A DNA stretch of 64,000 nt from an uncultured Pelagibacteraceae bacterium. GTDB lineage: Bacteria; Pseudomonadota; Alphaproteobacteria; Pelagibacterales; AG-422-B15. The translations under genes were made by a program, and so were the position numbers. The notes beneath the pieces are model-generated. The model had not been told where the DNA came from and ran no database searches. It was given only the letters and a program-made list of their open reading frames with translations. Location: positions 4,492-68,491 of the forward strand of contig CACCAS010000003.1 of NCBI GenBank assembly GCA_902544065.1. The letters run 5' to 3'. This document shows, one piece after another, positions 1 through 64,000 of the stretch. The first letter of the stretch is position 1; each line of letters begins with the position of its first letter.

Positions 1-916
1 CTTTTTTAAGTATTTTGGGCTTAAGAATTTTTTTTCCTGTAATGGCTTTTATATGCAACTCAAATTGACTTATATTTGCATTATCAAGTGTGATATGCCC
101 GGAATTATGAACCCTTGGAGCAATTTCATTAACAAAAATATTATTTTCTTTATCAATGAAAAATTCAATCGTTAACAAACCTACATAATTAAGCTTTGTA
201 ATAATTTTTTTTGATATTTTTATTAATTTACTCTCAATTTCCGTATCTATGCTACTAGGAGATGTTGTTTCAAAAAGTATGTGGTTTTTGTGTACATTAG
301 TGAATGTAGGATAAAAGTAAAAATTTTGTTTTATGTCTCTCGCACATACAACTGAAACTTCTTTTTCAAGATTAATCTTCCTTTCTATAATACAGTCTTG
401 ATAGCCATTCTCTTTCCATTGTCTTTCTAAATTTTTAGAATTTTTTACTAGCGACTGTCCTTTGCCATCGTAGCCAAATCTGGTTGTTTTTAATATCACA
501 GGATACTGAATTGAAGTTTTTAGTTTTTTCAAACTATTCTTATTATTTAGAAGACCAATTCCTGCATGGTCAATTTTATTTTTTGAGAAGAATTGTTTCT
601 CTTTTTTTCTATCCTGACTAATTGTCAGTGCAGAAATAGGGGGGTATATTTTCTTTTTCTTTAATTTTTTTAGAGCTTTAGTTGATATATTTTCAAATTC
701 GTAGGTTATAAGATCTACTTCACTACTAAAAAGTTTTAAACTTTCAACATCTTCAAAGGAACCATAAAACATTTTGTCAGCATATTTTTCTGCGGGAACT
801 CTTTTGCTGTCTGAGTAAACGAATACTTTAAGTCCTAACTTATTACATGAATGAGCTAAGAACATACCCAACTGTCCACCACCAATGATGCCAATGGTAG
901 AAACTTTAAAACTCAT
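1..916 (-). CDS. purK: N5-carboxyaminoimidazole ribonucleotide synthase (ATP-grasp); C-terminus lies beyond the left window edge
   Basis: Not in the ORF track because it runs off the edge. My translation from the ATG at 916 gives [19 protein letters not shown]...[11 protein letters not shown]...[12 protein letters not shown], which are PurK motifs. ATGA overlap with the purE stop. Confidence 0.85.
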
Positions 917-1404
917 TTTTTAGGCTTTATCTTTACTGATCGGGTTTGTTTTAAACGCCAACTCTTATATTTATTTTTAATAATTTTATCTTCACCACTT
1001 AATATTGAGATTGCTAATAAGGCAGCATTTTTTGCCCCTGATTCACCTACAGCTAATGATCCCACAGGAACTCCAGTAGGCATTTGAGCGATTGATAGCA
1101 AGCTATCCAATCCTTTTAATTTTTTAGATTCAACTGGAACACCCAGCACAGGCAAGTTACTTATTGATGCAGTCATGCCAGGAAGATGAGCAGCTCCTCC
1201 AGCTCCTGCAATTATTACTTTTATGCCCCTTTTGTCTGCTTCCTCGGCATATTTGAATAATCTTTTGGGAGTGCGGTGGGCTGAAATAATCTTTACTTCA
1301 TGTTTAATTTTAAAAGTCGTTAAAATTTTTGATGCATGTTTCATTGTTGGCCAATCAGATTGGCTTCCCATTATTATGCTAACGAGTGGCAAACTTTTCA
1401 TCAA
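913..1404 (-). CDS. purE: N5-carboxyaminoimidazole ribonucleotide mutase
   Basis: [17 protein letters not shown] and [10 protein letters not shown] motifs; 163 aa; directly upstream of purK. Confidence 0.93.
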
Positions 1405-1410
1405 TAAAAC

Positions 1411-2058
1411 TTATTCGTCTATAGTTGTTTTTGTAGAGGAGAGATTCTCTTTCTCTTCACTTTGAATATTCATTTCCTCTAATTTCAGCTTTTCTTCTTT
1501 TGCTTTTTTCTTTTCAGCACGTTTGATTGAGCGCTCAGCTTTTTCAAGAGCTTCATCTAATTCTATTTGCCTACATAGACCAAGACCGATTGGGTCTTGA
1601 GGCCTGATGTTTGCCATATTCCAATGAGTTCTCTTTCTTATCCCATCTATAGTATTTTTTGTACTTCCTACTAAACGAGCTACCTGAGAATCTTTTAGTT
1701 CAGGGTGATTTCTAATTAACCAATAAACAGCATCTGGTCGATCTTGTCTTTTAGATAGGGGTGTGTATTTCTTTTTTTTCTTTGATTGTTCTGTTTTTTC
1801 GGAGATTTCATTTTCAATGATTTGAAGCTCTTCTTCTTCTGATACAACACATCTATTAATTTCTTCTTTAGTTAATTGGCCACTAGTAATTGGATTTAAT
1901 CCTTTAATTCCTGTACCTACTTCCCCGTCAGCTATACCCTTAATTTCTAATTCGTGCATGCCGCAGAAATTTCCTATCTGTCTGAAAGAGAGGGAAGTGT
2001 TATCTACAAGCCAAATTGCAGTAGCTTTTGGCATAAGTGGTAATTTTATTGTTTTCAT
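1411..2058 (-). CDS. DUF1013-family protein (alphaproteobacterial TrcR-like) with a Lys/Glu-rich tail
   Basis: N-terminus MPKATAIWLVDNTSLSFRQIGNFCGMHELEIKGIADGEV matches my recollection of the conserved DUF1013 N-terminal block. Confidence 0.65.
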   Translation of the reverse strand: MKTIKLPLMPKATAIWLVDNTSLSFRQIGNFCGMHELEIKGIADGEVGTGIKGLNPITSGQLTKEEINRCVVSEEEELQIIENEISEKTEQSKKKKKYTPLSKRQDRPDAVYWLIRNHPELKDSQVARLVGSTKNTIDGIRKRTHWNMANIRPQDPIGLGLCRQIELDEALEKAERSIKRAEKKKAKEEKLKLEEMNIQSEEKENLSSTKTTIDE

Positions 2059-2110
2059 AATCTGTAATTAAAAAAATCGTTATATGTTAGTTTATCATTT
2101 TTTTAAAGCT

Positions 2111-3088
2111 TTACTCAAAATTTAGCAGTAATTTACCTATATTTTTATTATTTTCCATGTATTGGTGAGCCTTTGAGACATCATTGATATCAAATTTTTT
2201 ATCAATATGAAGTTTAATATTGTTATTTTCAATCAAGGGCCAAATATTTTTTTTAAGATTTTCAGCTATTTCAGCCTTTTCTTTATTTGTCCTTGCTCTT
2301 AAAGTAGATCCCGAAATGATTAATCTCTTTAGCATTATTGGTAGATGATTAGCCTCAATCTTTGAACCCTGAAGATAAGCAATATTAATTAGTCTTCCAA
2401 AACGATTCAATATATTTAGATTTTTTTGGAAGTAATTTCCTCCTACCATATCCAGAATTACATCAATACCTTTATATTCGTTGAGAATTATTTTTTCAAA
2501 ATCATGAGTCTTATAATTAATTACTCGTTCTATATTTAAAGAGTTTAAATACTTTTCTTTTTCATCAGACCCTACTGTAACAATACATTTCACTCCTAAC
2601 GCCATTGCCATTGAAACAGCAGTTAACCCTATACCGCTAGCACCGCCGTGAATAAGCAGTGTTTCATCCCTTTTAAGTTTCGCAAGGTCAAATAAATTTG
2701 TCCATACTGTAAAAAAAGTTTCAGGAATGGTGCAAGCATCACTAAGCGAAGTACCTTTTGGAACAGGTAGTATTGTTGATTTATGGCATTTCACGTATTC
2801 CGCATATCCACCACCTGTTACTAGAGCGCAAACATTTTTGTTTAGAAATTCTTTATCAATACCTTTACCACAATCTACAATACTTCCTGAAACCTCTAGT
2901 CCAAGTATCTCCGAAGCGCCTTTAGGAGGCGGGTATTGACCCATGCGTTGCAATATGTCTGGTCTATTTATCCCTGCTGCATGAACTTTGATTAATACTT
3001 CTTCATCACTAACAACTGGTGTCTCTATGTTGTCAGATACATATAGGACTTCAGGGCCTCCAAATTTGTCAAAAGTAACTGCTTTCAT
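2111..3088 (-). CDS. qor: NAD(P)H:quinone oxidoreductase, zinc-independent MDR (zeta-crystallin/PIG3 type)
   Basis: 325 aa; INRPD, HGGASGIG nucleotide-binding loop, GKLLL C-terminus typical of the Qor family. Confidence 0.8.
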   Translation of the reverse strand: MKAVTFDKFGGPEVLYVSDNIETPVVSDEEVLIKVHAAGINRPDILQRMGQYPPPKGASEILGLEVSGSIVDCGKGIDKEFLNKNVCALVTGGGYAEYVKCHKSTILPVPKGTSLSDACTIPETFFTVWTNLFDLAKLKRDETLLIHGGASGIGLTAVSMAMALGVKCIVTVGSDEKEKYLNSLNIERVINYKTHDFEKIILNEYKGIDVILDMVGGNYFQKNLNILNRFGRLINIAYLQGSKIEANHLPIMLKRLIISGSTLRARTNKEKAEIAENLKKNIWPLIENNNIKLHIDKKFDINDVSKAHQYMENNKNIGKLLLNFE

Positions 3089-3099
3089 AAAAATATAGA

Positions 3100-3127
3100 G
3101 GAGCTGCTAAATATTATTAGCAGCTCC
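3100..3127 (-). terminator. Stem-loop downstream of the Hsp20 gene (10-bp GC-containing stem, followed by a T-rich run on the minus strand)
   Basis: ggagctgcta (3100-3109) pairs with tagcagctcc (3118-3127). The minus-strand continuation is tctatattttt. It lies 10 nt after the Hsp20 stop and 12 nt before the qor start. Confidence 0.6.
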
Positions 3128-3136
3128 TTATTAAAA

Positions 3137-3565
3137 TTAATTAATGTTATTATTAATCTCTATTTTTCTTGGTTTTTGATGTTCTGGAATTTCTCTTTCA
3201 AGAAATACATTCAATAAACCATTCTCATAGTTTGCATCAGATACTTTGATAGTGTCAGCTAGTCGAAATTTTCTTTCAAAGCTTCTCCCAGCAATACCTT
3301 TATGTAAGAACTCAACGTTATTTTCAGAGTCATTGGTCTTACCACTGATTATTAGCTCATTTTCTTGTACAGAAATGTCTAAGTCAGACATTGAAAAACC
3401 AGCTACTGCAAGTGTTATGGTGTAATTATTACCTGATTTCACAATATTGTAAGGCGGGTAAGCACTTCCAGTCTCATTCATGTTAAAGACAGAGTCAAAA
3501 ATATTGTCAAATGCGTCAAAACCTACGCTTGAGCGCAGTAATGGCGATAAGTCAAATGTAGTCAT
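3137..3565 (-). CDS. ibpA: Small heat-shock protein, Hsp20/alpha-crystallin family
   Basis: 142 aa; PPYNI...YTITLAVAGF...L.I....ERKFRL..........NGLL alpha-crystallin domain pattern. Confidence 0.9.
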   Translation of the reverse strand: MTTFDLSPLLRSSVGFDAFDNIFDSVFNMNETGSAYPPYNIVKSGNNYTITLAVAGFSMSDLDISVQENELIISGKTNDSENNVEFLHKGIAGRSFERKFRLADTIKVSDANYENGLLNVFLEREIPEHQKPRKIEINNNIN

Positions 3566-3655
3566 AGTTTAATCCTCCTTAAGCGATTAAAAGTTTTAGC
3601 CTACTTAAATTAAGCTAGGCAATTTTTGCTGATGCATTATTGCCACCAACAAAAC

Positions 3656-3685
3656 ACATATTGTGATGATTATCTTGATTTCAAG
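3656..3685 (-). promoter_or_regulatory. Candidate sigma-32 (RpoH) type promoter for the Hsp20 gene
   Basis: On the minus strand: CTTGAA (3685-3680), 16 nt spacer, CAATATGT (3663-3656). Resembles the CTTGAA-N16-CCCCATNT / CnTATnT heat-shock consensus. About 90 nt upstream of the ATG. Confidence 0.4.
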
Positions 3686-3694
3686 GTTCGAAGC

Positions 3695-3913
3695 TTAAGT
3701 TTTAAGATTGCTAAATCTCTTCTTAAATCTGCTTACTTGACCTTTATCTTGAATTTTTTGTTGCCCACCGGTCCATGCAGGATGTGATAAAGGATCTATA
3801 TCAAGAGACATTGTATCTCCTTCTTTTCCCCATGTGGACTTCGTTTCAAACTTCGTACCATCAGTCATTACAACGTTAATTGTATGATAATTTGGATGTT
3901 TATCTTTTTTCAT
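3695..3913 (-). CDS. rpmE: 50S ribosomal protein L31
   Basis: [10 protein letters not shown]...HPAWTG...RFKKRF; 72 aa. Confidence 0.92.
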
Positions 3914-3984
3914 TTTATTTAGTTAATTTTGAGGTTAATTAACCTATATAATAATTCTGATCAATATTTATTTAGTGAATTTCT

Positions 3985-4287
3985 ATGAGAATAGTTAATG
4001 TAATGATGAAAAGGCTTAATATTATCAGTTTTTGGCAGTTTATATTGATAATGACCGTATTTGCAATCACGGGATCTTTATCACTTTATATAACAGTCGA
4101 ATTTTTCGAAATCATCGGCTTAAAAGAGGAAAACTTTAATCCAATTATATTTTGGCCAATTAGAATTATTCTTTTATTTTTTATATATCAAATATTATTA
4201 TTAGTAGTTGCTATTCCTTTTGGACAACTCCAATATTTTTGGAAATTTGAAAAGAAAATTTTAAATAGAGTTGGTATAAAAATATGA
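3985..4287 (+). CDS. Small integral membrane protein (2-3 TM helices), function unknown
   Basis: Hydrophobic segments FWQFILIMTVFAITGSLSLYI and IRIILLFFIYQILLLVVAI. The start is uncertain because there are several in-frame Met codons. Confidence 0.4.
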   Translation: MRIVNVMMKRLNIISFWQFILIMTVFAITGSLSLYITVEFFEIIGLKEENFNPIIFWPIRIILLFFIYQILLLVVAIPFGQLQYFWKFEKKILNRVGIKI

Positions 4288-5070
4288 TTAAATTATTTTT
4301 TGAAGTTGATCATGAATTCTAAAGTTCGTTGCAAGAATTCTCCCTGAATTGAGATATTCCTCTCTTCCTTCAAAGTCAGTTACTTTTCCGCCTGCCTCTT
4401 TTACAATTAATGATCCTGCAGCGATATCAACTAGCTTTAAGTTTTTTTCCCAATAACCGTCATACTTGCCCGCAGCAACATATGCTAGATCCAAAGATGC
4501 AGTGCCCATTCTTCTAACACCACATACATTTTCCATTACTGTTTTAAGTCCAGGCAGATACTCTTCGTGTCCTTTCATTCCTTTGTGAGGAATGCCTGTT
4601 CCAATCATGCAGTCTTCTAAGTTTTCCCTTGATGAAACTCTTAGCCTTAGGTTATTGCAAAAAGCGCCCCTACCTTTTACAGCCCAAAAAAATTCGTCTG
4701 TCAGCGGCTGATAAACTCCACCTACAATAATTTCATTGTCTTTTTCTAAAGCAATTGATATCGCAAAATGAGGGATACTAAAAACAAAATTACTCGTTCC
4801 ATCAAGAGGATCGATTATCCATCTCATATTATCGTCTGAGTTTTTTATTGTTCCATTTTCTTCAGCAAGTATATTTATTTTAGGATATGAATAAGTAAGT
4901 TCTTTTATTATTTGCTTCTCTGCTCGGGTATCTGCTAAAGAAACAAAATCAGAAACTCCCTTTAAAGATACCTGTAATTTTTCAACTTCTCCAAAGTCTC
5001 GTATGAGATTTTTACTTACTTTTCTTGAAGCAAGGAATATTGCATTTATATAAGGGTCAGAGTAACTCAT
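4288..5070 (-). CDS. suhB: Inositol monophosphatase family protein
   Basis: WIIDPLDGTSNF and DLAYVAAGKYDGYWE motifs; 260 aa. Confidence 0.88.
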   Translation of the reverse strand: MSYSDPYINAIFLASRKVSKNLIRDFGEVEKLQVSLKGVSDFVSLADTRAEKQIIKELTYSYPKINILAEENGTIKNSDDNMRWIIDPLDGTSNFVFSIPHFAISIALEKDNEIIVGGVYQPLTDEFFWAVKGRGAFCNNLRLRVSSRENLEDCMIGTGIPHKGMKGHEEYLPGLKTVMENVCGVRRMGTASLDLAYVAAGKYDGYWEKNLKLVDIAAGSLIVKEAGGKVTDFEGREEYLNSGRILATNFRIHDQLQKII

Positions 5071-5633
5071 TAGTCAACTCTTTTAGAATAAGTTAAGTCC
5101 TCTGTATTGATTTCAATTTTCTCACCTTGTTCAATAAAAGGTGGCACCATTACTCTTATGCCATTCTCTAATATCGCAGGTTTATTTGAAGATGCAGCTG
5201 TTTGACCCTTAACAACCGCCTCCGTTTCACTAACAATAAAGGAGAGAGTTTTTGGAAGTTGTATTCCTATAGCTTTTTGATTGTACATCTCAATTATAAC
5301 TTCATCATTTTCACTCATTAAGACCATTCGATCTCCAGCAATTTCTGAGTCCAGTTCTATTTGTTCGTATGAGTCTGTATTCATAAATACTAGTTTATCA
5401 TCTTGTTTATATAAATATTGGTACTTTTCTTCATCTACCCGAACACGTTCTACCTCCTCAGAGGCTCTGAACCTCTCATTTAGTTTTGATCCAGTTTTAA
5501 TATTTTTCATTTCAACCTGGTTGAATGCTCCACCCTTGCCTGGTTTAACTGATTGTGATTTGGCAACAGTCCACAACTCACTCTTATGCTCTAAAATCAT
5601 GCCAGGTTTTACAGAATTCCCATTAATTTTCAT
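5070..5633 (-). CDS. efp: Elongation factor P
   Basis: VKPGKGGAF loop; 187 aa; three-domain length. Confidence 0.93.
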   Translation of the reverse strand: MKINGNSVKPGMILEHKSELWTVAKSQSVKPGKGGAFNQVEMKNIKTGSKLNERFRASEEVERVRVDEEKYQYLYKQDDKLVFMNTDSYEQIELDSEIAGDRMVLMSENDEVIIEMYNQKAIGIQLPKTLSFIVSETEAVVKGQTAASSNKPAILENGIRVMVPPFIEQGEKIEINTEDLTYSKRVD

Positions 5634-5637
5634 TCAA

Positions 5638-6657
5638 TTAAGTCTCAAGTGATTCGCTCCATTCACCTAAAGAAGCTTTCATATTCATGATTGCACGATG
5701 GCCAAATGCTTTTTGTGCATGCTCTAGATTATTGTCATTACCTGACCAAGCTTTCAATGCCGCTTGCTGCAATGCTCTTCCATAAGAGAAGCTTAGTTTC
5801 CATTTAAAACCACCAATTTTATTCATCTCATCTAAGTGTGCCGTTGCATCTCTATCAGATTGACCGCCAGAAAGAAAAACAATGCCTGGTAATTCGTCAG
5901 GCACAGAGGAATTCAGGCAATCAAGAGTTTTTTCTGCAACTTCCCTATAATTTGCTTGATGACTATTTTCTGTTCCTGAAACTACCATGTTAGGTTTTAA
6001 AAGGGTGCCCTTAATATTTATATTTTTTTTATCAAGCATTTCAAAAAGTACAGATAATGTATTCTTAGTAACGTCATAGCATTGATCTATTGTATGCTGG
6101 CCATCCATAATAACTTCAGGTTCAACTATTGGTACCATATTATTTTCTTGAGCTATAAGGGCGTACTTGGATAAAGCTAGCATATTTTCATTGATACATT
6201 TTGTAGATGGCATGCCATCGCCAATATTGATTACCGCTCTCCATTTAGTAAATTTAGCACCCAATGCATCATATTCTCTACAACGTTCATTTAGGCCATC
6301 TAATCCAGTTGTGATTTTTTCATTAGATTTATCTTCCAGTTCTTTTACTCCTTGGTCTACCTTAATACCAGGAAGTGACCCATGGTTTAAAATTACATCT
6401 CTTAAATATGATCCATCTTTTGCTTTTTGTCTTAGAGTCTCATCAAATAAAATTACCCCACCGATAGCCTCTGCCATAGCGGGAGATCTAAAAAGCATTT
6501 CTCTATATTTTCTTCTGTTATCTTCAGTTGACACCACGTCAATTGACTTAAATCTTTTTTCTATTGTTCCAGTGCTTTCGTCAGCTGCTAGTATTCCTTT
6601 GCCGTCCTTTACAATATAGCTTGCAATATCTTCTAAAGTTTTTGGTATCATTTTCAT
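5638..6657 (-). CDS. fba: Fructose-bisphosphate aldolase, class I
   Basis: GILAADES, LLKPNMV (Schiff-base Lys region), SFSYGRALQ; 339 aa. Confidence 0.92.
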   Translation of the reverse strand: MKMIPKTLEDIASYIVKDGKGILAADESTGTIEKRFKSIDVVSTEDNRRKYREMLFRSPAMAEAIGGVILFDETLRQKAKDGSYLRDVILNHGSLPGIKVDQGVKELEDKSNEKITTGLDGLNERCREYDALGAKFTKWRAVINIGDGMPSTKCINENMLALSKYALIAQENNMVPIVEPEVIMDGQHTIDQCYDVTKNTLSVLFEMLDKKNINIKGTLLKPNMVVSGTENSHQANYREVAEKTLDCLNSSVPDELPGIVFLSGGQSDRDATAHLDEMNKIGGFKWKLSFSYGRALQQAALKAWSGNDNNLEHAQKAFGHRAIMNMKASLGEWSESLET

Positions 6658-6663
6658 CTCCTA

Positions 6664-7860
6664 TTATAAAATTCCTAATGCGACCAGGCCTGGTAATTTC
6701 TTACCTTCTATTAGCTCAAGTAATGCCCCACCGCCAGTAGAAACATAAGAAAATTTATCTTTCACACGGGCTAAGTCCAATGCAGAAATTGTATCACCTC
6801 CACCAGCAAATGACCTAATTTTATTATTTTCAGTTAGAGTGCCAATAAAATTTGCAATTTCTTCAGTACCTTTGTCAAATGGAGAAGTTTCAAATACTCC
6901 AAGTGGACCATTCCAGAATACAGTTTTAGATTTACTAATTTCATTTTTTATTAACTTCAATGTTTTTTTGCCTATATCCAGAATCATATTTTGTTCTTCA
7001 ATATTATTAATTTCAGACTCTTTAGTGTCTGCCTTGTCTGAAATTTTATCTGCTGTGACCACATCAATTGGCAAAACTAACCTACAATTATTTTTTGACG
7101 AAAAATCCAATATTTCTGTAATTAAGTGGTCGACATTTTCCTCATGCAATGATTTTTGGATATTATATCCATGGTATTTCAAAAAGTTATTTGCCATACC
7201 GCCAGCTATGACAATGGTATCCATTTTTTTTGATAAATTTTTAAGAACAGTAATTTTTGTGGATATTTTAGAACCTCCTATTATTGTGAGAGCAGGACTA
7301 AGGGGTTCATGTATCACTTCTTGCAAATTAATTATTTCTTCTTCAAGAAGATCGCCACAATATGAAGGCATGAAATGCGATATTGCCTCAATTGATGCAT
7401 GTGCGCGGTGCGCACAGGCAAATGCATCATTTATGTAAACATCAGCTAACTCAGATAATTTTTTTGCAAAGTCATGATCATTCTCTTCCTCTTCTTTATA
7501 GAATCTACAGTTTTCTAATAAAATAACTGTTCCATATTCAAGGGAATTAATTTTATCTTTTATTTCGTTCCCGATACAATCTGGTAAGAAATTTATTTTT
7601 TTTTCAAGAACTTTTTCTAGCTGAGGAACTACTTGCTTTAATGATAGTTCATCCTTTATTTCTCCTTTTGGTCTACCCAAGTGAGATAAAATAATGACTT
7701 TATGATTTTCATGCAACAGATTTAAAATAGGTTTTTTAATTCTGATTATTCTATCACTAATATATTCATCAATAGAATTTAGTGGAACGTTAAGATCAAA
7801 TCTTATTAATACAGTTTTATTTTTCTCAGTAATCTTTTTTAGATTAGAGACATCTAGCAT
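6664..7860 (-). CDS. pgk: Phosphoglycerate kinase
   Basis: RFDLNVP, SHLGRPKG, GGGDT motifs. I place the start at MLDVSNLKK (ATG 7860), which abuts the gap stop at 7863. The track's longer start (7899) would overlap gap. Confidence 0.92.
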   Translation of the reverse strand: MLDVSNLKKITEKNKTVLIRFDLNVPLNSIDEYISDRIIRIKKPILNLLHENHKVIILSHLGRPKGEIKDELSLKQVVPQLEKVLEKKINFLPDCIGNEIKDKINSLEYGTVILLENCRFYKEEEENDHDFAKKLSELADVYINDAFACAHRAHASIEAISHFMPSYCGDLLEEEIINLQEVIHEPLSPALTIIGGSKISTKITVLKNLSKKMDTIVIAGGMANNFLKYHGYNIQKSLHEENVDHLITEILDFSSKNNCRLVLPIDVVTADKISDKADTKESEINNIEEQNMILDIGKKTLKLIKNEISKSKTVFWNGPLGVFETSPFDKGTEEIANFIGTLTENNKIRSFAGGGDTISALDLARVKDKFSYVSTGGGALLELIEGKKLPGLVALGIL

Positions 7861-7862
7861 TA

Positions 7863-8873
7863 CTATTTTGATCTTTTCATTGCTACTGCAGTATCGCACA
7901 TTCTATTTGAGAAACCCCACTCATTATCATACCAACTTAAAACTCTTCCAAATTTTCCATCAATGACTTGTGTTTGAGTCAGGTCAAAATTTGATGAAGC
8001 AGGATTATGATTAAAATCTGATGAAACCAGTGGCTCTGAATTAACGTTAAGTATGCCTTTTAATTTATTGGATCGTGACGCAGCGGTCATGGCTTTATTT
8101 ACGCTATCAACTTTCATTGTTTTTTTTGATACAAATTTAAAATCGATAAGTGATACATTGGGAGTTGGTACTCTAATCGCCGTTCCATCTAGTTTTCCTG
8201 ATAATTCTGGCATCACTAACCCAACTGCTTTGGCGGCACCTGTTGATGTAGGTATCATTGACATTGAAGCAGCTCTAGCTCTTCTTAAATCAGGATGAAA
8301 TGTATCCAAAACACTTTGGTCACCTGTAAATGCATGAATGGTAGTCATATATCCATGAACAATTCCAAATTTTTCGTGAAGAACTTTAACTACTGGTGCC
8401 AAACAGTTCGTAGTGCAAGATGCATTCGAAACAACTAGATCATTGCGAGTTATTTCTTGTTCGTTTACCCCATATACTATTGTTTTATCAGCTTCAGAGC
8501 AGGGGGCAGAGACAAGAACTTTTTTTGCTCCCGCTTTGATATGCATAGATGCTTTTTCTTTCGAGGTAAATAAACCAGTACATTCAAGTGCTACGTCAAT
8601 TTTCATTTTTTTCCATGGAAGTTTTTGTGGATCTCTTTCATTAAGCACTAAAATAGTTTTCCTTCCAATGGTCATTTTGTTTTTCTTTACAGAAATTTTT
8701 TCGTTTAAAGGTCCATGCACCGTATCATTCGCTAGTAAGAATGCGTTTGTATCAACAGGCGCTAAGTCATTTATTGCAACAACATTAATATCCTTACGTT
8801 GACTCTCTATAATTGATCTGAGAACTAACCTACCAATCCTTCCAAACCCACTAATTGCAACATTTACTGCCAT
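7863..8873 (-). CDS. gap: Glyceraldehyde-3-phosphate dehydrogenase
   Basis: GFGRIGR, SNASCTTNCLAP active site, WYDNEWG. Confidence 0.95.
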   Translation of the reverse strand: MAVNVAISGFGRIGRLVLRSIIESQRKDINVVAINDLAPVDTNAFLLANDTVHGPLNEKISVKKNKMTIGRKTILVLNERDPQKLPWKKMKIDVALECTGLFTSKEKASMHIKAGAKKVLVSAPCSEADKTIVYGVNEQEITRNDLVVSNASCTTNCLAPVVKVLHEKFGIVHGYMTTIHAFTGDQSVLDTFHPDLRRARAASMSMIPTSTGAAKAVGLVMPELSGKLDGTAIRVPTPNVSLIDFKFVSKKTMKVDSVNKAMTAASRSNKLKGILNVNSEPLVSSDFNHNPASSNFDLTQTQVIDGKFGRVLSWYDNEWGFSNRMCDTAVAMKRSK

Positions 8874-8884
8874 TTTGATAACCC

Positions 8885-10882
8885 CTATATTTTTTTAATT
8901 ACTTGCTTTAATATTTTTTTTGCTGTGAAGCCATAGTAATCATAAAGTTTTTGATAGGGAGCGCTGGCTCCAAAATCTTTCATGCATATATTCACAGTAT
9001 TTCCTCCAGAGATTTCATTCCATCCAAAACTTGAGCCTGCTTCAATTGATATATTTAACTTAGAATTCCCTCTGATCGTTTTTTGATATGTCTTATTTTG
9101 AATTTTAAATAGCTCCATGCAGGGCACTGAAATCACTCTTACATTTTTTTTCTTTTTTTCTAGTAGGCCCATTAGCTGAATCCCTATTTCTACCTCAGAA
9201 CCTGAGGCATAGATTGAAACATCTGGATTTTTAGAGTTACTTTTAATTTCATATGCGCCCTGAGAACTAATATTTTTTGTGTAATATTTCTTTCTAAGCA
9301 AAGGCAGCTTTTGTCTAGTTAAGGCAATAACAGATGGACCTTTTTGATTTGATAAAGCCAATTCCCAAGCTTCAGCTGTTTCAATAACATCAGCAGGCCG
9401 GAATACTTTTACATTTGGTGTTGCCCTCAGAGATGCCAGCTGTTCAATTGGTTGATGAGTAGGGCCATCTTCACCCAAGCCAATTGAATCATGTGTTAAA
9501 ATATAAATAGCCCTCTGTTTCATAAGAGCCGCAAGTCTAAGAGAAGGCTTACAGTAATCTAAAAATATTAAAAATGTTCCTCCAAATGGTATTATGCCCC
9601 TATGTAATGATAAGCCATTCATAATGGCTGCCATTCCATGTTCTCTTATTCCATAATAGATATAATTACCTCGGTAATTTTTTGAATTAATAACATCCAC
9701 TTTGTTACCTTTGGTATTGTTTGAACCGGTAAGATCTGCAGATCCACCAACTAATTCTGGCATGATGGGTGCAATTTGGTTAATCACCATCTCAGAGGCT
9801 TGCCGTGTTGCTATATCAATTGGTTTTTTTATTGAGTTTTTTTTAAACTTGCTTAAAAGCAGATTAACTTTTTTTGGAGTATTTCCACTAATTCTTCTTT
9901 CAAATTCATCTTTTTTCTTTTTGGACAGTTTTTCAAAATCTATTTTCCATTTTTTATATACATCAGTTGATCTCTTGCCAGACTTTTTCCATTCATTTAA
10001 TACATCTGTTGGAACCGCAAAGGGCTTATGGGGCCACTTTAGTTTGGATCTAGTTAAGCTTACTTCTTCTTCCCCAAGTGGACTGCCATGAGAGGAAGAT
10101 TTACCTTGCTTGTTAGGTGAGCCGAATCCAATTTTTGTTTTACAAGAAATTAGAGTAGGTTTTTTTGATTTTTTAGCTTTCGTTATCGCTTTTATAATTT
10201 CATCTTTATTATGCCCATTAATTTTTATTGTGTTCCATCCATAGGCCTTAAAGCGGTCAATTGTATTTTCAGAATTAGAGAGTTTAACAGGTCCGTCAAT
10301 TGAAATTCCATTATCATCAAAAAAAACAATTAGCTTATTTAACTTTAAATGACCCGCAAATGAAGCGACCTCATGAGATATGCCTTCCATCAAGTCACCA
10401 TCACTAGCTATTACGTAAGTATAGTGATCGACAGTCGTATCTCCAAATTGGCTGTTCAGTATTTTTTCAGCTAATGCCATTCCTACAGCATTTCCTATTC
10501 CCTGACCTAGAGGGCCAGTAGTTGTTTCAATACCTTGAGCATGTCCATATTCTGGATGACCTGCACATTTACTATTAAGTTGTCTAAATCTTTTGATATC
10601 CTTTATGGTCATATCACGGTAACCAGTGAGATACAGAAGTGAATACAGAAGCATCGAGCCGTGACCTGCAGATAATACAAATCTATCTCTATCATGCCAC
10701 TTGGGGGTAGCAGAATTAAATTTCAGAAATTTAGTGAAAAGAATAGTGGCAACATCAGCCATTCCCATTGGCAATCCAGGGTGTCCGCTCTTAGCTTTCT
10801 CTACTGCGTCAATCGATAAGAATCTTATGGCATTTGCCATATTCTCGTGAGGGATAGAGGATGAATTTAAGTTTTGAGACAT
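8885..10882 (-). CDS. tkt: Transketolase
   Basis: GHPG, GDGDLMEG, THDSIGLGEDGPTHQPIE motifs; 665 aa. Confidence 0.95.
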   Translation of the reverse strand: MSQNLNSSSIPHENMANAIRFLSIDAVEKAKSGHPGLPMGMADVATILFTKFLKFNSATPKWHDRDRFVLSAGHGSMLLYSLLYLTGYRDMTIKDIKRFRQLNSKCAGHPEYGHAQGIETTTGPLGQGIGNAVGMALAEKILNSQFGDTTVDHYTYVIASDGDLMEGISHEVASFAGHLKLNKLIVFFDDNGISIDGPVKLSNSENTIDRFKAYGWNTIKINGHNKDEIIKAITKAKKSKKPTLISCKTKIGFGSPNKQGKSSSHGSPLGEEEVSLTRSKLKWPHKPFAVPTDVLNEWKKSGKRSTDVYKKWKIDFEKLSKKKKDEFERRISGNTPKKVNLLLSKFKKNSIKKPIDIATRQASEMVINQIAPIMPELVGGSADLTGSNNTKGNKVDVINSKNYRGNYIYYGIREHGMAAIMNGLSLHRGIIPFGGTFLIFLDYCKPSLRLAALMKQRAIYILTHDSIGLGEDGPTHQPIEQLASLRATPNVKVFRPADVIETAEAWELALSNQKGPSVIALTRQKLPLLRKKYYTKNISSQGAYEIKSNSKNPDVSIYASGSEVEIGIQLMGLLEKKKKNVRVISVPCMELFKIQNKTYQKTIRGNSKLNISIEAGSSFGWNEISGGNTVNICMKDFGASAPYQKLYDYYGFTAKKILKQVIKKI

Positions 10883-11046
10883 TTATTTATAATACCAATA
10901 ATGAGACTAATATAAGCAATAAAGTAGAAAGAGTCTTAGATTATAATATCTTATACACAAAAAAAATTTAATTTTTTTTGTGATTTTAAAAGTTGACTGG
11001 GAATAAAAAAGACAGTTAAACTCCCCCTAAAGATTAAGGGTGCGAC

Positions 11047-11310
11047 ATGTCAACATATCAAGATACTAAAGATCAATTCAATAATACCATTGCTAACCTT
11101 GGCAGAGAGGTTGAAAAATTGTCACAAGAAGCAAAAAAAGTTTCGTCTCTTGAAAATGAAAATGCAAAACTTCTAAGTGAAAATAACCACCTTGAAAACG
11201 AAATTAAAATCTTAAAATCTGATTTTCTAGAGCTCAAAAATATTGCCGGAAATATTTCATCTCAGCTTGATGAAAACATTTATACAATTAAAGACATATT
11301 GGATTCATAA
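11047..11310 (+). CDS. Small coiled-coil protein upstream of zapA (ZauP/DUF4164-like position)
   Basis: 87 aa with heptad-rich sequence (LENENAKLLSENNHLENEIKILK). The position immediately 5' of zapA matches other alphaproteobacteria. Confidence 0.55.
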   Translation: MSTYQDTKDQFNNTIANLGREVEKLSQEAKKVSSLENENAKLLSENNHLENEIKILKSDFLELKNIAGNISSQLDENIYTIKDILDS

Positions 11311-11313
11311 TTG

Positions 11314-11676
11314 ATGCCTGAAATAGTTGTAAATATTAATGATCAAGATTATGCGATAGTTTGCGATCCTGGTGAAGAAAATCACCTAAAGCAACTTAGT
11401 TCGCGAATTGACTTTAAAGTCAGAGAATTGACCAAAAGATTTGGAAAAATAGGTGAAACAAGGCTCATGGTAATGGCTTCGTTGCTGATTGCTGATGAGA
11501 TACACGACCTTAATCAAAAATTAAATTCAAATTTGACTAAGATTGAAGAGCTTCAAACAAGTATTAATTCAAAAGAAAAAATTTTAGACCAACAACAAAT
11601 GGAAAGTCAAAAATACATTGAAACTAATAATGAAAAATTAACAGATTTACTATCTAAGCTTTCACAGGCAAGTTAA
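11314..11676 (+). CDS. zapA: Cell division protein ZapA
   Basis: Y.I.C..GEE..L..L......V.......G...E.RL.VMA.L.IADE pattern plus a coiled-coil tail. ATG at 11314 (the track's TTG is at 11311). Confidence 0.8.
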   Translation: MPEIVVNINDQDYAIVCDPGEENHLKQLSSRIDFKVRELTKRFGKIGETRLMVMASLLIADEIHDLNQKLNSNLTKIEELQTSINSKEKILDQQQMESQKYIETNNEKLTDLLSKLSQAS

Positions 11677-11699
11677 GAAATTTCTAATCATTAATATTA

Positions 11700-12275
11700 A
11701 TGATTAATAAAGAGCATCATCTAGAAAAAAAAATATTACGCAAATTTTTAATCAATAGAAGAAAGCACCTATCAAGAGACTATGAAGAAAAAAATATGTC
11801 TCACGTACATTTACGTCCATTATTAAATAATATGAATAGTGATTATGTAGGTTCATATATCGATTATAATTCTGAATTAAGTACTAATGCTATACATAAA
11901 TATCTGATTGAAAAAAATTTAAATATTTGCTTACCTAAAATTGATTATCAAACTAATGAAATTAATTTTTTTAAATATAGTACTGGAACTAAATTAATTA
12001 AAAATAAATATAATATTTTAGAACCTGAGATAACTAATGAAATTATTTTTCCAAAACTAGTCTTAGTGCCTTTACTAGCATTTAATGAAAGTGGTTTTAG
12101 ACTAGGATATGGTGGAGGTTTTTATGATAAATATTTTTCTTTCCAAGAAGAAAAAGAAATTATTAAAGTAGGATTAGGATTTTCTTTTCAAAATGTTTAT
12201 AAAATTCCAATTGAAGGTCATGATCAAAAACTTGATTGGATTTTAACAGAAAGTTATTTATATAAAGTAATATGA
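11700..12275 (+). CDS. 5-formyltetrahydrofolate cyclo-ligase
   Basis: 191 aa; LVPLLAFNESGFRLGYGGGFYD motif; conserved position after zapA. Confidence 0.85.
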   Translation: MINKEHHLEKKILRKFLINRRKHLSRDYEEKNMSHVHLRPLLNNMNSDYVGSYIDYNSELSTNAIHKYLIEKNLNICLPKIDYQTNEINFFKYSTGTKLIKNKYNILEPEITNEIIFPKLVLVPLLAFNESGFRLGYGGGFYDKYFSFQEEKEIIKVGLGFSFQNVYKIPIEGHDQKLDWILTESYLYKVI

Positions 12276-13072
12276 AAATTTTATTCCTAGGGGATGTAAT
12301 GGGTAGATCTGGTAGGCATTCCTTAAGAGATCATCTGCCACAAGCGATTATTGATAATAATATTGATTTCGTAATAGCAAATGGTGAAAACGCTGCAGGT
12401 GGTTTTGGTATTACAGAAAGTATATGTAATGAATTGTATTCTTACGGTGTAAATGTTATTACCACAGGAAATCATTTATGGGATCAAAAAGAAATCACTA
12501 ATTACATCGACAAGGATCAAAATCTATTAAAACCTTATAATTTTGCGGAAGGATCTCCTGGACTAGGCTTTAATATTTATGAGCTAGACAATAAGGAAAA
12601 AATTGCAGTTATTAATATAATGGGCAACTTATTTATGCGCTCCTGTGACAATGCTTTTTTCAAAATCGAGGAGGTATTGCAAAAAATTGATGTAAAAGAT
12701 TTATCATTCATATTTGTAGATTTTCATGCTGAAGCATCGAGTGAGAAGATGGCCATGGGTCATCATCTTGATGGACGTGTCACCGCGGTAGTAGGGACGC
12801 ATACGCACGTTCCAACAGCTGATGCTACTATTATGGAACATGGGACGGCTTATCAAACAGATGCAGGTATGTGTGGTGATTACGACTCTGTAATAGGAAC
12901 GAAAAAACAAGAATTTGTAAGAAAATTTGCAACACAAGACACTGAAAGAAAAAGAGTACCACCTGCCGATGGGGTAGGCACATTATGTGGAGTAATCATA
13001 GAGTCGCAGCATGACAATTTACTTGCTAAAAATATTCAATCAATTCGTATTGGGGGAAAAATAGGGAATTAA
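12272..13072 (+). CDS. YmdB-like metallophosphoesterase (TIGR00282 family)
   Basis: MKILFLGDVMGRSGR, ANGENAAGGFGIT, DFHAEASSEK, GTHTHVPTAD motifs. Confidence 0.88.
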   Translation: MKILFLGDVMGRSGRHSLRDHLPQAIIDNNIDFVIANGENAAGGFGITESICNELYSYGVNVITTGNHLWDQKEITNYIDKDQNLLKPYNFAEGSPGLGFNIYELDNKEKIAVINIMGNLFMRSCDNAFFKIEEVLQKIDVKDLSFIFVDFHAEASSEKMAMGHHLDGRVTAVVGTHTHVPTADATIMEHGTAYQTDAGMCGDYDSVIGTKKQEFVRKFATQDTERKRVPPADGVGTLCGVIIESQHDNLLAKNIQSIRIGGKIGN

Positions 13073-13816
13073 ATGGCGGGTCACTCTAAGTTTAAAAATA
13101 TCCAATACCGAAAAGGTGCGCAAGACAAAAAAAGAGCAGGACTATTTTCTAAGTTATCTAAAGAAATAACTGTTGCAGCAAAGTTAGGTTCTCCAGACCC
13201 TAATCAAAATGCTAGATTGAGATCGGCCATTCAACTTGCAAAGGCATCGAGTTTTCCAAAAGAGAATATTGATCGTGCTATTAAAAAGTCTTTAGAGAAA
13301 GATGCTATTAATTATGACCAGATGAGATATGAAGGATTTGGCCCAGCAGGTACATCTATAATTGTTGAGGCACTGACCGATAATAGAAACAGAACAGCAT
13401 CTAATGTCAGATCAACGTTTCAAAAGTTTGGCGGATCATTAGGTGAAATAGGTTCGGTTTCTCATGCATTTAAACATTATGGTTTTCTGAAATTCAACAA
13501 GGATATTACGACTGAGGATGAGTTTTTTAACTTTTCAATTGAAAATGGCGCTGAAGATTGTTTCTTAGAAGAGGATGAATATGAAACGGTATGCTTACCT
13601 GATGCATTGTCAAAGTTTTATGACTTGTTAGCTACTAAATATGGTGAGCCAGTCTCATCTGGTTTTCAGTGGCGACCAAATATATTAGTTAAAGTTAAAG
13701 GTGATAGGTTGAAATCACTTATAAATCTTATAAACGAGCTTGATAGTGACGAAGATGTTCAGCATATATTTTCAAATTTTGAGGCTAACGATGAAGAATT
13801 AAGCAGAATTGCTTGA
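13073..13816 (+). CDS. yebC: YebC/PmpR family DNA-binding transcriptional regulator
   Basis: MAGHSKFKNIQYRKGAQDKKR N-terminus; 247 aa. Confidence 0.93.
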   Translation: MAGHSKFKNIQYRKGAQDKKRAGLFSKLSKEITVAAKLGSPDPNQNARLRSAIQLAKASSFPKENIDRAIKKSLEKDAINYDQMRYEGFGPAGTSIIVEALTDNRNRTASNVRSTFQKFGGSLGEIGSVSHAFKHYGFLKFNKDITTEDEFFNFSIENGAEDCFLEEDEYETVCLPDALSKFYDLLATKYGEPVSSGFQWRPNILVKVKGDRLKSLINLINELDSDEDVQHIFSNFEANDEELSRIA

Positions 13817-13884
13817 TTAATTAACTTTTAAAATCTTAATATATTAATTAGTCTTTAATGAATTGATAAATTTGATTCGTTTTT

Positions 13885-14268
13885 ATGCCAGGTAGCTCTC
13901 CAAAAAGAAAAGGTGATGGATATGAAAGAGAGTTAGCTAAATATTTTAACGAAAAAGTTTTTGGTGGAGATGATCTCGTACAACGAATGCCGCTGTCTGG
14001 TGGTGGAGCAATAAAATCTTCAGGAGGAAGTGATTTAAAAAATACTCCTTATATTTATGTTGAGGCAAAGAGAACTGAAAAATTTAAAATCCATGAGTCT
14101 GTTAGGCAAGTCGAAGAAAATATTGAAACGTCTAAATCAGACTCATTTCCCGTGGTAATTACCAGAAGAAATAGGGAAACAACTGGTAATTCATTATGTG
14201 TTTTAAGATTAGATGACTTTATGGAACTATATAAAATATTTCTCGAAAGTAAGAAAACAGATACATGA
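13885..14268 (+). CDS. Hjc-like PD-(D/E)xK nuclease (putative Holliday-junction resolvase-type fold)
   Basis: KGDGYERELAKYF ... GGSDL ... YVEAKR gives an E / D / E-x-K arrangement with spacing like archaeal Hjc-type resolvases. 127 aa. It occupies the ruvC position between yebC and tolQ. Confidence 0.5.
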   Translation: MPGSSPKRKGDGYERELAKYFNEKVFGGDDLVQRMPLSGGGAIKSSGGSDLKNTPYIYVEAKRTEKFKIHESVRQVEENIETSKSDSFPVVITRRNRETTGNSLCVLRLDDFMELYKIFLESKKTDT

Positions 14269-14307
14269 TGCCCTATTTAAGACAATTTTTACTTTTAAAT
14301 TAATACC

Positions 14308-15012
14308 ATGGAAAATGAAGCTTTAATAAGTGCAAGTCAAATTAATGATGAGTTCACTTTAATGTCTCTTTTCTTTAGAGCAGATTTAGTAGTGAAATTA
14401 GTAATTTTAATATTATTCGCTTCATCAATATTTTCATGGACAATTATTATTCACAAAATAAGGCTTTTTAGAGCTTTAAAAAAAATCAGTAAACAATTTG
14501 AGGAAGAATTTTGGTCAGGACGTTCCATTAAAGAAATTGCATCTACTACACACCATCTTTCAGAGAGTCCTATAAAGTATGTTTTTCTCGAGGCAGTAGA
14601 TGAAATTGAAAAGTCAAATAAAGATGGCAAAAAAAATATTGAAAGCATTATTGATAGAATTAATAGAATAATGGAAGCTGCAATTGATTATCAAAATGAA
14701 AAACTCTCACTATACTTTAGCTATCTTGCAACTATAGGTGCAACCACACCTTTTATCGGCCTTTTTGGTACCGTTTGGGGAATAATGAATTCTTTTCAGT
14801 CAATTGCAATATCAAGAAATACATCCTTAGCAGTAGTAGCACCAGGAATAGCAGAAGCTCTTTTTGCAACAGCTCTAGGACTCTTAGCGGCAATACCAGC
14901 TGTAATTGCCTATAATATTTTCACAAGTCAGGTGAATGATGAGAACGCCAGAATGTATAGATTTAAAGAGCATTTTAATGTCATTTTCTCAAGAGGGCTT
15001 AGTGCAAAATAA
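14308..15012 (+). CDS. tolQ: Tol-Pal system protein TolQ
   Basis: MotA/TolQ/ExbB motif TIGATTPFIGLFGTVWGIM...APGIAEAL.ATA.GL.AAIPAV.AYN. Confidence 0.93.
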   Translation: MENEALISASQINDEFTLMSLFFRADLVVKLVILILFASSIFSWTIIIHKIRLFRALKKISKQFEEEFWSGRSIKEIASTTHHLSESPIKYVFLEAVDEIEKSNKDGKKNIESIIDRINRIMEAAIDYQNEKLSLYFSYLATIGATTPFIGLFGTVWGIMNSFQSIAISRNTSLAVVAPGIAEALFATALGLLAAIPAVIAYNIFTSQVNDENARMYRFKEHFNVIFSRGLSAK

Positions 15013-15028
15013 ACACAATATTTTTTAG

Positions 15029-15433
15029 GTGACCAGAAACACTCATTCAAAACCTTTTAGCGATATAAATGTTACACCTTTTGTTGATGTAATGTTAGTT
15101 CTACTAATAATTTTTATGGTAACTGCTCCATTATTAACAGTAGGTGTGCAAGTAGATCTTCCTGAGAGTAATGCTGACTCACTTCAGTCTAATGACGAGC
15201 CAATGGAAGTAACAATCAATGAGGCTGGTACAATCTATATTCAAGAAACAGAAATAGCACTGGGTGAATTAATTCCTAAAATAAAGGCAATCACTGATAA
15301 TAGATTAGATACAAAGATATATGTCAGAGGAGATGAAGCAATTGATTACGGAAAAGTGATGAGAGTACTTGGGGAGTTATCTGGATCAGGCTTTTCAAAA
15401 GTTTCTTTAATTACAAAACCTGTAAGTGATTAA
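15029..15433 (+). CDS. tolR: Tol-Pal system protein TolR (GTG start)
   Basis: INVTPFVDVMLVLLIIFMV ExbD/TolR signature; 134 aa. Confidence 0.9.
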   Translation: MTRNTHSKPFSDINVTPFVDVMLVLLIIFMVTAPLLTVGVQVDLPESNADSLQSNDEPMEVTINEAGTIYIQETEIALGELIPKIKAITDNRLDTKIYVRGDEAIDYGKVMRVLGELSGSGFSKVSLITKPVSD

Positions 15434-15449
15434 TTAATGGGACTCAAAT

Positions 15450-16262
15450 ATGAGAATTTCAGTTGTAGGATCAGTATTACTTCACTCATTCATCCTTTTT
15501 TTTACAATAGTTTCACTTCCCTTATTTAATAATAACGAACTTGAGATGCCACCTATCATTCAAGTTGAGCTGATAGAAATCGCAGAAAAAACAAATGTGC
15601 CTCAAATTAGTAAAAAGAAAGAGGATAAAAAACCAGAAAAAGAAAATAAAAAAGAGGAACAAAAATTAAATCAACCAATTCAAAAGCCAAAAGAAGAAAA
15701 ATCAAATGAAAAGGTGAAAGATCCATCTACAGAAGAAAAAATTGAAACTAAAAAGATTGAGGAAAAAATGATTCAAAATATGCCAGTTAAGAAGCCAGAA
15801 ATAAAAAAGAAAGATAAATTTGATCCTCTCAAGCTAGCTGAGTTAATTGATAAGCAAAAAGACACAAAGCAAACAAATCCAGAAGATATTGTTGAAAAGG
15901 ATTATGAAGCTCTTGATTCAACGCCGAGTCTAGATAAACGACTAACTCTAAGTGAGGAAGATGCAATTAGAGCACAATTTATGCAATGTTGGAGTATACC
16001 GCTTGGAATTCCATATGATGAAACTATGATCGTAAAAATTAAAATATTTTTAAATACAGATGGATCACTTTTAAAGCCACCAGAAGTTGTTCAACACGAA
16101 CGGATGAATAAGCCGGGTGAAAAATATTTTAGAACACTCGCAGAGAGTGCTCTTAGGGCAGTAAGACGATGTGACCCAATTAAAGCGCCAGAAGCTGAGC
16201 GCTATGATAATTGGAAAAATTTACAGTTGAATTTTGATCCAAGAGAGATACTAAGAGGTTAA
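15450..16262 (+). CDS. tolA: Tol-Pal system protein TolA
   Basis: N-terminal TM, long Lys/Glu/Pro-rich linker, C-terminal TolA/TonB-like domain; position between tolR and tolB. Confidence 0.8.
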
Positions 16263-16264
16263 TT

Positions 16265-17587
16265 ATGAGAAAATTATTACTCTACTTAGTTCCTTTAATA
16301 TTATTTACTAATATTTCATATGCGTTAATTGAAATTGATATCACCGAGGGTAATCGAGAACCTCTTCCTCTTGCTATAAGTGAGTTCTTTCACGATAATA
16401 ACCCTGAAGTTGTAAATAAGAAAATAACAGAAAATATTAGAACAGTAATTTCTGATGACCTTGAAAGAAGTGGATTGTTCTCATCAATAGATAATAAGGC
16501 ATTTATTCAAAATAATCGTGCCATGCATTTAAAACCAAGATTTGCGGATTGGAGATTAATAAAAGCTCAAGGGTTGCTTACAGGAGAACTTACCGTTGAA
16601 GAGGATAGGCTAAGAGTAGAATTTCGTTTATGGGATACATTTGCAGAAAAAGAAATAGAGGGATTAGTTCTTATTACAACAATTGATAATTGGAGAAGAA
16701 TTAGTCATATGATCGCAGACAAAATATATGAGAGACTTACAGGTGAGGAAGGTTATTTTGATACAAGGATAGTTTATGTTGCTGAAGAAGGTCCAAAAAA
16801 CAAAAGAATAAAAAAACTAGCAATCATGGATCAAGATGGAGCTAACCATAAATTTTTAACGAGTGGAAAAGAATTAGTATTAACTCCTAGATTTAATCCT
16901 GTAAGACAAGAGATTACATATCTCTCATATTTTAAAAATCTGCCCAGAGTTTACTTATTAAATATACAAACAGGAATACAAGAAGTTGTTGGCGATTTTC
17001 CTGGTATGACCTTTGCACCTCGATTTTCACCAGATGGAGGAAAAATTATTATGAGCTTAGCAAGAGAGGGTAACTCTGACTTGTATGTCATGGATTTAAC
17101 AACTCGCGTCGTTGAGCGACTAACTGACAGTCCAGCAATCGATACATCCCCAAGTTATTCTCCTGATGGTAAGAGGATTACATTTAATTCCGATAGAGGC
17201 GGTTCCCAGCAAATTTATGTAATGGACAGCAATGGAAGAAATCAAAAAAGAATTTCAAAAGAAGGAGGGAACTATGCAACGCCCGTTTGGTCTCCAAGAG
17301 GTGATCTTATTGCTTTTACTAAGTTTTATCAGGGCCAATATTTTATTGGAGTAATGAGAACGGATGGAAGTGGTGAAAGATTGCTAACTGAAAATTGGTA
17401 TCAAGAAGCGCCGTCATGGTCATCGAATGGAAGAGTATTAATATTTTACCGTGAAACAAAAGCAAATGATGCAGGGGATGGTCACTCTTCATCCATATGG
17501 TCTATTGATTTGACTGGGTTTAACGAGAGAAAAATTATTACACCGGTTGATGCATCCGACCCATCTTGGTCAAAATTAATACAATAA
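16265..17587 (+). CDS. tolB: Tol-Pal system beta-propeller protein TolB
   Basis: Signal peptide; repeated P.(F/W)SPDG blades (PRFSPDG, PSYSPDG, PVWSPRG, PSWSSNG). Confidence 0.93.
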
Positions 17588-17709
17588 GAGCAATTTAGCC
17601 TGGAAATTAGAGCTATTTTAAAGAATATGTAATAACTTTATCCTAGACTTGTGCAATTTAAGTTAATAGAGTACTTACGGCTTTGAAAATATTATGGGAG
17701 TTTATTAAA

Positions 17710-18225
17710 ATGGTTTCAACCCTTCAGAATTATACCAGATATTTGGTAATTATATTATTTGCTTTGTTTTTGGCAGCTTGTGAAACTGTGCCAAAAGAAT
17801 CTGCAACTTCAACATCATCAACATCATCAACTGCAGTAGAAATTAAAGACGGTGTGTATGTTGGATCAGATACTGTTGAAATGTTAGCTATCGATGTTCC
17901 TGACAGAATATTTTTTGCTTACGACAGCTATTCACTTACAATAGCAGCTCAAAACACATTAAAAAAACAGGCTAAATGGCTAAAGGCTAATGGATCAGTT
18001 ACAATAACGATTGAAGGTCATGCTGATGAAAGAGGAACAAGGGAATATAACTTAGCACTAGGAGATCGCAGAGCTAACGCCGCTAAAGACTATTTGATGA
18101 CACAAGGCATAAGTTCTAGCAGGGTTACCACTATCAGTTTTGGCAAGGAAAGACCTGTGAACAGTGGCTCAAACAAAAAAGCGTGGGCACAAAATAGAAG
18201 ATCAGTAACTGTAAGAACAAATTAA
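17710..18225 (+). CDS. pal: Peptidoglycan-associated lipoprotein Pal (OmpA-like)
   Basis: Lipobox LFLAAC; OmpA motif IEGHADERGTREYNLALGDRRA. ATG at 17710 is preceded by gggag (the track's TTG is at 17683). Confidence 0.9.
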   Translation: MVSTLQNYTRYLVIILFALFLAACETVPKESATSTSSTSSTAVEIKDGVYVGSDTVEMLAIDVPDRIFFAYDSYSLTIAAQNTLKKQAKWLKANGSVTITIEGHADERGTREYNLALGDRRANAAKDYLMTQGISSSRVTTISFGKERPVNSGSNKKAWAQNRRSVTVRTN

Positions 18226-18297
18226 ATAGATATTTACTATTTACGTCTTTATTTAGACAAAAGATAAGTCTAGGCTTATAAAAAGATATCTATTTTT

Positions 18298-19335
18298 ATG
18301 ATCAAAAAGATTTGTCTATATTTTTGTTTTACGTTGATTGCTCTTGCATCATTGAATCCATTTCTCTATGCTGAAGAAATTCCATTAGATAAACTTCTTC
18401 AAAAGTTGGAAACAATTGAAAGTAGAATAAAGGTTCTTGAGAAAGCAACTTTTAACAATACAACTTCTGGCCAAGCAAACAATTTGAGCCTTGATGATTA
18501 TCAATCAATTATTACAAAACAATCTATTCAAATAGCAGAACTTCAAAATGAAATTCAATCTCTAACAGCTCAAATTGAAGAAATGACTTTTACAATGCAA
18601 TCTACTGTAAATAATTTTAACACATTCAAAGAAGATGCAGAGTTTAGATTTACTGATTTGAATACTAAAACCGTGAATATAGAAAAAGTTCAAAATAATG
18701 CCGAACCTAAGACTTTAGGCGTAATGCAAAGCGAAATGTTTATAGACAATGAAGATGAATTAGATTTAGAGCCAAAATCACTTGGAACTATAAATATGTC
18801 AAGCTTACCAGAAGAAGAAAATTCACCTTTTGAAGTGAAAATTAATAATGATGGTGAAGAGCAACAAATTATAAATACAATATCGCAAGATAATATTGTA
18901 TCCCTTGGGGAACAACAAACGCCTTTATCAATACTGCCGGAGGGTGATGAAAAAAGTCAGTATGAATATGCCATGAATCTACTAAAGCAAGGTGACTATG
19001 AAACAGCAGAAAAAGCGTTCACGGAATTTATTACTATTGGAGATGATAAAAATTATTTAAGTAATTCACATTTTTGGCTAGCTGAGACTTATTATGTCAG
19101 AGAAAACTTCAAAGATGCTGCTAAAAATTATTTGAATCTCTATCAAACTTTTCCAAATGCAAACAAGGCACCAGATGCTCTTTTGAAATTAGGAATTTCA
19201 TTAGTAAACATGCAACAGAAAGAACAGGGATGTATAACATTTATGCAACTGCAAGAGTCATACCCTGAAGCTAATATTTCAATTATTGATAGAAGCAACT
19301 TAGAAATAAAAAGAAATGGCTGTGAAATTAGTTAA
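18298..19335 (+). CDS. cpoB: Tol-Pal system protein CpoB/YbgF (coiled coil plus TPR)
   Basis: Signal peptide, coiled-coil N-domain, C-terminal TPR block (YEYAMNLLKQGDYETAEKAF...APDALLKLG). Confidence 0.85.
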   Translation: MIKKICLYFCFTLIALASLNPFLYAEEIPLDKLLQKLETIESRIKVLEKATFNNTTSGQANNLSLDDYQSIITKQSIQIAELQNEIQSLTAQIEEMTFTMQSTVNNFNTFKEDAEFRFTDLNTKTVNIEKVQNNAEPKTLGVMQSEMFIDNEDELDLEPKSLGTINMSSLPEEENSPFEVKINNDGEEQQIINTISQDNIVSLGEQQTPLSILPEGDEKSQYEYAMNLLKQGDYETAEKAFTEFITIGDDKNYLSNSHFWLAETYYVRENFKDAAKNYLNLYQTFPNANKAPDALLKLGISLVNMQQKEQGCITFMQLQESYPEANISIIDRSNLEIKRNGCEIS

Positions 19336-20407
19336 GCCAATTAATTATAAAAATATAAAGAAGATCACTGATGAAGATTTTGAAAAACAACTCAAGTTTC
19401 TTGGAATAAATGCTAACTTTGCCGTTGCTCTTTCAGGTGGTCCAGATAGCTTAGCACTTTTATACCTGGCTAAAAATTTTGCTAAAAAAAATAATTTAAA
19501 ATTTTCAGCTGTTTCAATAGATCATAGGTTGCGTGAGGACTCATCTTTTGAAATTAAATGGATAAAGAAGCTTATGAAAAAGGAAAAAGTAAGTTTCGTA
19601 TCAAAAAAAGTTGTTAAAAAAATAAGCAGCTCTAATACACTTTCAACAGCTAGGAAACATCGATATAAACTATTAACAGATGTTTGTGAAAAAAATAAAT
19701 TTAAATATTTATTAACCGCCCATCATTTAGACGATGAAATTGAAACTTTTTTAATGAGGTTAATCAGAGGAAGTGGAATAAAAGGTCTATCGTCTTTAAA
19801 GCCAGTTTCTAAGTATAAAGGAGGAGAGATTAGCATTGTTAGACCTTTATTAAAATATTCAAAGAAATGTTTGATTAAGTATTTAGCAGAAATGGAGCAA
19901 CCCTATATTTATGATAACACAAATCAAGACATGAAGTACGATAGGTCTCGTATAAGAGCGATTGCTGAAAATTTAATTAATGAGGGGTTGGATAAGAAAA
20001 GAATTTTAGAAGTTATACAAAATTTAAAAAAAGCAGATGAAGCAATTTCTGTATCAGTTAATAATTATTTAAAAAAATGTATTTCGCTGGGTAGAAATAG
20101 CACTTTAAAGTTAAATAATAAGAAATTTAAAAAAGCGCCAGTTGAAATACAATATCGTATTATTAATAAACTTTGTCGTCTTGTAGGAAATAAGGATAAA
20201 GTACCCAGATCTAAGTCGCTACAAAATCTTAATGAAAAAATTAATGCTGGAGATGTTAAAAGTCATACTTTAAATGGATGCATATTCACGGTTAAAAGAG
20301 AAGAAATTCTAATATCAAAAGAAAAAAGAGGGAGTCCACTTTCGGGACAAAATTTCAAAGTTATTCTTAAAAATAAGAATTGGCCAAAATTAATAGAGCA
20401 TTATTAG
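19316..20407 (+). CDS. tilS: tRNA(Ile)-lysidine synthase
   Basis: PP-loop ALSGGPDSLALL, TAHHLDDEIETFLMRL.RG. Confidence 0.88.
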   Translation: MAVKLVKPINYKNIKKITDEDFEKQLKFLGINANFAVALSGGPDSLALLYLAKNFAKKNNLKFSAVSIDHRLREDSSFEIKWIKKLMKKEKVSFVSKKVVKKISSSNTLSTARKHRYKLLTDVCEKNKFKYLLTAHHLDDEIETFLMRLIRGSGIKGLSSLKPVSKYKGGEISIVRPLLKYSKKCLIKYLAEMEQPYIYDNTNQDMKYDRSRIRAIAENLINEGLDKKRILEVIQNLKKADEAISVSVNNYLKKCISLGRNSTLKLNNKKFKKAPVEIQYRIINKLCRLVGNKDKVPRSKSLQNLNEKINAGDVKSHTLNGCIFTVKREEILISKEKRGSPLSGQNFKVILKNKNWPKLIEHY

Positions 20408-20503
20408 TGTTAAGCAATTGATATATATTGTTAAAATTTATACCTTTCTTTTCTTGCATGACGTAAAATAGTAATTATTTAATATAATGAACAATTTAAA
20501 AAA

Positions 20504-22414
20504 ATGAATTTCAGAAATATTACACTATGGGTCTTTATTGCCCTTATCGTTTTCGGTCTATTTAATCTTTTCAGCAACACCAGTGGGGAAAGAAATGTAA
20601 TAGATCTTACATATTCTCAATTTCTTGATGAAGTAGAAGCTGGGTCAGTCAAAGATGTGGTCATAAGAGGTAGTAATATTAGCGGCGCATTTGATGACGG
20701 GCGTTCGTTTAAGACCTATGCCGCAAACGACCCTACACTTGTAGACAGATTAAATGAAAGGGGTGTGAATATCTCTGCTGCTCCTCTAGACGATGGCTAT
20801 CCTTCACTATTGGGAGTGCTTATTTCATGGTTCCCTATGCTATTGCTTATAGGTGTATGGATTTTCTTTATGAGACAAATGCAAGGTGGTAGAGGTGGAG
20901 CAATGGGTTTTGGTAGATCAAAAGCAAAACTTTTAACTGAAAACAAAAATAAAGTAACTTTTAATGATGTAGCAGGAATAGATGAAGCAAAGGAAGAACT
21001 TGTAGAGATTGTAGACTTTTTAAAGGATCCAAGAAAATTTCAAAAGCTTGGCGGGAGAATTCCAAAAGGAGCATTGTTAATTGGACCCCCTGGAACAGGT
21101 AAAACACTATTAGCAAGAGCTGTTGCCGGTGAAGCCGGCGTTCCATTTTTTACAATTTCGGGTTCTGACTTTGTAGAAATGTTTGTTGGCGTAGGAGCTT
21201 CAAGAGTTAGAGATATGTTTGAGCAGGGAAGAAGAAATTCTCCATGTATAATATTTATTGATGAAATTGATGCTGTTGGAAGAAGCCGTGGAGCAGGTCT
21301 TGGTGGCGGTAATGACGAAAGAGAGCAAACGTTAAACCAAATTCTTGTCGAAATGGATGGTTTTGATACCCAAGAAGGCATTATATTGGTTGCTGCAACA
21401 AACAGACCAGATGTATTAGACCCTGCCCTATTAAGACCTGGTAGGTTTGATAGACAAGTGGTTGTTCCAAATCCAGATATCATGGGCAGAGAAGCAATCC
21501 TAAAAGTTCATATTAAAAAAATATCAGTTGCTCCTGATGTAGATATTAGAACAATTGCAAGAGGAACTCCTGGTTTTTCGGGAGCGGATTTAGCCAATAT
21601 TGTTAACGAATCTGCATTGCTTGCTGCAAGGAAAAATAAAAAAATTGTGACGATGGTAGATTTCGAAGAAGCAAAGGACAAAGTAATGATGGGATCTGAG
21701 AGAAGATCTCTTGTTATGAGTCAAGAAGAAAAAGAATTAACAGCGTATCACGAAGGTGGTCACGCTATTGTTGCTTTAAACCAACCCGCATCAGATCCAA
21801 TTCATAAGGCTACAATCATACCACGTGGTAGAGCCCTAGGAATGGTTATGAGATTGCCTGAGAGAGATCAGCTATCAATGGCTAGAGAAAAGATGCTTTC
21901 TGACATCACTGTCGCTATGGGAGGAAGAGTAGCAGAAGAAATAATTTTTGGTGATGACAAGGTAACATCAGGTGCATCTTCTGATATTGAAATGGCAACT
22001 AAGATGGCAAGAAATATGGTTACAAAATACGGAATGAGTGAAAAACTCGGGCCACTTCAGTACAGTGAAAACGAGGAAGAAGTTTTCTTAGGTAGATCAG
22101 TTCAAAAACATCAAAATGTTTCAGAAGATACAGCGAGATTGATTGACTCTGAGATTAGAATAATTGTTGATACATGTTATGATCTTGCTAGGAAAATCCT
22201 TACTGATAAAATTAACGATCTTCATGCTCTTGCAAAAGGCTTAATTGAATACGAAACTTTGAATGGAGACGAAATATTGTCGTTACTTAAGGATGGAAAA
22301 ATTGATAGACCAAACCCAGAAGAGGAAATTAGCAATGCTGGTCCGTCCGTACCTAAAAGTGGAAAACCTTCAACAGTTGTTCCTGGTTTCAAGCCCAAAC
22401 CGCAGACTAGTTAA
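20504..22414 (+). CDS. ftsH: ATP-dependent zinc metalloprotease FtsH
   Basis: GPPGTGKT Walker A, DEIDA, SRH region, HEGGHA zinc site; 636 aa. Confidence 0.96.
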
Positions 22415-22426
22415 ACTGAATTAAAT

Positions 22427-23482
22427 ATGACCGCTGCGCGTAAACTTGTTAAGTATTACGTTAGACCCATACTAAATAATATTAAAAATAAAGACTCTCT
22501 AAATCTTGGCTCTTCCAAACTTTATTTTGATAGAATTGAATTAATAAAAAGAAATGGTAAAAATATATCATCAAAATATCTTCATTTAAAAGAAGTCAAT
22601 GGACTGTCAGGAGACATTAGTGAGATCATCAATATTCAATTAAAAAAAATAACAAAAACTAGAAAGAAAATCAAAAATTTAAATTTTAATAAACCTTTAA
22701 TAATGGGAATATTAAACATCACACCAGATAGCTTTTCTGATGGAGGCGAATTTTTATCAGTTGATGATGCATTTGCACAATATAAAAAGTTAAAGAAAGA
22801 GGGCGCTGCAATAGTTGACATTGGAGGTGAGTCTACACGACCAGGTTCAAAGACAGTTCCAGCTAAAAAAGAACTTCAGAGAATAATGCCAGTTATTGAT
22901 CAAATTAAAAGCAGTTCAATAAATACTTTAGTTTCAGTTGATACAAGAAAATCTACAGTAATGAAAGCTGTAATGAAATATAACATTGATTTTATCAATG
23001 ATGTCTCGGGATTAAGGTATGATAGTAAAGCTATTAGTTTCTTAAATAAATCCAAAATTCCTTTCATTATAATGCATTCAATTTCTAATCCTGCGAAAAT
23101 GCAAAATTCAATTAAATATAATAATATTTTGCTTGATGTTTATGATTTTTTAGAAAATCAGATAAAAAAATGTAAATCAAAAGGCATATCTGAAAACAAA
23201 ATTATAATAGACCCAGGTATTGGCTTTGGTAAGACTCTGAAACAAAATTTGACACTTATAAAAAAGATTAGTTTACTTCACTCACTTGGTTTACCAATAA
23301 TGTTAGGCAGTTCTCGAAAAAGTTTTATTGGAAAGATACAAAAAAATGAATTATACGATGATCGTACAGGGGGATCGATAGCTTCAGTTTTATATGGTTT
23401 GTCTCAAGGTATTCAAATATTCAGAGTGCATGATGTATATGAGACAAACCAAGCAATAAAAGTCTATTCGAAATTAATATGA
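22427..23482 (+). CDS. folP: Dihydropteroate synthase (with a roughly 85-aa N-terminal extension)
   Basis: GILNITPDSFSDGG, DIGGESTRPG, IDPGIGFGK motifs. Confidence 0.88.
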   Translation: MTAARKLVKYYVRPILNNIKNKDSLNLGSSKLYFDRIELIKRNGKNISSKYLHLKEVNGLSGDISEIINIQLKKITKTRKKIKNLNFNKPLIMGILNITPDSFSDGGEFLSVDDAFAQYKKLKKEGAAIVDIGGESTRPGSKTVPAKKELQRIMPVIDQIKSSSINTLVSVDTRKSTVMKAVMKYNIDFINDVSGLRYDSKAISFLNKSKIPFIIMHSISNPAKMQNSIKYNNILLDVYDFLENQIKKCKSKGISENKIIIDPGIGFGKTLKQNLTLIKKISLLHSLGLPIMLGSSRKSFIGKIQKNELYDDRTGGSIASVLYGLSQGIQIFRVHDVYETNQAIKVYSKLI

Positions 23483-24813
23483 AAAAACAATATTTTGGAA
23501 CAGATGGAATTCGAGCAAGCTCAAACAGCAATAAATTAAATGGACCTACCCTAATAAATCTAGGGATGGCACTTGGAAAATATTTTACCAAAGGAGATCA
23601 CAGGCATAAGGTTGTTATTGGAAAAGATACTAGGCTATCTGGTTACATGATCGAACAGGCTTTAACATCTGGTTTACTTTCAATGGGCATGGATGTTTTT
23701 TTATTTGGCCCGATCCCAACTCCTGCAGTCTCAATGTTAACAAGGTCAATGCGAGCTGACCTTGGAATTATGATTACAGCATCTCATAATCAATATCAAG
23801 ATAATGGCTTAAAGATATTTGATAGACTCGGTAACAAGCTCTCTGATGAGACAGAGATAGAGATAGAAAATCTAATGGAAAGTAAACTTGAAGAGTCTCT
23901 AGCTAAGCCTGAAAACATAGGAAGAGCTCAAAGATTAGAAGATGCAAATGGAAGGTACATTGAATATTTGAAAAATACATTTCCAAAGACCCAACGTCTT
24001 GATGGATTAAAAATAGTTGTTGATTGCGCCCATGGTGCTTCATATATATCAGCTCCTCTTATCTTATGGGAGTTAGGAGCAGAGGTAACTCAGATTGGAA
24101 CTCAGCCAAATGGAATAAATATCAATGATAAGTGCGGCTCAACTAATACGGCTTTATTAGCAAAAACTGTAATAGAGAAAAAAGCTGATATAGGCATTGC
24201 ATTAGATGGAGATGGAGACCGTTTAGCAATAGTCGATGAAAAAGGAAATGACATTAATGGCGACCAAATCCTTGCGTTGTTAGCAATGCATATGAGCAAA
24301 AAAAACTTACTCCAAAAAAATAAAGTTGTTGGGACTTCGATGGCCAATATTGGCTTAGAAAATCTACTCAATGAGAATAATATTGAATTAGTTAGAGCTA
24401 ATGTTGGTGATAGATATGTCAAAGAAAAAATGATTCATGAAAATCTTAATTTAGGTGGAGAGCAATCAGGTCATATTATCATGAGGGATTACACATCCTC
24501 TGGTGATGGTATCATTGTTGCCCTACAAGTACTTGCAATTATCATGCAAAATAAAAAACAGACTAGTGAAATTTTTAATTTATTTACTCCGCATCCTCAA
24601 AACCTCATTAATTTTGAAGTTAAAACTAAGAATATTTTGGAAAATGATGAAACCAAGAATTTTATTAAAAAGTGTGAGGAAGAAGTTGCAGGTGAAGGTA
24701 GAATCGTTGTTAGAATGTCGGGTACTGAGCCACTTTTGAGAGTTATGATAGAGTGTAAAAGTCAGAATAAAATTGATGAATTAACTAAAAACGTTACTAA
24801 ATATTTTTCTTAA
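23479..24813 (+). CDS. glmM: Phosphoglucosamine mutase
   Basis: YFGTDGIR, ITASHN(Q)YQDNG phosphoserine loop, DGDGDR, GGEQSGH. Confidence 0.93.
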   Translation: MKKQYFGTDGIRASSNSNKLNGPTLINLGMALGKYFTKGDHRHKVVIGKDTRLSGYMIEQALTSGLLSMGMDVFLFGPIPTPAVSMLTRSMRADLGIMITASHNQYQDNGLKIFDRLGNKLSDETEIEIENLMESKLEESLAKPENIGRAQRLEDANGRYIEYLKNTFPKTQRLDGLKIVVDCAHGASYISAPLILWELGAEVTQIGTQPNGININDKCGSTNTALLAKTVIEKKADIGIALDGDGDRLAIVDEKGNDINGDQILALLAMHMSKKNLLQKNKVVGTSMANIGLENLLNENNIELVRANVGDRYVKEKMIHENLNLGGEQSGHIIMRDYTSSGDGIIVALQVLAIIMQNKKQTSEIFNLFTPHPQNLINFEVKTKNILENDETKNFIKKCEEEVAGEGRIVVRMSGTEPLLRVMIECKSQNKIDELTKNVTKYFS

Positions 24814-24825
24814 TATCTAGGATAA

Positions 24826-26999
<2,174 letters not shown>

Positions 27000-27036
27000 A
27001 TATTAAATATGGTAGTTATATGCTTATTTTCAATGC

Positions 27037-28008
27037 TCAGCTTTTAATAGAATTTATTAGATTGCTCAAGTAATCTGGGATAATGGACTGAAATAATTGA
27101 ACTTTTTCTGTTTTTGGATGAATGAAACCTAGACTTTTTGCATGTAGAGCTTGCCCTGGCAGTCCATTAATTGCATAAATTGCTTTATTCGATAATTGTT
27201 TTAGTTTTCCTTGAGGCGATCTTCCATACGTCTTATCCCCTATGAGAGGATGTCCTTTATCAGTCATATGCACTCTAATTTGATGAGTTCTACCAGTATG
27301 AAGCTTACATTCAATTACGCTTGCAATTGTATTTCCTTTAATGGTTTTTAAGTTTTCAATGGTTTTATAATTAGTAATTGCTTCTTTACCTTTTATCTTA
27401 GAGCTCATCATTTTTGTTCTATTCTTATTACTTCTTGAAATAAAAGATGATATTTTTCCATTTGCGGGTTTTATTATTCCCCAACAGACAGCAAAGTATT
27501 CCCTTCTTATGGAATGATCGGCAAATTGAAGCGAAAGGTGTTGATGACTGAAATCATTTTTTGCCACAACAACTAGCCCGCTTGTATCTTTATCTATTCG
27601 GTGAACTATACCAGGTCTTTGCGAGTCTCCTACAAATTTTAAACTATTACCACAATGATTAATTAAAGCATTTACAATTGTACCTGATTTATTGCCAGCA
27701 CCCGGGTGCATTACAATTCCAGCAGGTTTATCAATTACAATTAAATCTTCATCTTCATAAATAACATTAAGATCTATTTTTTCACTTTTTAAAGAAGTCT
27801 CATTTTTAATTTCTTCTGTAACTTTAATTTTATCCTTAAAAGAAATTTTATAGTCTGGATCCTGCCTTTTACCATTCACAAGTACCATTTTATTATTTAT
27901 TAAAAGCTTAATTTTTGATCGACTCAGATGAGAGAGTTCTAATGAAATATATTTATCAAGTCTTAGCCCGCTATACTTGATATCATTGACTTTATATTCA
28001 TAGATCAT
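27037..28008 (-). CDS. rluD: 23S rRNA pseudouridine synthase, RluA family (RluD-like)
   Basis: S4 domain N-terminus; HRIDKDTSGLVVVAK catalytic Asp motif; GRTHQIRVH. Confidence 0.9.
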   Translation of the reverse strand: MIYEYKVNDIKYSGLRLDKYISLELSHLSRSKIKLLINNKMVLVNGKRQDPDYKISFKDKIKVTEEIKNETSLKSEKIDLNVIYEDEDLIVIDKPAGIVMHPGAGNKSGTIVNALINHCGNSLKFVGDSQRPGIVHRIDKDTSGLVVVAKNDFSHQHLSLQFADHSIRREYFAVCWGIIKPANGKISSFISRSNKNRTKMMSSKIKGKEAITNYKTIENLKTIKGNTIASVIECKLHTGRTHQIRVHMTDKGHPLIGDKTYGRSPQGKLKQLSNKAIYAINGLPGQALHAKSLGFIHPKTEKVQLFQSIIPDYLSNLINSIKS

Positions 28009-28022
28009 TAATAGTATTTTAA

Positions 28023-28295
28023 ATGAACCAGAGAATTTTACTATTCATAGTTATTTTTTTAGGATTTTTAATTATTGTTGGCACTACTGTTGTAATCACA
28101 ACTGTTATTGAAAGATCTAAAAATGTTGATTTTTTCGAAAACACTAATGATACTGAATTCCATAGCATATGTGGAACATCAGGCATCGAAGATGTCATTA
28201 AACTTGAAGATCAACAAATACTGATCAAATGTTTTGATGGTCCAGTATATATTTACGACTCTAAGAAAAACAAGATTATTACTGAAATTAATTAA
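28023..28295 (+). CDS. Small membrane-anchored protein, unknown function
   Basis: N-terminal TM ILLFIVIFLGFLIIVGTTVVITTVI followed by a roughly 55-aa soluble part. Confidence 0.4.
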   Translation: MNQRILLFIVIFLGFLIIVGTTVVITTVIERSKNVDFFENTNDTEFHSICGTSGIEDVIKLEDQQILIKCFDGPVYIYDSKKNKIITEIN

Positions 28296-29884
28296 TTATT
28301 TACAATTAAATCAGACGCTTTTTCAGCAATCATTACAGTTGATGCGTTTAAATTACCAGTAATGATATTAGGCATAATTGATGCATCTATGACTCTTAAA
28401 CTATCTATTCCATATACTTTGAGTTCCTCGTCTACCACTGATCGATCATCTTTGCCCATTTTACACGTACATGATGGGTGGTAAGCAGTATCTCCTTTAT
28501 CTCTTATAAAATTATTAAGATCCTCATCATTATTTAAATTGCTTCCTGGTGAGATTTCATCTCCTCTATAATCATCGAATTCTTTTTGATTAAATATCTC
28601 CCTTGCAATTTTTATTCCTTCTCGCATTTCTCTAAGATCATGTTCAGTTTGCATATAATTGAATTGGATTGAAGGTGCATCGTTTGGATTATTTGATTTT
28701 AATTTTACTGATCCTCTGCTGGTAGGTCGCATCGGTCCAACATGGGCTTGAAAAGCATGGCAGGTAGAACTCTTTCTACCATGATCTAAAACTAAAGATG
28801 GAAAAAAGTGGAATTGTATATTTGGATAATCAGACATTTCATTACTCCTCACAAAGCCACCTGTTTCTAAATTAGAATGTGCAGCAACACCTGTTTTAAA
28901 CAAAAACCATTGGGCACCTATCAATGCCATTTTTAATGGGTTCTGAGCACTGTGCAGTGTTACAGGCTTTTTACATTTATATTGAACATACGTTTCAAGA
29001 TGATCTTGTAAGTTTTTACCAACTCCTTCCAAACACTCTAATGGCTTAATACTATGTTTTGACAATTCATTTTCTGGGCCAATTCCAGAAAGCATGAGTA
29101 ATTGAGGCGAATTTATAGCCCCAGCAGAAAGAAGGACCTCTCTAGTTGAAAAATATATTTTATTTTTACCATTCTCTTTGCATTCAACTCCAACAGCTTT
29201 TTTATTTTCAAATAGTATCTTATTTACAGTTACGTTTGTTAATATCTCCAAGTTAGATCTGTGCATTATTGGATGGAGATACGTAACGCTCGTACTTTGT
29301 CTCTTTCCATTAAAAATGGTTGTATCCATTAAACCAAAACCTTCTTGTTTTTTGCCATTCATATCATTATTTATTTGATACCCAGCTTGTTGAGCGGCAT
29401 TTAAATAAACTTGACTAAGAATATTACCATTGGGGGATCTTGACAGTTTCAAAGGCCCTGAATCGCCTCGAAAATTTGAGTCCAAGCCATCAACTGACTC
29501 AGATTTTTTAAAATAGGGCAAAACTTTATCGTAAGTCCAATCTGTTAAACCTAACTGTCCCCAGTTATCAAAATCTTTTGAATTACCTCTTACATGAACC
29601 ATTCCATTGTGCGAGGAACTTCCTCCCAACATCTTGCCTCTGGGGCAGAACATAGTCCTATTATGCATAAATGGTTCTGGCTCAGACTCATAAAGATAAT
29701 TATATTTTGGATCGTGCATTGTATAAAGTAATGCTGCGGGCATTGCAGTTTTCCATGTCTTGTCTGAAGGTCCAGACTCAATAAGAAGGACATTAATAGA
29801 CGTATTTGATGAAAGTCGATTAGCTAGTACACAACCAGCGCTACCAGCTCCAATTATAATATAATCAAAGTTATTTAATTTCAT
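28292..29884 (-). CDS. betA: GMC-family flavoprotein oxidoreductase, choline dehydrogenase-like
   Basis: DYIIIGAGSAGCVLANRLS FAD fold, GGSSSHNGM, C-terminal HPSCTCKMG active-site region; 530 aa. Confidence 0.8.
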   Translation of the reverse strand: MKLNNFDYIIIGAGSAGCVLANRLSSNTSINVLLIESGPSDKTWKTAMPAALLYTMHDPKYNYLYESEPEPFMHNRTMFCPRGKMLGGSSSHNGMVHVRGNSKDFDNWGQLGLTDWTYDKVLPYFKKSESVDGLDSNFRGDSGPLKLSRSPNGNILSQVYLNAAQQAGYQINNDMNGKKQEGFGLMDTTIFNGKRQSTSVTYLHPIMHRSNLEILTNVTVNKILFENKKAVGVECKENGKNKIYFSTREVLLSAGAINSPQLLMLSGIGPENELSKHSIKPLECLEGVGKNLQDHLETYVQYKCKKPVTLHSAQNPLKMALIGAQWFLFKTGVAAHSNLETGGFVRSNEMSDYPNIQFHFFPSLVLDHGRKSSTCHAFQAHVGPMRPTSRGSVKLKSNNPNDAPSIQFNYMQTEHDLREMREGIKIAREIFNQKEFDDYRGDEISPGSNLNNDEDLNNFIRDKGDTAYHPSCTCKMGKDDRSVVDEELKVYGIDSLRVIDASIMPNIITGNLNASTVMIAEKASDLIVNN

Positions 29885-29929
29885 GAAATGATTTTATCAA
29901 ACATTATATTTATAGTACAACATTAGATA

Positions 29930-30826
29930 ATGTTAAAAAACTTAAATCCAAGTTTGGCAATAGTATTATCTACTCTGCTTTGGGGAACATGGTGGTATCC
30001 TCTTCGTTTGTTAAATGAGTATGCAAGCAATAATGCAATACCTTTAACATTAAGCTTTATGCTTGCTGGTTTTTTACTTCTTAGTTTTTCGCTAAAGAAT
30101 GTACATTTATTTACTAAAAAAAATATAATACTTACGATAATTGCAGCGACTGCTGGTGCGGCAGCAATGTGTCTCTACAATGAGGGACTATTACGTGGTA
30201 ATGTCGCACGGATTTTAATATTTTTTTATCTTACAGCTGTTTGGAGCACAATTATTGAGATTGTATTTTTAAGAACTCCTTTAACCATATACAGGGCTTT
30301 TTCCATAGCAGCAGGTTTCACAGGTCTTTTTATTATAACAGGGTTAGATAAAGGTAATATTTTGCCAAGTTCTCTTGCTGATCTATTTGGAATCGCCTCT
30401 GGTTTTTTGTGGTCTGTTTGTGCAACAGTAATTAGAATTAATAAGGAATTGGACGTTAACTTTGGAACTTCAATCTTTATTCTCATTGGTGGATTATTTG
30501 TTATTATTGCGACACTTTTACCTAATGGACAAGTACTCGCAGGTTTCAATACTGTAATAATGTATAATACTTACATAATCATTCTCATTTTTGCTTTCAT
30601 TTGGTTGCTTCCTGGATACTGGCTTATCACTTTCGGCCAAGATCAAGTCGATCCAGGTAGAGCTGGAATTTTACTTATGTTCGAAGTTGTTATTGGCATT
30701 ATATCTGCATATCTTTTAGCCAATGAAATTATTACCATGCGAGAATTCATTGGCGCGGTATTTGTTATGAGCGCTCCATTGATTGAAATTTATGCTGGAA
30801 ATAAATTATATAAATCAGTCGTTTAG
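29930..30826 (+). CDS. EamA/DMT-superfamily transporter (about 10 TM)
   Basis: 298 aa, uniformly hydrophobic with two repeated 5-TM halves. Confidence 0.65.
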   Translation: MLKNLNPSLAIVLSTLLWGTWWYPLRLLNEYASNNAIPLTLSFMLAGFLLLSFSLKNVHLFTKKNIILTIIAATAGAAAMCLYNEGLLRGNVARILIFFYLTAVWSTIIEIVFLRTPLTIYRAFSIAAGFTGLFIITGLDKGNILPSSLADLFGIASGFLWSVCATVIRINKELDVNFGTSIFILIGGLFVIIATLLPNGQVLAGFNTVIMYNTYIIILIFAFIWLLPGYWLITFGQDQVDPGRAGILLMFEVVIGIISAYLLANEIITMREFIGAVFVMSAPLIEIYAGNKLYKSVV

Positions 30827-30925
30827 CATTTTTGAATATTTAAAAAAAATTATACTTTTTTTCCCTAGATAGAGACCTAGTTATATGTTTCAATCAACTA
30901 CTAATAAAACAAATTGGAGAAAATA

Positions 30926-31921
30926 ATGAATTTTTTTAAGAGAATTTTTTTTGCTGCTGTCTTTGCAGTAAGTTTCGGATCTCTTAGTTCGACAGCCAAT
31001 GCTTGCGGTACAATAACAGTTGCTGAAATGAACTGGGCATCTGCTGAAATGTTTGCGCATGTCGATAAGATGATTCTTGAAAATGGTTATGGTTGTGATG
31101 TAGAGCTTGTTCCAGGTGATACTATGCCAACCGCGACATCTATGATGGAAAAAGGTGAGCCAGATGTAGCTCCTGAATTATGGATAAATGCTGTTAGAGT
31201 TGCACTTGATGCAGCAACGAGCGAAGGAAGATTACATTACGCAGCTGAAGTTTTATCTGACACTGGTGAAGAAGGCTGGTGGATTCCGCAATATATGGCC
31301 GATGCAAACCCCGATATTCAAACTGTATATGATGTACTAGAACGTCCTGAATTATTTCCTCATCCTGAAGGAGGAAATGGTGCAATTTATACTTGTCCCT
31401 CAGGTTGGAATTGTCAAATAAGTACTGGTAATTTGTTTAATGCATATGGAATGGAAGCCAAAGGTTTTAGGCTTGTAGATCCTGGTTCTGGTGGTGCTCT
31501 TGCTGGAGCAATTGCTGAAGCTTATAACAAAGGCGAGGGATGGCTCGGATATTACTGGGCACCAACAGCTGTATTGGGAAAATACCCAATGAAAAAACTT
31601 AGCTTTGGAGTAGAACACAGCAAAGAGGAGTGGGACAATTGTACTTCTCAAGACGGATGTGCAGATCCAAAACCTAATGCATGGGTTGTATCTGAAGTTT
31701 ATACAGTTGTGACTGACAACTTCAAAAATGAGTCAGCAACGGGTATGGAATATATCTCAAAACGAGCACTTCCCAACTCAACTGTAAATGCTTTGCTTGC
31801 TTGGAAAGATGATAATCAGGCAACTGGTGAAGACACTGCAATTTACTTCTTAGAAAATTACACTGAATGGCATGACTGGGTAGACAGTAGTGCACGTTCA
31901 AAAGTAGAAGCAGCTTTATAA
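30926..31921 (+). CDS. proX: Glycine betaine/quaternary-amine ABC transporter substrate-binding protein
   Basis: Signal peptide MNFFKRIFFAAVFAVSFGSLSSTANA. OpuAC-type pattern (ITVAEMNWASAE, Trp-rich box WWIPQY, GWLGYYWAP). Followed by proW/proV. ATG at 30926 (the track's TTG is at 30914). Confidence 0.85.
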   Translation: MNFFKRIFFAAVFAVSFGSLSSTANACGTITVAEMNWASAEMFAHVDKMILENGYGCDVELVPGDTMPTATSMMEKGEPDVAPELWINAVRVALDAATSEGRLHYAAEVLSDTGEEGWWIPQYMADANPDIQTVYDVLERPELFPHPEGGNGAIYTCPSGWNCQISTGNLFNAYGMEAKGFRLVDPGSGGALAGAIAEAYNKGEGWLGYYWAPTAVLGKYPMKKLSFGVEHSKEEWDNCTSQDGCADPKPNAWVVSEVYTVVTDNFKNESATGMEYISKRALPNSTVNALLAWKDDNQATGEDTAIYFLENYTEWHDWVDSSARSKVEAAL

Positions 31922-31934
31922 AAAAAATAATATT

Positions 31935-31955
31935 GCGGGCTAATAATTAGCCCGC
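31935..31955 (+). terminator. Intra-operon stem-loop between proX and proW (attenuator or mRNA stabiliser)
   Basis: gcgggctaa-taa-ttagcccgc: perfect 9-bp stem, the strongest GC hairpin in this region, 14 nt after the proX stop and 10 nt before the proW ATG. Confidence 0.55.
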
Positions 31956-31965
31956 ATTATATTCA

Positions 31966-32862
31966 ATGAATTTATCAGAATTATTTATCACTTTTCCTGA
32001 AATGAGTAAGGAAAGTCTTCGGATATTTAAAAAGTCCATAGATGGGGCTTATAGGAACTTCTCAAGAGAATATGGCGATGCAATTGAAGCTGTATTTGAT
32101 CCTGTATTATATTTTTTAGTTTGGTTTGAAAAACTATTACAAAACTCACCTTGGCCATTAGTAATTTTAGTAATTCTTATACTAGTTTATTTAGGTAGCA
32201 GAAGTATCTATCTAACAATTGGATCATTATTTGCACTACTTCTTATAGGCTACTTTGGTATGTGGGAAGATACAATGTCAACTGTCAGTATCATTGGCGT
32301 ATGTACTTTCATGTCTATAGGTCTTGGAATACCAATTGGCATTGCAATGTCAAACTCTGACCGAGCTCGAGCCGCCATTACCCCTATTCTTGATGTGATG
32401 CAAACTATGCCTTCATTTGTGTATTTGATTCCAGTCGTAATGCTTTTAGGAATTGGAAAAATCCCAGGTTTACTCGCAGTTATTATTTATGCCATCCCGC
32501 CCATTATTAGACTAACTGACTTAGGAATTAGAGAAGTTGATAAGGAAGTTCTTGAAGCGGCTGATGCTTTTGGCGCAAATAAGAGGCAAAAGTTATTTAG
32601 AGTTCAATTGCCACTTGCCTTACCTACTATATTTGCAGGAATTAACCAAACTATAATGATGGCACTAGCAATGGTTGTCATAGCTTCGATGATTGGAGTT
32701 AAGGGTCTTGGTCAGCCAGTATTAAAGGCAATTACCAACCAGTATTTTACTATGGGGTTACTTAATGGACTTGCTATTGTCGCATTAGCAATAATATTTG
32801 ATCGAGTTTCACAATCTTTTGGAAAAAGATTACAACAACATAGGTCAGGTTCTCGTGAATAA
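31966..32862 (+). CDS. proW: Glycine betaine/proline ABC transporter permease
   Basis: BPD-transporter EAA-like loop ([24 protein letters not shown]); 6-7 TM. Confidence 0.9.
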
Positions 32863-33871
32863 TACGAAGATCAAAATATCTAACCTTTATAAAATTTTTG
32901 GCAATAACTCTAAAAAATATATTCCAAAAGTACGTAGTGGTATGTCAAAAGATGAACTACTTACTAAATATAATCATGTATTAGGTTTAGATGACATCAA
33001 CTTGAATGTTGCTGAGCAATCTATACAGGTAGTCATGGGTTTATCTGGGTCAGGTAAGTCAACATTAATTAGACATATAAACAGATTGATTGAACCAACA
33101 GAGGGAAGTGTATTGATTGATGATCAAGATATTACAAAACTGAATAATTCTGAATTACTTGAATTCAGAAGAAATCGAACTGGTATGGTCTTTCAGAGGT
33201 TTGCTCTTTTTCCTCATCATAATATTATTGATAATGTTAAATTTGGTCTCAGTATAAAAAATGTAGAAAAAGCAGAGTCAAATGACAAAGCAATGTTCTG
33301 GATTGATAAAGTGGGCTTAAATGGTTTTGAATATAAGTTTCCTAATCAGTTATCAGGAGGAATGCAACAAAGGGTCGGCTTAGCAAGAGCTCTTGCAACT
33401 GATCCAGATATTCTGCTGATGGATGAGGCTTTTAGTGCTCTTGATCCACTAATCAGAACTGATATGCAAGACCAGCTATTAGAGTTACAAAAAAATTTAA
33501 AAAAAACTATTATGTTTATAACCCATGATCTTGATGAGGCATTAAAATTAGGTGATCGTATTTCAATACTTAACGGTGGGAAACTTGTTCAAGATGGCAC
33601 TGCTGAGGACATATTAATGAGTCCTGCTGATGAGTACGTCAAAAACTTTGTAAAAGACGTTAATAGAGCTAAAGTTTTAAAAATAAAATCAATTATGAAT
33701 TTTTCAGGAGTTCAGAATAATTCTGATGCTTTTGTAAAACTAGATGACAATATAGAAAGCTGTTTGCCAAAAATACTTGAAAGCGAACATGAATTAAATG
33801 TATTTGATGATAAGAATAAATTCGTAGGCTTGATCTCAAGAAATAATGTTGCAGATATTCTTAAAAATTAA
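32855..33871 (+). CDS. proV: Glycine betaine/proline ABC transporter ATP-binding protein
   Basis: GLSGSGKST Walker [16 protein letters not shown] signature, [11 protein letters not shown] Walker B, short CBS-like tail. I favour the GTG at 32855 (8-nt overlap with proW). The track start at 32798 overlaps proW by 65 nt. Confidence 0.88.
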
Positions 33872-35010
33872 GGATTTAAATTATTCAAATAATTTAGTCT
33901 TCCTATAATTTCATCTCTATCTATATAATATCCCTGCAAGTGTCTCTCACCAGAATTGGCATCGTATTCTTTTCGACCGTGAAGTACTCGTCTATTATTA
34001 AAGCTGAATATATCCCCAGCTTTAAGTCTGAAATTTATTTCAAATTTAGGATCGTGAAGTAAAGCGATTAGTTTTCGGTAAGCTTCGTAAAACTTATCCA
34101 TTTGGTTGGGGCTACAATCCATAACTCCCATATAAGCAACACTAAACCTTATATCGTTAAAATCATTATTATGATCTAAAGAAAATAGAGGTTTATGCAT
34201 TACCCTTATAGTATTTGAAGTATAATCTCTATTTACAAATTTGACAGGCGTCTCTAAAAGAGTTTCAAAATATTCTGTATAATTTGCTTTCATGTAACTA
34301 GCAACTTTGAAACCATCTACTGCAACCGACTCGCCTCCAGAAGCATTGTTGATCAAGCAATGCAAGAATTGATATCCTGGTGCTATTTCATAGTATGGAA
34401 GATCTAAATGGTTCCTTAATGCAGCTGCGGTATAAGCAGAATTGTTAGGATTAGGAATATCAATAACTTCAAAAGGTGTTTTAAAAAAGGTTTCTCTATG
34501 GTGACTAATATTAGCAATTACATCAAAACCAGATTCCTTATCCGTGGGTGCATTTTTAACAATAGAAATACCTTTGTAGTGAAGCTGCTCAAGCCACTTT
34601 TTAATTCCATCATCTCCACTAATAATTTCCTTATAGTCTATTTGAATATCTTCCAAATTAGATTCTATACTATGGTCCCATAGAAAATATGGCGAAATGT
34701 ATGTTTTTTTACTTTTAAGTGTGTAGCAATTATGTCTGAGCCAATCGCTATCATAGTAGCTTGTATGATCACCTTCACTCCATTCAATTACAAGCGCCCC
34801 TTTATCATTTATCTTATAAGACTTTGGATGTATATCATCTGTAACCGTTAAAAGGTTGAAAGTTCTCTCTCTTGCAGTTGGATGAACTTCTGATGGGCAA
34901 TTATCTCTCAGCCATAAAAAATTAAATTTACTTTGCTCACCATCGCTCCAATCAACTAGTATTGATTTACCATTCTTTTTCAACGACGATATAGATGGAT
35001 TATGATTCAT
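33868..35010 (-). CDS. Gamma-butyrobetaine dioxygenase-like Fe(II)/2-oxoglutarate oxygenase (DUF971 plus TauD fold)
   Basis: 380 aa. N-terminal DUF971-type block ([22 protein letters not shown]), H-x-D (NHLDLPYY), distal His (VLHGRKEY). Adjacent to carnitine dehydrogenase and BKACE. Confidence 0.75.
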
Positions 35011-35013
35011 AAA

Positions 35014-35985
35014 CTATTTAAAATTATTGTATTTACTACCCCAATTTGGAAACTTATCTTTTTGATTTTTATTTAAAGTTTTCATAATTTCAATCAAAAA
35101 TAAATCTCTTTGTTCCTCAAGCTCTTTGATACTAAATTTCCCAGCCTGTTTTTTCGTGCCAGAAATCATTGATTCTTTCAGTTTACTCGATAATTCAGGC
35201 GCTTTCAATTTAGTCCAAGGCAGCTTTAGAGCAGGACCAAACTGCTCTAGCATATGTTTCATTCCCGTTTCTCCACCAGCTAAATGAAATGTTAAACATA
35301 CCCCCATAAAGGCCCATCTTAATCCAGGCCCGTACACAATAGCGTCATCAACTTCTTCAGTTGATGCTACGCCATCATTTATTATATGTAAGGCCTCACG
35401 CCATAAAGCTTCTTGAAGTCTATCTGAAATGTATCCTTCTATCTCTTTTCGAATAACAAGGGGTCGCATTCCAATATGTTCATATATTTTTTTTAATTTT
35501 TTTACATTTGTATGACTAGTTTTTTTACCAGCTACAATCTCAACAAGTGGTAACAAGTATACTGGATTAAATGGATGTCCAATTAATACCCTTTCAGGAA
35601 ACTTACATATAGATTGAATTTTTGATGGTAGTAATCCAGAGGAACTGGATGCAATCATAATATTTTTTGGAATTATACTATCAATTTTTTTTAGAATATT
35701 TTTTTTAATTTTTTCATTTTCCGGTGCATTTTCTTGAACAAAGGTTGTTTCATGTAAAGCATCATTAAGGTTAGTAAAAACTTTAAGTTTATTCAATGAA
35801 GCATGTTTATTTAAACCTATCTTTTTAAGACTTTTAAATGCAAAACGAATATTTTTTTTTAATTTCTTAAGTGAGTTAATATTTGGGTCATAAGCTTTAA
35901 CAATATAGCCTTTAGCAAGAAATCTTGCCGCCCATCCAGCACCAATTACACCTGTTCCAATAATCGAAACAATTTTTTTTTTCAA
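35014..35985 (-). CDS. L-carnitine dehydrogenase-type 3-hydroxyacyl-CoA dehydrogenase family protein
   Basis: [20 protein letters not shown] Rossmann N-terminus; 323 aa. Co-directional with and overlapping a BKACE gene, as in known carnitine loci. Confidence 0.7.
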
Positions 35986-36866
35986 CGTTTTAATCCAAGA
36001 TGCATTCTTGCTTCATCAGGACCCATTACATTTGAGCCTAAATTATTAATTATTGTAGCAGCTTTTTCAACAAGTGATCCATTCGTAGCATAAACGCCTT
36101 TTTCTAAATAAAGATTGTCTTCAAGTCCAACTCTAACATTGCCTCCTAATAAAACAGCTTGTGCTACCATCGGCATTTGATTAATTCCGATTCCAAATGC
36201 CCCCCAGTTACTTCCTTTAGGTATCATATCAACCATATTTTTCATTGACCCAGTTGTAGCGGGCGCACCGTAGGGTATACCTAAACAAATTTGAAATAAT
36301 AATGGCTGATCTAGTAAGCCTTCTTCTAACATCTGATTTGCAAACCATAAATGACCTGTATCAAAGACTTCAAGTTCTGGTTTAACCCCTAATTCTTGAA
36401 TTCTCTTAGCACCTATCCTTAGTTGTTCAGGGGTTCCAACATAGATCATATTTCCATCACCAAAATTTAGAGTACCGCAATCTAAGGAACATATATCAGG
36501 CAGTAGTTCTTCAATATGACTCAGTCTTTCAAGTGCATTTACAAAATCTGTATTAGAACCAAAGTTTAATAAATCATCTTCTGGACCAATTTCTATATCT
36601 CCTCCCATTCCACTTGTGAGATTAATTATCACATTAGTCCCACTATCTTTAATTCGGCTAACTACTTCTTTATAAAGTTCATTATCTCGGGATCCCTTTC
36701 CAGTTTCAGGATTTCGAACATGAATATGGGCTATGGCAGCTCCAGCATTAGCAGCTTCAATAGACGCGTTTGCTATTTCCTCAGGAGTAACAGGAATATT
36801 AGGATGCTTGCCAACAGAGTCTCCTGATCCAGTAACTGCACAGGAAATTATAATATTTTTATTCAT
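35982..36866 (-). CDS. BKACE-family (DUF849) beta-keto acid cleavage enzyme, dehydrocarnitine-cleaving type by context
   Basis: [13 protein letters not shown]...[32 protein letters not shown], the characteristic BKACE N-terminal block; 294 aa. Confidence 0.75.
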
Positions 36867-36935
36867 AAGATTATGAAGTTACAATATTAAAAAGAATTTA
36901 CAATTTGAATAGTATAGTATGTAATAAAAAACAAA

Positions 36936-38360
36936 ATGAAAAATCTTCAAAAATTTTATATTAACGGTAAATGGGTTACACCGAAATCAACTAAAACAAT
37001 GGCAGTTCTCAACCCTGCAACTGAAGATTTGATAGGTGAGATAATCCTTGGTAATTCTAAAGATGTAGATATCGCCGTGAGTGCTGCAAAAAATGCATTT
37101 AATAGCTTTTCTAAAACCTCAAAGAATGATCGTTTAGAATTACTTAATAAAATTAGGCAGATTTCTGAAAAAAGGTTTGAAGATCTTGCAGATGCAATGA
37201 CATCTGAAATGGGAGCTCCTCATAGAATGGCTAGAGATGCGCAGGCAGATGCAGCAATAGGACATTTAGATGGTTTTATTGATGCATTAAAGAAGCATGA
37301 AGAAAAAATTGTTCTTTCTAATACAGATGTACTTTTAAAAGAGCCAATAGGAGTTTGTGGTTTAATTACTCCCTGGAACTGGCCCATTAATCAAATTACA
37401 TTGAAAGTACTTCCTGTGATTGCTACAGGATGTACATGTATTTTAAAGCCATCTGAGCATACACCTTTATCAGCGATGGTTTATGCTGAAATTCTTGATG
37501 AGGCTGGAGTCCCTGATGGCGTATTTAATTTAGTACACGGAGATGGAGAAGGGGTAGGCGTGTCGATGTCTCGGCATCCAGATATAGAAATGATGTCATT
37601 TACTGGCTCAAAAAGAGGAGGTAAGTCAGTTACCATTGAATCTGCTGAGACTGTAAAAAAAGTAACATTAGAATTAGGCGGCAAATCACCCAACATTGTA
37701 TTTGCGGACTGTGACTTAGAGGAAAAAGTAAAAGCTTCAGTAAATGAATGTATGTTTAATACTGGACAATCTTGTGATGCTCCTACAAGGTTACTGGTAG
37801 AAAAAAAATGCTACGATGAGGTAATTGATATTGCAAAAAAAACTGCTGAAGAAATTAAGGTAGGGGATCCGACACTAGACGGTGACCATCTCGGGCCACT
37901 CTTTGATAAAATACAATTTGATCGAGTTCAGAATATGATTCAAGTTGGTATTGATGAGGGAGCAAAATTACTAGCAGGGGGCCTTGGAAAGCCTGATGGT
38001 CATGAAAAAGGATGGTTTGTAAAGCCAACAATTTTTTCTGATGTAAAGAATAATATGAGAGTTGCTCAAGAAGAAATATTTGGTCCAGTACTAGTTATAA
38101 TTCCTTTTGATGACGAGGATGAGGCAATCAGAATAGCAAATGATACTCCTTATGGTCTTGCTGCCTATCTGCAAACGGGAGATAAAGAAAGAGCTGAACG
38201 TGTCTCAAGGCAATTAAGAGCAGGTGGTGTTCATGTTAATGGTGGTGGTTATAATTATGGTTCACCTTTCGGGGGATATAAAGAATCTGGTAATGGCCGA
38301 GAAGGTGGAGACATGGGGCTAGAAGATTACCTTGAAACTAAAGCACTTCACATTGCTTAA
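36936..38360 (+). CDS. NAD(P)-dependent aldehyde dehydrogenase (betaine aldehyde or trimethylaminobutyraldehyde dehydrogenase candidate)
   Basis: ITPWNWP, LELGGKSP (catalytic Glu), FNTGQSCDAPTR (catalytic Cys), EEIFGPV; 474 aa. Confidence 0.85.
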   Translation: MKNLQKFYINGKWVTPKSTKTMAVLNPATEDLIGEIILGNSKDVDIAVSAAKNAFNSFSKTSKNDRLELLNKIRQISEKRFEDLADAMTSEMGAPHRMARDAQADAAIGHLDGFIDALKKHEEKIVLSNTDVLLKEPIGVCGLITPWNWPINQITLKVLPVIATGCTCILKPSEHTPLSAMVYAEILDEAGVPDGVFNLVHGDGEGVGVSMSRHPDIEMMSFTGSKRGGKSVTIESAETVKKVTLELGGKSPNIVFADCDLEEKVKASVNECMFNTGQSCDAPTRLLVEKKCYDEVIDIAKKTAEEIKVGDPTLDGDHLGPLFDKIQFDRVQNMIQVGIDEGAKLLAGGLGKPDGHEKGWFVKPTIFSDVKNNMRVAQEEIFGPVLVIIPFDDEDEAIRIANDTPYGLAAYLQTGDKERAERVSRQLRAGGVHVNGGGYNYGSPFGGYKESGNGREGGDMGLEDYLETKALHIA

Positions 38361-38380
38361 GAATAATAAAATATTATGAT

Positions 38381-40327
38381 ATGCCAAGGTTGCTTTGGAG
38401 CCCATCTAAGAAAAGAGTAAAAAAAACAAACCTATATAATTACTTTCTATTTTTAGAAGAAAAAAACAAAATTCAATTAAGTTTTGATTATAGTAAAATC
38501 TGGTCCTGGAGTATTAATCATCCTGCTGAATTTTGGTTAAGCTTAATAGATTATTTAGGCATAAAGTACACAGGAAGCTCTAGCCCAGTTATTGAAAAGG
38601 ATAATTTTATATACAGTCAAAAATTTTTTAAAAATATTAAAATTAATTATGCCGAAAATATTTTATCTAATCTTAACTCATGCCCGATTACCTTTATCAA
38701 TGAACTTGGTTTCAAGAAAAGTTATTATAAGGAAGATTTAGTATCAAAAACGTCAATATTAGCTAACTATTTTAGATCTATAGGGGTTAAAAAAGGAGAT
38801 CGGATTACGGCTGTTTCGGTAAACAGTGCTGAGACACTAATTGCATTTTTGGCGGTGAACTCTATCGGGGCGATCTGGTCATCTTGCTCGCCAGATTTTG
38901 GCGAGGCAGCTATTTTAGATCGTTTTAACCAAATAAAACCAAAGATATTATTATATTCTAAAATTTATCTATATGGTGGAAAAAAATTTAATATTGAAAA
39001 GAAAATAAAAAATGTAATTAATAATATCAAAACACTCGAACATACTATTTGTATTAATTATCCAGACAAGAAACTGGATAAAGGAATAGATGAAATAAGT
39101 TTAAATTCAATTTTTCAAAAAGAAACTTATCAAGAAAAAATTATTTTCGAAGAAAACTCATTTAATGACCCAATGTATATTCTTTATTCTAGTGGAACAA
39201 CCGGTAAACCTAAATGCATAGTTCATAATACTGGTGGACCACTTCTACAACATGCAAAGGAGCAACAGCTTCATTGTGATCTTAAAATAGGTGACAAATT
39301 ATTTTATTATACAACCTGTGGATGGATGATGTGGAACTGGCTTATTACAGGTTTAGCGTCAGGAGTTTCATTAGTACTTTATGATGGATCCCCATTTTAT
39401 CCAGACAAAGAAGCCCTTTTTAAAATTGCTGAAGAAGAAGAAATAACGTGCTTTGGAACAAGTGCAAAATTTATTGATGCTTTAAGAAATGATAAGGTAA
39501 ATATTCTAGAAAAATATAATTTAGCTAAACTTCAATCAATATTAAGCACAGGTTCACCACTTATAAGTGAGAGTTTTGAGTATGTGTACAAATTCATTAA
39601 AAAAGATATACATCTGGCGTCCATTAGTGGAGGGACAGACATTGTTTCTTGCTTTGTTGGCGGCAATCCAATGTTGCCAGTTTACTCTGGCGAAATACAA
39701 AGTAAGTGTCTTGGGGTAGATGTAGATGTTCTTGATGAAAAAGGTCAGGGTACGCTTCAAAAAGGTGAGCTGGTATGTAAATCACCGCTTCCATCTATGC
39801 CGATTGGATTTTGGAATGACTTAAATAAAGAGAAATATATTAAATCATACTTTTCAAAATTTAAGAATGTATGGACACAAGGTGATTACGCTAAAATATC
39901 TCAAAATAATGGAATAGTCATTTATGGACGGTCAGATTCAACATTAAATCCTGGTGGAATTAGAATTGGAACTGCCGAAATATATAGGTCTGTCGAGCAA
40001 ATAGATGAGATTGTTGAGTCTATTGTAGTTGGCCAGTCTTGGAACAATGACACAAGAATTATTTTATTTGTGAAACTTCAAAACGATATTGAACTTGATC
40101 AAGTTATTACTGATAAAATTAAATATAATATTAGATCTTCTAATTCTATAAGACATGTACCCGCAAAAATTATTAAAGTAAGTGATATACCTAGAACAAG
40201 AAGTGGTAAAATAGCAGAAATTACTGTGAGAGATATAATCAATGGCATGAATATTAAGAATTTAGAGGCTTTAGCCAATCCTGCTTGTTTATCGGAATAT
40301 GAAAATATTGAAGAATTAAAAAATTAG
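38381..40327 (+). CDS. Acetoacetate-CoA ligase (acetoacetyl-CoA synthetase)
   Basis: 648 aa. LLWSPS N-terminus typical of acetoacetyl-CoA synthetases, AMP-binding YSSGTTGKPKCIVH, C-terminal PRTRSGKI. Confidence 0.8.
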   Translation: MPRLLWSPSKKRVKKTNLYNYFLFLEEKNKIQLSFDYSKIWSWSINHPAEFWLSLIDYLGIKYTGSSSPVIEKDNFIYSQKFFKNIKINYAENILSNLNSCPITFINELGFKKSYYKEDLVSKTSILANYFRSIGVKKGDRITAVSVNSAETLIAFLAVNSIGAIWSSCSPDFGEAAILDRFNQIKPKILLYSKIYLYGGKKFNIEKKIKNVINNIKTLEHTICINYPDKKLDKGIDEISLNSIFQKETYQEKIIFEENSFNDPMYILYSSGTTGKPKCIVHNTGGPLLQHAKEQQLHCDLKIGDKLFYYTTCGWMMWNWLITGLASGVSLVLYDGSPFYPDKEALFKIAEEEEITCFGTSAKFIDALRNDKVNILEKYNLAKLQSILSTGSPLISESFEYVYKFIKKDIHLASISGGTDIVSCFVGGNPMLPVYSGEIQSKCLGVDVDVLDEKGQGTLQKGELVCKSPLPSMPIGFWNDLNKEKYIKSYFSKFKNVWTQGDYAKISQNNGIVIYGRSDSTLNPGGIRIGTAEIYRSVEQIDEIVESIVVGQSWNNDTRIILFVKLQNDIELDQVITDKIKYNIRSSNSIRHVPAKIIKVSDIPRTRSGKIAEITVRDIINGMNIKNLEALANPACLSEYENIEELKN

Positions 40328-40341
40328 TTTTATATTTTTTT

Positions 40342-41433
40342 ATGGATTTTAATTATGACTCAAAAGAAATTAGGTTTTCTATTGGAGATGAGCAATATAA
40401 GCTTCATCCTTTATGGATGAGAGAACGGTCATTAGAAGAAGGAGCAGTCGATCAAAATTCACTACAACGACTATATGACCCAGAGAAAATCATTGAAAAT
40501 TTAGAAATCAAAGAAGTAAATAAGTTAGACGAAGATAAACTGTTAATTAAATTCTCAGATAATCATATAGCTAAGTATTGTATAAAAAACTTAATTAAAG
40601 AAATAAAGAGAGCCAAAGGACTTCCTGATAAAGTTTTTTGGAATAAAGACAATATCTCACTCAGAAAGTTTAAATTTGATTACAATACGAATGAAAATAA
40701 ACAAATTTATGAGATATTAAAATATTATCATAGATACGGATTTGCAATTGTCAGCAAACTCAAACCCGAAGATGGTGAGATTATAAATTTTGCAAAAAAA
40801 ATTGGATATATTAGAGAAACTAATTTTGGAAAATTGTTTAACGTTAAGTCTCAAAAACAACCAAACGATTTAGCATATACATCCATTGAATTAGAGTCTC
40901 ATACTGATAATCCATATCGAAAACCAGTACCTTCTATTCAATTTCTTTTTTGTATTCATAATAGTTGCCAAGGAGGCGACTCAACAATTGTTGATGGGTT
41001 TAAGGTTGCAGAAGACTTAAAAAATGAAAATCCGAATGCGTTTAATACCCTTACGAATACTCTTATCAATTTTAAATTTAAAGACAAAGATGCTATACTG
41101 GAAAAAACAGGTAAGATCATTAAGTTAAGTGAACGAGGAGAGATAAAGCAAATAAAGTATAGCAACAGACTGGATTTTGTTTTTTATCAAGACCCTAAAA
41201 AGCTTAATGAATTTTATGCGTCAAAAAGAGTGATTCACAAAATGATAAATTCTTCTAAATATATATTTAAGTTTCGCTTAGAACCAGGAGATTTAATTAT
41301 TATGAATAATTATCGAACACTTCATGGCAGAACAAGTTATAATACAGCTGAAGGCAATAGATGGCTACAGGGATTATATATAGACCATGACTCCGCAGAA
41401 AGTAAATTTAAATTATTATCAGAGGAAATATAA
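40342..41433 (+). CDS. BBOX/TauD-family Fe(II)/2OG oxygenase, TmpA/PhnY-like by context
   Basis: 363 aa. DUF971-like N-terminus (FSIGDEQYKLHPLWMRER), H-x-D (ESHTDNPY), distal His (TLHGRTSY). Its stop TAA is immediately followed by the ATG of the HD protein. Confidence 0.7.
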   Translation: MDFNYDSKEIRFSIGDEQYKLHPLWMRERSLEEGAVDQNSLQRLYDPEKIIENLEIKEVNKLDEDKLLIKFSDNHIAKYCIKNLIKEIKRAKGLPDKVFWNKDNISLRKFKFDYNTNENKQIYEILKYYHRYGFAIVSKLKPEDGEIINFAKKIGYIRETNFGKLFNVKSQKQPNDLAYTSIELESHTDNPYRKPVPSIQFLFCIHNSCQGGDSTIVDGFKVAEDLKNENPNAFNTLTNTLINFKFKDKDAILEKTGKIIKLSERGEIKQIKYSNRLDFVFYQDPKKLNEFYASKRVIHKMINSSKYIFKFRLEPGDLIIMNNYRTLHGRTSYNTAEGNRWLQGLYIDHDSAESKFKLLSEEI

Positions 41434-41985
41434 ATGGAAAAAGTAAAATTTACTCAGATGAAAGATGGCACAAAAGAAGATTATGATCTTTTAAGTAAGT
41501 ATGAAGAAAAGTTTTCAAAAGATCTTCCTGATAGAATACTAGATGCTTTGAGAAATTTAGATAGTTCAGTTGATGGTTATCAAGTAACAAGGTTAGAGCA
41601 TTCACTTCAATCAGCAACTCGAGCTGAAAAAGATGGCGCAGATGAAGAAATGGTGGTGGCAACTCTTGTACACGATATTGGAGATAATCTTGCCCCATAT
41701 AATCATAGTCAACTTGTTGCCTCAGTTTTAAGGCCCTACGTTTCTGAAAAAGTATATTGGATTATGCTTCATCACGGGATTTTTCAAGAATATTACTATG
41801 CTCATCACATAGGGAGGGATCGACATGCTAGAGAAAAATTAAAAGATCATCCTTACTATCAAGATGCAGTGGATTTTTGTGAAAAGTGGGATCAAAAGTC
41901 ATTTGATCCAGATTATGAATCCTATTCTCTTGAATACTTTGAACCAAAAGTAAGGAAGCTTTTCTCTAAGGAGCCAAATTTTTAA
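41434..41985 (+). CDS. HD-domain protein, candidate mixed-valent diiron oxygenase (TmpB/PhnZ-like) rather than a phosphohydrolase
   Basis: 183 aa. Ordered candidate metal ligands H56 (LEH), H80-D81 (LVHDIGD), H91, H113-H114, later Asp residues. Directly abuts the BBOX-like gene. Confidence 0.55.
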   Translation: MEKVKFTQMKDGTKEDYDLLSKYEEKFSKDLPDRILDALRNLDSSVDGYQVTRLEHSLQSATRAEKDGADEEMVVATLVHDIGDNLAPYNHSQLVASVLRPYVSEKVYWIMLHHGIFQEYYYAHHIGRDRHAREKLKDHPYYQDAVDFCEKWDQKSFDPDYESYSLEYFEPKVRKLFSKEPNF

Positions 41986-43112
41986 GCAATCTTTCTCACA
42001 ATAACATTCCCCACAGAATAACCTGCCCCAAAAGAGCAAATTATTGCAAGATCATCTTTTTTTAGTGAGTTGTTATGTTTATGAAAAGCAATTATTGAAC
42101 CTGCAGAACTTGTGTTAGCATATTCATCAAGAACGACGGGAGCTAGATCTCTAGACGCTTCTTTGCCAAGTACATATTTAGAAATAAGAACATTCATATT
42201 TTCATTTGCTTGATGTAAATACATTCCCTTTAAATCCTCGGCGGAAAGTTTATTTTCTTCTAAATGACCCTTTATTAAATTAGAAACTTTAGGGATGACT
42301 TCTTTGAATACCTTCCTTCCGTTTTGATGGAACAGTTTATCTGCCTTACCGACTCCTTCAGGAGATGAATTATTCAGAAATCCATAATTATTTCTTATAT
42401 TATTAGAAAACTCTGTAAGAAGCTTTGTCCCAAGTATTTCATACGAATTATTTTTATGAATTTCTTTATTTATTCTCTCTAAAACTACGGCTGTTGCAAC
42501 ATCACCAAATATAAAATGACAGTCCCTATCTTTGAAATTTAAATGACCAGTACAAATCTCTGGGTTGACCATTAAGGCTGATTTGATACTCCCACTTTTT
42601 ATCATGTCAAAAATGGCTTGAATTCCAAAAGTGGCTGAGGAACAAGCAACATTCATATCGAATGCAAATCCATCTATGCCTAACTCATTTTGAATTTCAA
42701 TAGCTATAGCAGGGTAGGCACGTTCTAAATTTGAGCATGCAACAATTACCGCATCTATCTCTTTAATATCGATTTGGGAATTCTTTATAGCCTCTTTTGC
42801 GGCAACTACTCCCATTTCTGCAAGATTGGATATTTGATCCTCAGATCTTTCAATAAGTCTCGGACGCATAAAGGATGTATCCAAAATTCCTGATTTATTT
42901 TGAACATATCTTGATTTTACACCTGATGCTTTTTCAATGAACTCTGAACTAGATTTTTCAAGCGGCACAATGCTTCCATTATTTATATCGCTAGCGTTTG
43001 ATAAATTATATTCATCCACATACTTGTTAAATGAGTCGACTAATTCTTCGTTAGAAATTTTTTCTTTGGGTGTGTATAGTCCAGTTCCCGAGATTTGTAC
43101 TTTAAACATCAA
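41982..43112 (-). CDS. Beta-ketoacyl-ACP synthase III-like condensing enzyme (long form, 376 aa)
   Basis: Active-site Cys (NVACSSATFG), His (YLHQANENMN), Asn (YANTSSAGSI), C-terminal FGAGYS. Confidence 0.75.
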   Translation of the reverse strand: MMFKVQISGTGLYTPKEKISNEELVDSFNKYVDEYNLSNASDINNGSIVPLEKSSSEFIEKASGVKSRYVQNKSGILDTSFMRPRLIERSEDQISNLAEMGVVAAKEAIKNSQIDIKEIDAVIVACSNLERAYPAIAIEIQNELGIDGFAFDMNVACSSATFGIQAIFDMIKSGSIKSALMVNPEICTGHLNFKDRDCHFIFGDVATAVVLERINKEIHKNNSYEILGTKLLTEFSNNIRNNYGFLNNSSPEGVGKADKLFHQNGRKVFKEVIPKVSNLIKGHLEENKLSAEDLKGMYLHQANENMNVLISKYVLGKEASRDLAPVVLDEYANTSSAGSIIAFHKHNNSLKKDDLAIICSFGAGYSVGNVIVRKIA

Positions 43113-43210
43113 AATAAGTATACTTAATGGAAACTGAATATGGCAATTAACTTTTTTAACTGATTATTACAAGGTGTAACTGACCCCATAATGAGGCCAG
43201 TTAAATATCC

Positions 43211-43327
43211 TTATATTCCCGGAATATAAGGAACACCGTCGCCCTTAACTGTCTCATTTATGCTTTGTAAAGTGGTACAAGCGGAAATCATGAAACTAAA
43301 AGCTAAAACTGTAAGAGTAGTACGCAT
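43211..43327 (-). CDS. Small (38 aa) lipoprotein
   Basis: Not in the ORF track (under 60 aa). My translation is MRTTLTVLAFSFMISACTTLQSINETVKGDGVPYIPGI, with lipobox ISAC and a strong AGGAGA 6 nt upstream of the ATG. Confidence 0.5.
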   Translation of the reverse strand: MRTTLTVLAFSFMISACTTLQSINETVKGDGVPYIPGI

Positions 43328-43398
43328 GCTTATTCTCCTGTTGATTTATAGATACTATATTTATTTCAATGCCAAATACAATTAATATATCAAGAAAT

Positions 43399-43647
43399 AT
43401 GAAATTCTTTGTTTATATCATTGGAACAAAATACCCAAAAGTACAAACATATGTAGGATGGAGTAATGATATTAAAAAAAGACTAAAAGCACATAATGAA
43501 TCTAAAGGAGCAAAGTTTACAAGAGGATCTAAATGGAAATTGTTATATCAAGAAGAGTTATTCTCAAAATCAGAAGCAATGAAAAGAGAGGTACAATTAA
43601 AAAAAGATAGACAATTAAGATCTCAGCTAAGAAATAAATTAATTTGA
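43399..43647 (+). CDS. GIY-YIG (URI) domain nuclease-superfamily protein
   Basis: FFVYII....YVGWSNDIKKRLKAHN...GAKFTR......LLY.E.F.SKSEAMKRE.QLKK. Start taken at MKFFVYII (the track start is 43369). Confidence 0.75.
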   Translation: MKFFVYIIGTKYPKVQTYVGWSNDIKKRLKAHNESKGAKFTRGSKWKLLYQEELFSKSEAMKREVQLKKDRQLRSQLRNKLI

Positions 43648-44061
43648 AATGCCATAATTGCTTCTTCCTTTTCTTCTTAGTCCGTATGGACCAGCAATAT
43701 AAATGGTGACTGGTTTGATCCCAGGCTCTAAGTCAACTCTGTGCAGATTGTCAGCACTTCTAAATCCAACATAGAATTTTCCTCTCCAGGTTTTATTTTT
43801 ATTTATATCTGTTTCCCAGTACCCTCCACTAACAATAATTGTTATATATGGAAAAGGATGATTATGAAGACCTACACCATGATCATCATCTAAAATATGA
43901 TGTATTAATATATTAAAAGGAAACCAACGAGGCCTTTTTCTGAATAAGAGATAATATCTTGCTGTCCAAGGCTTTGCCAAGAAATATTCAGGATGTGATG
44001 GACCTCTATCCATAACAACCTTTTTCCTACCTAATTTTTCTAGTATCTTAAGTAAAAGCAT
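43639..44061 (-). CDS. Hypothetical protein with cupin-like His motifs
   Basis: GLHNHPFPYITIIVSGGYWE and NLHRV resemble cupin motifs 1 and 2. The start is trimmed to MLLLK (44061) because the track start (44100) overlaps tRNA-Arg. Confidence 0.4.
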   Translation of the reverse strand: MLLLKILEKLGRKKVVMDRGPSHPEYFLAKPWTARYYLLFRKRPRWFPFNILIHHILDDDHGVGLHNHPFPYITIIVSGGYWETDINKNKTWRGKFYVGFRSADNLHRVDLEPGIKPVTIYIAGPYGLRRKGRSNYGISN

Positions 44062-44085
44062 GTTACTTGAAATAATAATATAGAT

Positions 44086-44162
44086 GCGTCCATAGCTCAA
44101 CTGGATAGAGCATCAGACTTCGGATCTGAGGGTTGAGGGTTCGAATCCTTCTGGGCGCACCA
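44086..44162 (+). tRNA. tRNA-Arg (anticodon UCG)
   Basis: Manual fold: acceptor GCGTCCA/TGGGCGC, D arm gctc-aactggata-gagc, anticodon arm tcaga-cTTCGga-tctga, T arm gaggg-ttcgaat-ccttc, encoded CCA; 77 nt. Confidence 0.9.
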
Positions 44163-44169
44163 AGAAAAT

Positions 44170-44769
44170 ATGAAGATATACAAACCATTTGGACCTACAA
44201 TCGGAAAAACAAAACTGACTTTAAGTGCAGTTGCTCGCCTAAATAAATTTTCTGAACAGGTATCTAATAATAAAAGACTTTCAAAAAGATACGATTATGA
44301 CCACAGATTAGTAGGAAGTATGAAGCAGCAATTTAGGATACCCTCAAAAATCTTAAAAATTGGTATTGAAAAACAAATTATTAAATCTGTAAAAGATTAT
44401 TATGATAAAACACTTAATATTAAAGTAAAAAAAATAAGGATCGAAAAGGCTTGGATCGTCAGTCAATTTGCTGGAGATTTTAATCCACCTCATTTACATA
44501 GAGGTAACATTAGTGGAGTAGGGTATTTAAAGATACCAAGTTCAATTAAACGTAATAAAGAAAAAGATTTAGCTGGTTTAATTTCTTTCTTTGATGGTCG
44601 AGTGTCTCTTCCAAGAAATAGCCCACCGCTCGTGAAACACAGAGAGACTTTTAAGCCCAGAGTGGGTGATTTATATATATTTCCATCATTTCTAATGCAT
44701 GACGTTCACCCTTTTAGAGGAGATGGTGAAAGAAGGTGCTTTTCCTTTAATGCATTTGTTGACGCATAA
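44170..44769 (+). CDS. TIGR02466-like putative 2OG-Fe(II) oxygenase
   Basis: PPHLHRGNISGVGYL ... GDLYIFPSFLMHDVHPF ... RRCFSFNAF matches the H-x-H...SGV.Y / FPS.L.H.V.P / R.S.SFN pattern of this family. Confidence 0.7.
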   Translation: MKIYKPFGPTIGKTKLTLSAVARLNKFSEQVSNNKRLSKRYDYDHRLVGSMKQQFRIPSKILKIGIEKQIIKSVKDYYDKTLNIKVKKIRIEKAWIVSQFAGDFNPPHLHRGNISGVGYLKIPSSIKRNKEKDLAGLISFFDGRVSLPRNSPPLVKHRETFKPRVGDLYIFPSFLMHDVHPFRGDGERRCFSFNAFVDA

Positions 44770-44772
44770 ATC

Positions 44773-45411
44773 TTAGTCAAGCAACAAATTTTTTGTTAAA
44801 ATATTTTCAATTGATTTTTTTGAAATTGAACCTTTTCTTAAAAGGCTTATTTTATTTTTATTCACTTCAACTAAAGTTGATTCTGCAAAGCTCATTCTGT
44901 AGTGACTACTTATCGCGTGGGTAACATCATCATCATGAAGTACGCTAAGATGATTGATATTATTACTATTTTTTTCTTGATGTATATTTGCACTGGTAGT
45001 TGCGAGCGGCTTATTAACGGCCTTAAGCAAGTTCATAACATCTTTATTTTTTGGAATGCGGATTCCTATTTTCGAGAGTCTTTTATCACCGTTATAGATA
45101 TTTCGGTTTTTTTTTCTAAGTATAAGCGTAAGGGGTCCAGGCCAGTAATGTGTTGCTAAGAACTCCTCAATATCATTGAAATATGCATATTTTTTTGCTT
45201 CTTTTATGGACTTTACAAATAAAATAAGTGGATAGGTTCTTGGTCTTTTCTTAATTTTAAAAATATTTTCAACCCCTTTCTCGTTAGTTGCATCTGCTGC
45301 AATACCATAAACGGTATCTGTTGGTATAATTATTGTTTTACCATTCAGTAGACTCCTAGCAGCTAATTTAATAGAGTTTATATTGGCTTTAATTACTTTT
45401 TTTGAATTCAT
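44773..45411 (-). CDS. tsaC: L-threonylcarbamoyladenylate synthase (YrdC/TsaC family)
   Basis: IIIPTDTVYGIAADA, KIKKRP...PL, WPGPLTLIL, SANI motifs; 212 aa. Confidence 0.85.
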   Translation of the reverse strand: MNSKKVIKANINSIKLAARSLLNGKTIIIPTDTVYGIAADATNEKGVENIFKIKKRPRTYPLILFVKSIKEAKKYAYFNDIEEFLATHYWPGPLTLILRKKNRNIYNGDKRLSKIGIRIPKNKDVMNLLKAVNKPLATTSANIHQEKNSNNINHLSVLHDDDVTHAISSHYRMSFAESTLVEVNKNKISLLRKGSISKKSIENILTKNLLLD

Positions 45412-45413
45412 CT

Positions 45414-46346
45414 ATGACACAAACTTTTGTATATTTTGACGACTGTTTTAAAGGTCACGTGCAATCCTTGGATTATCCAGAGTGTTCCGATCGTGTCCAA
45501 AATATCATTGAACTAATAAATAAAAAAGAAGAGTTTAAAAATATAATAATTAAACAACCTAATAAAATAGAGCAATCACTTATTTCTGCTGCGCATGAAG
45601 AGAAATTTGTTAGGGAAACTCTTGCAAGATTTCCATCTGATGATCAAATAGTTTTCTTAGATCAAGAAACTCCAGTTTCAAAAGGTTCTCTGGATGCAAC
45701 CTTAAGAGCCGCCGGAGCGGGAATAGACGCGGTAGATGCTATAATGAGCAATAACATTCACAATGCCTTTTGTATTGTTAGGCCACCTGGCCACCATGCA
45801 TGTTATGATCGATCAATGGGTTTTTGTGTATTTAACAATGTTGCAATTGCCGCACATTATTTAATCAACAAGTATAAGTTTAAAAATATAGCCATTATTG
45901 ATTTTGATGTTCATCATGGAAATGGTACCCAAGATATATTCTATAATAATTCAAAAGTTACCTATTACTCAACGCACCAGTATCCCTTATATCCTGGTAC
46001 AGGTGATGTAAATGAAATAGGAGTAGGTAATATTGTTAATGTTCCACTCACATCAGGAACAAATTCAGATAAATATCAGCAGATATTTGATGAAAGAATT
46101 GTAAAAAAATTAGAGGAGCAAAGGCCAGATTTCCTTCTAATTTCTGCTGGGTTTGACGCGCATACAAAAGATCCCCTCGCCTCGCTGGATCTTGTAGAAA
46201 ATGATTTTAAGCTAATTACATGCAAGTTAAGAGAAATTGCAAATAAATATTGTGGAGGAAAAATAATATCGATGCTTGAAGGTGGTTATGATATAAAAGC
46301 GCTAGAAAATTCAATGATTACGCATCTAAGTGAGCTCCAAAAATGA
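45414..46346 (+). CDS. Histone deacetylase-family amidohydrolase (acetoin utilisation/acetylpolyamine type)
   Basis: RPPGHHA, DFDVHHGNGTQ, SAGFDAH, EGGY motifs. ATG at 45414 (the track's TTG is at 45402). Confidence 0.85.
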   Translation: MTQTFVYFDDCFKGHVQSLDYPECSDRVQNIIELINKKEEFKNIIIKQPNKIEQSLISAAHEEKFVRETLARFPSDDQIVFLDQETPVSKGSLDATLRAAGAGIDAVDAIMSNNIHNAFCIVRPPGHHACYDRSMGFCVFNNVAIAAHYLINKYKFKNIAIIDFDVHHGNGTQDIFYNNSKVTYYSTHQYPLYPGTGDVNEIGVGNIVNVPLTSGTNSDKYQQIFDERIVKKLEEQRPDFLLISAGFDAHTKDPLASLDLVENDFKLITCKLREIANKYCGGKIISMLEGGYDIKALENSMITHLSELQK

Positions 46347-46576
46347 GTAAAATTCCTGAGGAAATAAATAAACTATCTTTTGAAAAAGCAATGGAAGAAC
46401 TATCTGAAATTGTAGAGAATCTTGAAAGTGGGAATATAGATTTAGAAAAGTCTATTGAGTATTATACTAGAGGGTCGCATCTTAGATCTCACTGTCAGAG
46501 GAAATTAGATGAGGCGGTCCTTAAGCTCGACGAAATTAAAGTATTGTCTGATGGAAAAATCTCAAAAAAAAAGTGA
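46343..46576 (+). CDS. xseB: Exodeoxyribonuclease VII small subunit
   Basis: 77 aa; FE.AM.EL..IV..LE.G...LE.S...Y..G pattern. Confidence 0.85.
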   Translation: MSKIPEEINKLSFEKAMEELSEIVENLESGNIDLEKSIEYYTRGSHLRSHCQRKLDEAVLKLDEIKVLSDGKISKKK

Positions 46577-47395
46577 ATGAGGCATCAGACAATTAAAAAA
46601 GATTTGAGAAGTTTTAGTAAAGAATTTAATCCATTTCTAAAAAAAAAATTTATTCTAGATAACAATACTTTAAATCAATCAATAAAATATTCGATAAATT
46701 CTGGTGGTAAAAGATTTAGACCATATTTGGTTTATGTATTTGGTAAAGAATTTCAATTGTCAAAAAATATAATTTTTAATTTAGGTTCTGCTATTGAAAT
46801 GCTGCATAACTATTCATTAGTGCATGATGATTTGCCATCTATGGACAATGATAAATATAGGAGGGGGAAGAAAACAACTCATTACAAGTATAATGAATTT
46901 ACAGCTGTTCTTGCTGGTTGTGGGCTTCTGACAAAATCTTATTTAACTATAGCTAGTAATAAATTTAATTTAAGTGAAGGTAAAAAAATAAAATTGATAC
47001 AGCTATTGAGTGAATTTTCAGGGGAAAAAGGTTTGTTATTAGGACAATATATTGATTTAAGCTCTTCAAATACAAAATTAGAAGAAAGGATTGAGCTAAA
47101 TCAACTCAAAACAGGAATGTTAATGTCATTTTGTTGTCAGGCGGTAGCAATATGTGCTGGAAAAAGTAAAAAAATTGAGAAATCTCTTGCTGATATAGGA
47201 ATGTATATTGGTGAAATTTTTCAAATAAATGACGATTTTGAAGACTTTCCAAGTATGTCAGCAAAAAATAAAAAGTTTCTTGAGAACTACAAATTAAAAC
47301 TTTCTCAAAAAATCATTTCAATTTTCAAAAAAATAAATCTTAAAAATAAGAAAACTTATTTACTTATTAAATTTTTATTAGACCTTAAAGTTTAG
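46577..47395 (+). CDS. ispA: (2E,6E)-farnesyl/geranyl diphosphate synthase-type polyprenyl synthetase
   Basis: GGKRFRP, first Asp-rich motif [17 protein letters not shown], second QINDDFED; follows xseB as in many proteobacteria. Confidence 0.8.
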
Positions 47396-48474
47396 CCACA
47401 CTGCGCTTTGTTGCGCATGATATGGTCAGCTAAAACACATGCTGTCATTGCTTCAGCAATAGGAACTGCCCTTAAACCCACACATGGATCGTGCCTTCCT
47501 TTTGTGGATATGGTTGTATTCTTTAATCTATTATTAATCGTTTTTTTTGTTTTTAAGATTGAAGATGTTGGTTTCACCGCAATACTTATATTGATATCTT
47601 GACCGCTTGAAATACCTCCTAAAATGCCACCAGAATTATTCGATGAAAAGGAAATTTTCTTACCGTAAGCTCGTATCTCATCTGAATTTTCTTCACCATT
47701 GATTTCAACAGACTCATTTCCTAAACCAATCTCAACACCTTTAATTGCGTTGATGCTCATCATTGCAGATGCTAATTCAGCATCTAATTTGCCGTATATT
47801 GGTTCACCAAGTCCTGAAGGAACATTCTTTACATTTACGAGTATTCTTGCACCTAAAGAAGTTCCATTTTTACGTGTTACATCTAGATACTCTTCCCATG
47901 TCGATATGATCTTTTTGTCAGGACAAAAGAAACTATTTTTACGAACTTCATTCCATTTAAAATGTCTAGGGTTTATGCTCATCTTCCCAATTTGTGTTAC
48001 TGCCCCTTGTATCAATATCTTTTTCTTTGAAAGATGACTAATAACTTTTCTGGCTACCGCTCCTGCTGCAACACGACTAGCTGTTTCTCGAGCTGATGAG
48101 CGACCGCCTCCGCGGTAGTCTCTTAATCCGTATTTAAGAAAGTAAGTAATGTCTGCATGGCCAGGTCTAAATTTATTCCTTATTTCAGCATAATCTTTGG
48201 ATTTTTGATCCTTATTCCAGATTAGGAGTAAAATCGGTGTACCAGTTGTTTTACCCTCAAAAACTCCAGAGAGAATAGAAACCTTATCATCTTCTTTTCT
48301 CTGAGTTACAAAACGAGAAGTTCCAGGTTTTCTCATATCTAAATATTTTTGGATATCTTTCTCATTGAGAGGAATCATTGGAGGGCATCCGTCTATAACG
48401 CAGCCTATAGCTGGACCGTGGGATTCCCCCCAAGTGGTAAAACGAAACAATTTGCCAAATGTATTATGTGACAT
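47392..48474 (-). CDS. aroC: Chorismate synthase
   Basis: [39 protein letters not shown] motifs. Confidence 0.95.
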
Positions 48475-48477
48475 GGT

Positions 48478-49458
48478 TTACTTTTCTCTTATTGCCAAGT
48501 TATCTACTAAACTTGTAAGATACACCTTATATCTATTATCATCAAATTTATTAATACTCGACTTTGCTTTTTCATTATATTTGAGCAGAAAATCAATCGA
48601 CTTTTGATACGCACCAGTTTTTTTCATTAATTTTAACAAAACGGCAAGATCTTTCTTATTTCTTTTTTTCTTAAGGAATAGTTTTGCAATAATTACTTTT
48701 GATTTCTGATCAGAGTCTCTAAAGCATCGGATCACAGGATATGTAACTTTTCCTTCATAAAAATCCTTCCCAATTGATTTACCCATTTTATTTGAATGTC
48801 CAAAATAATCTAAAATATCATCTGATAACTGGAACGACATTCCAAAATAATAACCAAAGTCATTAAATATTTTTTGAATTTTTTTATTTTGATGTGTAAT
48901 TATGGTTGGTAGAAAACAAGACACTCTAAACAGCTCTGCAGTTTTAGCATTAATAATTGCTAAGTATTTTTTCTCACTCAATTTTATGTTCTGGGTATTG
49001 CCAACATCTTGTATTTGACCTCTCGCCAGTACTAGCGAGGTTTGTGATAATATTTCAAGGAGCTTAAGTGATTTATTTTTGACCATGAGTTTAAATGCTT
49101 TACTTAAAAGATAGTCTCCAACAAGCACACTAACTTTATTGCCCCAAATTTCGTTAGCACTTTTTTTACCTCTTCGAATTTTTCCAGTATCTATAACGTC
49201 ATCATGCAATAAAGTTGCGTTATGGATAAATTCAATGCATACCGCCAGTGTTACATCAGCACTGCCCCTATATTTAAGCATTCTGGAAATAATAAGTGTT
49301 AGGAGTGGTCGAATTTTCTTTCCGTCCGAATTGAGTAAGTGCCCTGCAGTTAAAGTTATGAGTTTTTCCTCATCCTTTATATTGTCTTTGATTTCCTTAT
49401 TAACTCTTTTCAAAGAAGACTTTAAGGTTTTCGAAAGGGCATTAATAGGATGACTCAT
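48478..49458 (-). CDS. ispB: Long-chain (octaprenyl-type) polyprenyl diphosphate synthase
   Basis: GKKIRP, LLHDDVIDTGKIRRG, FQLSDDILD; 326 aa. Confidence 0.88.
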   Translation of the reverse strand: MSHPINALSKTLKSSLKRVNKEIKDNIKDEEKLITLTAGHLLNSDGKKIRPLLTLIISRMLKYRGSADVTLAVCIEFIHNATLLHDDVIDTGKIRRGKKSANEIWGNKVSVLVGDYLLSKAFKLMVKNKSLKLLEILSQTSLVLARGQIQDVGNTQNIKLSEKKYLAIINAKTAELFRVSCFLPTIITHQNKKIQKIFNDFGYYFGMSFQLSDDILDYFGHSNKMGKSIGKDFYEGKVTYPVIRCFRDSDQKSKVIIAKLFLKKKRNKKDLAVLLKLMKKTGAYQKSIDFLLKYNEKAKSSINKFDDNRYKVYLTSLVDNLAIREK

Positions 49459-49553
49459 TTAATAAACTAATGTTTTTGTTTCATATTTTGGTGTAGTTAT
49501 AATATAGTCTCGTATTATTAAAAGTTATAGATTTCTGGTAAATAATTTCAAAT

Positions 49554-50360
49554 ATGAGTATCTTTTTAACTAAAACTCGCATTAATATTGTTGGCTTAAG
49601 AGGAGTAATTGGTGACCTTGGTAGGTTTCAAAAAGGACTAACCCTTGAGAATTGTTCAAACATACTCGATAAAACTTTTACTTACAAAAAACCAAACGTT
49701 GTTGTAATCAAAATTAATTCTCCTGGAGGGTCTCCAGTTCAATCAGAGTTGATTTATGATAGAATTAAAACTCTTTCAAACAAAAATAAAGTAAAAGTGA
49801 TTACCATAGCTGAGGATGTTGCCGCTTCAGGAGGCTACATGCTAATGTGTGCAGGTGATGTTCTCTTGGCAAATAAAAGTTCTATTGTTGGGTCAATAGG
49901 AGTGATTAGTGCATCTTTTGGATTTAAAAAACTTATTGATAAAGTTGGCATTAAAAGAAGAGTTTTTACTAAGGGAGATCGTAAATCATTTTTAGATCCT
50001 TTTGAGGAAGTGTCAAAAAAAGATGTATCAAAATTAATAAAGGTTCAAGATAGTATTTTTGAAAATTTCAAAAACTTGGTCCTAAAGAGTAGAAAAAAGA
50101 AGATAAAGCCTGCTCAAGTTTTCAATGGTGAATTCTGGACAGGAGAACAAGGAAAAAATATTGGATTAGTTGACTCTAATGAAAATCTGAATACCTATCT
50201 TGAAAAACACTATGGAAAAAAGATAAAAATAAGACATATTGAAGAAAAAAAATCATTTATAAAAAATCTATTCAGTAGCAGATCTGGTTCCAATGATCTG
50301 ATTGATCAGATTATTCAATCAATTAAGGAAAACTCTTTTTGGAGTCGTTATGGTCTCTAA
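49554..50360 (+). CDS. S49-family serine peptidase (SppA/SohB-like)
   Basis: [12 protein letters not shown] and [13 protein letters not shown] (nucleophile Ser region); 268 aa. Confidence 0.8.
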
Positions 50361-51708
50361 AAATATGGAAGACCTTGTTTCCCTTTGTAAAAGACGAGGC
50401 TTTATATTCCAATCAAATGAGATTTACGGTGGACTTCAGGGAGTTTATGATTACGGTCCACTTGGTGTCGAATTAAAAAATAATCTTAAATTGTCCTGGT
50501 GGAAATCAATGATATATGAAAGGGATGATGTTGAAGGCTTGGATGCATCTATCCTTACAGGAAAGCAAGTTCTTAAATATTCTGGACACGAAGATACATT
50601 TTCTGATCCACTGGTCGATTGTAAAAGTTGTAATCATAGATTTAGAGCTGATCAACATAATGCTAATAAATGTCCTCAGTGCGGTTCAACAGATTTAACT
50701 GAGCCGAGGCCTTTCAATTTGATGTTTAAAACTGCAGTTGGACCGGTTGATGATGGTAGTAACTATGCATATTTACGGCCTGAAACTGCACAACAAATAT
50801 TCACTAATTTCAAAAATATTTTAGATTCTACGAATAAAGTAGTACCTTTTGGTATTGCACAGATAGGTAAAGCATTCAGAAACGAAGTGACTCCTGGAAA
50901 ATTTATTTTTAGAGTTCGCGAGTTTGAGCAAATGGAGCTTGAATTTTTTGTTGAACCTGGAAAAGATGAAACGTGGCATGACTACTGGGTTGCTCAAAGG
51001 TACGATTGGTGGGTTCATCAAGGAATTGATCCAAATAATCTTAAAAAACTTAATGTGGAAAATAGTGATTTATCTCATTACTCAAAATCAACAGTAGATT
51101 TGATGTATGAATTTCCTCATGGCTTAGAAGAATTAGAGGGAATAGCCAATAGAACAGATTTTGATTTAGGTTCACATACAAAAAATCAGAGTGAATTTAA
51201 AATTTCTGCAGAAGTTATGGAAAATAAAAATTCAACAACAAAACTTGCTGTTCAAAACTCTGAAAGTAAAGATTGGTTTATACCTTACGTAATTGAGCCA
51301 TCAGCAGGCGTTGACAGGGGGGTTTTAGCACTGTTAAATGAAGCTTACAGAGAAGAAAAGTTAGAAAATGATAATACGCGAATTGTATTAGCACTTAAAC
51401 CACATCTATCTCCTATTAAGGCTGCTGTAATTCCACTTAAAAGAAACAATGAAGAGCTAGTCAACAAAGCGAGAATAATAAAAAAAGATTTACAATCACT
51501 TGGATTGGGTCGAGTAATTTTAGAAAACTCAGGTAATATTGGTAAAGGCTATAGAAGGCATGATGAAATCGGTACTCCAATATGTATAACTGTTGACTTT
51601 GAAACCTTGGAAAATGAGACTGTAACAATTAGAGACCGTGATACAATGCAACAAAAAAGAGTCTCAATAAAAGAACTTATAGCTGAGTACCAAAAGATTT
51701 TTGAATAA
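50350..51708 (+). CDS. glyQS: Glycine-tRNA ligase, homodimeric class II (GlyQS type)
   Basis: [58 protein letters not shown] at 50350 is preceded by ggag (the track start is 50302). Confidence 0.92.
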
Positions 51709-52167
51709 TTAAATATTTCTGCCTGGAAAATCAAATCTTTTGAAGGGCCAGGATTCCTTTAGCCAACTTTTAATTGTAATACCCAATTCAGACTCAAGTC
51801 CGTCTTTCAAAAGATTTTCTTTTATCCAGTAGAATACTTGTACTTCATACTGAGGATTTGCTGATGGATAAATGTAACAGCAACCTATAATTTTATTACT
51901 TTCTGCGGATAAAACAGTATATGCAAAAGAATGACCTAAGGTAAATTCTCTTTGATGCCAGCCGAGGTCAATTAAATTTTCCTCTAAAGTAAGACCTTTT
52001 GGCCATTCACTATTATCCATCAGTTTATAAAGATGATCCACGCTACTCATTACTACCTCATAGTCTTCATCTACATAGTCTATTGTGAGTGGGCGTAAAA
52101 CAAATTTTTTAGTTATGTATTCAATTGGAGCATCAAATCCATTTGGGGTGATCGACCTACTGTACAT
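51709..52167 (-). CDS. Putative GNAT-like acetyltransferase-fold protein
   Basis: 152 aa. Pattern FVLRPLT...DY, GCCYIYP resembles Acetyltransf_3-type proteins. Weak assignment. Confidence 0.4.
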   Translation of the reverse strand: MYSRSITPNGFDAPIEYITKKFVLRPLTIDYVDEDYEVVMSSVDHLYKLMDNSEWPKGLTLEENLIDLGWHQREFTLGHSFAYTVLSAESNKIIGCCYIYPSANPQYEVQVFYWIKENLLKDGLESELGITIKSWLKESWPFKRFDFPGRNI

Positions 52168-52998
52168 CTAGATATCTAATCCAAAATCTATATTATTAAT
52201 GCTGTGAGTAAGTTGGCCTATAGAAATACGGTTCACTTTAGTTTTCGCGTAAGACAAAAGGTTCTTTAAATTTATTTTTCCCGATGCTTCACATTCAAAT
52301 CTACCATTAACTATTTTAAGACAAGTCTTTACCTGGACTGGGGTCATGTTATCTAATAAAACTATATCGACCTTTTCATTAATTATTTCTTTAAGTTGAT
52401 TAAGATTATCAACTTCTACTGTAATTTTTTTATTTCGACTCATGTGCCTTAGTTTACGTATGCACTCTTTAATGTCAGAATTTGTCCTCAAATGATTGTC
52501 TTTAATGAAAAAGAAATCATCAAGTGTTTCTCTATTAATATAAGCCCCTCCAATTGTTAGTGCATATTTTTCAAGTTTACGAATGCCAGGAATAGTTTTA
52601 CGTGTAGAATATATTTTTGAGCCATATGGATCAGCTATATCTGAAAATTCTTTCGCTTTGGATGCAACGCCAGACATTAAGCCTAAAAAGTTAAGAGCAG
52701 TTCTTTCTGCGGTTAAGATATTTTGCGTCTTTCCTGTAATTGTAATTATTTTATCTCCCTTGTTTGCTAGTTCACCGTCTTTTTTCAGGGTCCTAATTTT
52801 GACTGACTTATCTAACTTTTTAAAGGTTTGCTTTGCGAATTCAGTACCACATATAACAGCATTTTCTTTAACGATAATAGTTGCTTTTGACAGAGAGAAT
52901 TTAGGTATTAATACTTTTGATGTTATATCACCGTCTCTTCCTATATCTTCTAGGAGAGCAGAGTGTACTAGTTGATTTATATATTTTTTAGTTAACAA
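52168..52998 (-). CDS. nadC: Nicotinate-nucleotide diphosphorylase (carboxylating)
   Basis: ALLEDIGRDGDITS, ERTALNFL, RKT.PG.R, LLDNM motifs. Confidence 0.92.
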   Translation of the reverse strand: MLTKKYINQLVHSALLEDIGRDGDITSKVLIPKFSLSKATIIVKENAVICGTEFAKQTFKKLDKSVKIRTLKKDGELANKGDKIITITGKTQNILTAERTALNFLGLMSGVASKAKEFSDIADPYGSKIYSTRKTIPGIRKLEKYALTIGGAYINRETLDDFFFIKDNHLRTNSDIKECIRKLRHMSRNKKITVEVDNLNQLKEIINEKVDIVLLDNMTPVQVKTCLKIVNGRFECEASGKINLKNLLSYAKTKVNRISIGQLTHSINNIDFGLDI

Positions 52999-54601
52999 TT
53001 TGTTTATGATTTTTGTAATCTGCCAAATTTAAGATTTCATTTATTTTGTTATCTATATCTGAGAAATTCATATCAAAATGCAATACATAATTATCATCTG
53101 TATTTTGATAGTCAGATCTTAAGTGACATCCTCTACTTTCTTTTCTGAAATAAGCACCAATAATAATAAACTTACTTACTAGTATCATATCATTTAGTTT
53201 TGCAGATAGCCCCTTCGACTCTCTTTCGATCTTAAGAATATCATGAAGTCCTCTTACAATTGAGCTATGGCTTCTTACAATACCGACATTTCTCATCATT
53301 GAAGAACGAAGTTGCCAAATGTATTTCTTCGCTCTGATCTTATTCTTAGTTTTTTCTTTATACATTCTAATAAAATCAGGATTAATTTTATTTATTTTTT
53401 TAATTGGTGAACTATTAATATTTTTTGCAACAATTCTTCCAAATACCATTGATTCAAGTAATGAATTAGAAGCCAAACGATTTGCGCCATGTATACCTGT
53501 TGCTGCAACTTCACCACAACACCAAAGCCCTTCCACTGAAGTTTTTCCATCCAGATCCGTTTTAACTCCTCCTATATGATAATGAGCAACTGGGAGTATT
53601 GGCAATAAATCTATTTTTGGATGTAGCCCTGCCGCTTGACAATATGAGGCAACTTGTGGGTATTTTGTTTCAAATTTACTACTAACTTTACGGCAATCAA
53701 GAAAGACAGAGTTTCCTTGCTCTATTTGCTTAAATAAATTTTGAGCAACCAAGTCTCTGGGTGCCAATTCATTTTCTGGATGAACTCCAAGCATAAACCT
53801 CTCTTCATTTTGATTTACTAGATAAGCACCATCACCTCTAATTGCTTCGGTCGCAAGTGGAGTAGGATCCAAACCGAAATCAAGTCCTGTTGGATGGAAT
53901 TGAATAAATTCCATATCAGTCAACACTGCACCTGCTTGTGCAGCAAGGGCTATTCCCTCACCATAAGAACTTCTTGGGTTAGTTGTATTAGCAAATATTC
54001 CTCCAAGTCCTCCAGTAGCAAGCACAACATTTGAACTTTCGATAACAACATGATTATCTGGAACATTTTCTTGTACCAATCTTCCAATAACCCCATGTAT
54101 CGTGTTATTTTCTGACATAATTCTATCAATTGAGACGTTTTCTAAAACTGTAATATTATCACTTTCACTGACTTTTTTTATTAAGCCTCTCATAATTTCA
54201 ATACCAGAACTATCACCCTTTGATCTTACTATTCGGTTTCTGCTATGAGCAGCTTCAAGGCCTAAATCAAAAGATCCGTCATTATTTTTATCAAAGTTTA
54301 CACCAATGTTCTCAAGATCATTTATAATACTTTCTGCCTCAGTGACGACTTTCAGAATGACATTCTTGTCAGCTAGACCTTTTGCTGTTGTTACAGTATC
54401 TTCAACATGACTTTCTATACTGTCGTTAATTCCCACTGCTGCAGCGATGCCACCTTGTGCCCACATACTAGAGGTATTCACGCCTAAAGTACTTTTTGTT
54501 ATAATACATACTTTTCTTGGTGCTAGGTTAAGCGCTACGGTTAGTCCAGCGACACCGCCACCCACGATAACCACATCTGGTCTATAAATAGAGTCAGCCA
54601 T
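52988..54601 (-). CDS. nadB: L-aspartate oxidase
   Basis: VVIVGGGVAGL, WAQGGIAA, HPTG, GGV.TD, RESRGCH motifs; 537 aa. Confidence 0.93.
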   Translation of the reverse strand: MADSIYRPDVVIVGGGVAGLTVALNLAPRKVCIITKSTLGVNTSSMWAQGGIAAAVGINDSIESHVEDTVTTAKGLADKNVILKVVTEAESIINDLENIGVNFDKNNDGSFDLGLEAAHSRNRIVRSKGDSSGIEIMRGLIKKVSESDNITVLENVSIDRIMSENNTIHGVIGRLVQENVPDNHVVIESSNVVLATGGLGGIFANTTNPRSSYGEGIALAAQAGAVLTDMEFIQFHPTGLDFGLDPTPLATEAIRGDGAYLVNQNEERFMLGVHPENELAPRDLVAQNLFKQIEQGNSVFLDCRKVSSKFETKYPQVASYCQAAGLHPKIDLLPILPVAHYHIGGVKTDLDGKTSVEGLWCCGEVAATGIHGANRLASNSLLESMVFGRIVAKNINSSPIKKINKINPDFIRMYKEKTKNKIRAKKYIWQLRSSMMRNVGIVRSHSSIVRGLHDILKIERESKGLSAKLNDMILVSKFIIIGAYFRKESRGCHLRSDYQNTDDNYVLHFDMNFSDIDNKINEILNLADYKNHKQIVN

Positions 54602-54603
54602 AA

Positions 54604-55623
54604 TTAGCTTCTTCCAATTTCCAACATTCGTTCTATTGATAAGCGGGCTTGGTTAATAATATATTTATCTACTTCAATTTGAAATTGATTAAAACGAATT
54701 GCGTCGTATATTTTTTTTAGAGAGATTCTTTTCATATGTGGACATAGATTACACGGCCTTACAAACTCAACATCAGGATTTTCAATGGCCACATTATCAC
54801 TCATAGAGCATTCAGTGACCATTATTACTTTTTGTGGTTGATTGTCCTTTACATAATTGCTCATGCCAGCTGTAGATCCTGCAAAATCACTAACTGCCAC
54901 TACTTCTGGAGAGCACTCAGGATGAGCGAGCACAACAATGTCTTTATGTTGTTCTTTATAGGCCAATATTTCTTGCGCTGTGAATCTTTCATGCACTTCA
55001 CATCGTCCTTTCCATGAAATAATTTTTACATTAGTTTGTGCGGCCACATTTTTTGCTAAAAACTCGTCAGGCAGAAATATTACACTCTCAGTTCCTAGTG
55101 CTTCTACTACTTTCTTTGCATTACCCGATGTACAACAAACATCTGTTTCAGCTTTTACTTCAGCAGACGTGTTGACATATGTAACGACTGGAACTCCAGG
55201 GTACTTTTGTTTCAATAATCTAATATCTTCAGCAGTAATTGAATCTGCAAGTGAACATCCTGCCCTTGCATCCGGTATTAGAACATTTTTGTTAGGGCTT
55301 AAAATTTTTGCAGTTTCTGCCATAAAATGAACACCACAAACAATTATTGTTTCAGCTTTTGAGTCTCTCGCTTCATAAGCAAGCTTTAGCGAATCTCCTA
55401 CAATATCGGAAACACAATGAAATATTTCAGGTGTCTGATAGTTGTGTGTAAGAATAGCAATATTTTTTTCTTTTTTGAGTTTATTGATCTCATGAATCAG
55501 CGGCGCATGAAATGGCCATTCCACAGCAGGGATTACTTTTTCAACTCCTTTATAGAGTTCAGCTGTAGCATTTTGAACTTCAAGAGTAAAATTTGAAGGA
55601 TATTTTAATTCTTCGCTTAACAT
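54604..55623 (-). CDS. nadA: Quinolinate synthase
   Basis: [18 protein letters not shown], three conserved Cys regions (GCSLAD, CCTSGNA, TECSM); 339 aa. Confidence 0.93.
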
Positions 55624-55712
55624 ATATTATTATTTTATTATCTATTATTACAATTATAGTTAAATGTATATATTTCAACAACACAACTTATCCCTAAAAA
55701 ATAGGGAAATTT

Positions 55713-55798
55713 GCCGTCGTGCTGGAATTGGTAGACAGGCTGGTTTGAGGGATCAGTGAACATAGTTCGTGAGAGTTCGAGTCTCTCCGACGGCACCA
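55713..55798 (+). tRNA. tRNA-Leu (anticodon GAG)
   Basis: Manual fold: acceptor GCCGTCG/CGACGGC, D loop gaattggtaga, anticodon arm ctggt-ttGAGgg-atcag, long variable arm, T arm gagag-ttcgagt-ctctc, encoded CCA; 86 nt. Confidence 0.9.
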
Positions 55799-55830
55799 AA
55801 ATAAAGATATGATATAAATAAGCTTAATTT

Positions 55831-56718
55831 ATGAAAATTTTATTTATAGGACCTACAAGAATTGGAGATACTATCTTAGCATCATCAATTATAAACTTCT
55901 TAATTGATCAAAATAAAAAATCTAAATACACTGTTGTTACCAGTTCGTTCTCTAAAGATCTTTATGAAAAAATGCCTAATCTTGAAAAAATTATTGTAAT
56001 AAATAAAAAAAAATATGGTCTACATTGGTTAAACATTTGGCGGTCTTGTATATTTAAAAAATGGGATTTAGTTGTTGATTTAAGATCATCAATTATAGCT
56101 TATTTATTATTCACAAAATCTCGAAAAATTTTTAAGGGCAATGATAATTTTCATAAAATAATTCAATTCACAAATTTTCTTAAGACTTCAAAAAAAATAT
56201 CACCTTTAATTTGGTCTGACTCTACCGATGAAGCCGAAAGTAACAATAAAATAAAAATTGAAGGTCCTTTTATAGCAGTAGCGCCATATTCAAATTGGAG
56301 ACAAAAAGACTGGTCAATCGAAAAGTATATAGAATTATTTAAAAACGACTTTTTTAAAAATTATACTCTGATATTAACAGGCATATCAAAAGATATTCCA
56401 AATATTGAAAAATTTAATAAATTAATGAACGATCCATCACTAAGTATTATCAATTTATTTGATTGGGGAAATTTGCGACATATGATACCTATTTTCAAAA
56501 AATGTAATTTCTTTATTGGAAGTGACAGTGGACTTATGCATCTCGCTGCGTCAACAAAATGCAAAACATTCGCCCTTTTTGGTCCCACAAACGAAATTGT
56601 TTATGGACCGTGGGGAGATCACAAAATTATCAAATCACATGATTATCCAGCAACCGATGATCCTCTTAATTTATCCGTTGAAAAAGTACTCAATATAATT
56701 AAGAAGGAAATAAGATGA
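55831..56718 (+). CDS. Glycosyltransferase family 9 (heptosyltransferase-like)
   Basis: KILFIGPTRIGDTIL N-terminus and C-terminal FIGSDSGLMHLAAS...FGPT motif. Confidence 0.8.
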   Translation: MKILFIGPTRIGDTILASSIINFLIDQNKKSKYTVVTSSFSKDLYEKMPNLEKIIVINKKKYGLHWLNIWRSCIFKKWDLVVDLRSSIIAYLLFTKSRKIFKGNDNFHKIIQFTNFLKTSKKISPLIWSDSTDEAESNNKIKIEGPFIAVAPYSNWRQKDWSIEKYIELFKNDFFKNYTLILTGISKDIPNIEKFNKLMNDPSLSIINLFDWGNLRHMIPIFKKCNFFIGSDSGLMHLAASTKCKTFALFGPTNEIVYGPWGDHKIIKSHDYPATDDPLNLSVEKVLNIIKKEIR

Positions 56719-58025
56719 TTGATCTTATTCTGGAGAATGGAAAAGTTGTATCGCACAATAGAGTCAGTAATACTGACATAGCAATAAAAAATGGAAAAAT
56801 ATTCAAGATCGGCAACTTGAGTAAAGAAAAGTCAAAAGAAAGATTTAACGCCTCAGGACTCCATATTTTACCAGGTGTTTTTGATACTCAAGTACACTTT
56901 CGAGAGCCAGGAAACACAAAAAAAGAAGACTTAAAATCAGGTAGCTTCGCAGCTGTTGCTGGGGGCGTTACATCAGTATTTGATATGCCTAACAATAAGC
57001 CGAGTATTACGACAAAATCATTATTTACAAAAAAGTTAGGAATGGCAAAAAATAGAATGGTTTGTAATTACGCCTTTTACTTTGGTGCGGAGAAAGACAA
57101 TATCACTGAAATTAAAAAAGTTGAGAAACTCAGAGGATGTTGTGGTGTAAAAGTATTTGTAGGATCTTCCACGGGTACATTATTAGTATCAAACCATAAA
57201 GACATTCAAAATATAATGAAAAATACTAAAAAAATGATTTCATTCCATTCTGAAGATGAAAATCTTTTAAATATAAGAAAGAAATATATTAAAAATAACC
57301 AACCTAGGTCACATCAAGTATGGAGAAATGTTGAGACTGCAATTAAATCGACGAAAAATCTAATAAAATCTGCAAATATAACAAAAAAGAAAATTCATAT
57401 TTTACATATTACAACTGCTGATGAGGTAAAATTACTTCTAAGAAATAGAAAATACGTAACTTTCGAGGTGACCCCTCAGCATTTAGTATTGTCATCACCT
57501 GATTGTTACAAAAAAATTGGTACATACGCGCAGATGAATCCACCAATTAGAGGAAATAAGCATAGGGCATATCTTAGAAAGACTCTCAAAGAAGGCAAAA
57601 TTGATGTGATTGGTTCTGATCATGCTCCTCATTTAAAATCTGAAAAGAATAAATCTTATCCTAATAGTCCCTCAGGAATGCCAGGTGTACAAACACTGTT
57701 ACCTGTTTTATTAAATGAAGTTTCAAAAAAAATGATTTCTATTATGGATGTTGTAAAAATGACTAGTTTTAATCCAAGAAAAATCTTCAAAATCAAGAAT
57801 AAAGGTTTAATTAAAGTCGGATTTGATGCAGACATTACCATCGTTGATTTAAATAAAGAGAAGAAAGTACTCAATAAAGACATGAAAAGCAAATGTGGTT
57901 GGTCGCCCTTTCACGGAGAAAAATTAATCGGTTGGCCTATTGGCACAATTGTTAATGGGGAAAAAGTTTTTTGGAATAACAAAATTGCAAAAAATATTTA
58001 TGGAAAGCCAATAGAGTTTAATTAA
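56715..58025 (+). CDS. pyrC: Dihydroorotase-like cyclic amidohydrolase
   Basis: 436 aa. GVFDTQVHFREPG (Gln in place of the first His of the usual HxH), GSDHAPH, GFDAD. No adjacent pyrB. Confidence 0.7.
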   Translation: MIDLILENGKVVSHNRVSNTDIAIKNGKIFKIGNLSKEKSKERFNASGLHILPGVFDTQVHFREPGNTKKEDLKSGSFAAVAGGVTSVFDMPNNKPSITTKSLFTKKLGMAKNRMVCNYAFYFGAEKDNITEIKKVEKLRGCCGVKVFVGSSTGTLLVSNHKDIQNIMKNTKKMISFHSEDENLLNIRKKYIKNNQPRSHQVWRNVETAIKSTKNLIKSANITKKKIHILHITTADEVKLLLRNRKYVTFEVTPQHLVLSSPDCYKKIGTYAQMNPPIRGNKHRAYLRKTLKEGKIDVIGSDHAPHLKSEKNKSYPNSPSGMPGVQTLLPVLLNEVSKKMISIMDVVKMTSFNPRKIFKIKNKGLIKVGFDADITIVDLNKEKKVLNKDMKSKCGWSPFHGEKLIGWPIGTIVNGEKVFWNNKIAKNIYGKPIEFN

Positions 58026-58798
58026 TTTTTGGCTATAAATGATGTATTTTTAAAATTAGGCTTACCATACTTCATTATTTTTCTATCAAGTGTCTTTATA
58101 CGACCTCCGGCATATCTTAGGATTGCATCCCCGGCGGCAATATCCCATTCCATAGTCCTGCCATGTCTTGGATAAATATTCGCAGTGCCATCAGCAATAT
58201 AGCATAATTTAATTGAACTTCCTGTTCTAATGATTTTATTAGCATTAAATTTCTTAAATACTGCCTTCTTAGCTTCTAATATTTTTTCTTTTGATAAACC
58301 ATGTGAGCGACTAAACACTAAAATATTTTTTTTTCTTTTTTTAACCTTAATAACTTTTATATTTTGTAGTTTTCCTTTTTGATCAAATTTAGCAAAATAT
58401 GATTTTTTATTCTTAGTATAATAAAATTTATTCTTAGCCGGCATGTATATTAAACCATAAATAGGTATTTTATTGATAACCAGGGCAATATTGACTGTAA
58501 ATTCTCCATTGCCTTTAAGAAATTCTTTGGTTCCATCTAGTGGGTCAACAAGCCAAAATATTTTTTTATTTTTAATGCGACTATTATCTAATTCTTCTGA
58601 AACAATTGGAATTTTTGGAAAATATTTTCTTAATCCTTCACATATTATAGCGTTTGCTTTTAAATCAGCATTTGTTACAGGGCTATTATCTGATTTAATC
58701 TTTTTAGTTACTTTTTTATTGTAAATTCTTACAATTTCTTGTCCCGCATTGAATGCCAATGTAATTAATTTTTGGGATTTATCGTCGTCTATAATCAT
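58022..58798 (-). CDS. cysQ: 3'(2'),5'-bisphosphate nucleotidase
   Basis: SPVTNADL, WLVDPLDGTKEF, WDIAAG motifs; 258 aa. Confidence 0.88.
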   Translation of the reverse strand: MIIDDDKSQKLITLAFNAGQEIVRIYNKKVTKKIKSDNSPVTNADLKANAIICEGLRKYFPKIPIVSEELDNSRIKNKKIFWLVDPLDGTKEFLKGNGEFTVNIALVINKIPIYGLIYMPAKNKFYYTKNKKSYFAKFDQKGKLQNIKVIKVKKRKKNILVFSRSHGLSKEKILEAKKAVFKKFNANKIIRTGSSIKLCYIADGTANIYPRHGRTMEWDIAAGDAILRYAGGRIKTLDRKIMKYGKPNFKNTSFIAKN

Positions 58799-58871
58799 TT
58801 TCTAGTAAAATTTTGTAGATTAGACAATATGACAAATATATTATACATACCAGTTGAATTTAATAACTATT

Positions 58872-59966
58872 ATGCAAAGTACAACATTTGAAATAAGAAA
58901 TAAAAAACCGACAGTTGTGGCGATGTCAGGTGGTGTAGATTCTTCTGTTGCTGCAGCCTTAATGAAAAAAGAAAATGAAAATGTCATTGGAGTTACATTA
59001 AGATTATATGATGAGAAGAAAATCTCTAAATCAAAATCCTGTTGCTCTGGTACAGACATTATAGACGCTAAAAAGATTGCTAATGATATAACTATTCCAC
59101 ATTATGTTTTAGACTATGAAGATATATTCAAAAAAAATGTAATACAGCCTTTTATCAATGACTATGAAAAAGGTCGTACACCTATTCCATGCATTAATTG
59201 CAATGAAAAAGTAAAATTTTTGGATCTCATTGAATTTGCAAAGAGTTTAAATGCAAGGAGTTTAGTTACTGGTCACTATATAAAAAAAATTAAAGTGAAT
59301 AATGAGTGGAGATTGTATATCCCAGAGGATACTGACCGTGATCAATCTTATTTTTTATTTACAACAAAAAAAAATGATCTTGATTTTTTAGACTTTCCTC
59401 TTGGTTATCACAAGAAAGATGAAATAAGAAATATGGCGAAAAATTTAGATTTTCATTTACATGATAAAGAAGATAGTCAGGATATTTGTTTTATTCCAGA
59501 TGGCAATTATAAAGATTTTATTAAAGACAGTGTCAAGAATTCAAAGGGAGATATTGTTGACACTAAGGGGAAAGTACTCAATGCACATGAAGGTATTCAC
59601 AATTTTACAGTAGGGCAAAGAAAAGGGTTAGGAGTTTCAGAGAAAAATCCTTTATATGTTAAAGAAATAATTTCAGAAAAAAATCGGGTTATAGTTGCTG
59701 AAAAACAGGAAGTAAAGTCTTCAACTATAAATGTTAATAAATTAAATCTTCTCACGGACATATCTGATCTTAATATGTTAGTAAGAGTAAGGTCTACTGG
59801 AAGTTTATTAGAGTCAGAAATAGAAATTCAATCAGATAATAAAGCTATAGTAAATTTGTCAAAACCAGAAAATGCTGTTTCTCCCGGTCAAGCATGTGTT
59901 TTTTATACCAAAGATGAATATGGAACACGTCTTCTTGGTGGTGGATGGATCCAGTCGACAAACTAA
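58872..59966 (+). CDS. mnmA: tRNA 2-thiouridine(34) synthase
   Basis: VVAMSGGVDSSVAA PP-loop, CCS, TGHY, DQSYFL motifs. ATG at 58872 (the track's TTG is at 58854). Confidence 0.92.
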   Translation: MQSTTFEIRNKKPTVVAMSGGVDSSVAAALMKKENENVIGVTLRLYDEKKISKSKSCCSGTDIIDAKKIANDITIPHYVLDYEDIFKKNVIQPFINDYEKGRTPIPCINCNEKVKFLDLIEFAKSLNARSLVTGHYIKKIKVNNEWRLYIPEDTDRDQSYFLFTTKKNDLDFLDFPLGYHKKDEIRNMAKNLDFHLHDKEDSQDICFIPDGNYKDFIKDSVKNSKGDIVDTKGKVLNAHEGIHNFTVGQRKGLGVSEKNPLYVKEIISEKNRVIVAEKQEVKSSTINVNKLNLLTDISDLNMLVRVRSTGSLLESEIEIQSDNKAIVNLSKPENAVSPGQACVFYTKDEYGTRLLGGGWIQSTN

Positions 59967-59992
59967 TTAATTTGTATATTATGTCAGCCTTT

Positions 59993-60069
59993 GGCGGGGT
60001 AGCTCAGTTGGTTAGAGCGGAGGAATCATAATCCTTAGGTCGGGGGTTCAAATCCCTCTCCCGCTACCA
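59993..60069 (+). tRNA. tRNA with CAU anticodon (elongator Met, or Ile2 if lysidinylated)
   Basis: Manual fold: acceptor GGCGGGG/TCCCGCT (G1-U72 and G7-U66 wobble pairs), D arm gctc-agttggtta-gagc, anticodon arm gagga-atCATaa-tcctt, T arm ggggg-ttcaaat-ccctc, encoded CCA; 77 nt. Confidence 0.88.
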
Positions 60070-60373
60070 AAGATAGCCCCATTTTTCCGGGCATATCCCT
60101 TTTGCAAGAAAAACCGAATAACTGGACTGGCAACAGTTGGTACAGTTTTGGTACAGTCGGTGCTTCTGGTGCTTTCAAAAACCAACAAAAACACATACTT
60201 GCAAAGACTAGGGATTTATCAATATGGATATGATTTATGTTATTGATTTAATTTAATAAATTGATTTTCAATGTTATAAAACAGTACGAACTCTAGCTAG
60301 TTTGGTACAGAGCTATCGTTCTGAACTACAGCTACTTCATATTGCTTGTATTAACCTATTGCTAAGACTTCCG

Positions 60374-60394
60374 CTCCCCCTTTACGGGGGAGCT
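60374..60394 (-). terminator. GC-rich stem-loop downstream of the island's 161-aa gene
   Basis: gctccccc-tttac-gggggagc, an 8-bp stem, 39 nt after the stop at 60433. No clear U-tract follows on the minus strand. Confidence 0.35.
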
Positions 60395-60432
60395 TCAGCT
60401 ATTAATCTCTGTATAAGTATCGATATATATCT

Positions 60433-60918
60433 TTAATCTATATCTATATCTGTCTTATTGAGATGTCTTAACTGATTGGAAAGAAAGCTAGGAGCATTAG
60501 CAGATTTGCCATTCTGCTTCAGCAGTTGCTCCTTTTTTGCTCTTGTTAGCTCTGCCTTTGCCTTTTTATCAGCTTGTTTTGCAAGGTCTAACATTGCTGT
60601 TTCATTCATCTGAGTCGAGTAGTTGAATGAACTCTTAGCACCTTTGTGAAGGTTCTCCTGTTTCATAATCAATCCTTGATCAATCATTGGTTGAAGATTC
60701 TTGTAGAAGGTGTCTTTCCGCATAGTTCGATAAAACTGCTTCCTTAAACCTTCAAGTTCAAAGTCATTCAGTTGGATATTCTGCTTATAGCAAGTTGCTT
60801 TTCTGCAATAGATATGAAGCAAGATATCTCTTTGAATTGGTTTGAGTAGGCAAGTAAGCATTAGCCATTCCTCATACCTGAACTTGATGAAGTAGTTATT
60901 ACCTCTATCTGCTGACAT
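60433..60918 (-). CDS. Island hypothetical protein (161 aa from MSADRGNNY), basic C-terminal coiled region
   Basis: Long ORF with a 14-nt overlap with the upstream excisionase-like gene. I recognise no motif. The start is trimmed from the track's 60948. Confidence 0.5.
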   Translation of the reverse strand: MSADRGNNYFIKFRYEEWLMLTCLLKPIQRDILLHIYCRKATCYKQNIQLNDFELEGLRKQFYRTMRKDTFYKNLQPMIDQGLIMKQENLHKGAKSSFNYSTQMNETAMLDLAKQADKKAKAELTRAKKEQLLKQNGKSANAPSFLSNQLRHLNKTDIDID

Positions 60919-61126
60919 CAGAAGCTCCTTCAGTATGTTCAGTAACAAACTGATCGAGAGCTTCTGGCGTGAAGTAAACCCTATGACCTATTCTAGTAGG
61001 TACAGGTTTCTTCTGGGAAGATGTATAAAAGATTCTCCGTAGTGTATATTGTGGTAAACCCAAATACTTCGAAGCTTCCTTTGTATCTAATAATCTTCCT
61101 ATGCTTTGTTGGTTCTGTGTAGTCAT
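60905..61126 (-). CDS. Excisionase/AlpA-type helix-turn-helix DNA-binding protein
   Basis: LLDTKEASKYLGLPQYTLRRI......P.PTRIGHRVYFTPEALDQFV fits the HTH_17/excisionase pattern. taGGAGattggttt precedes the ATG. Confidence 0.65.
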   Translation of the reverse strand: MTTQNQQSIGRLLDTKEASKYLGLPQYTLRRIFYTSSQKKPVPTRIGHRVYFTPEALDQFVTEHTEGASDVSR

Positions 61127-61848
61127 AAACCAATCTCCTATTCTCTGTATTAGGACAATTCACAGTCTGTCTTTTGACTGCATTTTTTTTCAGGCGGGAT
61201 ACTATGCCCACCCCTGGGCTATAGCTTATTGACCGTATTGCCTTGTGTGGCAAGTCCGACAGCTTTAGTCGTATGCTAGAAAGCAAGTAACCTTTTTTAT
61301 ATTGTCTAATAAGTCCAATTAAACGAATCACTACAGCTTTCATAAGTTAATTACTAAACAATATTGCAACTAAAGTCAGTACACAGTGCATAAAAGATAC
61401 TAACAAAAACTCTATATCTATTAATAAATACTTATCGTTAATTGTGATCAGATTGTTTTCAATGTGAGTGCTAAGTGTTTGTTTTTTATATACTGTAAAA
61501 ACTGTAAAAATATTCACACCTTTTTTTAGACTGTGTAAAAAGTGTAATTATCTTTTTTAGTGGCTCTAAAAACCCTAACTATTTTTCAGCAATGGTAACT
61601 TCATAGCAGTTCTTAGTCATCATTTCGACTTCTGTAACATCCTCAGCAGATGCATTGAGAGACTCCATTACCTGCATTTCCAAAGAAGTAGCAGTAACAA
61701 TCTCGCCAGTTTCAACAGTGATTAAGGGTAAGCAAATGGTAGCCATTAGGAACTCAATTATCATACCCAAATTTGTATTAGTACGAGGTGTCCCCCTTTT
61801 GTCGGAAATTCGGCATAACTGTGTTCAAAGTCAATTTAAAAAGGATTC

Positions 61849-62121
61849 TTAAAATTGCCTGTAAGTTCCATCATCATATACTGTTACACAACCAGTTGCT
61901 CCACCTGACACATATAAAGATTCTCCGTCTGGAGAATTTATATTAACACCACCATCACAGACAGTGACACTCCTCGTATCAGCATCGTCATAACCTTCTT
62001 CATAACCTTTTTCATAGCCTTCTTTATAACCCTGAGCGTAACCATCCCGAAAATCAAATTCATCAGAAGTAGCAACAGAAATAATCCCTAACAAGATTAT
62101 TATGGAGAGTAGGTGTTTCAT
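61849..62121 (-). CDS. Exported small protein, MKHLLSI family member A (GY-repeat, 2 Cys)
   Basis: Signal peptide MKHLLSIIILLGIISVATS; mature part has GYAQGYKEGYEKGYEEGY repeats. ATGA overlap with the upstream gene. Confidence 0.65.
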   Translation of the reverse strand: MKHLLSIIILLGIISVATSDEFDFRDGYAQGYKEGYEKGYEEGYDDADTRSVTVCDGGVNINSPDGESLYVSGGATGCVTVYDDGTYRQF

Positions 62122-62549
62122 TCTTCTGTAAATAATCCTAATGGGTCATTATCTTTCACAGTATCCATACTTTTCGTAGTCTCTAACTTATACCCTCCAC
62201 TATAGACACAAGTTAAATCATAAATATTTGCATTATCTTCTCTATCGGTAGGCACTTCCTTGATAACTATCTGTTTGCTGAAATCACAGAATCTAGCAAC
62301 AACTGTATTCAACCTCTCATGATTATTACTAATGGCATTTATATCTTGTGGAATTTTTAATGCAAAATCCACAACAGTAACAGTAAGTATCTCTCCTTTT
62401 CTGCAATCTTTCTGAATATACTCTGCATCAGCTTGACGAAACGTGTCACAAATTTTGTTAACTTCGGAATCTTCTTTTGAGCTAGAATTTAAATAAGAGT
62501 CACAGCCCACAAAAAATAAAACAAAAAGTATAGAGAGTAGGTGTTTCAT
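62118..62549 (-). CDS. Probable lipoprotein, MKHLLSI family member B
   Basis: MKHLLSILFVLFFVGC with a lipobox-like FVGC. TAG-ATG abutment with the upstream gene. Confidence 0.65.
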   Translation of the reverse strand: MKHLLSILFVLFFVGCDSYLNSSSKEDSEVNKICDTFRQADAEYIQKDCRKGEILTVTVVDFALKIPQDINAISNNHERLNTVVARFCDFSKQIVIKEVPTDREDNANIYDLTCVYSGGYKLETTKSMDTVKDNDPLGLFTEE

Positions 62550-62885
62550 CTAAAAGAGTTGTTCTAATTGCTTGCAGTTTAATCGACTTACAACTTCAGA
62601 GGCATCACCGTTTGATATAATCAAACTTTCAGTCAGTTCACCAGTAAATCGATTTATTGTGGTTCTGACTGTTCCATTATGTCCATCCGCAACGATATGT
62701 TTCTCTGTCACAAGAACAATTTCATTTACAAAATCATCTATCCAAAGTTTGTTTTGTTCAAAATTAATATCTATTTCATAAACAAGTTCATCTGAACCGT
62801 CCTTCCAACATCCAAGATATGTTTCTTCAGCGAATGAAGTAAAAGTAAAGCCAAATAAGATGAATATGGAGAGTAGGTGTTTCAT
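62550..62885 (-). CDS. Exported small protein, MKHLLSI family member C
   Basis: Signal peptide MKHLLSIFILFGFTFTSFA, cleavage-site-like SFA-EE. ATGA overlap with the upstream gene. Confidence 0.65.
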   Translation of the reverse strand: MKHLLSIFILFGFTFTSFAEETYLGCWKDGSDELVYEIDINFEQNKLWIDDFVNEIVLVTEKHIVADGHNGTVRTTINRFTGELTESLIISNGDASEVVSRLNCKQLEQLF

Positions 62886-63526
62886 TCTTCTTCTGCTTCA
62901 AGATCTTTAAGTTCTTTTTTAAGCTTTTTAATTTTAATCTGTCTCTCAAGTTTTTTAACTTCTCTAATCTCTTCAGTCTCATCTTCGTAGGAAGATTTTG
63001 CGTATGTCTGTTCTGCAGGTGTTACATCTTCAAGTTCAGATAATCTTGTTTCAAGTTCTTTTCTTTTAACTTTATTTTTAAGAGGTATCGTTGATGCTTT
63101 GTATGCTTCTTTAGTTTTCCTTACTGACGCACTAACTAGCAAATAAATAATAAATGCAGCAACTATAGCAACAACAATTAATATATTTTGATTTTGTATT
63201 TGAGTTGGAGTTCTATTTGAATTCTGTATTTCTATAGGTACAAATTTCTGTCCACTCAAATCATCACCGACACAAGATTCCAAATATGCGTGCATACAAA
63301 AGCCACCTTTAGCCCAATGAAGGTTCTCACCAACACATTGAGTTCTTGTGTAATTAGAAGCTTTATTACTTAATTTTATGTAAGTGCAAACATCTGTACT
63401 AGATATTGGAATACAAAGAGAATTTGGATCATTTGGATTAGCTTTCCGAGTTCCCTCGCCACATTCATTAGCACTGGCCAGAGACATAAACCCTAACAAA
63501 ATTAATATGGAGAGTAGGTGTTTCAT
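62882..63526 (-). CDS. Type I membrane protein, MKHLLSI family member D (Cys-rich ectodomain, TM, Lys/Glu coiled-coil tail)
   Basis: Signal peptide MKHLLSILILLGFMSLASA, six Cys in the ectodomain, TM ILIVVAIVAAFIIYLLVSA, tail KKLERQIKIKKLKKELKDLEAEEE. ATG at 63526 (the track's TTG is at 63535). Confidence 0.65.
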   Translation of the reverse strand: MKHLLSILILLGFMSLASANECGEGTRKANPNDPNSLCIPISSTDVCTYIKLSNKASNYTRTQCVGENLHWAKGGFCMHAYLESCVGDDLSGQKFVPIEIQNSNRTPTQIQNQNILIVVAIVAAFIIYLLVSASVRKTKEAYKASTIPLKNKVKRKELETRLSELEDVTPAEQTYAKSSYEDETEEIREVKKLERQIKIKKLKKELKDLEAEEE

Positions 63527-63528
63527 TA

Positions 63529-63702
63529 TCACCAAGAACTATCACTACATATACTTACAGCATTATAACTACTATGACCTTCGTTAATGTAAGCTCTTTT
63601 ACATTGCTGATAGGGAGAAAAAATTAAATAGAAAATTGTAAACAGTATGAATGCAAAAACAATGTAGACTATAGGTCTGTATTCTGGTGGAATTTTATTC
63701 AT
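63529..63702 (-). CDS. Small (57 aa) single-TM protein heading the MKHLLSI array
   Basis: Not in the track (under 60 aa). My translation is MNKIPPEYRPIVYIVFAFILFTIFYLIFSPYQQCKRAYINEGHSSYNAVSICSDSSW. Its TGA is 2 nt before the member D ATG. Confidence 0.4.
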   Translation of the reverse strand: MNKIPPEYRPIVYIVFAFILFTIFYLIFSPYQQCKRAYINEGHSSYNAVSICSDSSW

Positions 63703-63744
63703 ATCAAAACATTATACCAGATACATAAATTATCAATTTCGTTT

Positions 63745-63816
63745 ACAAACCCCCCTATATATAACAAACCCCCCCGTATTTTAGATTGATGGGGTAGGTT
63801 GTTCAAAACCCCCTAT
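63745..63816. repeat. Three CAAA(A)-poly(C)-(G)TAT direct repeats in a divergent intergenic region
   Basis: acaaaCCCCCCtat (C6, 63750-63755), acaaaCCCCCCCgtat (C7, 63769-63775), tcaaaaCCCCCtat (C5, 63809-63813). Confidence 0.7.
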
Positions 63817-63832
63817 GTGGTAAGATTTCGAT

Positions 63833-64000
63833 ATGAAAGAAAAACCAGGCATATTTTATATTGCAATAATAATAGGATGGGCATTTATTACTGTCATATT
63901 TGGATATGGTTTATCTCAAACTGGAGTTCATGAAGGTTTTTCTTATTTACTTGGCATGATAATTTTCTGGGTAGGCATGTATGTTTTGATGAAAAGCGAA
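63833..64000 (+). CDS. Membrane protein, N-terminal fragment (continues beyond the window)
   Basis: My translation is MKEKPGIFYIAIIIGWAFITVIFGYGLSQTGVHEGFSYLLGMIIFWVGMYVLMKSE, open to the window end, with two predicted TM helices. Confidence 0.4.
   Translation, partial: MKEKPGIFYIAIIIGWAFITVIFGYGLSQTGVHEGFSYLLGMIIFWVGMYVLMKSE

Follow-up and report, generated by a model that had tools for sequence, protein, structure and literature searches.

The window, by which we mean the whole 64,000-nucleotide stretch of DNA analysed, carries two abutting genes, here called OXY and HD, whose products resemble the successive enzymes of known oxidative cleavage pathways:

40342..41433, forward strand: OXY, a predicted Fe(II)/2-oxoglutarate (2OG) hydroxylase of the BBOX/TmpA family, 'D-type' clade, 363 aa
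41434..41985, forward strand: HD, an HD-domain protein with six diiron ligands, of a sister family to PhnZ/TmpB, 183 aa
41422..41436, forward strand: elements of OXY-HD translational coupling (GAGG Shine-Dalgarno, TAA, ATG)

The OXY stop codon TAA (41431-41433) abuts the HD start codon ATG (41434-41436), and the Shine-Dalgarno sequence of the HD gene, GAGG (41422-41425), lies within the 3' end of OXY, 8 nt before that ATG. Promoter and terminator scans returned counts equal to those of shuffled controls, and Rfam found no riboswitch, its only matches being two tRNAs. The pair closes a same-strand run, ALDH-AACS-OXY-HD (gaps of 20 nt and 14 nt), which belongs with a divergent operon and further genes of quaternary-amine metabolism:

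36936..38360, forward strand: aldehyde dehydrogenase (ALDH), first gene of the run
38381..40327, forward strand: acetoacetate-CoA ligase (AACS), directly upstream of OXY (842 bits, above the cut-off of 639)
33868..36866, reverse strand: divergent operon BKACE, CDH, BBOX2
35982-36866, reverse strand: BKACE
35014-35985, reverse strand: L-carnitine dehydrogenase (CDH)
33868-35010, reverse strand: BBOX2, a second BBOX-family paralogue (top score to the BBOX model, 27% identity to OXY)
28292..33871: remainder of the quaternary-amine island
28292-29884, reverse strand: GMC (choline-dehydrogenase-like) oxidoreductase
29930-30826: EamA transporter
30914-31921: OpuA-type ABC transporter, binding protein
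31966-32862: OpuA-type ABC transporter, permease
32798-33871: OpuA-type ABC transporter, ATPase

The ALDH lies under all NCBIfam equivalog cut-offs (433 bits against 669 for the betaine-aldehyde dehydrogenase model), and AACS would serve the uptake of acetoacetate freed in the carnitine BKACE step. BBOX2, together with CDH and BKACE, is a better BBOX candidate than OXY. OXY and HD are probably co-transcribed with this island of carnitine, gamma-butyrobetaine and choline-type catabolism, which would channel quaternary amines to the betaine pool. In other genomes the neighbours of the pair are LysR regulators, BCCT, MFS and EamA transporters, ALDH, GMC oxidoreductase and DMGDH-like and HIBADH-like proteins. 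Papers on SAR11 proteomes under nitrogen and sulfur limitation make no mention of OXY or HD. What a first-pass annotation of this DNA had described holds: the two reading frames with TAA then ATG agree in coordinates and codons; the H-x-D in ESHTDNPY and the distal His in TLHGRTSY are both present in OXY (H187-x-D189 and H328); the ordered ligand series of the HD protein is found as H56, H80-D81, H91, H113-H114 and D153; and the betaine transporter and betaine-related enzymes nearby are real by domain and family searches.

OXY matches Pfam TauD (E = 2.4e-40) and, weakly, GBBH-like_N. Its facial triad (H187, D189, H328) and 2OG-binding R340 are invariant in 32 homologues with identity down to 31%, and the alignment places them on the facial triad and 2OG-binding Arg of TmpA. 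Further, F162, F166 and Y179 align with Y/F/Y in TmpA and with Y177/W181/Y194 of hBBOX as an aromatic cage, a role assigned to these positions partly from published work (PMC9296572) and partly from BBOX structures. By sequence OXY is nearer TmpA than BBOX: a PDB sequence search gave 197 bits for TmpA and 155 bits for BBOX, and in the tree the D-type clade, TmpA and a third TmpA-like group (signature E-N / N-[NS]-R-S) form a superclade with 90% bootstrap against BBOX-like proteins, D-type monophyly itself drawing just 52%. It reaches none of the curated models, scoring 338.8 bits against a 400-bit equivalog cut-off for TmpA (NF049936, 2-trimethylaminoethylphosphonate dioxygenase), 293 bits against 414.75 for gamma-butyrobetaine dioxygenase (TIGR02409) and 186.4 bits against 268.3 for trimethyllysine dioxygenase (TIGR02410); the partner oxygenases in other genomes score 316-354 bits with the TmpA model, likewise below 400. 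The OXY structure model does not tell TmpA from BBOX, its Foldseek E-values being close (6.6e-34 for TmpA, 2.6e-32 for BBOX) and its substrate loop, residues 174-196, having pLDDT below 50.

The residues that surround the substrate set OXY apart from both relatives. BBOX (PDB 3o2g, 4bg1) shares with OXY the two-domain fold (TM 0.85), the trimethylammonium cage and the carnitine-island setting, but OXY does not carry the BBOX set of carboxylate ligands (N191, N292/293) and Cys3His Zn site: N191 is replaced by D176, a BBOX Ala is Arg, and the N-terminal domain has no Zn-binding cysteines, the hBBOX segment VWLRDNCPCSDC corresponding to the cysteine-free LWMRERSLEEGA. TmpA, at 31-33% identity, shares with OXY the triad, the 2OG arginine, the cage, the equivalent of R288 and the lack of an N-terminal Zn site; OXY differs from it in N187 becoming D176 and in N-N-R-S-S becoming S-x-R-L-D. 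The D-type clade has an invariant signature, D176 / S-x-R276-L-D278, whose TmpA counterpart is N187 / N-N287-R288-S-S. In TmpA, N187, N287 and R288 are the phosphonate ligands (PMC9296572); in OXY they become D176, N275 and R276, the Arg alone being kept, since position 275 is P, T or N across the clade, and D278 is an additional invariant Asp.

The HD protein presents a similar combination of conserved catalytic machinery and altered pocket. Across 42 relatives (36-61% identity) its ligands H56, H80, D81, H91, H114 and D153 vary little or not at all, and all six align one-to-one with PhnZ and two TmpB sequences in columns that are invariant throughout. The structure model has a pLDDT of 97.6, and PhnZ and TmpB make up the whole of the top ten Foldseek matches in the PDB (E = 4e-7 to 2e-5, TM 0.58-0.70), with PhnZ first (E = 3.7e-7, TM 0.69-0.70); these two are the sole significant sequence and fold matches of HD among solved structures. 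MIOX (PDB 2huo) comes next, with probability 1.00 and TMq 0.55 but E = 0.09, and nucleotide phosphohydrolases follow at E > 0.1. The ligands, the fold and the coupling to a hydroxylase are consistent with an Fe(II)/Fe(III) cofactor and an O2-dependent four-electron bond cleavage.

A metal-dependent phosphohydrolase has nevertheless to be weighed, acting on a nucleotide or on a phosphoester (such as a breakdown product of choline-phosphate or glycerophosphocholine), in which case OXY would have no oxidative partner and might instead hydroxylate beside a heteroatom, the unstable product releasing betaine aldehyde for ALDH. JGI labels members of the HD family 'predicted HD phosphohydrolase', which we take to be the COG4341 label. 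Dinuclear HD phosphatases, YqeK for one, likewise have the H..HD..H..H..D ligands (PMC8177086), and ALDH and GMC oxidoreductase repeatedly adjoin the pair. The fold search speaks against hydrolysis, however, in that its confident matches are PhnZ and TmpB only, then MIOX, whereas HD hydrolases (HD-GYP, alarmone hydrolases, PgpH) appear at E > 0.1 and TM < 0.45; in Pfam the protein matches the HD domain only below threshold; and HD is fused or operon-coupled to three kinds of hydroxylase, as a hydroxylate-then-cleave logic would have it. We regard the phosphohydrolase as highly improbable.

If HD is an oxygenase, the question becomes which bond it cleaves. Its matches to the TmpB and PhnZ models are confined to some 40 residues that surround the first His and the HD motif, and their scores fall far below the cut-offs (NF049941, 37.7 against 300 bits; TIGR03276, 40.1 against 214.6; NF052439, 29.6 against 300). 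TmpB and HD are alike in fold and in the six diiron ligands at 22-28% identity, and HD differs by deletions of 11 aa and 17 aa and by a new 30-aa N-terminal extension. The alignment shows a YxxE loop, H62, K108, S126/T129 (T or S at 129), Q133 and R158 to be common to PhnZ and both TmpB sequences. K108, S126, T129, Q133 and R158 of PhnZ reportedly bind the phosphonate (van Staalduinen et al. 2014), and H62 is grouped with them as a residue near the substrate. None of these is kept in HD: H62 is replaced by D84 with the 11-aa insert that carried it deleted, K108 by Q118, Q133 by I or L and R158 by E150, and the 17-aa segment with S126/T129 is gone. Likewise the YxxE motif, the substrate-gating loop of TmpB and PhnZ (PMC8177086), is absent, the aligned residues being V46-D-G-Y49, with V or L at the Tyr position and an invariant Tyr at the Glu position. 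Residues invariant in the HD family and specific to it are Y49, R53, R63, D84, W109, Q118 and R133. Because the residues by which TmpA and PhnZ/TmpB hold the phosphonate are gone from the two active sites, where acidic ones stand instead, the leaving group is probably not a phosphonate, and the bond cleaved is, judging from these substitutions, probably not C-P.

Divergent but true C-P cleavage would instead have OXY hydroxylate C1 of 2-(trimethylammonio)ethylphosphonate (TMAEP), or of an N-methylated or longer aminoalkylphosphonate, and HD release phosphate together with glycine betaine or a related acid. NCBIfam, the PDB sequence search and the Foldseek E-values all rank TmpA as the top OXY match; R276 corresponds to a phosphonate ligand, R288, that has no BBOX equivalent; and among solved structures only PhnZ and TmpB are significantly related to HD, whose six ligands are intact. 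The invariant R53, R63 and R133 of HD could also be a relocated phosphonate site. Against this stand the curated cut-offs, missed by both proteins and by HD by a factor of eight, the invariant Asp at the position of TmpA N187 with a second at D278, and the alteration or deletion of every PhnZ/TmpB-common residue around the phosphonate, R158 being turned into a Glu. Gene context, taken up below, bears on the same alternative, which we consider unlikely but the most substantial of those weighed here.

The distribution of the two families was drawn from a genome scan with an HD profile built from 11 closer sequences, which gave 80 species-representative loci. In 13 of the 80 a BBOX/TmpA-family oxygenase lies directly upstream of the HD-family gene, the hosts including SAR11, Marinomonas, Alteromonas, Halomonas, Onishia, Steroidobacteraceae and others, and 12 of those 13 oxygenases bear the D-type signature. 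The arrangement BBOX2-CDH-BKACE / ALDH-AACS-OXY-HD / FabH is repeated on many SAR11 contigs. In eukaryotes (oomycetes, amoebae and green algae) the HD domain is fused to hydroxylases, D-type OXY among them; BBOX-type-HD and fatty-acid-hydroxylase-HD fusions also exist. Given that the SAR11 arrangement recurs, that 13 of 80 loci have the genes adjacent and that the domains are fused in eukaryotes, the pairing is no chance association. In SAR11 the HD family is widespread and perhaps near-core; most of its members there stand alone, with the active-site signature of the paired copies. It is also common among bacteria of the sea and of soil. Those lone genes lie between purF and gshA, among rplI, dnaB, an MMPL protein, cvpA, gshB, EamA and MFS genes; the idea that they belong to a TMAO/methylamine cluster was ruled out by these neighbours. 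At one further locus HD stands beside BKACE and CDH without OXY; its surroundings are a mixture of acyl-CoA, aminotransferase and GNAT genes in which no clear hydroxylase was found.

Such lone copies lend some substance to the view that the adjacency is organisational only, OXY being a second gamma-butyrobetaine or trimethyllysine-type hydroxylase within the carnitine island and HD having an unrelated housekeeping role. Most SAR11 genomes hold HD alone in the order rplI, dnaB, cvpA, purF, HD, gshA, gshB; a D-type OXY occurs without an HD partner at one locus (L081); and the HD tree tracks taxonomy, paired copies being scattered among lone ones. Yet the adjacent loci span unrelated phyla with stop and start codons that overlap or abut, the same two families are joined in single eukaryotic proteins, and OXY falls under the BBOX and trimethyllysine dioxygenase (TMLD) cut-offs and has no BBOX N191. 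We hold a purely organisational adjacency to be very unlikely.

The phosphonate alternative also meets the gene context of Halomonas urmiana (locus L015), where canonical tmpA-tmpB genes lie about 1 kb downstream of an OXY-HD pair, the tmpA product scoring 563 bits with the TmpA model (cut-off 400) and the tmpB product 222 bits with PDB 6npa (E = 5.5e-65). Because the pair adjoins canonical tmpA-tmpB there, the two are paralogous systems. Such a neighbourhood allows for a shared phosphonate regulon, and a related phosphonate could equally be the substrate of the pair; OXY-HD is nonetheless an additional system where tmpAB is already present. The lone SAR11 HD copies, identical in active-site signature, sit between purF and gshA, and neither phosphonate transporter, pho nor pst families were seen near 13 pair loci (11 adjacent, 2 nearby), phosphonate and Pho families being absent from their 25 most frequent neighbour Pfam families. 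That absence is weak evidence, because aminophosphonate catabolism can be under LysR control and insensitive to phosphate (PMC9381506).

Several known systems bear comparison with the pair. One is SmaO/SmaX, a 2OG hydroxylase and an HD-domain oxygenase that convert Asp to beta-hydroxy-Asp and then to aminomalonate (PMC12186529). Compared by description only, it resembles the present pair in hydroxylation followed by HD-oxygenase C-C cleavage beside a carboxylate, and a 2OG plus HD cascade is therefore not confined to C-P bonds; it differs in that SmaX has a single iron, neither the HD aspartate nor second-site ligands, and peptide substrates (PMC12186529). The gene order here, a BBOX-like 2OG hydroxylase followed by an HD protein of about 185 aa, is also that of TmpA/TmpB. 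TmpA/TmpB of Leisingera caerulea (PDB 6npb-d, 6npa) convert TMAEP by way of (R)-OH-TMAEP to glycine betaine and phosphate, and PhnY*/PhnZ (PDB 4mlm, 4mln, 4n6w) convert 2-AEP by way of (R)-OH-AEP to glycine and phosphate. The hydroxylate-then-cleave logic of PhnY*/PhnZ is common to OXY-HD and all PhnZ ligands align, but every substrate-binding residue that PhnZ shares with TmpB is missing from HD, and OXY has a BBOX-type N-terminal domain (GBBH-like_N) ahead of TauD that PhnY* is not known to have. MIOX, an HD-domain mixed-valent diiron oxygenase that works without a partner hydroxylase, recalls the lone HD copies; it differs in being much larger (258 aa), in its 15% identity and in its glycol substrate.

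OXY and HD thus each appear to represent a distinct, uncharacterised sister family, resembling TmpA and TmpB but separate from them. The reading that we favour, with somewhat better than even confidence, is that they form a coupled two-step oxidative system in the manner of PhnY/PhnZ and TmpA/TmpB, acting on a trimethylammonium substrate with a leaving group that is likely not a phosphonate. OXY would hydroxylate a trimethylammonium (or similar onium) compound, probably, as homology suggests, at the carbon beta to nitrogen. HD, with its diiron cofactor and O2, would then carry out a four-electron oxidation that breaks the bond beside the newly formed carbinol carbon, a step proposed because of the HD fold and ligands, the fusions and the operon coupling. 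The likely product would be glycine betaine or a related betaine. Speculatively, residue changes and gene context point to a carboxylate analogue of TMAEP as the substrate; for example, beta-alanine betaine would give 2-hydroxy-3-trimethylammoniopropionate and then glycine betaine and CO2, a C-C cleavage of an alpha-hydroxy acid like that by SmaX. In its fullest form, which we advance only tentatively and at less than even confidence, HD would be a new, very abundant family of diiron oxygenases cleaving C-C bonds, converting with D-type OXY a carboxy-betaine (beta-alanine betaine or its sulfonium analogue DMSP) to the 2-hydroxy derivative and on to glycine betaine (or dimethylsulfonioacetate) and CO2.

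The first-pass annotation had proposed a candidate TmpA/TmpB pair that would draw both phosphorus and betaine from one phosphonate. Its outline of a 2OG hydroxylase followed by an HD diiron oxygenase survives, for the pair looks so from the proximity to TmpA and the full ligand set, conserved at all six positions across the HD family; its identification of the enzymes and of the substrate is not supported. Nothing found overturns the outline, because OXY is nearer TmpA than BBOX, lying in the TmpA-containing superclade (90% bootstrap) apart from BBOX-like proteins, and because HD keeps its ligands and matches PhnZ and TmpB, its sole significant relatives, with no clustering among nucleotide phosphohydrolases. 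Speaking against a TmpA/TmpB identity are the equivalog cut-offs that both proteins miss (339 against 400; 38 against 300 and 40 against 214.6). A phosphonate substrate is made less likely by the changed anion-binding residues of OXY and HD, neither TmpA N187 nor the PhnZ/TmpB pocket residues being kept, and by the genuine tmpA-tmpB beside the Halomonas urmiana copy. A single substrate yielding phosphorus and betaine is unproven and on balance disfavoured, because the cut-offs are missed, the anion residues differ, tmpAB is separate in Halomonas, HD occurs alone in a housekeeping setting and Pho families were not seen.

These distinctions bear on how marine phosphonate metabolism is counted. 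To our knowledge the characterised HD-domain oxygenases number four (MIOX, PhnZ, TmpB and SmaX), with the fused PhoF in addition. The HD family would add a fifth such activity, in the ocean's most abundant heterotroph. In a survey that defined phnZ by COG4341 and TIGR00277, Pelagibacterales accounted for 45% of marine phnZ, and the authors took phnZ to be the dominant route of marine phosphonate remineralisation (PMC9381506), whereas true PhnZ and TmpB clades have been described as rare (PMC8316502). Because the OXY and HD families are separate and the phosphonate-binding residues absent, the 'phnZ' genes reported as very abundant in the sea may have no part in phosphonate degradation. If the C-C reading is true, much of the 'phnZ' counted through COG4341 in ocean metagenomes would be the HD family and unrelated to phosphonate remineralisation. 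Knowledge of the HD-family substrate would settle the disagreement between PMC9381506 and PMC8316502. Cultured hosts of the OXY and HD genes (Marinomonas communis, Alteromonas, Halomonas and SAR11 isolates) make direct testing possible. More broadly, the pair may constitute a new O2-dependent route in SAR11 from quaternary amines to glycine betaine, on which these bacteria rely for glycine and methyl groups.

The gene pair that the first-pass annotation had put forward as a TmpA/TmpB (PhnY/PhnZ-type) system, cleaving a C-P bond to give glycine betaine and phosphate, is present in the window as two directly abutting open reading frames, just as that annotation had described. To judge by how near-identical proteins and loci are named, the DNA comes from a Pelagibacteraceae (SAR11) bacterium.

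40342-41433, plus strand: OXY, an Fe(II)/2-oxoglutarate (2OG) hydroxylase, ORF of 363 aa
41434-41985, plus strand: HD, an HD-domain protein, ORF of 183 aa

The TAA stop of OXY (41431-41433) meets the ATG of HD with no gap; the start codon is preceded, at a distance of 8 nt, by the Shine-Dalgarno sequence GAGG. At its 3' end HD overlaps a convergent FabH-like gene (41982-43112, minus strand) by 4 nt (41982-41985), leaving no space for a terminator between them.

The ligand series ascribed to HD is likewise in place: across 42 relatives (36-61% identity) conservation peaks at H56, H80-D81, H91, H114 and D153, and all six ligands are unchanged in seven of seven aligned sequences, comprising four HD-family members, the TmpB proteins of L. 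caerulea and Halomonas urmiana, and PhnZ. The protein scores only 20 bits in Pfam HD, under the cut-off. Given that PhnZ and TmpB are the only proteins of solved structure to which its sequence matches significantly (family profile E ~1e-14), and that HD-type hydrolases fall at E > 0.1 in Foldseek, HD has the predicted fold and the ligands of an HD-domain oxygenase and not those of the nucleotide phosphohydrolases. The Foldseek search, for which AlphaFold was run on the family alignment (model pLDDT 97.6), returned only PhnZ or TmpB among its top ten PDB matches (E = 4e-7 to 2e-5, TM 0.58-0.70, identity 21-23%), after which there is a sharp drop and then MIOX. Against the curated NCBIfam models, HD reaches 37.7 bits for TmpB (cut-off 300), 40.1 for PhnZ-type (214.6) and 29.6 for PhnZ1 (300), and the stretch that matches the TmpB/PhnZ models spans only ~40 residues.

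OXY has a TauD fold (PF02668, E = 2.4e-40 in Pfam), with a weak match to the BBOX-type (gamma-butyrobetaine hydroxylase) N-terminal domain. The residues that bind iron and 2OG in TmpA and BBOX have their aligned counterparts in H187-x-D189, H328 and R340, which are unchanged across 32 homologues, at identities down to 31%. The best sequence match among solved structures is TmpA (197 bits, with human BBOX at 155), and identity is 33% to TmpA, 29% to human BBOX and 27% to BBOX2, a second BBOX-family paralogue in the window; the structure model of OXY matched TmpA and BBOX about equally well. Rather than clustering tightly with true BBOX, OXY shares a superclade with TmpA in a neighbour-joining tree (90% bootstrap), apart from BBOX-like proteins, and falls outside TmpA proper (support 99.5%). 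Its NCBIfam scores of 338.8 bits for TmpA, 293 for BBOX and 186 for trimethyllysine hydroxylase are under all three equivalog cut-offs (400, 414.75 and 268.3 bits, respectively).

The substrate pockets of both proteins differ from those of the characterised enzymes. In the PhnZ-substrate structure the phosphonate is reportedly held by K108, S126, T129, Q133 and R158. Compared with PhnZ and TmpB, the HD family lacks both an 11-residue insert after HDxG, where PhnZ H62 becomes D84, and a 17-residue segment bearing PhnZ S126 and T129; it has Q118 in place of K108, I or L in place of Q133 and E150 in place of R158, and V46-D-G-Y49 replaces the YxxE loop, which has a gating role in PhnZ/TmpB (PMC8177086). 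All the residues lost are common to PhnZ and both TmpB sequences, while the family has invariant residues of its own (Y49, R53, R63, D84, W109 and R133) and an N-terminal extension of 30 residues relative to TmpB/PhnZ. TmpA holds its phosphonate via N187, N287 and R288, and BBOX its carboxylate via N191 and N293 (PMC9296572). The OXY equivalents of the three TmpA residues are D176, N275 and R276; of the anion site, the arginine alone is TmpA-like. D176 and the motif S-x-R276-L-D278 define a clade here called D-type, and occur in 120/120 closest homologues of OXY and in 12 of the 13 oxygenases directly upstream of the window-type HD family, the exception (locus L078) being of a more BBOX-like type.

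Halomonas urmiana TBZ3 (locus L015) carries a D-type pair in the order OXY-HD, LysR, tmpA, tmpB (span 6858-11305), with the canonical genes overlapping.

6858-8588: D-type OXY and window-family HD; next comes a minus-strand LysR gene
~9630-10736: canonical tmpA, which passes the cut-off with 563 bits
10733-11305: canonical tmpB, 190 aa; contains YLGE, HDIGH and HVAAKRY and matches PDB 6npa at E = 5.5e-65

Since the pair and canonical tmpAB occur together, they are paralogous, coexisting systems. The proposed TmpA/TmpB identity is therefore not supported: the curated cut-offs are missed, the anion-site residues differ and canonical tmpAB stands alongside the pair. This cultured strain, with both systems adjacent, would suit as a test organism.

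The window pair adjoins a quaternary-amine catabolic island, which resembles one recently reported in Arctic SAR11 isolates (PMC12421898).

28292-40327: island, with GMC (choline-dehydrogenase-like) oxidoreductase, EamA transporter, OpuA-type ABC transporter, BBOX2, L-carnitine dehydrogenase, BKACE, ALDH and acetoacetate-CoA ligase
33868-35010, minus strand: BBOX2, within the island
43369-43647: small GIY-YIG-domain ORF, just downstream
44086-44159: tRNA, just downstream
44170-44769: 2OG-FeII_Oxy_5 protein, just downstream
59993-60066: second tRNA

The arrangement BBOX2-carnitine dehydrogenase-BKACE (minus), ALDH-acetoacetate-CoA ligase-OXY-HD (plus) and FabH-like is found again, in the exact window order, on many contigs of SAR11, some of them from Tara samples, and upstream of it lie the GMC, EamA and OpuA-type genes. 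No betainyl-CoA thioesterase is visible in the window island; at another locus (L019), unlike the window, a 4HBT thioesterase adjoins BKACE.

Among 80 species-representative loci encoding the window-type HD family, a BBOX/TmpA-family oxygenase lies directly upstream in 13 (SAR11, Marinomonas, Alteromonas, Halomonas, Onishia, Steroidobacteraceae and other proteobacteria) and nearby in 2, a TauD-family gene is divergent to HD in 3, and HD adjoins BKACE and carnitine dehydrogenase in 5. Among the same loci, HD stands alone in at least 22 SAR11 genomes, in the context rplI-dnaB-MMPL-cvpA-purF-HD-gshA-gshB. D-type OXY, too, occurs alone in SAR11.

L009 (Ca. Pelagibacter sp. HIMB123), 1657-13009: region with a lone HD flanked by purF and gshA, then gshB-EamA-MFS
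L081 (SAR11 SAG contig CACLSR010000001.1), 8001-9101: D-type OXY without adjacent HD, 48% identical to the window OXY, flanked by an inositol-monophosphatase-family gene and a methyltransferase

Paired and lone HD copies have the same predicted active-site signature and are interleaved in a tree that tracks taxonomy; the simplest reading is one function whose genes are linked in some genomes and scattered in others. Around 13 loci with the pair other than the window type (11 adjacent, 2 nearby), the commonest neighbour families are LysR (8 proteins), MFS (5), ALDH (4), dimethylglycine-dehydrogenase-like DAO/GCV_T (3-4) and HIBADH-like (3), and no phosphonate or Pho family is among the top 25. 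A BCCT transporter follows the pair in Marinomonas, and in Halomonas the nearby genes include those for a GMC oxidoreductase and a protein of the enolase superfamily. Fusions of a D-type or BBOX-type hydroxylase to the HD family occur in eukaryotic proteins, e.g. of Saprolegnia (P0320/P0393) and Dracoamoeba (P0261), with a fatty-acid-hydroxylase domain fused to HD in the prasinophyte alga Mantoniella (P0265/P0395); in fusions Y49 becomes A/T, R53 L and D84 E. Four metagenome proteins (P0266, P0308, P0333, P0337), putatively eukaryotic, are fusions of this kind as well. A third hydroxylase type, F-H-Y-[NS]-H ... [NS]-[TN]-[AQ]-[QL]-M, was seen at L004, L034, L046 and L078 and in P0348. It is linked to HD copies with H or A at position 150, a hint that the residue here, equivalent to PhnZ R158, changes according to the hydroxylase it is partnered with.

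Fold, ligands, gene coupling, family placement, anion-site losses and betaine/carnitine context were all computed for the pair. OXY would hydroxylate an onium compound bound in its aromatic cage, and HD would then perform an O2-dependent four-electron cleavage beside the carbinol carbon, yielding a betaine acid. The phosphonate substrate first proposed is unlikely because acidic residues occupy both pockets where TmpA/TmpB have Asn/Arg or Lys/Arg, although a phosphonate site may possibly have been relocated to R53, R63 and R133 of HD. Our guess is a carboxylate analogue, e.g. beta-alanine betaine converted to glycine betaine and CO2, as this would fit the retained arginine, the short substrate geometry implied by the likeness to TmpA and the C-C cleavage precedent of SmaO/SmaX (PMC12186529); beta-alanine betaine occurs in marine particulate metabolomes (PMC9321204). 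Carnitine-type compounds are also possible substrates, as are compounds in which the aspartates could hold an amino-acid or hydroxyl group.

Both components are distinct, conserved subfamilies of predicted function, with active-site signatures of their own. SAR11 holds the HD family in great abundance: at 90% identity more than 7,900 clusters matched, out of a maximum of 8,000 candidates, and at 50% identity 2,270 were matched. Its members bear the JGI name 'predicted HD phosphohydrolase', which we take to be the COG4341 label. One survey, defining phnZ by COG4341 and TIGR00277 (mean length 185 aa), placed 45% of marine phnZ in Pelagibacterales and described phnZ as the dominant phosphonate route in the sea (PMC9381506); in another study the true PhnZ and TmpB clades were rare (PMC8316502). 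Because of the shared name and that mean length, the HD family is likely what the survey counted as phnZ.

Follow-up and report, generated by a model that had tools for sequence, protein, structure and literature searches.

Architecture of the gene array

The window, i.e., the whole 64-kb stretch of DNA that was analyzed, contains four co-oriented minus-strand genes that overlap or abut one another and share the 5′ end ATGAAACACCTACTCTC(C/T)ATA. A gene for a small membrane protein stands at the head of the array, as had been noted in a preliminary description of this DNA. Along the minus strand, the order is 57-aa transmembrane (TM) protein, D, C, B and A, with the following features:

63529..63702, minus strand: first array gene, encoding by translation a 57-aa single-pass membrane protein; a homologue in L114 lies behind the same family of promoter-like block (P-module, see below)
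62882..63526, minus strand: gene D, 214 aa; signal-peptide module, Cys-rich variable ectodomain, TM helix and charged cytoplasmic tail
63470..63526, minus strand: signal-peptide module of D, 57 nt, MKHLLSILILLGFMSLASA, with the 21-nt cassette at 63506-63526
about 63122-63184, minus strand: TM helix of D
62885-63121, minus strand: conserved charged cytoplasmic tail of D
62550..62885, minus strand: gene C, 111 aa; signal-peptide module at 62829-62885, cassette at 62865-62885; the start overlaps the stop codon of D (ATGA)
62118..62549, minus strand: gene B, 143 aa; lipoprotein version of the module, MKHLLSILFVLFFVG followed by C, FVGC lipobox, cassette at 62529-62549; the ATG directly follows the TAG of C
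61849..62121, minus strand: gene A, 90 aa; signal-peptide module at 62065-62121, cassette at 62101-62121; GY-repeat / Cys domain; the start overlaps the stop codon of B (ATGA)

Here and in the following, L-numbers (e.g., L063, L126) designate marine loci or contigs that were fetched with a relaxed cassette pattern. The four cassette copies reported earlier at these positions are borne out. ATGAAACACCTACTCTCYATA occurs exactly four times in the 64-kb window, always on the minus strand and with 0 mismatches, B having a T at the Y position. A fifth copy was not found in the 64-kb window even with up to three mismatches, and 100 shuffles yielded 0 chance matches. The three junctions between D, C, B and A and the Glu-Glu-stop that ends both D and B had also been described before and are seen in the sequence; the gene for the 57-aa protein is separated from D by a gap of 2 nt (TGA-TA-ATG). 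The likeness of A and D beyond the cassette, previously put at about 35 nt, proved to extend over 68 nt (84% identity).

Signal peptides are recognized by a positively charged n-region and a hydrophobic h-region of 10-15 residues, followed by AxA (small-x-small) or a lipobox L-x-[GAS]-C. Judged by inspection, A-D conform to this pattern as Sec (SPase I) or lipoprotein (SPase II) signal peptides, with the n-region MKH, cleavage sites LASA↓NE in D, SFA↓EE in C and ATS↓DE in A, and the lipobox FVG↓C with Asp at +2 in B. The products are predicted to be periplasmic proteins, lipoproteins or membrane-anchored proteins. Gene callers often pick an internal Met for cassette genes (protein P0001 is called with 201 aa, not 214), and this choice hides the family in protein databases.

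A 57-nt signal-peptide module is joined to unrelated cargo

An identity profile across 40 non-redundant cassette genes remains at background up to position -2, reaches 93-100% over the first 21 nt, varies between 40 and 97% up to codon 19 and then returns to background. The downstream border is sharp, with a drop from about 96% identity to background within one codon. The conserved unit is a 57-nt Sec signal-peptide module (consensus MKHLLSILIFLSFMSVASA, or the lipobox version), the homology of which runs from the ATG to the signal-peptidase or lipobox cleavage site, and conservation peaks in its first 21 nt. Nucleotide conservation is indeed confined to the leader, as originally stated, but the 21-nt unit proposed at that time has to be extended to the whole 57-nt signal peptide.

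In Pelagibacteraceae single-cell or metagenome-assembled genomes, the module is present in 8 copies in 7 genomes. A scan of marine metagenomes returned at least 120 stretches matching the relaxed cassette pattern; about 50 cassette genes among the matches listed look SAR11-like, and all are marine and low in GC. The preliminary description had anticipated that the cassette would be found with other cargo in metagenomes and single-cell genomes, and this is the case: at least 24 unrelated mature-domain families are joined to the module. Cargo with known domains comprises an SNase (PF00565) and a Sel1-repeat (PF08238) lipoprotein, and another cargo is a homologue of phrog_1353, a phage moron lipoprotein. 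In 19 gene pairs with unrelated cargo, the signal peptides are at least 93% identical, with only about 30% identity in both flanks, and L155 and L160 carry identical entire 57-nt modules on unrelated cargo.

These data bear on the possibility that the array consists of ordinary tandem paralogues, in which copies of a single gene kept the signal peptide but changed beyond recognition in their mature parts. Some cargo families are in fact remotely related: C-like families share a C-terminal C-K-x-E-x-LF motif, and a DGY-repeat lipoprotein of L027 is a remote relative of A. However, the mature parts of A, B, C and D, for which a lack of similarity had been claimed and full-length homology would have indicated paralogues, are mutually unlinked by BLASTP (E<1e-3) and family HMMs (best value, D-B, E=0.43). 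Furthermore, cargo ranges from an SNase OB-fold and Sel1 alpha-repeats to an all-beta domain and a TM/coiled-coil protein, the fall of identity to background takes place within one codon, and phage homologues of the phrog_1353 cargo have a different signal peptide, the relative from an Acinetobacter phage bearing a lipoprotein signal peptide of its own. The paralogue explanation is already contradicted by these findings, and we give it next to no chance of being correct.

Constant blocks border the array on a probable integrated element

Further constant sequences precede and follow the array:

63833..64000, plus strand: divergently oriented gene for a small membrane protein (MKEKPGIFYIAIIIGW...), incomplete at the end of the window; L063 has a homologue at 565-756
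63745..63818, minus strand: three direct repeats rich in G, TAGGGGGGTTTGT-like, which precede the P-module; kept in L029, L047, L063, L083, L031, L022 and L070
63700..63751, minus strand: promoter-like constant block (P-module) with TGGTATAAT as extended -10; its end coincides with the ATG of the first array gene
61579..61821, minus strand: constant 3′ block after the array; encloses a small ORF for an acidic product of 63 aa (TTG start) or 55 aa (ATG start)

At least 35 copies of the P-module are present in the fetched marine loci, each abutting a different first gene. The end of the TATAAT hexamer lies 8 nt from the ATG in the window and 6 nt in consensus copies. This fixed distance of 6-8 nt between a -10-like hexamer and the start codons of diverse first genes suggests that a leaderless or near-leaderless mRNA is made from the P-module. 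A scan of promoter and terminator consensus sequences performed no better than on shuffles. The G-rich repeats are candidate regulator-binding sites. The 3′ block is 96-99% identical in L020 and L063, with substitutions mainly at third codon positions, and in L020 it comes after an empty cassette.

The element genes visible within the window, which ends at 64000 and shows neither an integrase gene nor a far att site, are the following:

59993..60069, plus strand: tRNA-Met gene, likely integration site, adjoining the element
60433..60948, minus strand: 171-aa protein with weak winged-helix matches (RTP / F-93 WHD), possibly the element's replication or regulatory protein
60905..61126, minus strand: HTH_17 (AlpA/excisionase-like) protein (Pfam PF12728, E=2e-6; phrog_66), with homologues beside a primase in L070 and L143

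The earlier reading of this region as an integrated element gains support from the adjoining tRNA-Met gene, the HTH_17 protein and the gene content of related loci, which includes an integrase-like protein, a primase and a small terminase. The last 46 nt of tRNA-Met recur in L070 next to an integrase-like gene with only the Arm DNA-binding domain, and L070 lacks the full tRNA. L143 encodes Arm-DNA-bind_3 (the arm domain alone, with no catalytic domain detected), HTH_17, Toprim_3, AAA_25 and Sf6_terminase (small terminase). Going by these genes, arrays in related loci appear to sit in tRNA-Met-integrated, satellite-like elements. These small elements, with integrase-like, HTH_17, Toprim primase, AAA_25 and small terminase genes (L143) and a tRNA-Met att copy (L070), may be akin to marine phage satellites such as the virion-encapsidated integrative mobile elements of Pelagibacter (Eppley et al. 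2022, PMC9618062); the window itself shows only the tRNA-Met, the HTH_17 protein and the possible winged-helix protein, and none of the modules matches IMG/VR. The IMG/VR viral contigs gave zero matches for the exact cassette, the relaxed cassette, the P-module in two forms and the D family, and GenBank phages contain neither a D homologue nor the signal-peptide module. The link between the array modules and phage particles is indirect.

Gene content changes inside the module

The locus varies in the population, as the preliminary description had supposed. Related contigs differ at breakpoints inside the module, and the variation is seen between genomes of a population. L063 is 98.8% identical to the window through A, B and C and loses this identity inside the cassette of C (window position 62875); identity returns at the promoter block, and four other genes replace D and the gene for the 57-aa protein. 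In L126, C is retained and B only over its first 30 nt, after which different cargo follows. Both alleles of the signal-peptide 5′ half occur in 4/9 multi-member cargo families. No homogenization within arrays was detected, the signal-peptide likeness of neighbors being 0.60 compared with 0.62 across loci. Of the mechanisms suggested initially, recombination at the cassette agrees with the breakpoints in L063 and L126 and with the reassortment of alleles, but gene conversion inside arrays is unsupported in view of these likeness values.

Three stretches, namely the module itself, the promoter block and the TM-tail block of D-type genes, would serve as portable homology that allows cargo to be swapped, lost or gained through homologous recombination. 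It is conceivable that this is the entire story and that the 5′ sequence stays identical because exchange needs it and drifting copies leave the pool, the module having no function in the mRNA and no special role as a peptide. Breakpoints inside the module, the reassortment of signal-peptide alleles among cargo families and the identical modules of L155 and L160 fit this well, as does the similar behavior of the P-module and the D tail as constant blocks. In E. coli, efficient RecA-dependent exchange usually requires a minimum length of at least about 21 nt, and the 21-nt stretch is at or below this usual minimum. Exchange alone also leaves the codon choice described in the next section unexplained, and we regard it as an unlikely competitor.

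The 21-mer may instead be the crossover site of a recombinase, comparable to those of integrons, shufflons or mycoplasma vsa loci. In its favor, single genes are gained and lost like cassettes at the repeat, and related elements encode the integrase-type protein with an Arm DNA-binding domain mentioned above. However, the integrase-like gene is accounted for by the adjoining copy of the tRNA-Met att site, the repeats are all direct and lie within coding sequence with neither an inverted-repeat core nor an attC-like structure, and breakpoints are also found at other constant blocks and at varied positions within the module. An integron cassette carries attC, made up of imperfect inverted repeats, at its 3′ end and is accompanied by the integrase IntI, attI and the promoter Pc. 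Unlike such cassettes, the array genes overlap or abut and leave no room for attC, there are no inverted repeats between genes, and integrase-like genes of related loci are found only beside tRNA att copies. A site-specific cassette system is extremely improbable on this evidence.

Codon choice and predicted openness of the start region

Given the peptide and host codon usage, the probability of the cassette codon choice is 2e-5 to 1e-4. The search pattern leaves four wobble sites free, which are occupied by C (97%), A (93%), C (97%) and T (78%); note that the pattern with which the loci were fetched fixes most of the 21 nt, so that conservation there is partly ascertained. Among the unbiased "bystander" copies, a small sample (n=21), 10/21 are exact and five more are one synonymous change away. 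The comparison of D in the window with five other D genes, effectively a single deep lineage split, revealed synonymous differences in about 50% of the conserved codons of the tail, in 54% of codons 8-19 and in only one of the six codons 2-7. Conservation at synonymous sites is far stronger in codons 2-7 than in codons 8-19.

Structure prediction for 41 cassette genes gave the native start region a greater openness than synonymous recodings weighted by host usage, with a median percentile of 0.05 and a gain of 0.12 in unpaired probability (Wilcoxon p=1e-9, the 41 genes being non-independent because they share the downstream signal-peptide sequence). No such effect was seen for 39 host genes (median 0.62). 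The upstream stop codon overlaps or abuts the cassette start in 34/61 copies and lies within 15 nt in 14 more. Motifs resembling a Shine-Dalgarno (SD) sequence precede 7/42 cassette genes and 5/39 host genes; SD absence does not distinguish the array from host genes. Starts on or near an upstream stop combined with the lack of a visible SD motif point to termination-reinitiation or to direct ribosome binding to single-stranded RNA. The shared translational signal invoked in the preliminary description as the other option besides recombination is supported by both the synonymous conservation of codons 2-7 and the predicted open start region. The first 21 nt may additionally be held by selection at the mRNA level, in that rare, C-rich and G-free codons (CAC CTA CTC TCC) would keep the AU-rich start region unpaired. 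Structure avoidance alone would not require one exact sequence. Two other ideas, pairing of the cassette with the G-rich upstream repeats and its likeness to the anti-SD tail of 16S rRNA, were dropped as numerology.

The strong synonymous conservation of codons 2-7 relative to codons 8-19, together with rare codons that unpair the start region in the absence of any such bias in host genes, is what recombination by portable homology leaves unexplained. The codon data also bear on the idea that MKHLLSIL... is a dedicated targeting signal read by a specific export or sorting route, like the YSIRK or KxYKxGKxW peptides. The peptide is kept across at least 24 cargo families, and variants such as MNKLLSI and MRQLISI preserve the charge and hydrophobic pattern. 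Selection on the peptide, however, would neither freeze wobble positions nor favor rare codons. Moreover, AxA (SPase I) sites, lipoboxes (SPase II) and a type I membrane protein all follow the same N-region, Pfam and NCBIfam yield no match to a curated N-terminal signal family, and the arrays are without a visible dedicated transporter gene. We consider a dedicated targeting signal improbable.

Even less probable, in our view, is a common regulatory target, i.e., that the 21 nt at the gene starts are the site of a trans-acting sRNA or an RNA-binding protein that switches the genes jointly. Nucleotide conservation covering the start codon and some 18 nt coincides with the usual window of sRNA control, and the shared promoter/operator block makes coordinated control plausible. 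Against this, a search of the rest of the 64-kb window for complementary sequence at up to three mismatches found none, and the tRNA is the only RNA gene that Rfam detects in 59800-64000.

Cargo proteins belong to small marine families

Searches of A-D and the neighboring genes against Pfam, PHROGs, NCBIfam and PADLOC returned nothing above threshold but HTH_17. A sequence search of the PDB gave no match either, and B is also without a Pfam match. The relatives that were found form small, unannotated marine families (25 matches for D, 11 for C and 6 for B). A profile of the D family run against 1.84 billion representatives produced 16 matches and no distant relatives. The tail is nearly invariant in 22 members of this family, the ectodomains of which defy alignment. 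AF2 modeled D poorly (pLDDT 58). Its model of C (pLDDT 81) is a small all-beta domain of eight strands with conserved N- and C-terminal Cys; a fold search with it gave no PDB match at E<1e-3 and only weak ones, to small phage proteins and lipoproteins.

None of A-D matches a PADLOC defense profile, the SNase cargo alone fitting a candidate model, and no toxin domains or immunity pairs were recognized among the cargo with Pfam, NCBIfam and PADLOC. The most likely role of the cargo would be variation or shielding of the cell envelope, with phage exclusion as one example. The array proteins are candidates for surface modification or superinfection exclusion, as put forward earlier.

Comparison with other constant-leader systems

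In the sequence-variable mosaic (SVM) of phytoplasmas, one conserved signal peptide heads many unrelated small secreted proteins encoded on potential mobile units; these proteins are host-directed effectors of bacteria with reduced genomes. To our knowledge, phytoplasmas have no periplasm. The arrays share with SVM the reduced genome, the constant N-terminal signal peptide and the clustering of genes in mobile or variable regions. However, there is no sequence relation, Pfam SVM_signal being absent from the window proteins (E<=1) and from 27 family members (E<=0.01). The array genes also differ in being tightly coupled, in having nucleotide conservation that is sharpest in the first seven codons and in possessing constant promoter and TM-tail blocks.

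Mycoplasma vsp/vlp/vsa and Anaplasma msp2/p44 genes join a constant 5′ part including the signal peptide to variable surface parts, and a cell line changes the variant it expresses through inversion or through gene conversion with silent copies as donors; in msp2, which recombines in its constant flanks, the 3′ end is constant as well. The layout of gene D, with constant signal peptide, variable ectodomain and constant tail, is like that of msp2-type loci. Unlike these systems, the array copies are complete, co-oriented and probably co-transcribed, and unlike vsa/vsp loci, which have inverted recombination sites, one expression site beside silent 5′-truncated copies and a linked recombinase, they are all direct repeats that have kept their start codon and entire signal peptide.

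Prochlorosin ProcA precursors of marine picoplankton and conotoxin superfamilies combine a leader that is also conserved at the DNA level with hypervariable mature parts. The leader serves to guide a modifying enzyme or acts as a eukaryotic ER signal, and the short mature peptides all fall into one structural class. The arrays are similar with regard to the conserved leader beside a hypervariable mature part and the location in genomic islands, but here the leader is a Sec/lipoprotein signal peptide and the cargo consists of folded domains of different folds. At polymorphic toxin loci (CdiA-CT / Rhs, orphan modules), a short coding motif at the constant/variable border provides homology for swapping. 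A short conserved coding motif likewise marks the border of the exchangeable part in the arrays; unlike CdiA-CT / Rhs, their constant part is the signal peptide alone, and recognizable toxin domains or immunity pairs are missing. A literature text search for MKHLLSI gave no match, and the array family is undescribed in the literature searched. A keyword search of papers on SAR11 islands, pangenome and satellites gave no passage on a shared leader, and a text search of PMC9618062 found no occurrence of the term "signal peptide".

Discussion

The module has sharp borders and is followed by unrelated folds, gene content breaks inside it, and its alleles are reassorted. The four genes in the window are probably part of a large SAR11 (Pelagibacterales)-specific set of exported proteins borne on islands or satellites, in which constant modules alternate with hypervariable cargo and are maintained by portable homology together with selection on the mRNA. 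The flexible genome of SAR11 is rich in unannotated signal-peptide proteins, with 13.1% compared with 4.6% in the core (PMC11796062).

A more far-reaching version, to which we assign a low probability, is that SAR11 and its elements run recombinase-free "plug-and-play" cassettes made up of a leaderless promoter, a 57-nt signal peptide with an SD-independent reinitiation site and a TM/tail block, and that swapping of envelope proteins with the DNA of relatives is the main layer of phage resistance. The first 21 nt would then double as the SD-independent reinitiation site, and population-wide envelope diversity would constitute the main phage-resistance layer of a streamlined, defense-poor organism.

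The tag of 21 to 57 nt marks the start of the cargo and makes a hidden, fast-changing set of surface proteins countable from metagenomes and long reads. It would be a natural recombination landmark for the exchange of envelope genes in a streamlined genome and offers a testable case of codon choice tuned to starts without a visible Shine-Dalgarno sequence in an AT-rich genome. If the cargo affects phage entry, the arrays would bear on the coexistence of SAR11 and its phages.

The array and its repeated gene start

Five co-oriented minus-strand genes occupy the final 2.2 kb of the window:

63529-63702, minus strand, 57-aa membrane protein
62882-63526, minus strand, gene D
62550-62885, minus strand, gene C
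62118-62549, minus strand, gene B
61849-62121, minus strand, gene A

The starts of D, C, B and A all read ATGAAACACCTACTCTC(C/T)ATA. When three mismatches were tolerated, this 21-nt cassette, which encodes MKHLLSI, was found exactly four times in the 64-kb window, always at these starts, and not once in 100 shuffles of the window. From the first gene to A, the junctions are TGA-TA-ATG, ATGA, TAG-ATG and ATGA. Two cassette copies are preceded by AGAAGA because D and B both end in Glu-Glu-stop. In an alignment of the four starts the invariant columns begin with the A of the ATG; upstream of it no column is conserved. A and D are 84% identical across 68 nt. The four-copy repeat at consecutive gene starts, the last three junctions, the Glu-Glu-stop origin of the shared preceding sequence and the extended similarity of A and D are thus all as the preliminary description had them.

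The repeat is part of a signal-peptide module

Sequence comparison identifies the 21-nt repeat as the tip of a 57-nt module that occurs well outside this window. Among 40 non-redundant genes, sequence upstream of the ATG is at background level, an A at position -1 apart. Conservation reaches 93-100% across the first 21 nt, with 78% at one polymorphic Ser wobble site, and ranges from 40 to 97% in codons 8-19 (consensus MKHLLSILIFLSFMSVASA); it falls away at codon 20, where cleavage is predicted. When species-representative genomes were scanned with the pattern ATGAAACACCTNCTNTCNATA, 43 loci matched. Seven single-cell or metagenome-assembled Pelagibacteraceae genomes contributed eight copies, all of which run on as a signal peptide (MKHLLSILI...) followed by differing proteins; the remaining matches, spread over unrelated taxa, are due to chance. 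A somewhat looser pattern matched at least 120 metagenome stretches, and about 50 cassette genes from the metagenome matches listed came from low-GC marine contigs.

A 60-nt profile detected 79 copies in the fetched DNA; in the window it picked up the four known copies and no others. The fetched loci had been selected by pattern; extra copies on multi-copy contigs were counted as the unbiased sample (n=21). The exact 21-mer is present in 10 of these, five carry one synonymous change, mostly AAA to AAG, and the rest code for kindred starts, MNKLLSI and MRQLISI among them. Within this wider family the exact cassette is thus the most frequent allele, though not an invariant one.

Unrelated cargos behind near-identical leaders

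The 55 full-length products fall into 32 groups without BLASTP links, a count that includes groups from chance-hit loci and that shrinks when family HMMs merge a few further groups. Such HMMs unite C-like proteins sharing a C-terminal C-K-x-E-x-LF and join A to a DGY-repeat lipoprotein. Once chance hits and merging are accounted for, at least 24 families of cargo, the mature part following the module, are left; this is the outcome of the proposed search for the cassette with other cargo elsewhere. A, B, C and D remain mutually unlinked by BLASTP and even after family HMMs, in keeping with the view that unrelated mature domains stand behind a common leader. By Pfam, one cargo is an SNase nuclease and another a Sel1-repeat lipoprotein. 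A cargo of 239 aa matches phrog_1353; its relative in Acinetobacter phage PhabP_R1 occupies a moron-like position, with a toxin-antitoxin pair on one side and the tape-measure gene on the other, and carries its own lipoprotein signal peptide, unrelated to the module.

In 19 pairs of genes with unrelated cargos the signal-peptide DNA is at least 93% identical (57/57 in one pair), while the 60-nt flanks on both sides are only about 30% identical. This combination rules out ordinary divergent paralogues. On these comparisons, the module has been joined to different, non-homologous domains.

Exchange at the module

The locus varies in the population, as had been expected. An exact match to A is encoded by four similar contigs, among them the metagenome locus L063, which over window positions 61580-62875 (A, B and C) is 98.8% identical to the window; identity stops ten bases inside the cassette of C and restarts at 63700, in the promoter block, at 91%, and four other genes replace the 57-aa gene and D. 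A second locus, L126, is 95.5% identical to 62519-62898, i.e., C plus the first 30 nt of B, past which it encodes a different cargo; its gene upstream also differs. In L020 an 'empty' cassette of 13 codons and a stop is fused to the block found after A in the window. Cassettes stopping after 7-13 codons (L020 3429, L026 6001, L057 1274, L098 3680) look like footprints of cargo loss. In L063, L164 and L165, all of which have A, B and C in common with the window, a gene for a 665-aa Acyl_transf_3 plus SGNH O-acetyltransferase (L063 4086-6083) comes after the array. It replaces the HTH/tRNA-Met end, and the 3' side of the array therefore varies too.

Two alleles of the signal-peptide 5' half, CTTATCTTCTT... 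and TTAATCTT..., are both present in four of nine multi-member cargo families, which requires exchange within or at the module. Signal-peptide similarity is 0.80 among orthologous cargos, 0.60 between same-array neighbours and 0.62 between genes of different loci, so that no homogenisation inside arrays is seen. The proposal of recombination at the cassette is thus supported by breakpoints in the module (L063, L126) and by allele reassortment, but not as gene conversion within an array. Judged from these alleles, modules reassort among cargos.

Codon choice and predicted openness of the start

Given the peptide and the codon usage of the window, the cassette codons CAC, CTA, CTC, TCC/TCT and ATA have a probability of 2e-5 to 1e-4; five of six are minor codons. 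The search pattern leaves four wobble positions open, and at these one base is kept in 97, 93, 97 and 78% of genes; third positions in codons 8-19 are far more variable. Between D in the window and five other D genes, effectively one deep comparison, synonymous differences affect about half of the amino-acid-identical codons in the tail, 54% of such codons in the stretch 8-19 and only one of six in the stretch 2-7.

Most of 61 copies lie at or close to the upstream stop, with 20 ATGA overlaps, six TAATG overlaps, eight stop-ATG junctions and 14 gaps of 1-15 nt. Shine-Dalgarno-like motifs are rare in cassette genes (7/42) and host genes (5/39). In 41 non-redundant genes, which have downstream sequence in common, the region from -10 to +21 is predicted to be less paired with the native cassette than with synonymous recodings weighted by host usage (median share of variants that are equally or more open 0.05; mean gain 0.12; Wilcoxon p=1e-9); the identical test on 39 host genes showed no effect (median 0.62). 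In an AU-rich, G-poor message, C in place of U or A would take away pairing partners, and rare C-rich codons could keep the reinitiation site single-stranded. The suggested shared translational signal is thus favoured by codon conservation, and by openness as far as folding predictions go.

Further constant blocks

Additional conserved features surround or belong to the array:

63700-63751, minus strand, promoter-like P-module, GGTTTGTAAACAGAATTGCTTATTTGTGTATCTGAGATAAGATTTTGGT|ATG, directly upstream of the first gene
63745-63760, 63764-63779 and 63803-63818, three G-rich direct repeats, TAGGGGGGTTTGT-like, upstream of the P-module
62885-63121, cytoplasmic tail of D, almost invariant in the D-family alignment A4, IPLKNKVKRKELETRL...KLERQIKIKKLxKELKDLEEE
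61579-61821, constant 3' block after the array, small acidic ORF of 63 aa, also at L020 3480-3717 and L063 3728-3919

At least 35 P-module copies occur in fetched loci (including L051, L069, L083, L098, L114, L126, L063 and L029), and the first gene at whose ATG the block ends differs from copy to copy. The -10-like hexamer (TGGTATAAT in the window) ends 6-8 nt ahead of the ATG, which suggests that the array mRNAs are leaderless. A palindrome, TATCTgAGATA, overlaps the P-module. The G-rich repeats, retained in several related loci, may be regulator-binding sites or iterons. In the 3'-block ORF, differences between copies lie mostly at third codon positions; it is therefore probably a real gene.

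In D-family proteins the signal-peptide module leads into an ectodomain that cannot be aligned and varies in its arrangement of Cys residues; a TM helix then connects to a cytoplasmic tail, which spans about 70 aa and is invariant at dozens of positions. Only 16 representatives were found among 1.84 billion proteins. L021 encodes a 45-aa 'headless' version (TM plus tail) ahead of a cassette gene. In P0001, a D-type database entry, and in many rows of A4, gene callers choose internal Met14 (MSLA.../MSVA...) as the start. The overlap of the true start with the upstream gene is the probable reason, and the shared leader is thereby hidden in protein databases.

Element context

The array adjoins genes for an HTH_17 protein and a 171-aa winged-helix-like protein as well as tRNA-Met, in agreement with the integrated-element setting of the preliminary description. 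Related arrays lie in satellite-like backbones:

L143, 1-9310
L070, 3175-4935

In L143 the array is located between a gene for an integrase-type Arm DNA-binding domain and genes for HTH_17, a Toprim primase, AAA_25 and an Sf6-type small terminase. L070 has no full tRNA; the 3' end of tRNA-Met recurs there as a 46-nt stretch next to an integrase-like gene. Neither locus yielded a catalytic integrase domain. The layout of L143 and L070 resembles that reported for Pelagibacter marine phage satellites (PMC9618062). Integrase-like ORFs at both ends of L143 (one scanned) suggest tandem elements. Other module copies follow livHMG-type transporter genes or precede Acyl_transf_3/SGNH O-acetyltransferase genes. 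Neither the signal-peptide module nor the P-module nor the D family had a match in IMG/VR or GenBank phages. A divergent plus-strand gene for a small membrane protein (63833-64000) is cut by the window end; its homologue is a 63-aa ORF in L063, after which two more small TM genes follow.

Possible function and comparison with known systems

A-D matched no family, defence system or structure searched. Structure prediction, proposed earlier for the mature domains and run on C, gave an eight-stranded all-beta domain (pLDDT 81). C weakly resembles small phage proteins, some annotated as lipoproteins. The C family and the products L051_1687, L147_1135 and L070_3212 are small cargos ending in C-K-x-(L/A)-E-x-L-F with a Cys near the mature N-terminus, suggesting a wider disulfide-closed all-beta superfamily. 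A cargo role in envelope variation or phage exclusion is a tentative and rather doubtful reading, to which several features point: the signals for export, the pairing of constant anchors with hypervariable periplasmic parts, the rarity of every cargo, the location on satellite-like elements, the phage moron homologue and the O-acetyltransferase neighbour.

In organisation, the module comes closest to the phytoplasma SVM signal peptide, which is borne on potential mobile units and by Pfam has no sequence relationship to the module. Mycoplasma and Anaplasma variable surface-protein loci, prochlorosin leaders and CDI/Rhs modules likewise combine a constant flank with a variable part, but differ in mechanism. 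The leader is not described in the literature searched. The finding is of interest for the organism and as a practical sequence tag, and the module yields testable ideas on translation without a visible Shine-Dalgarno motif and on recombinase-free cassette exchange.
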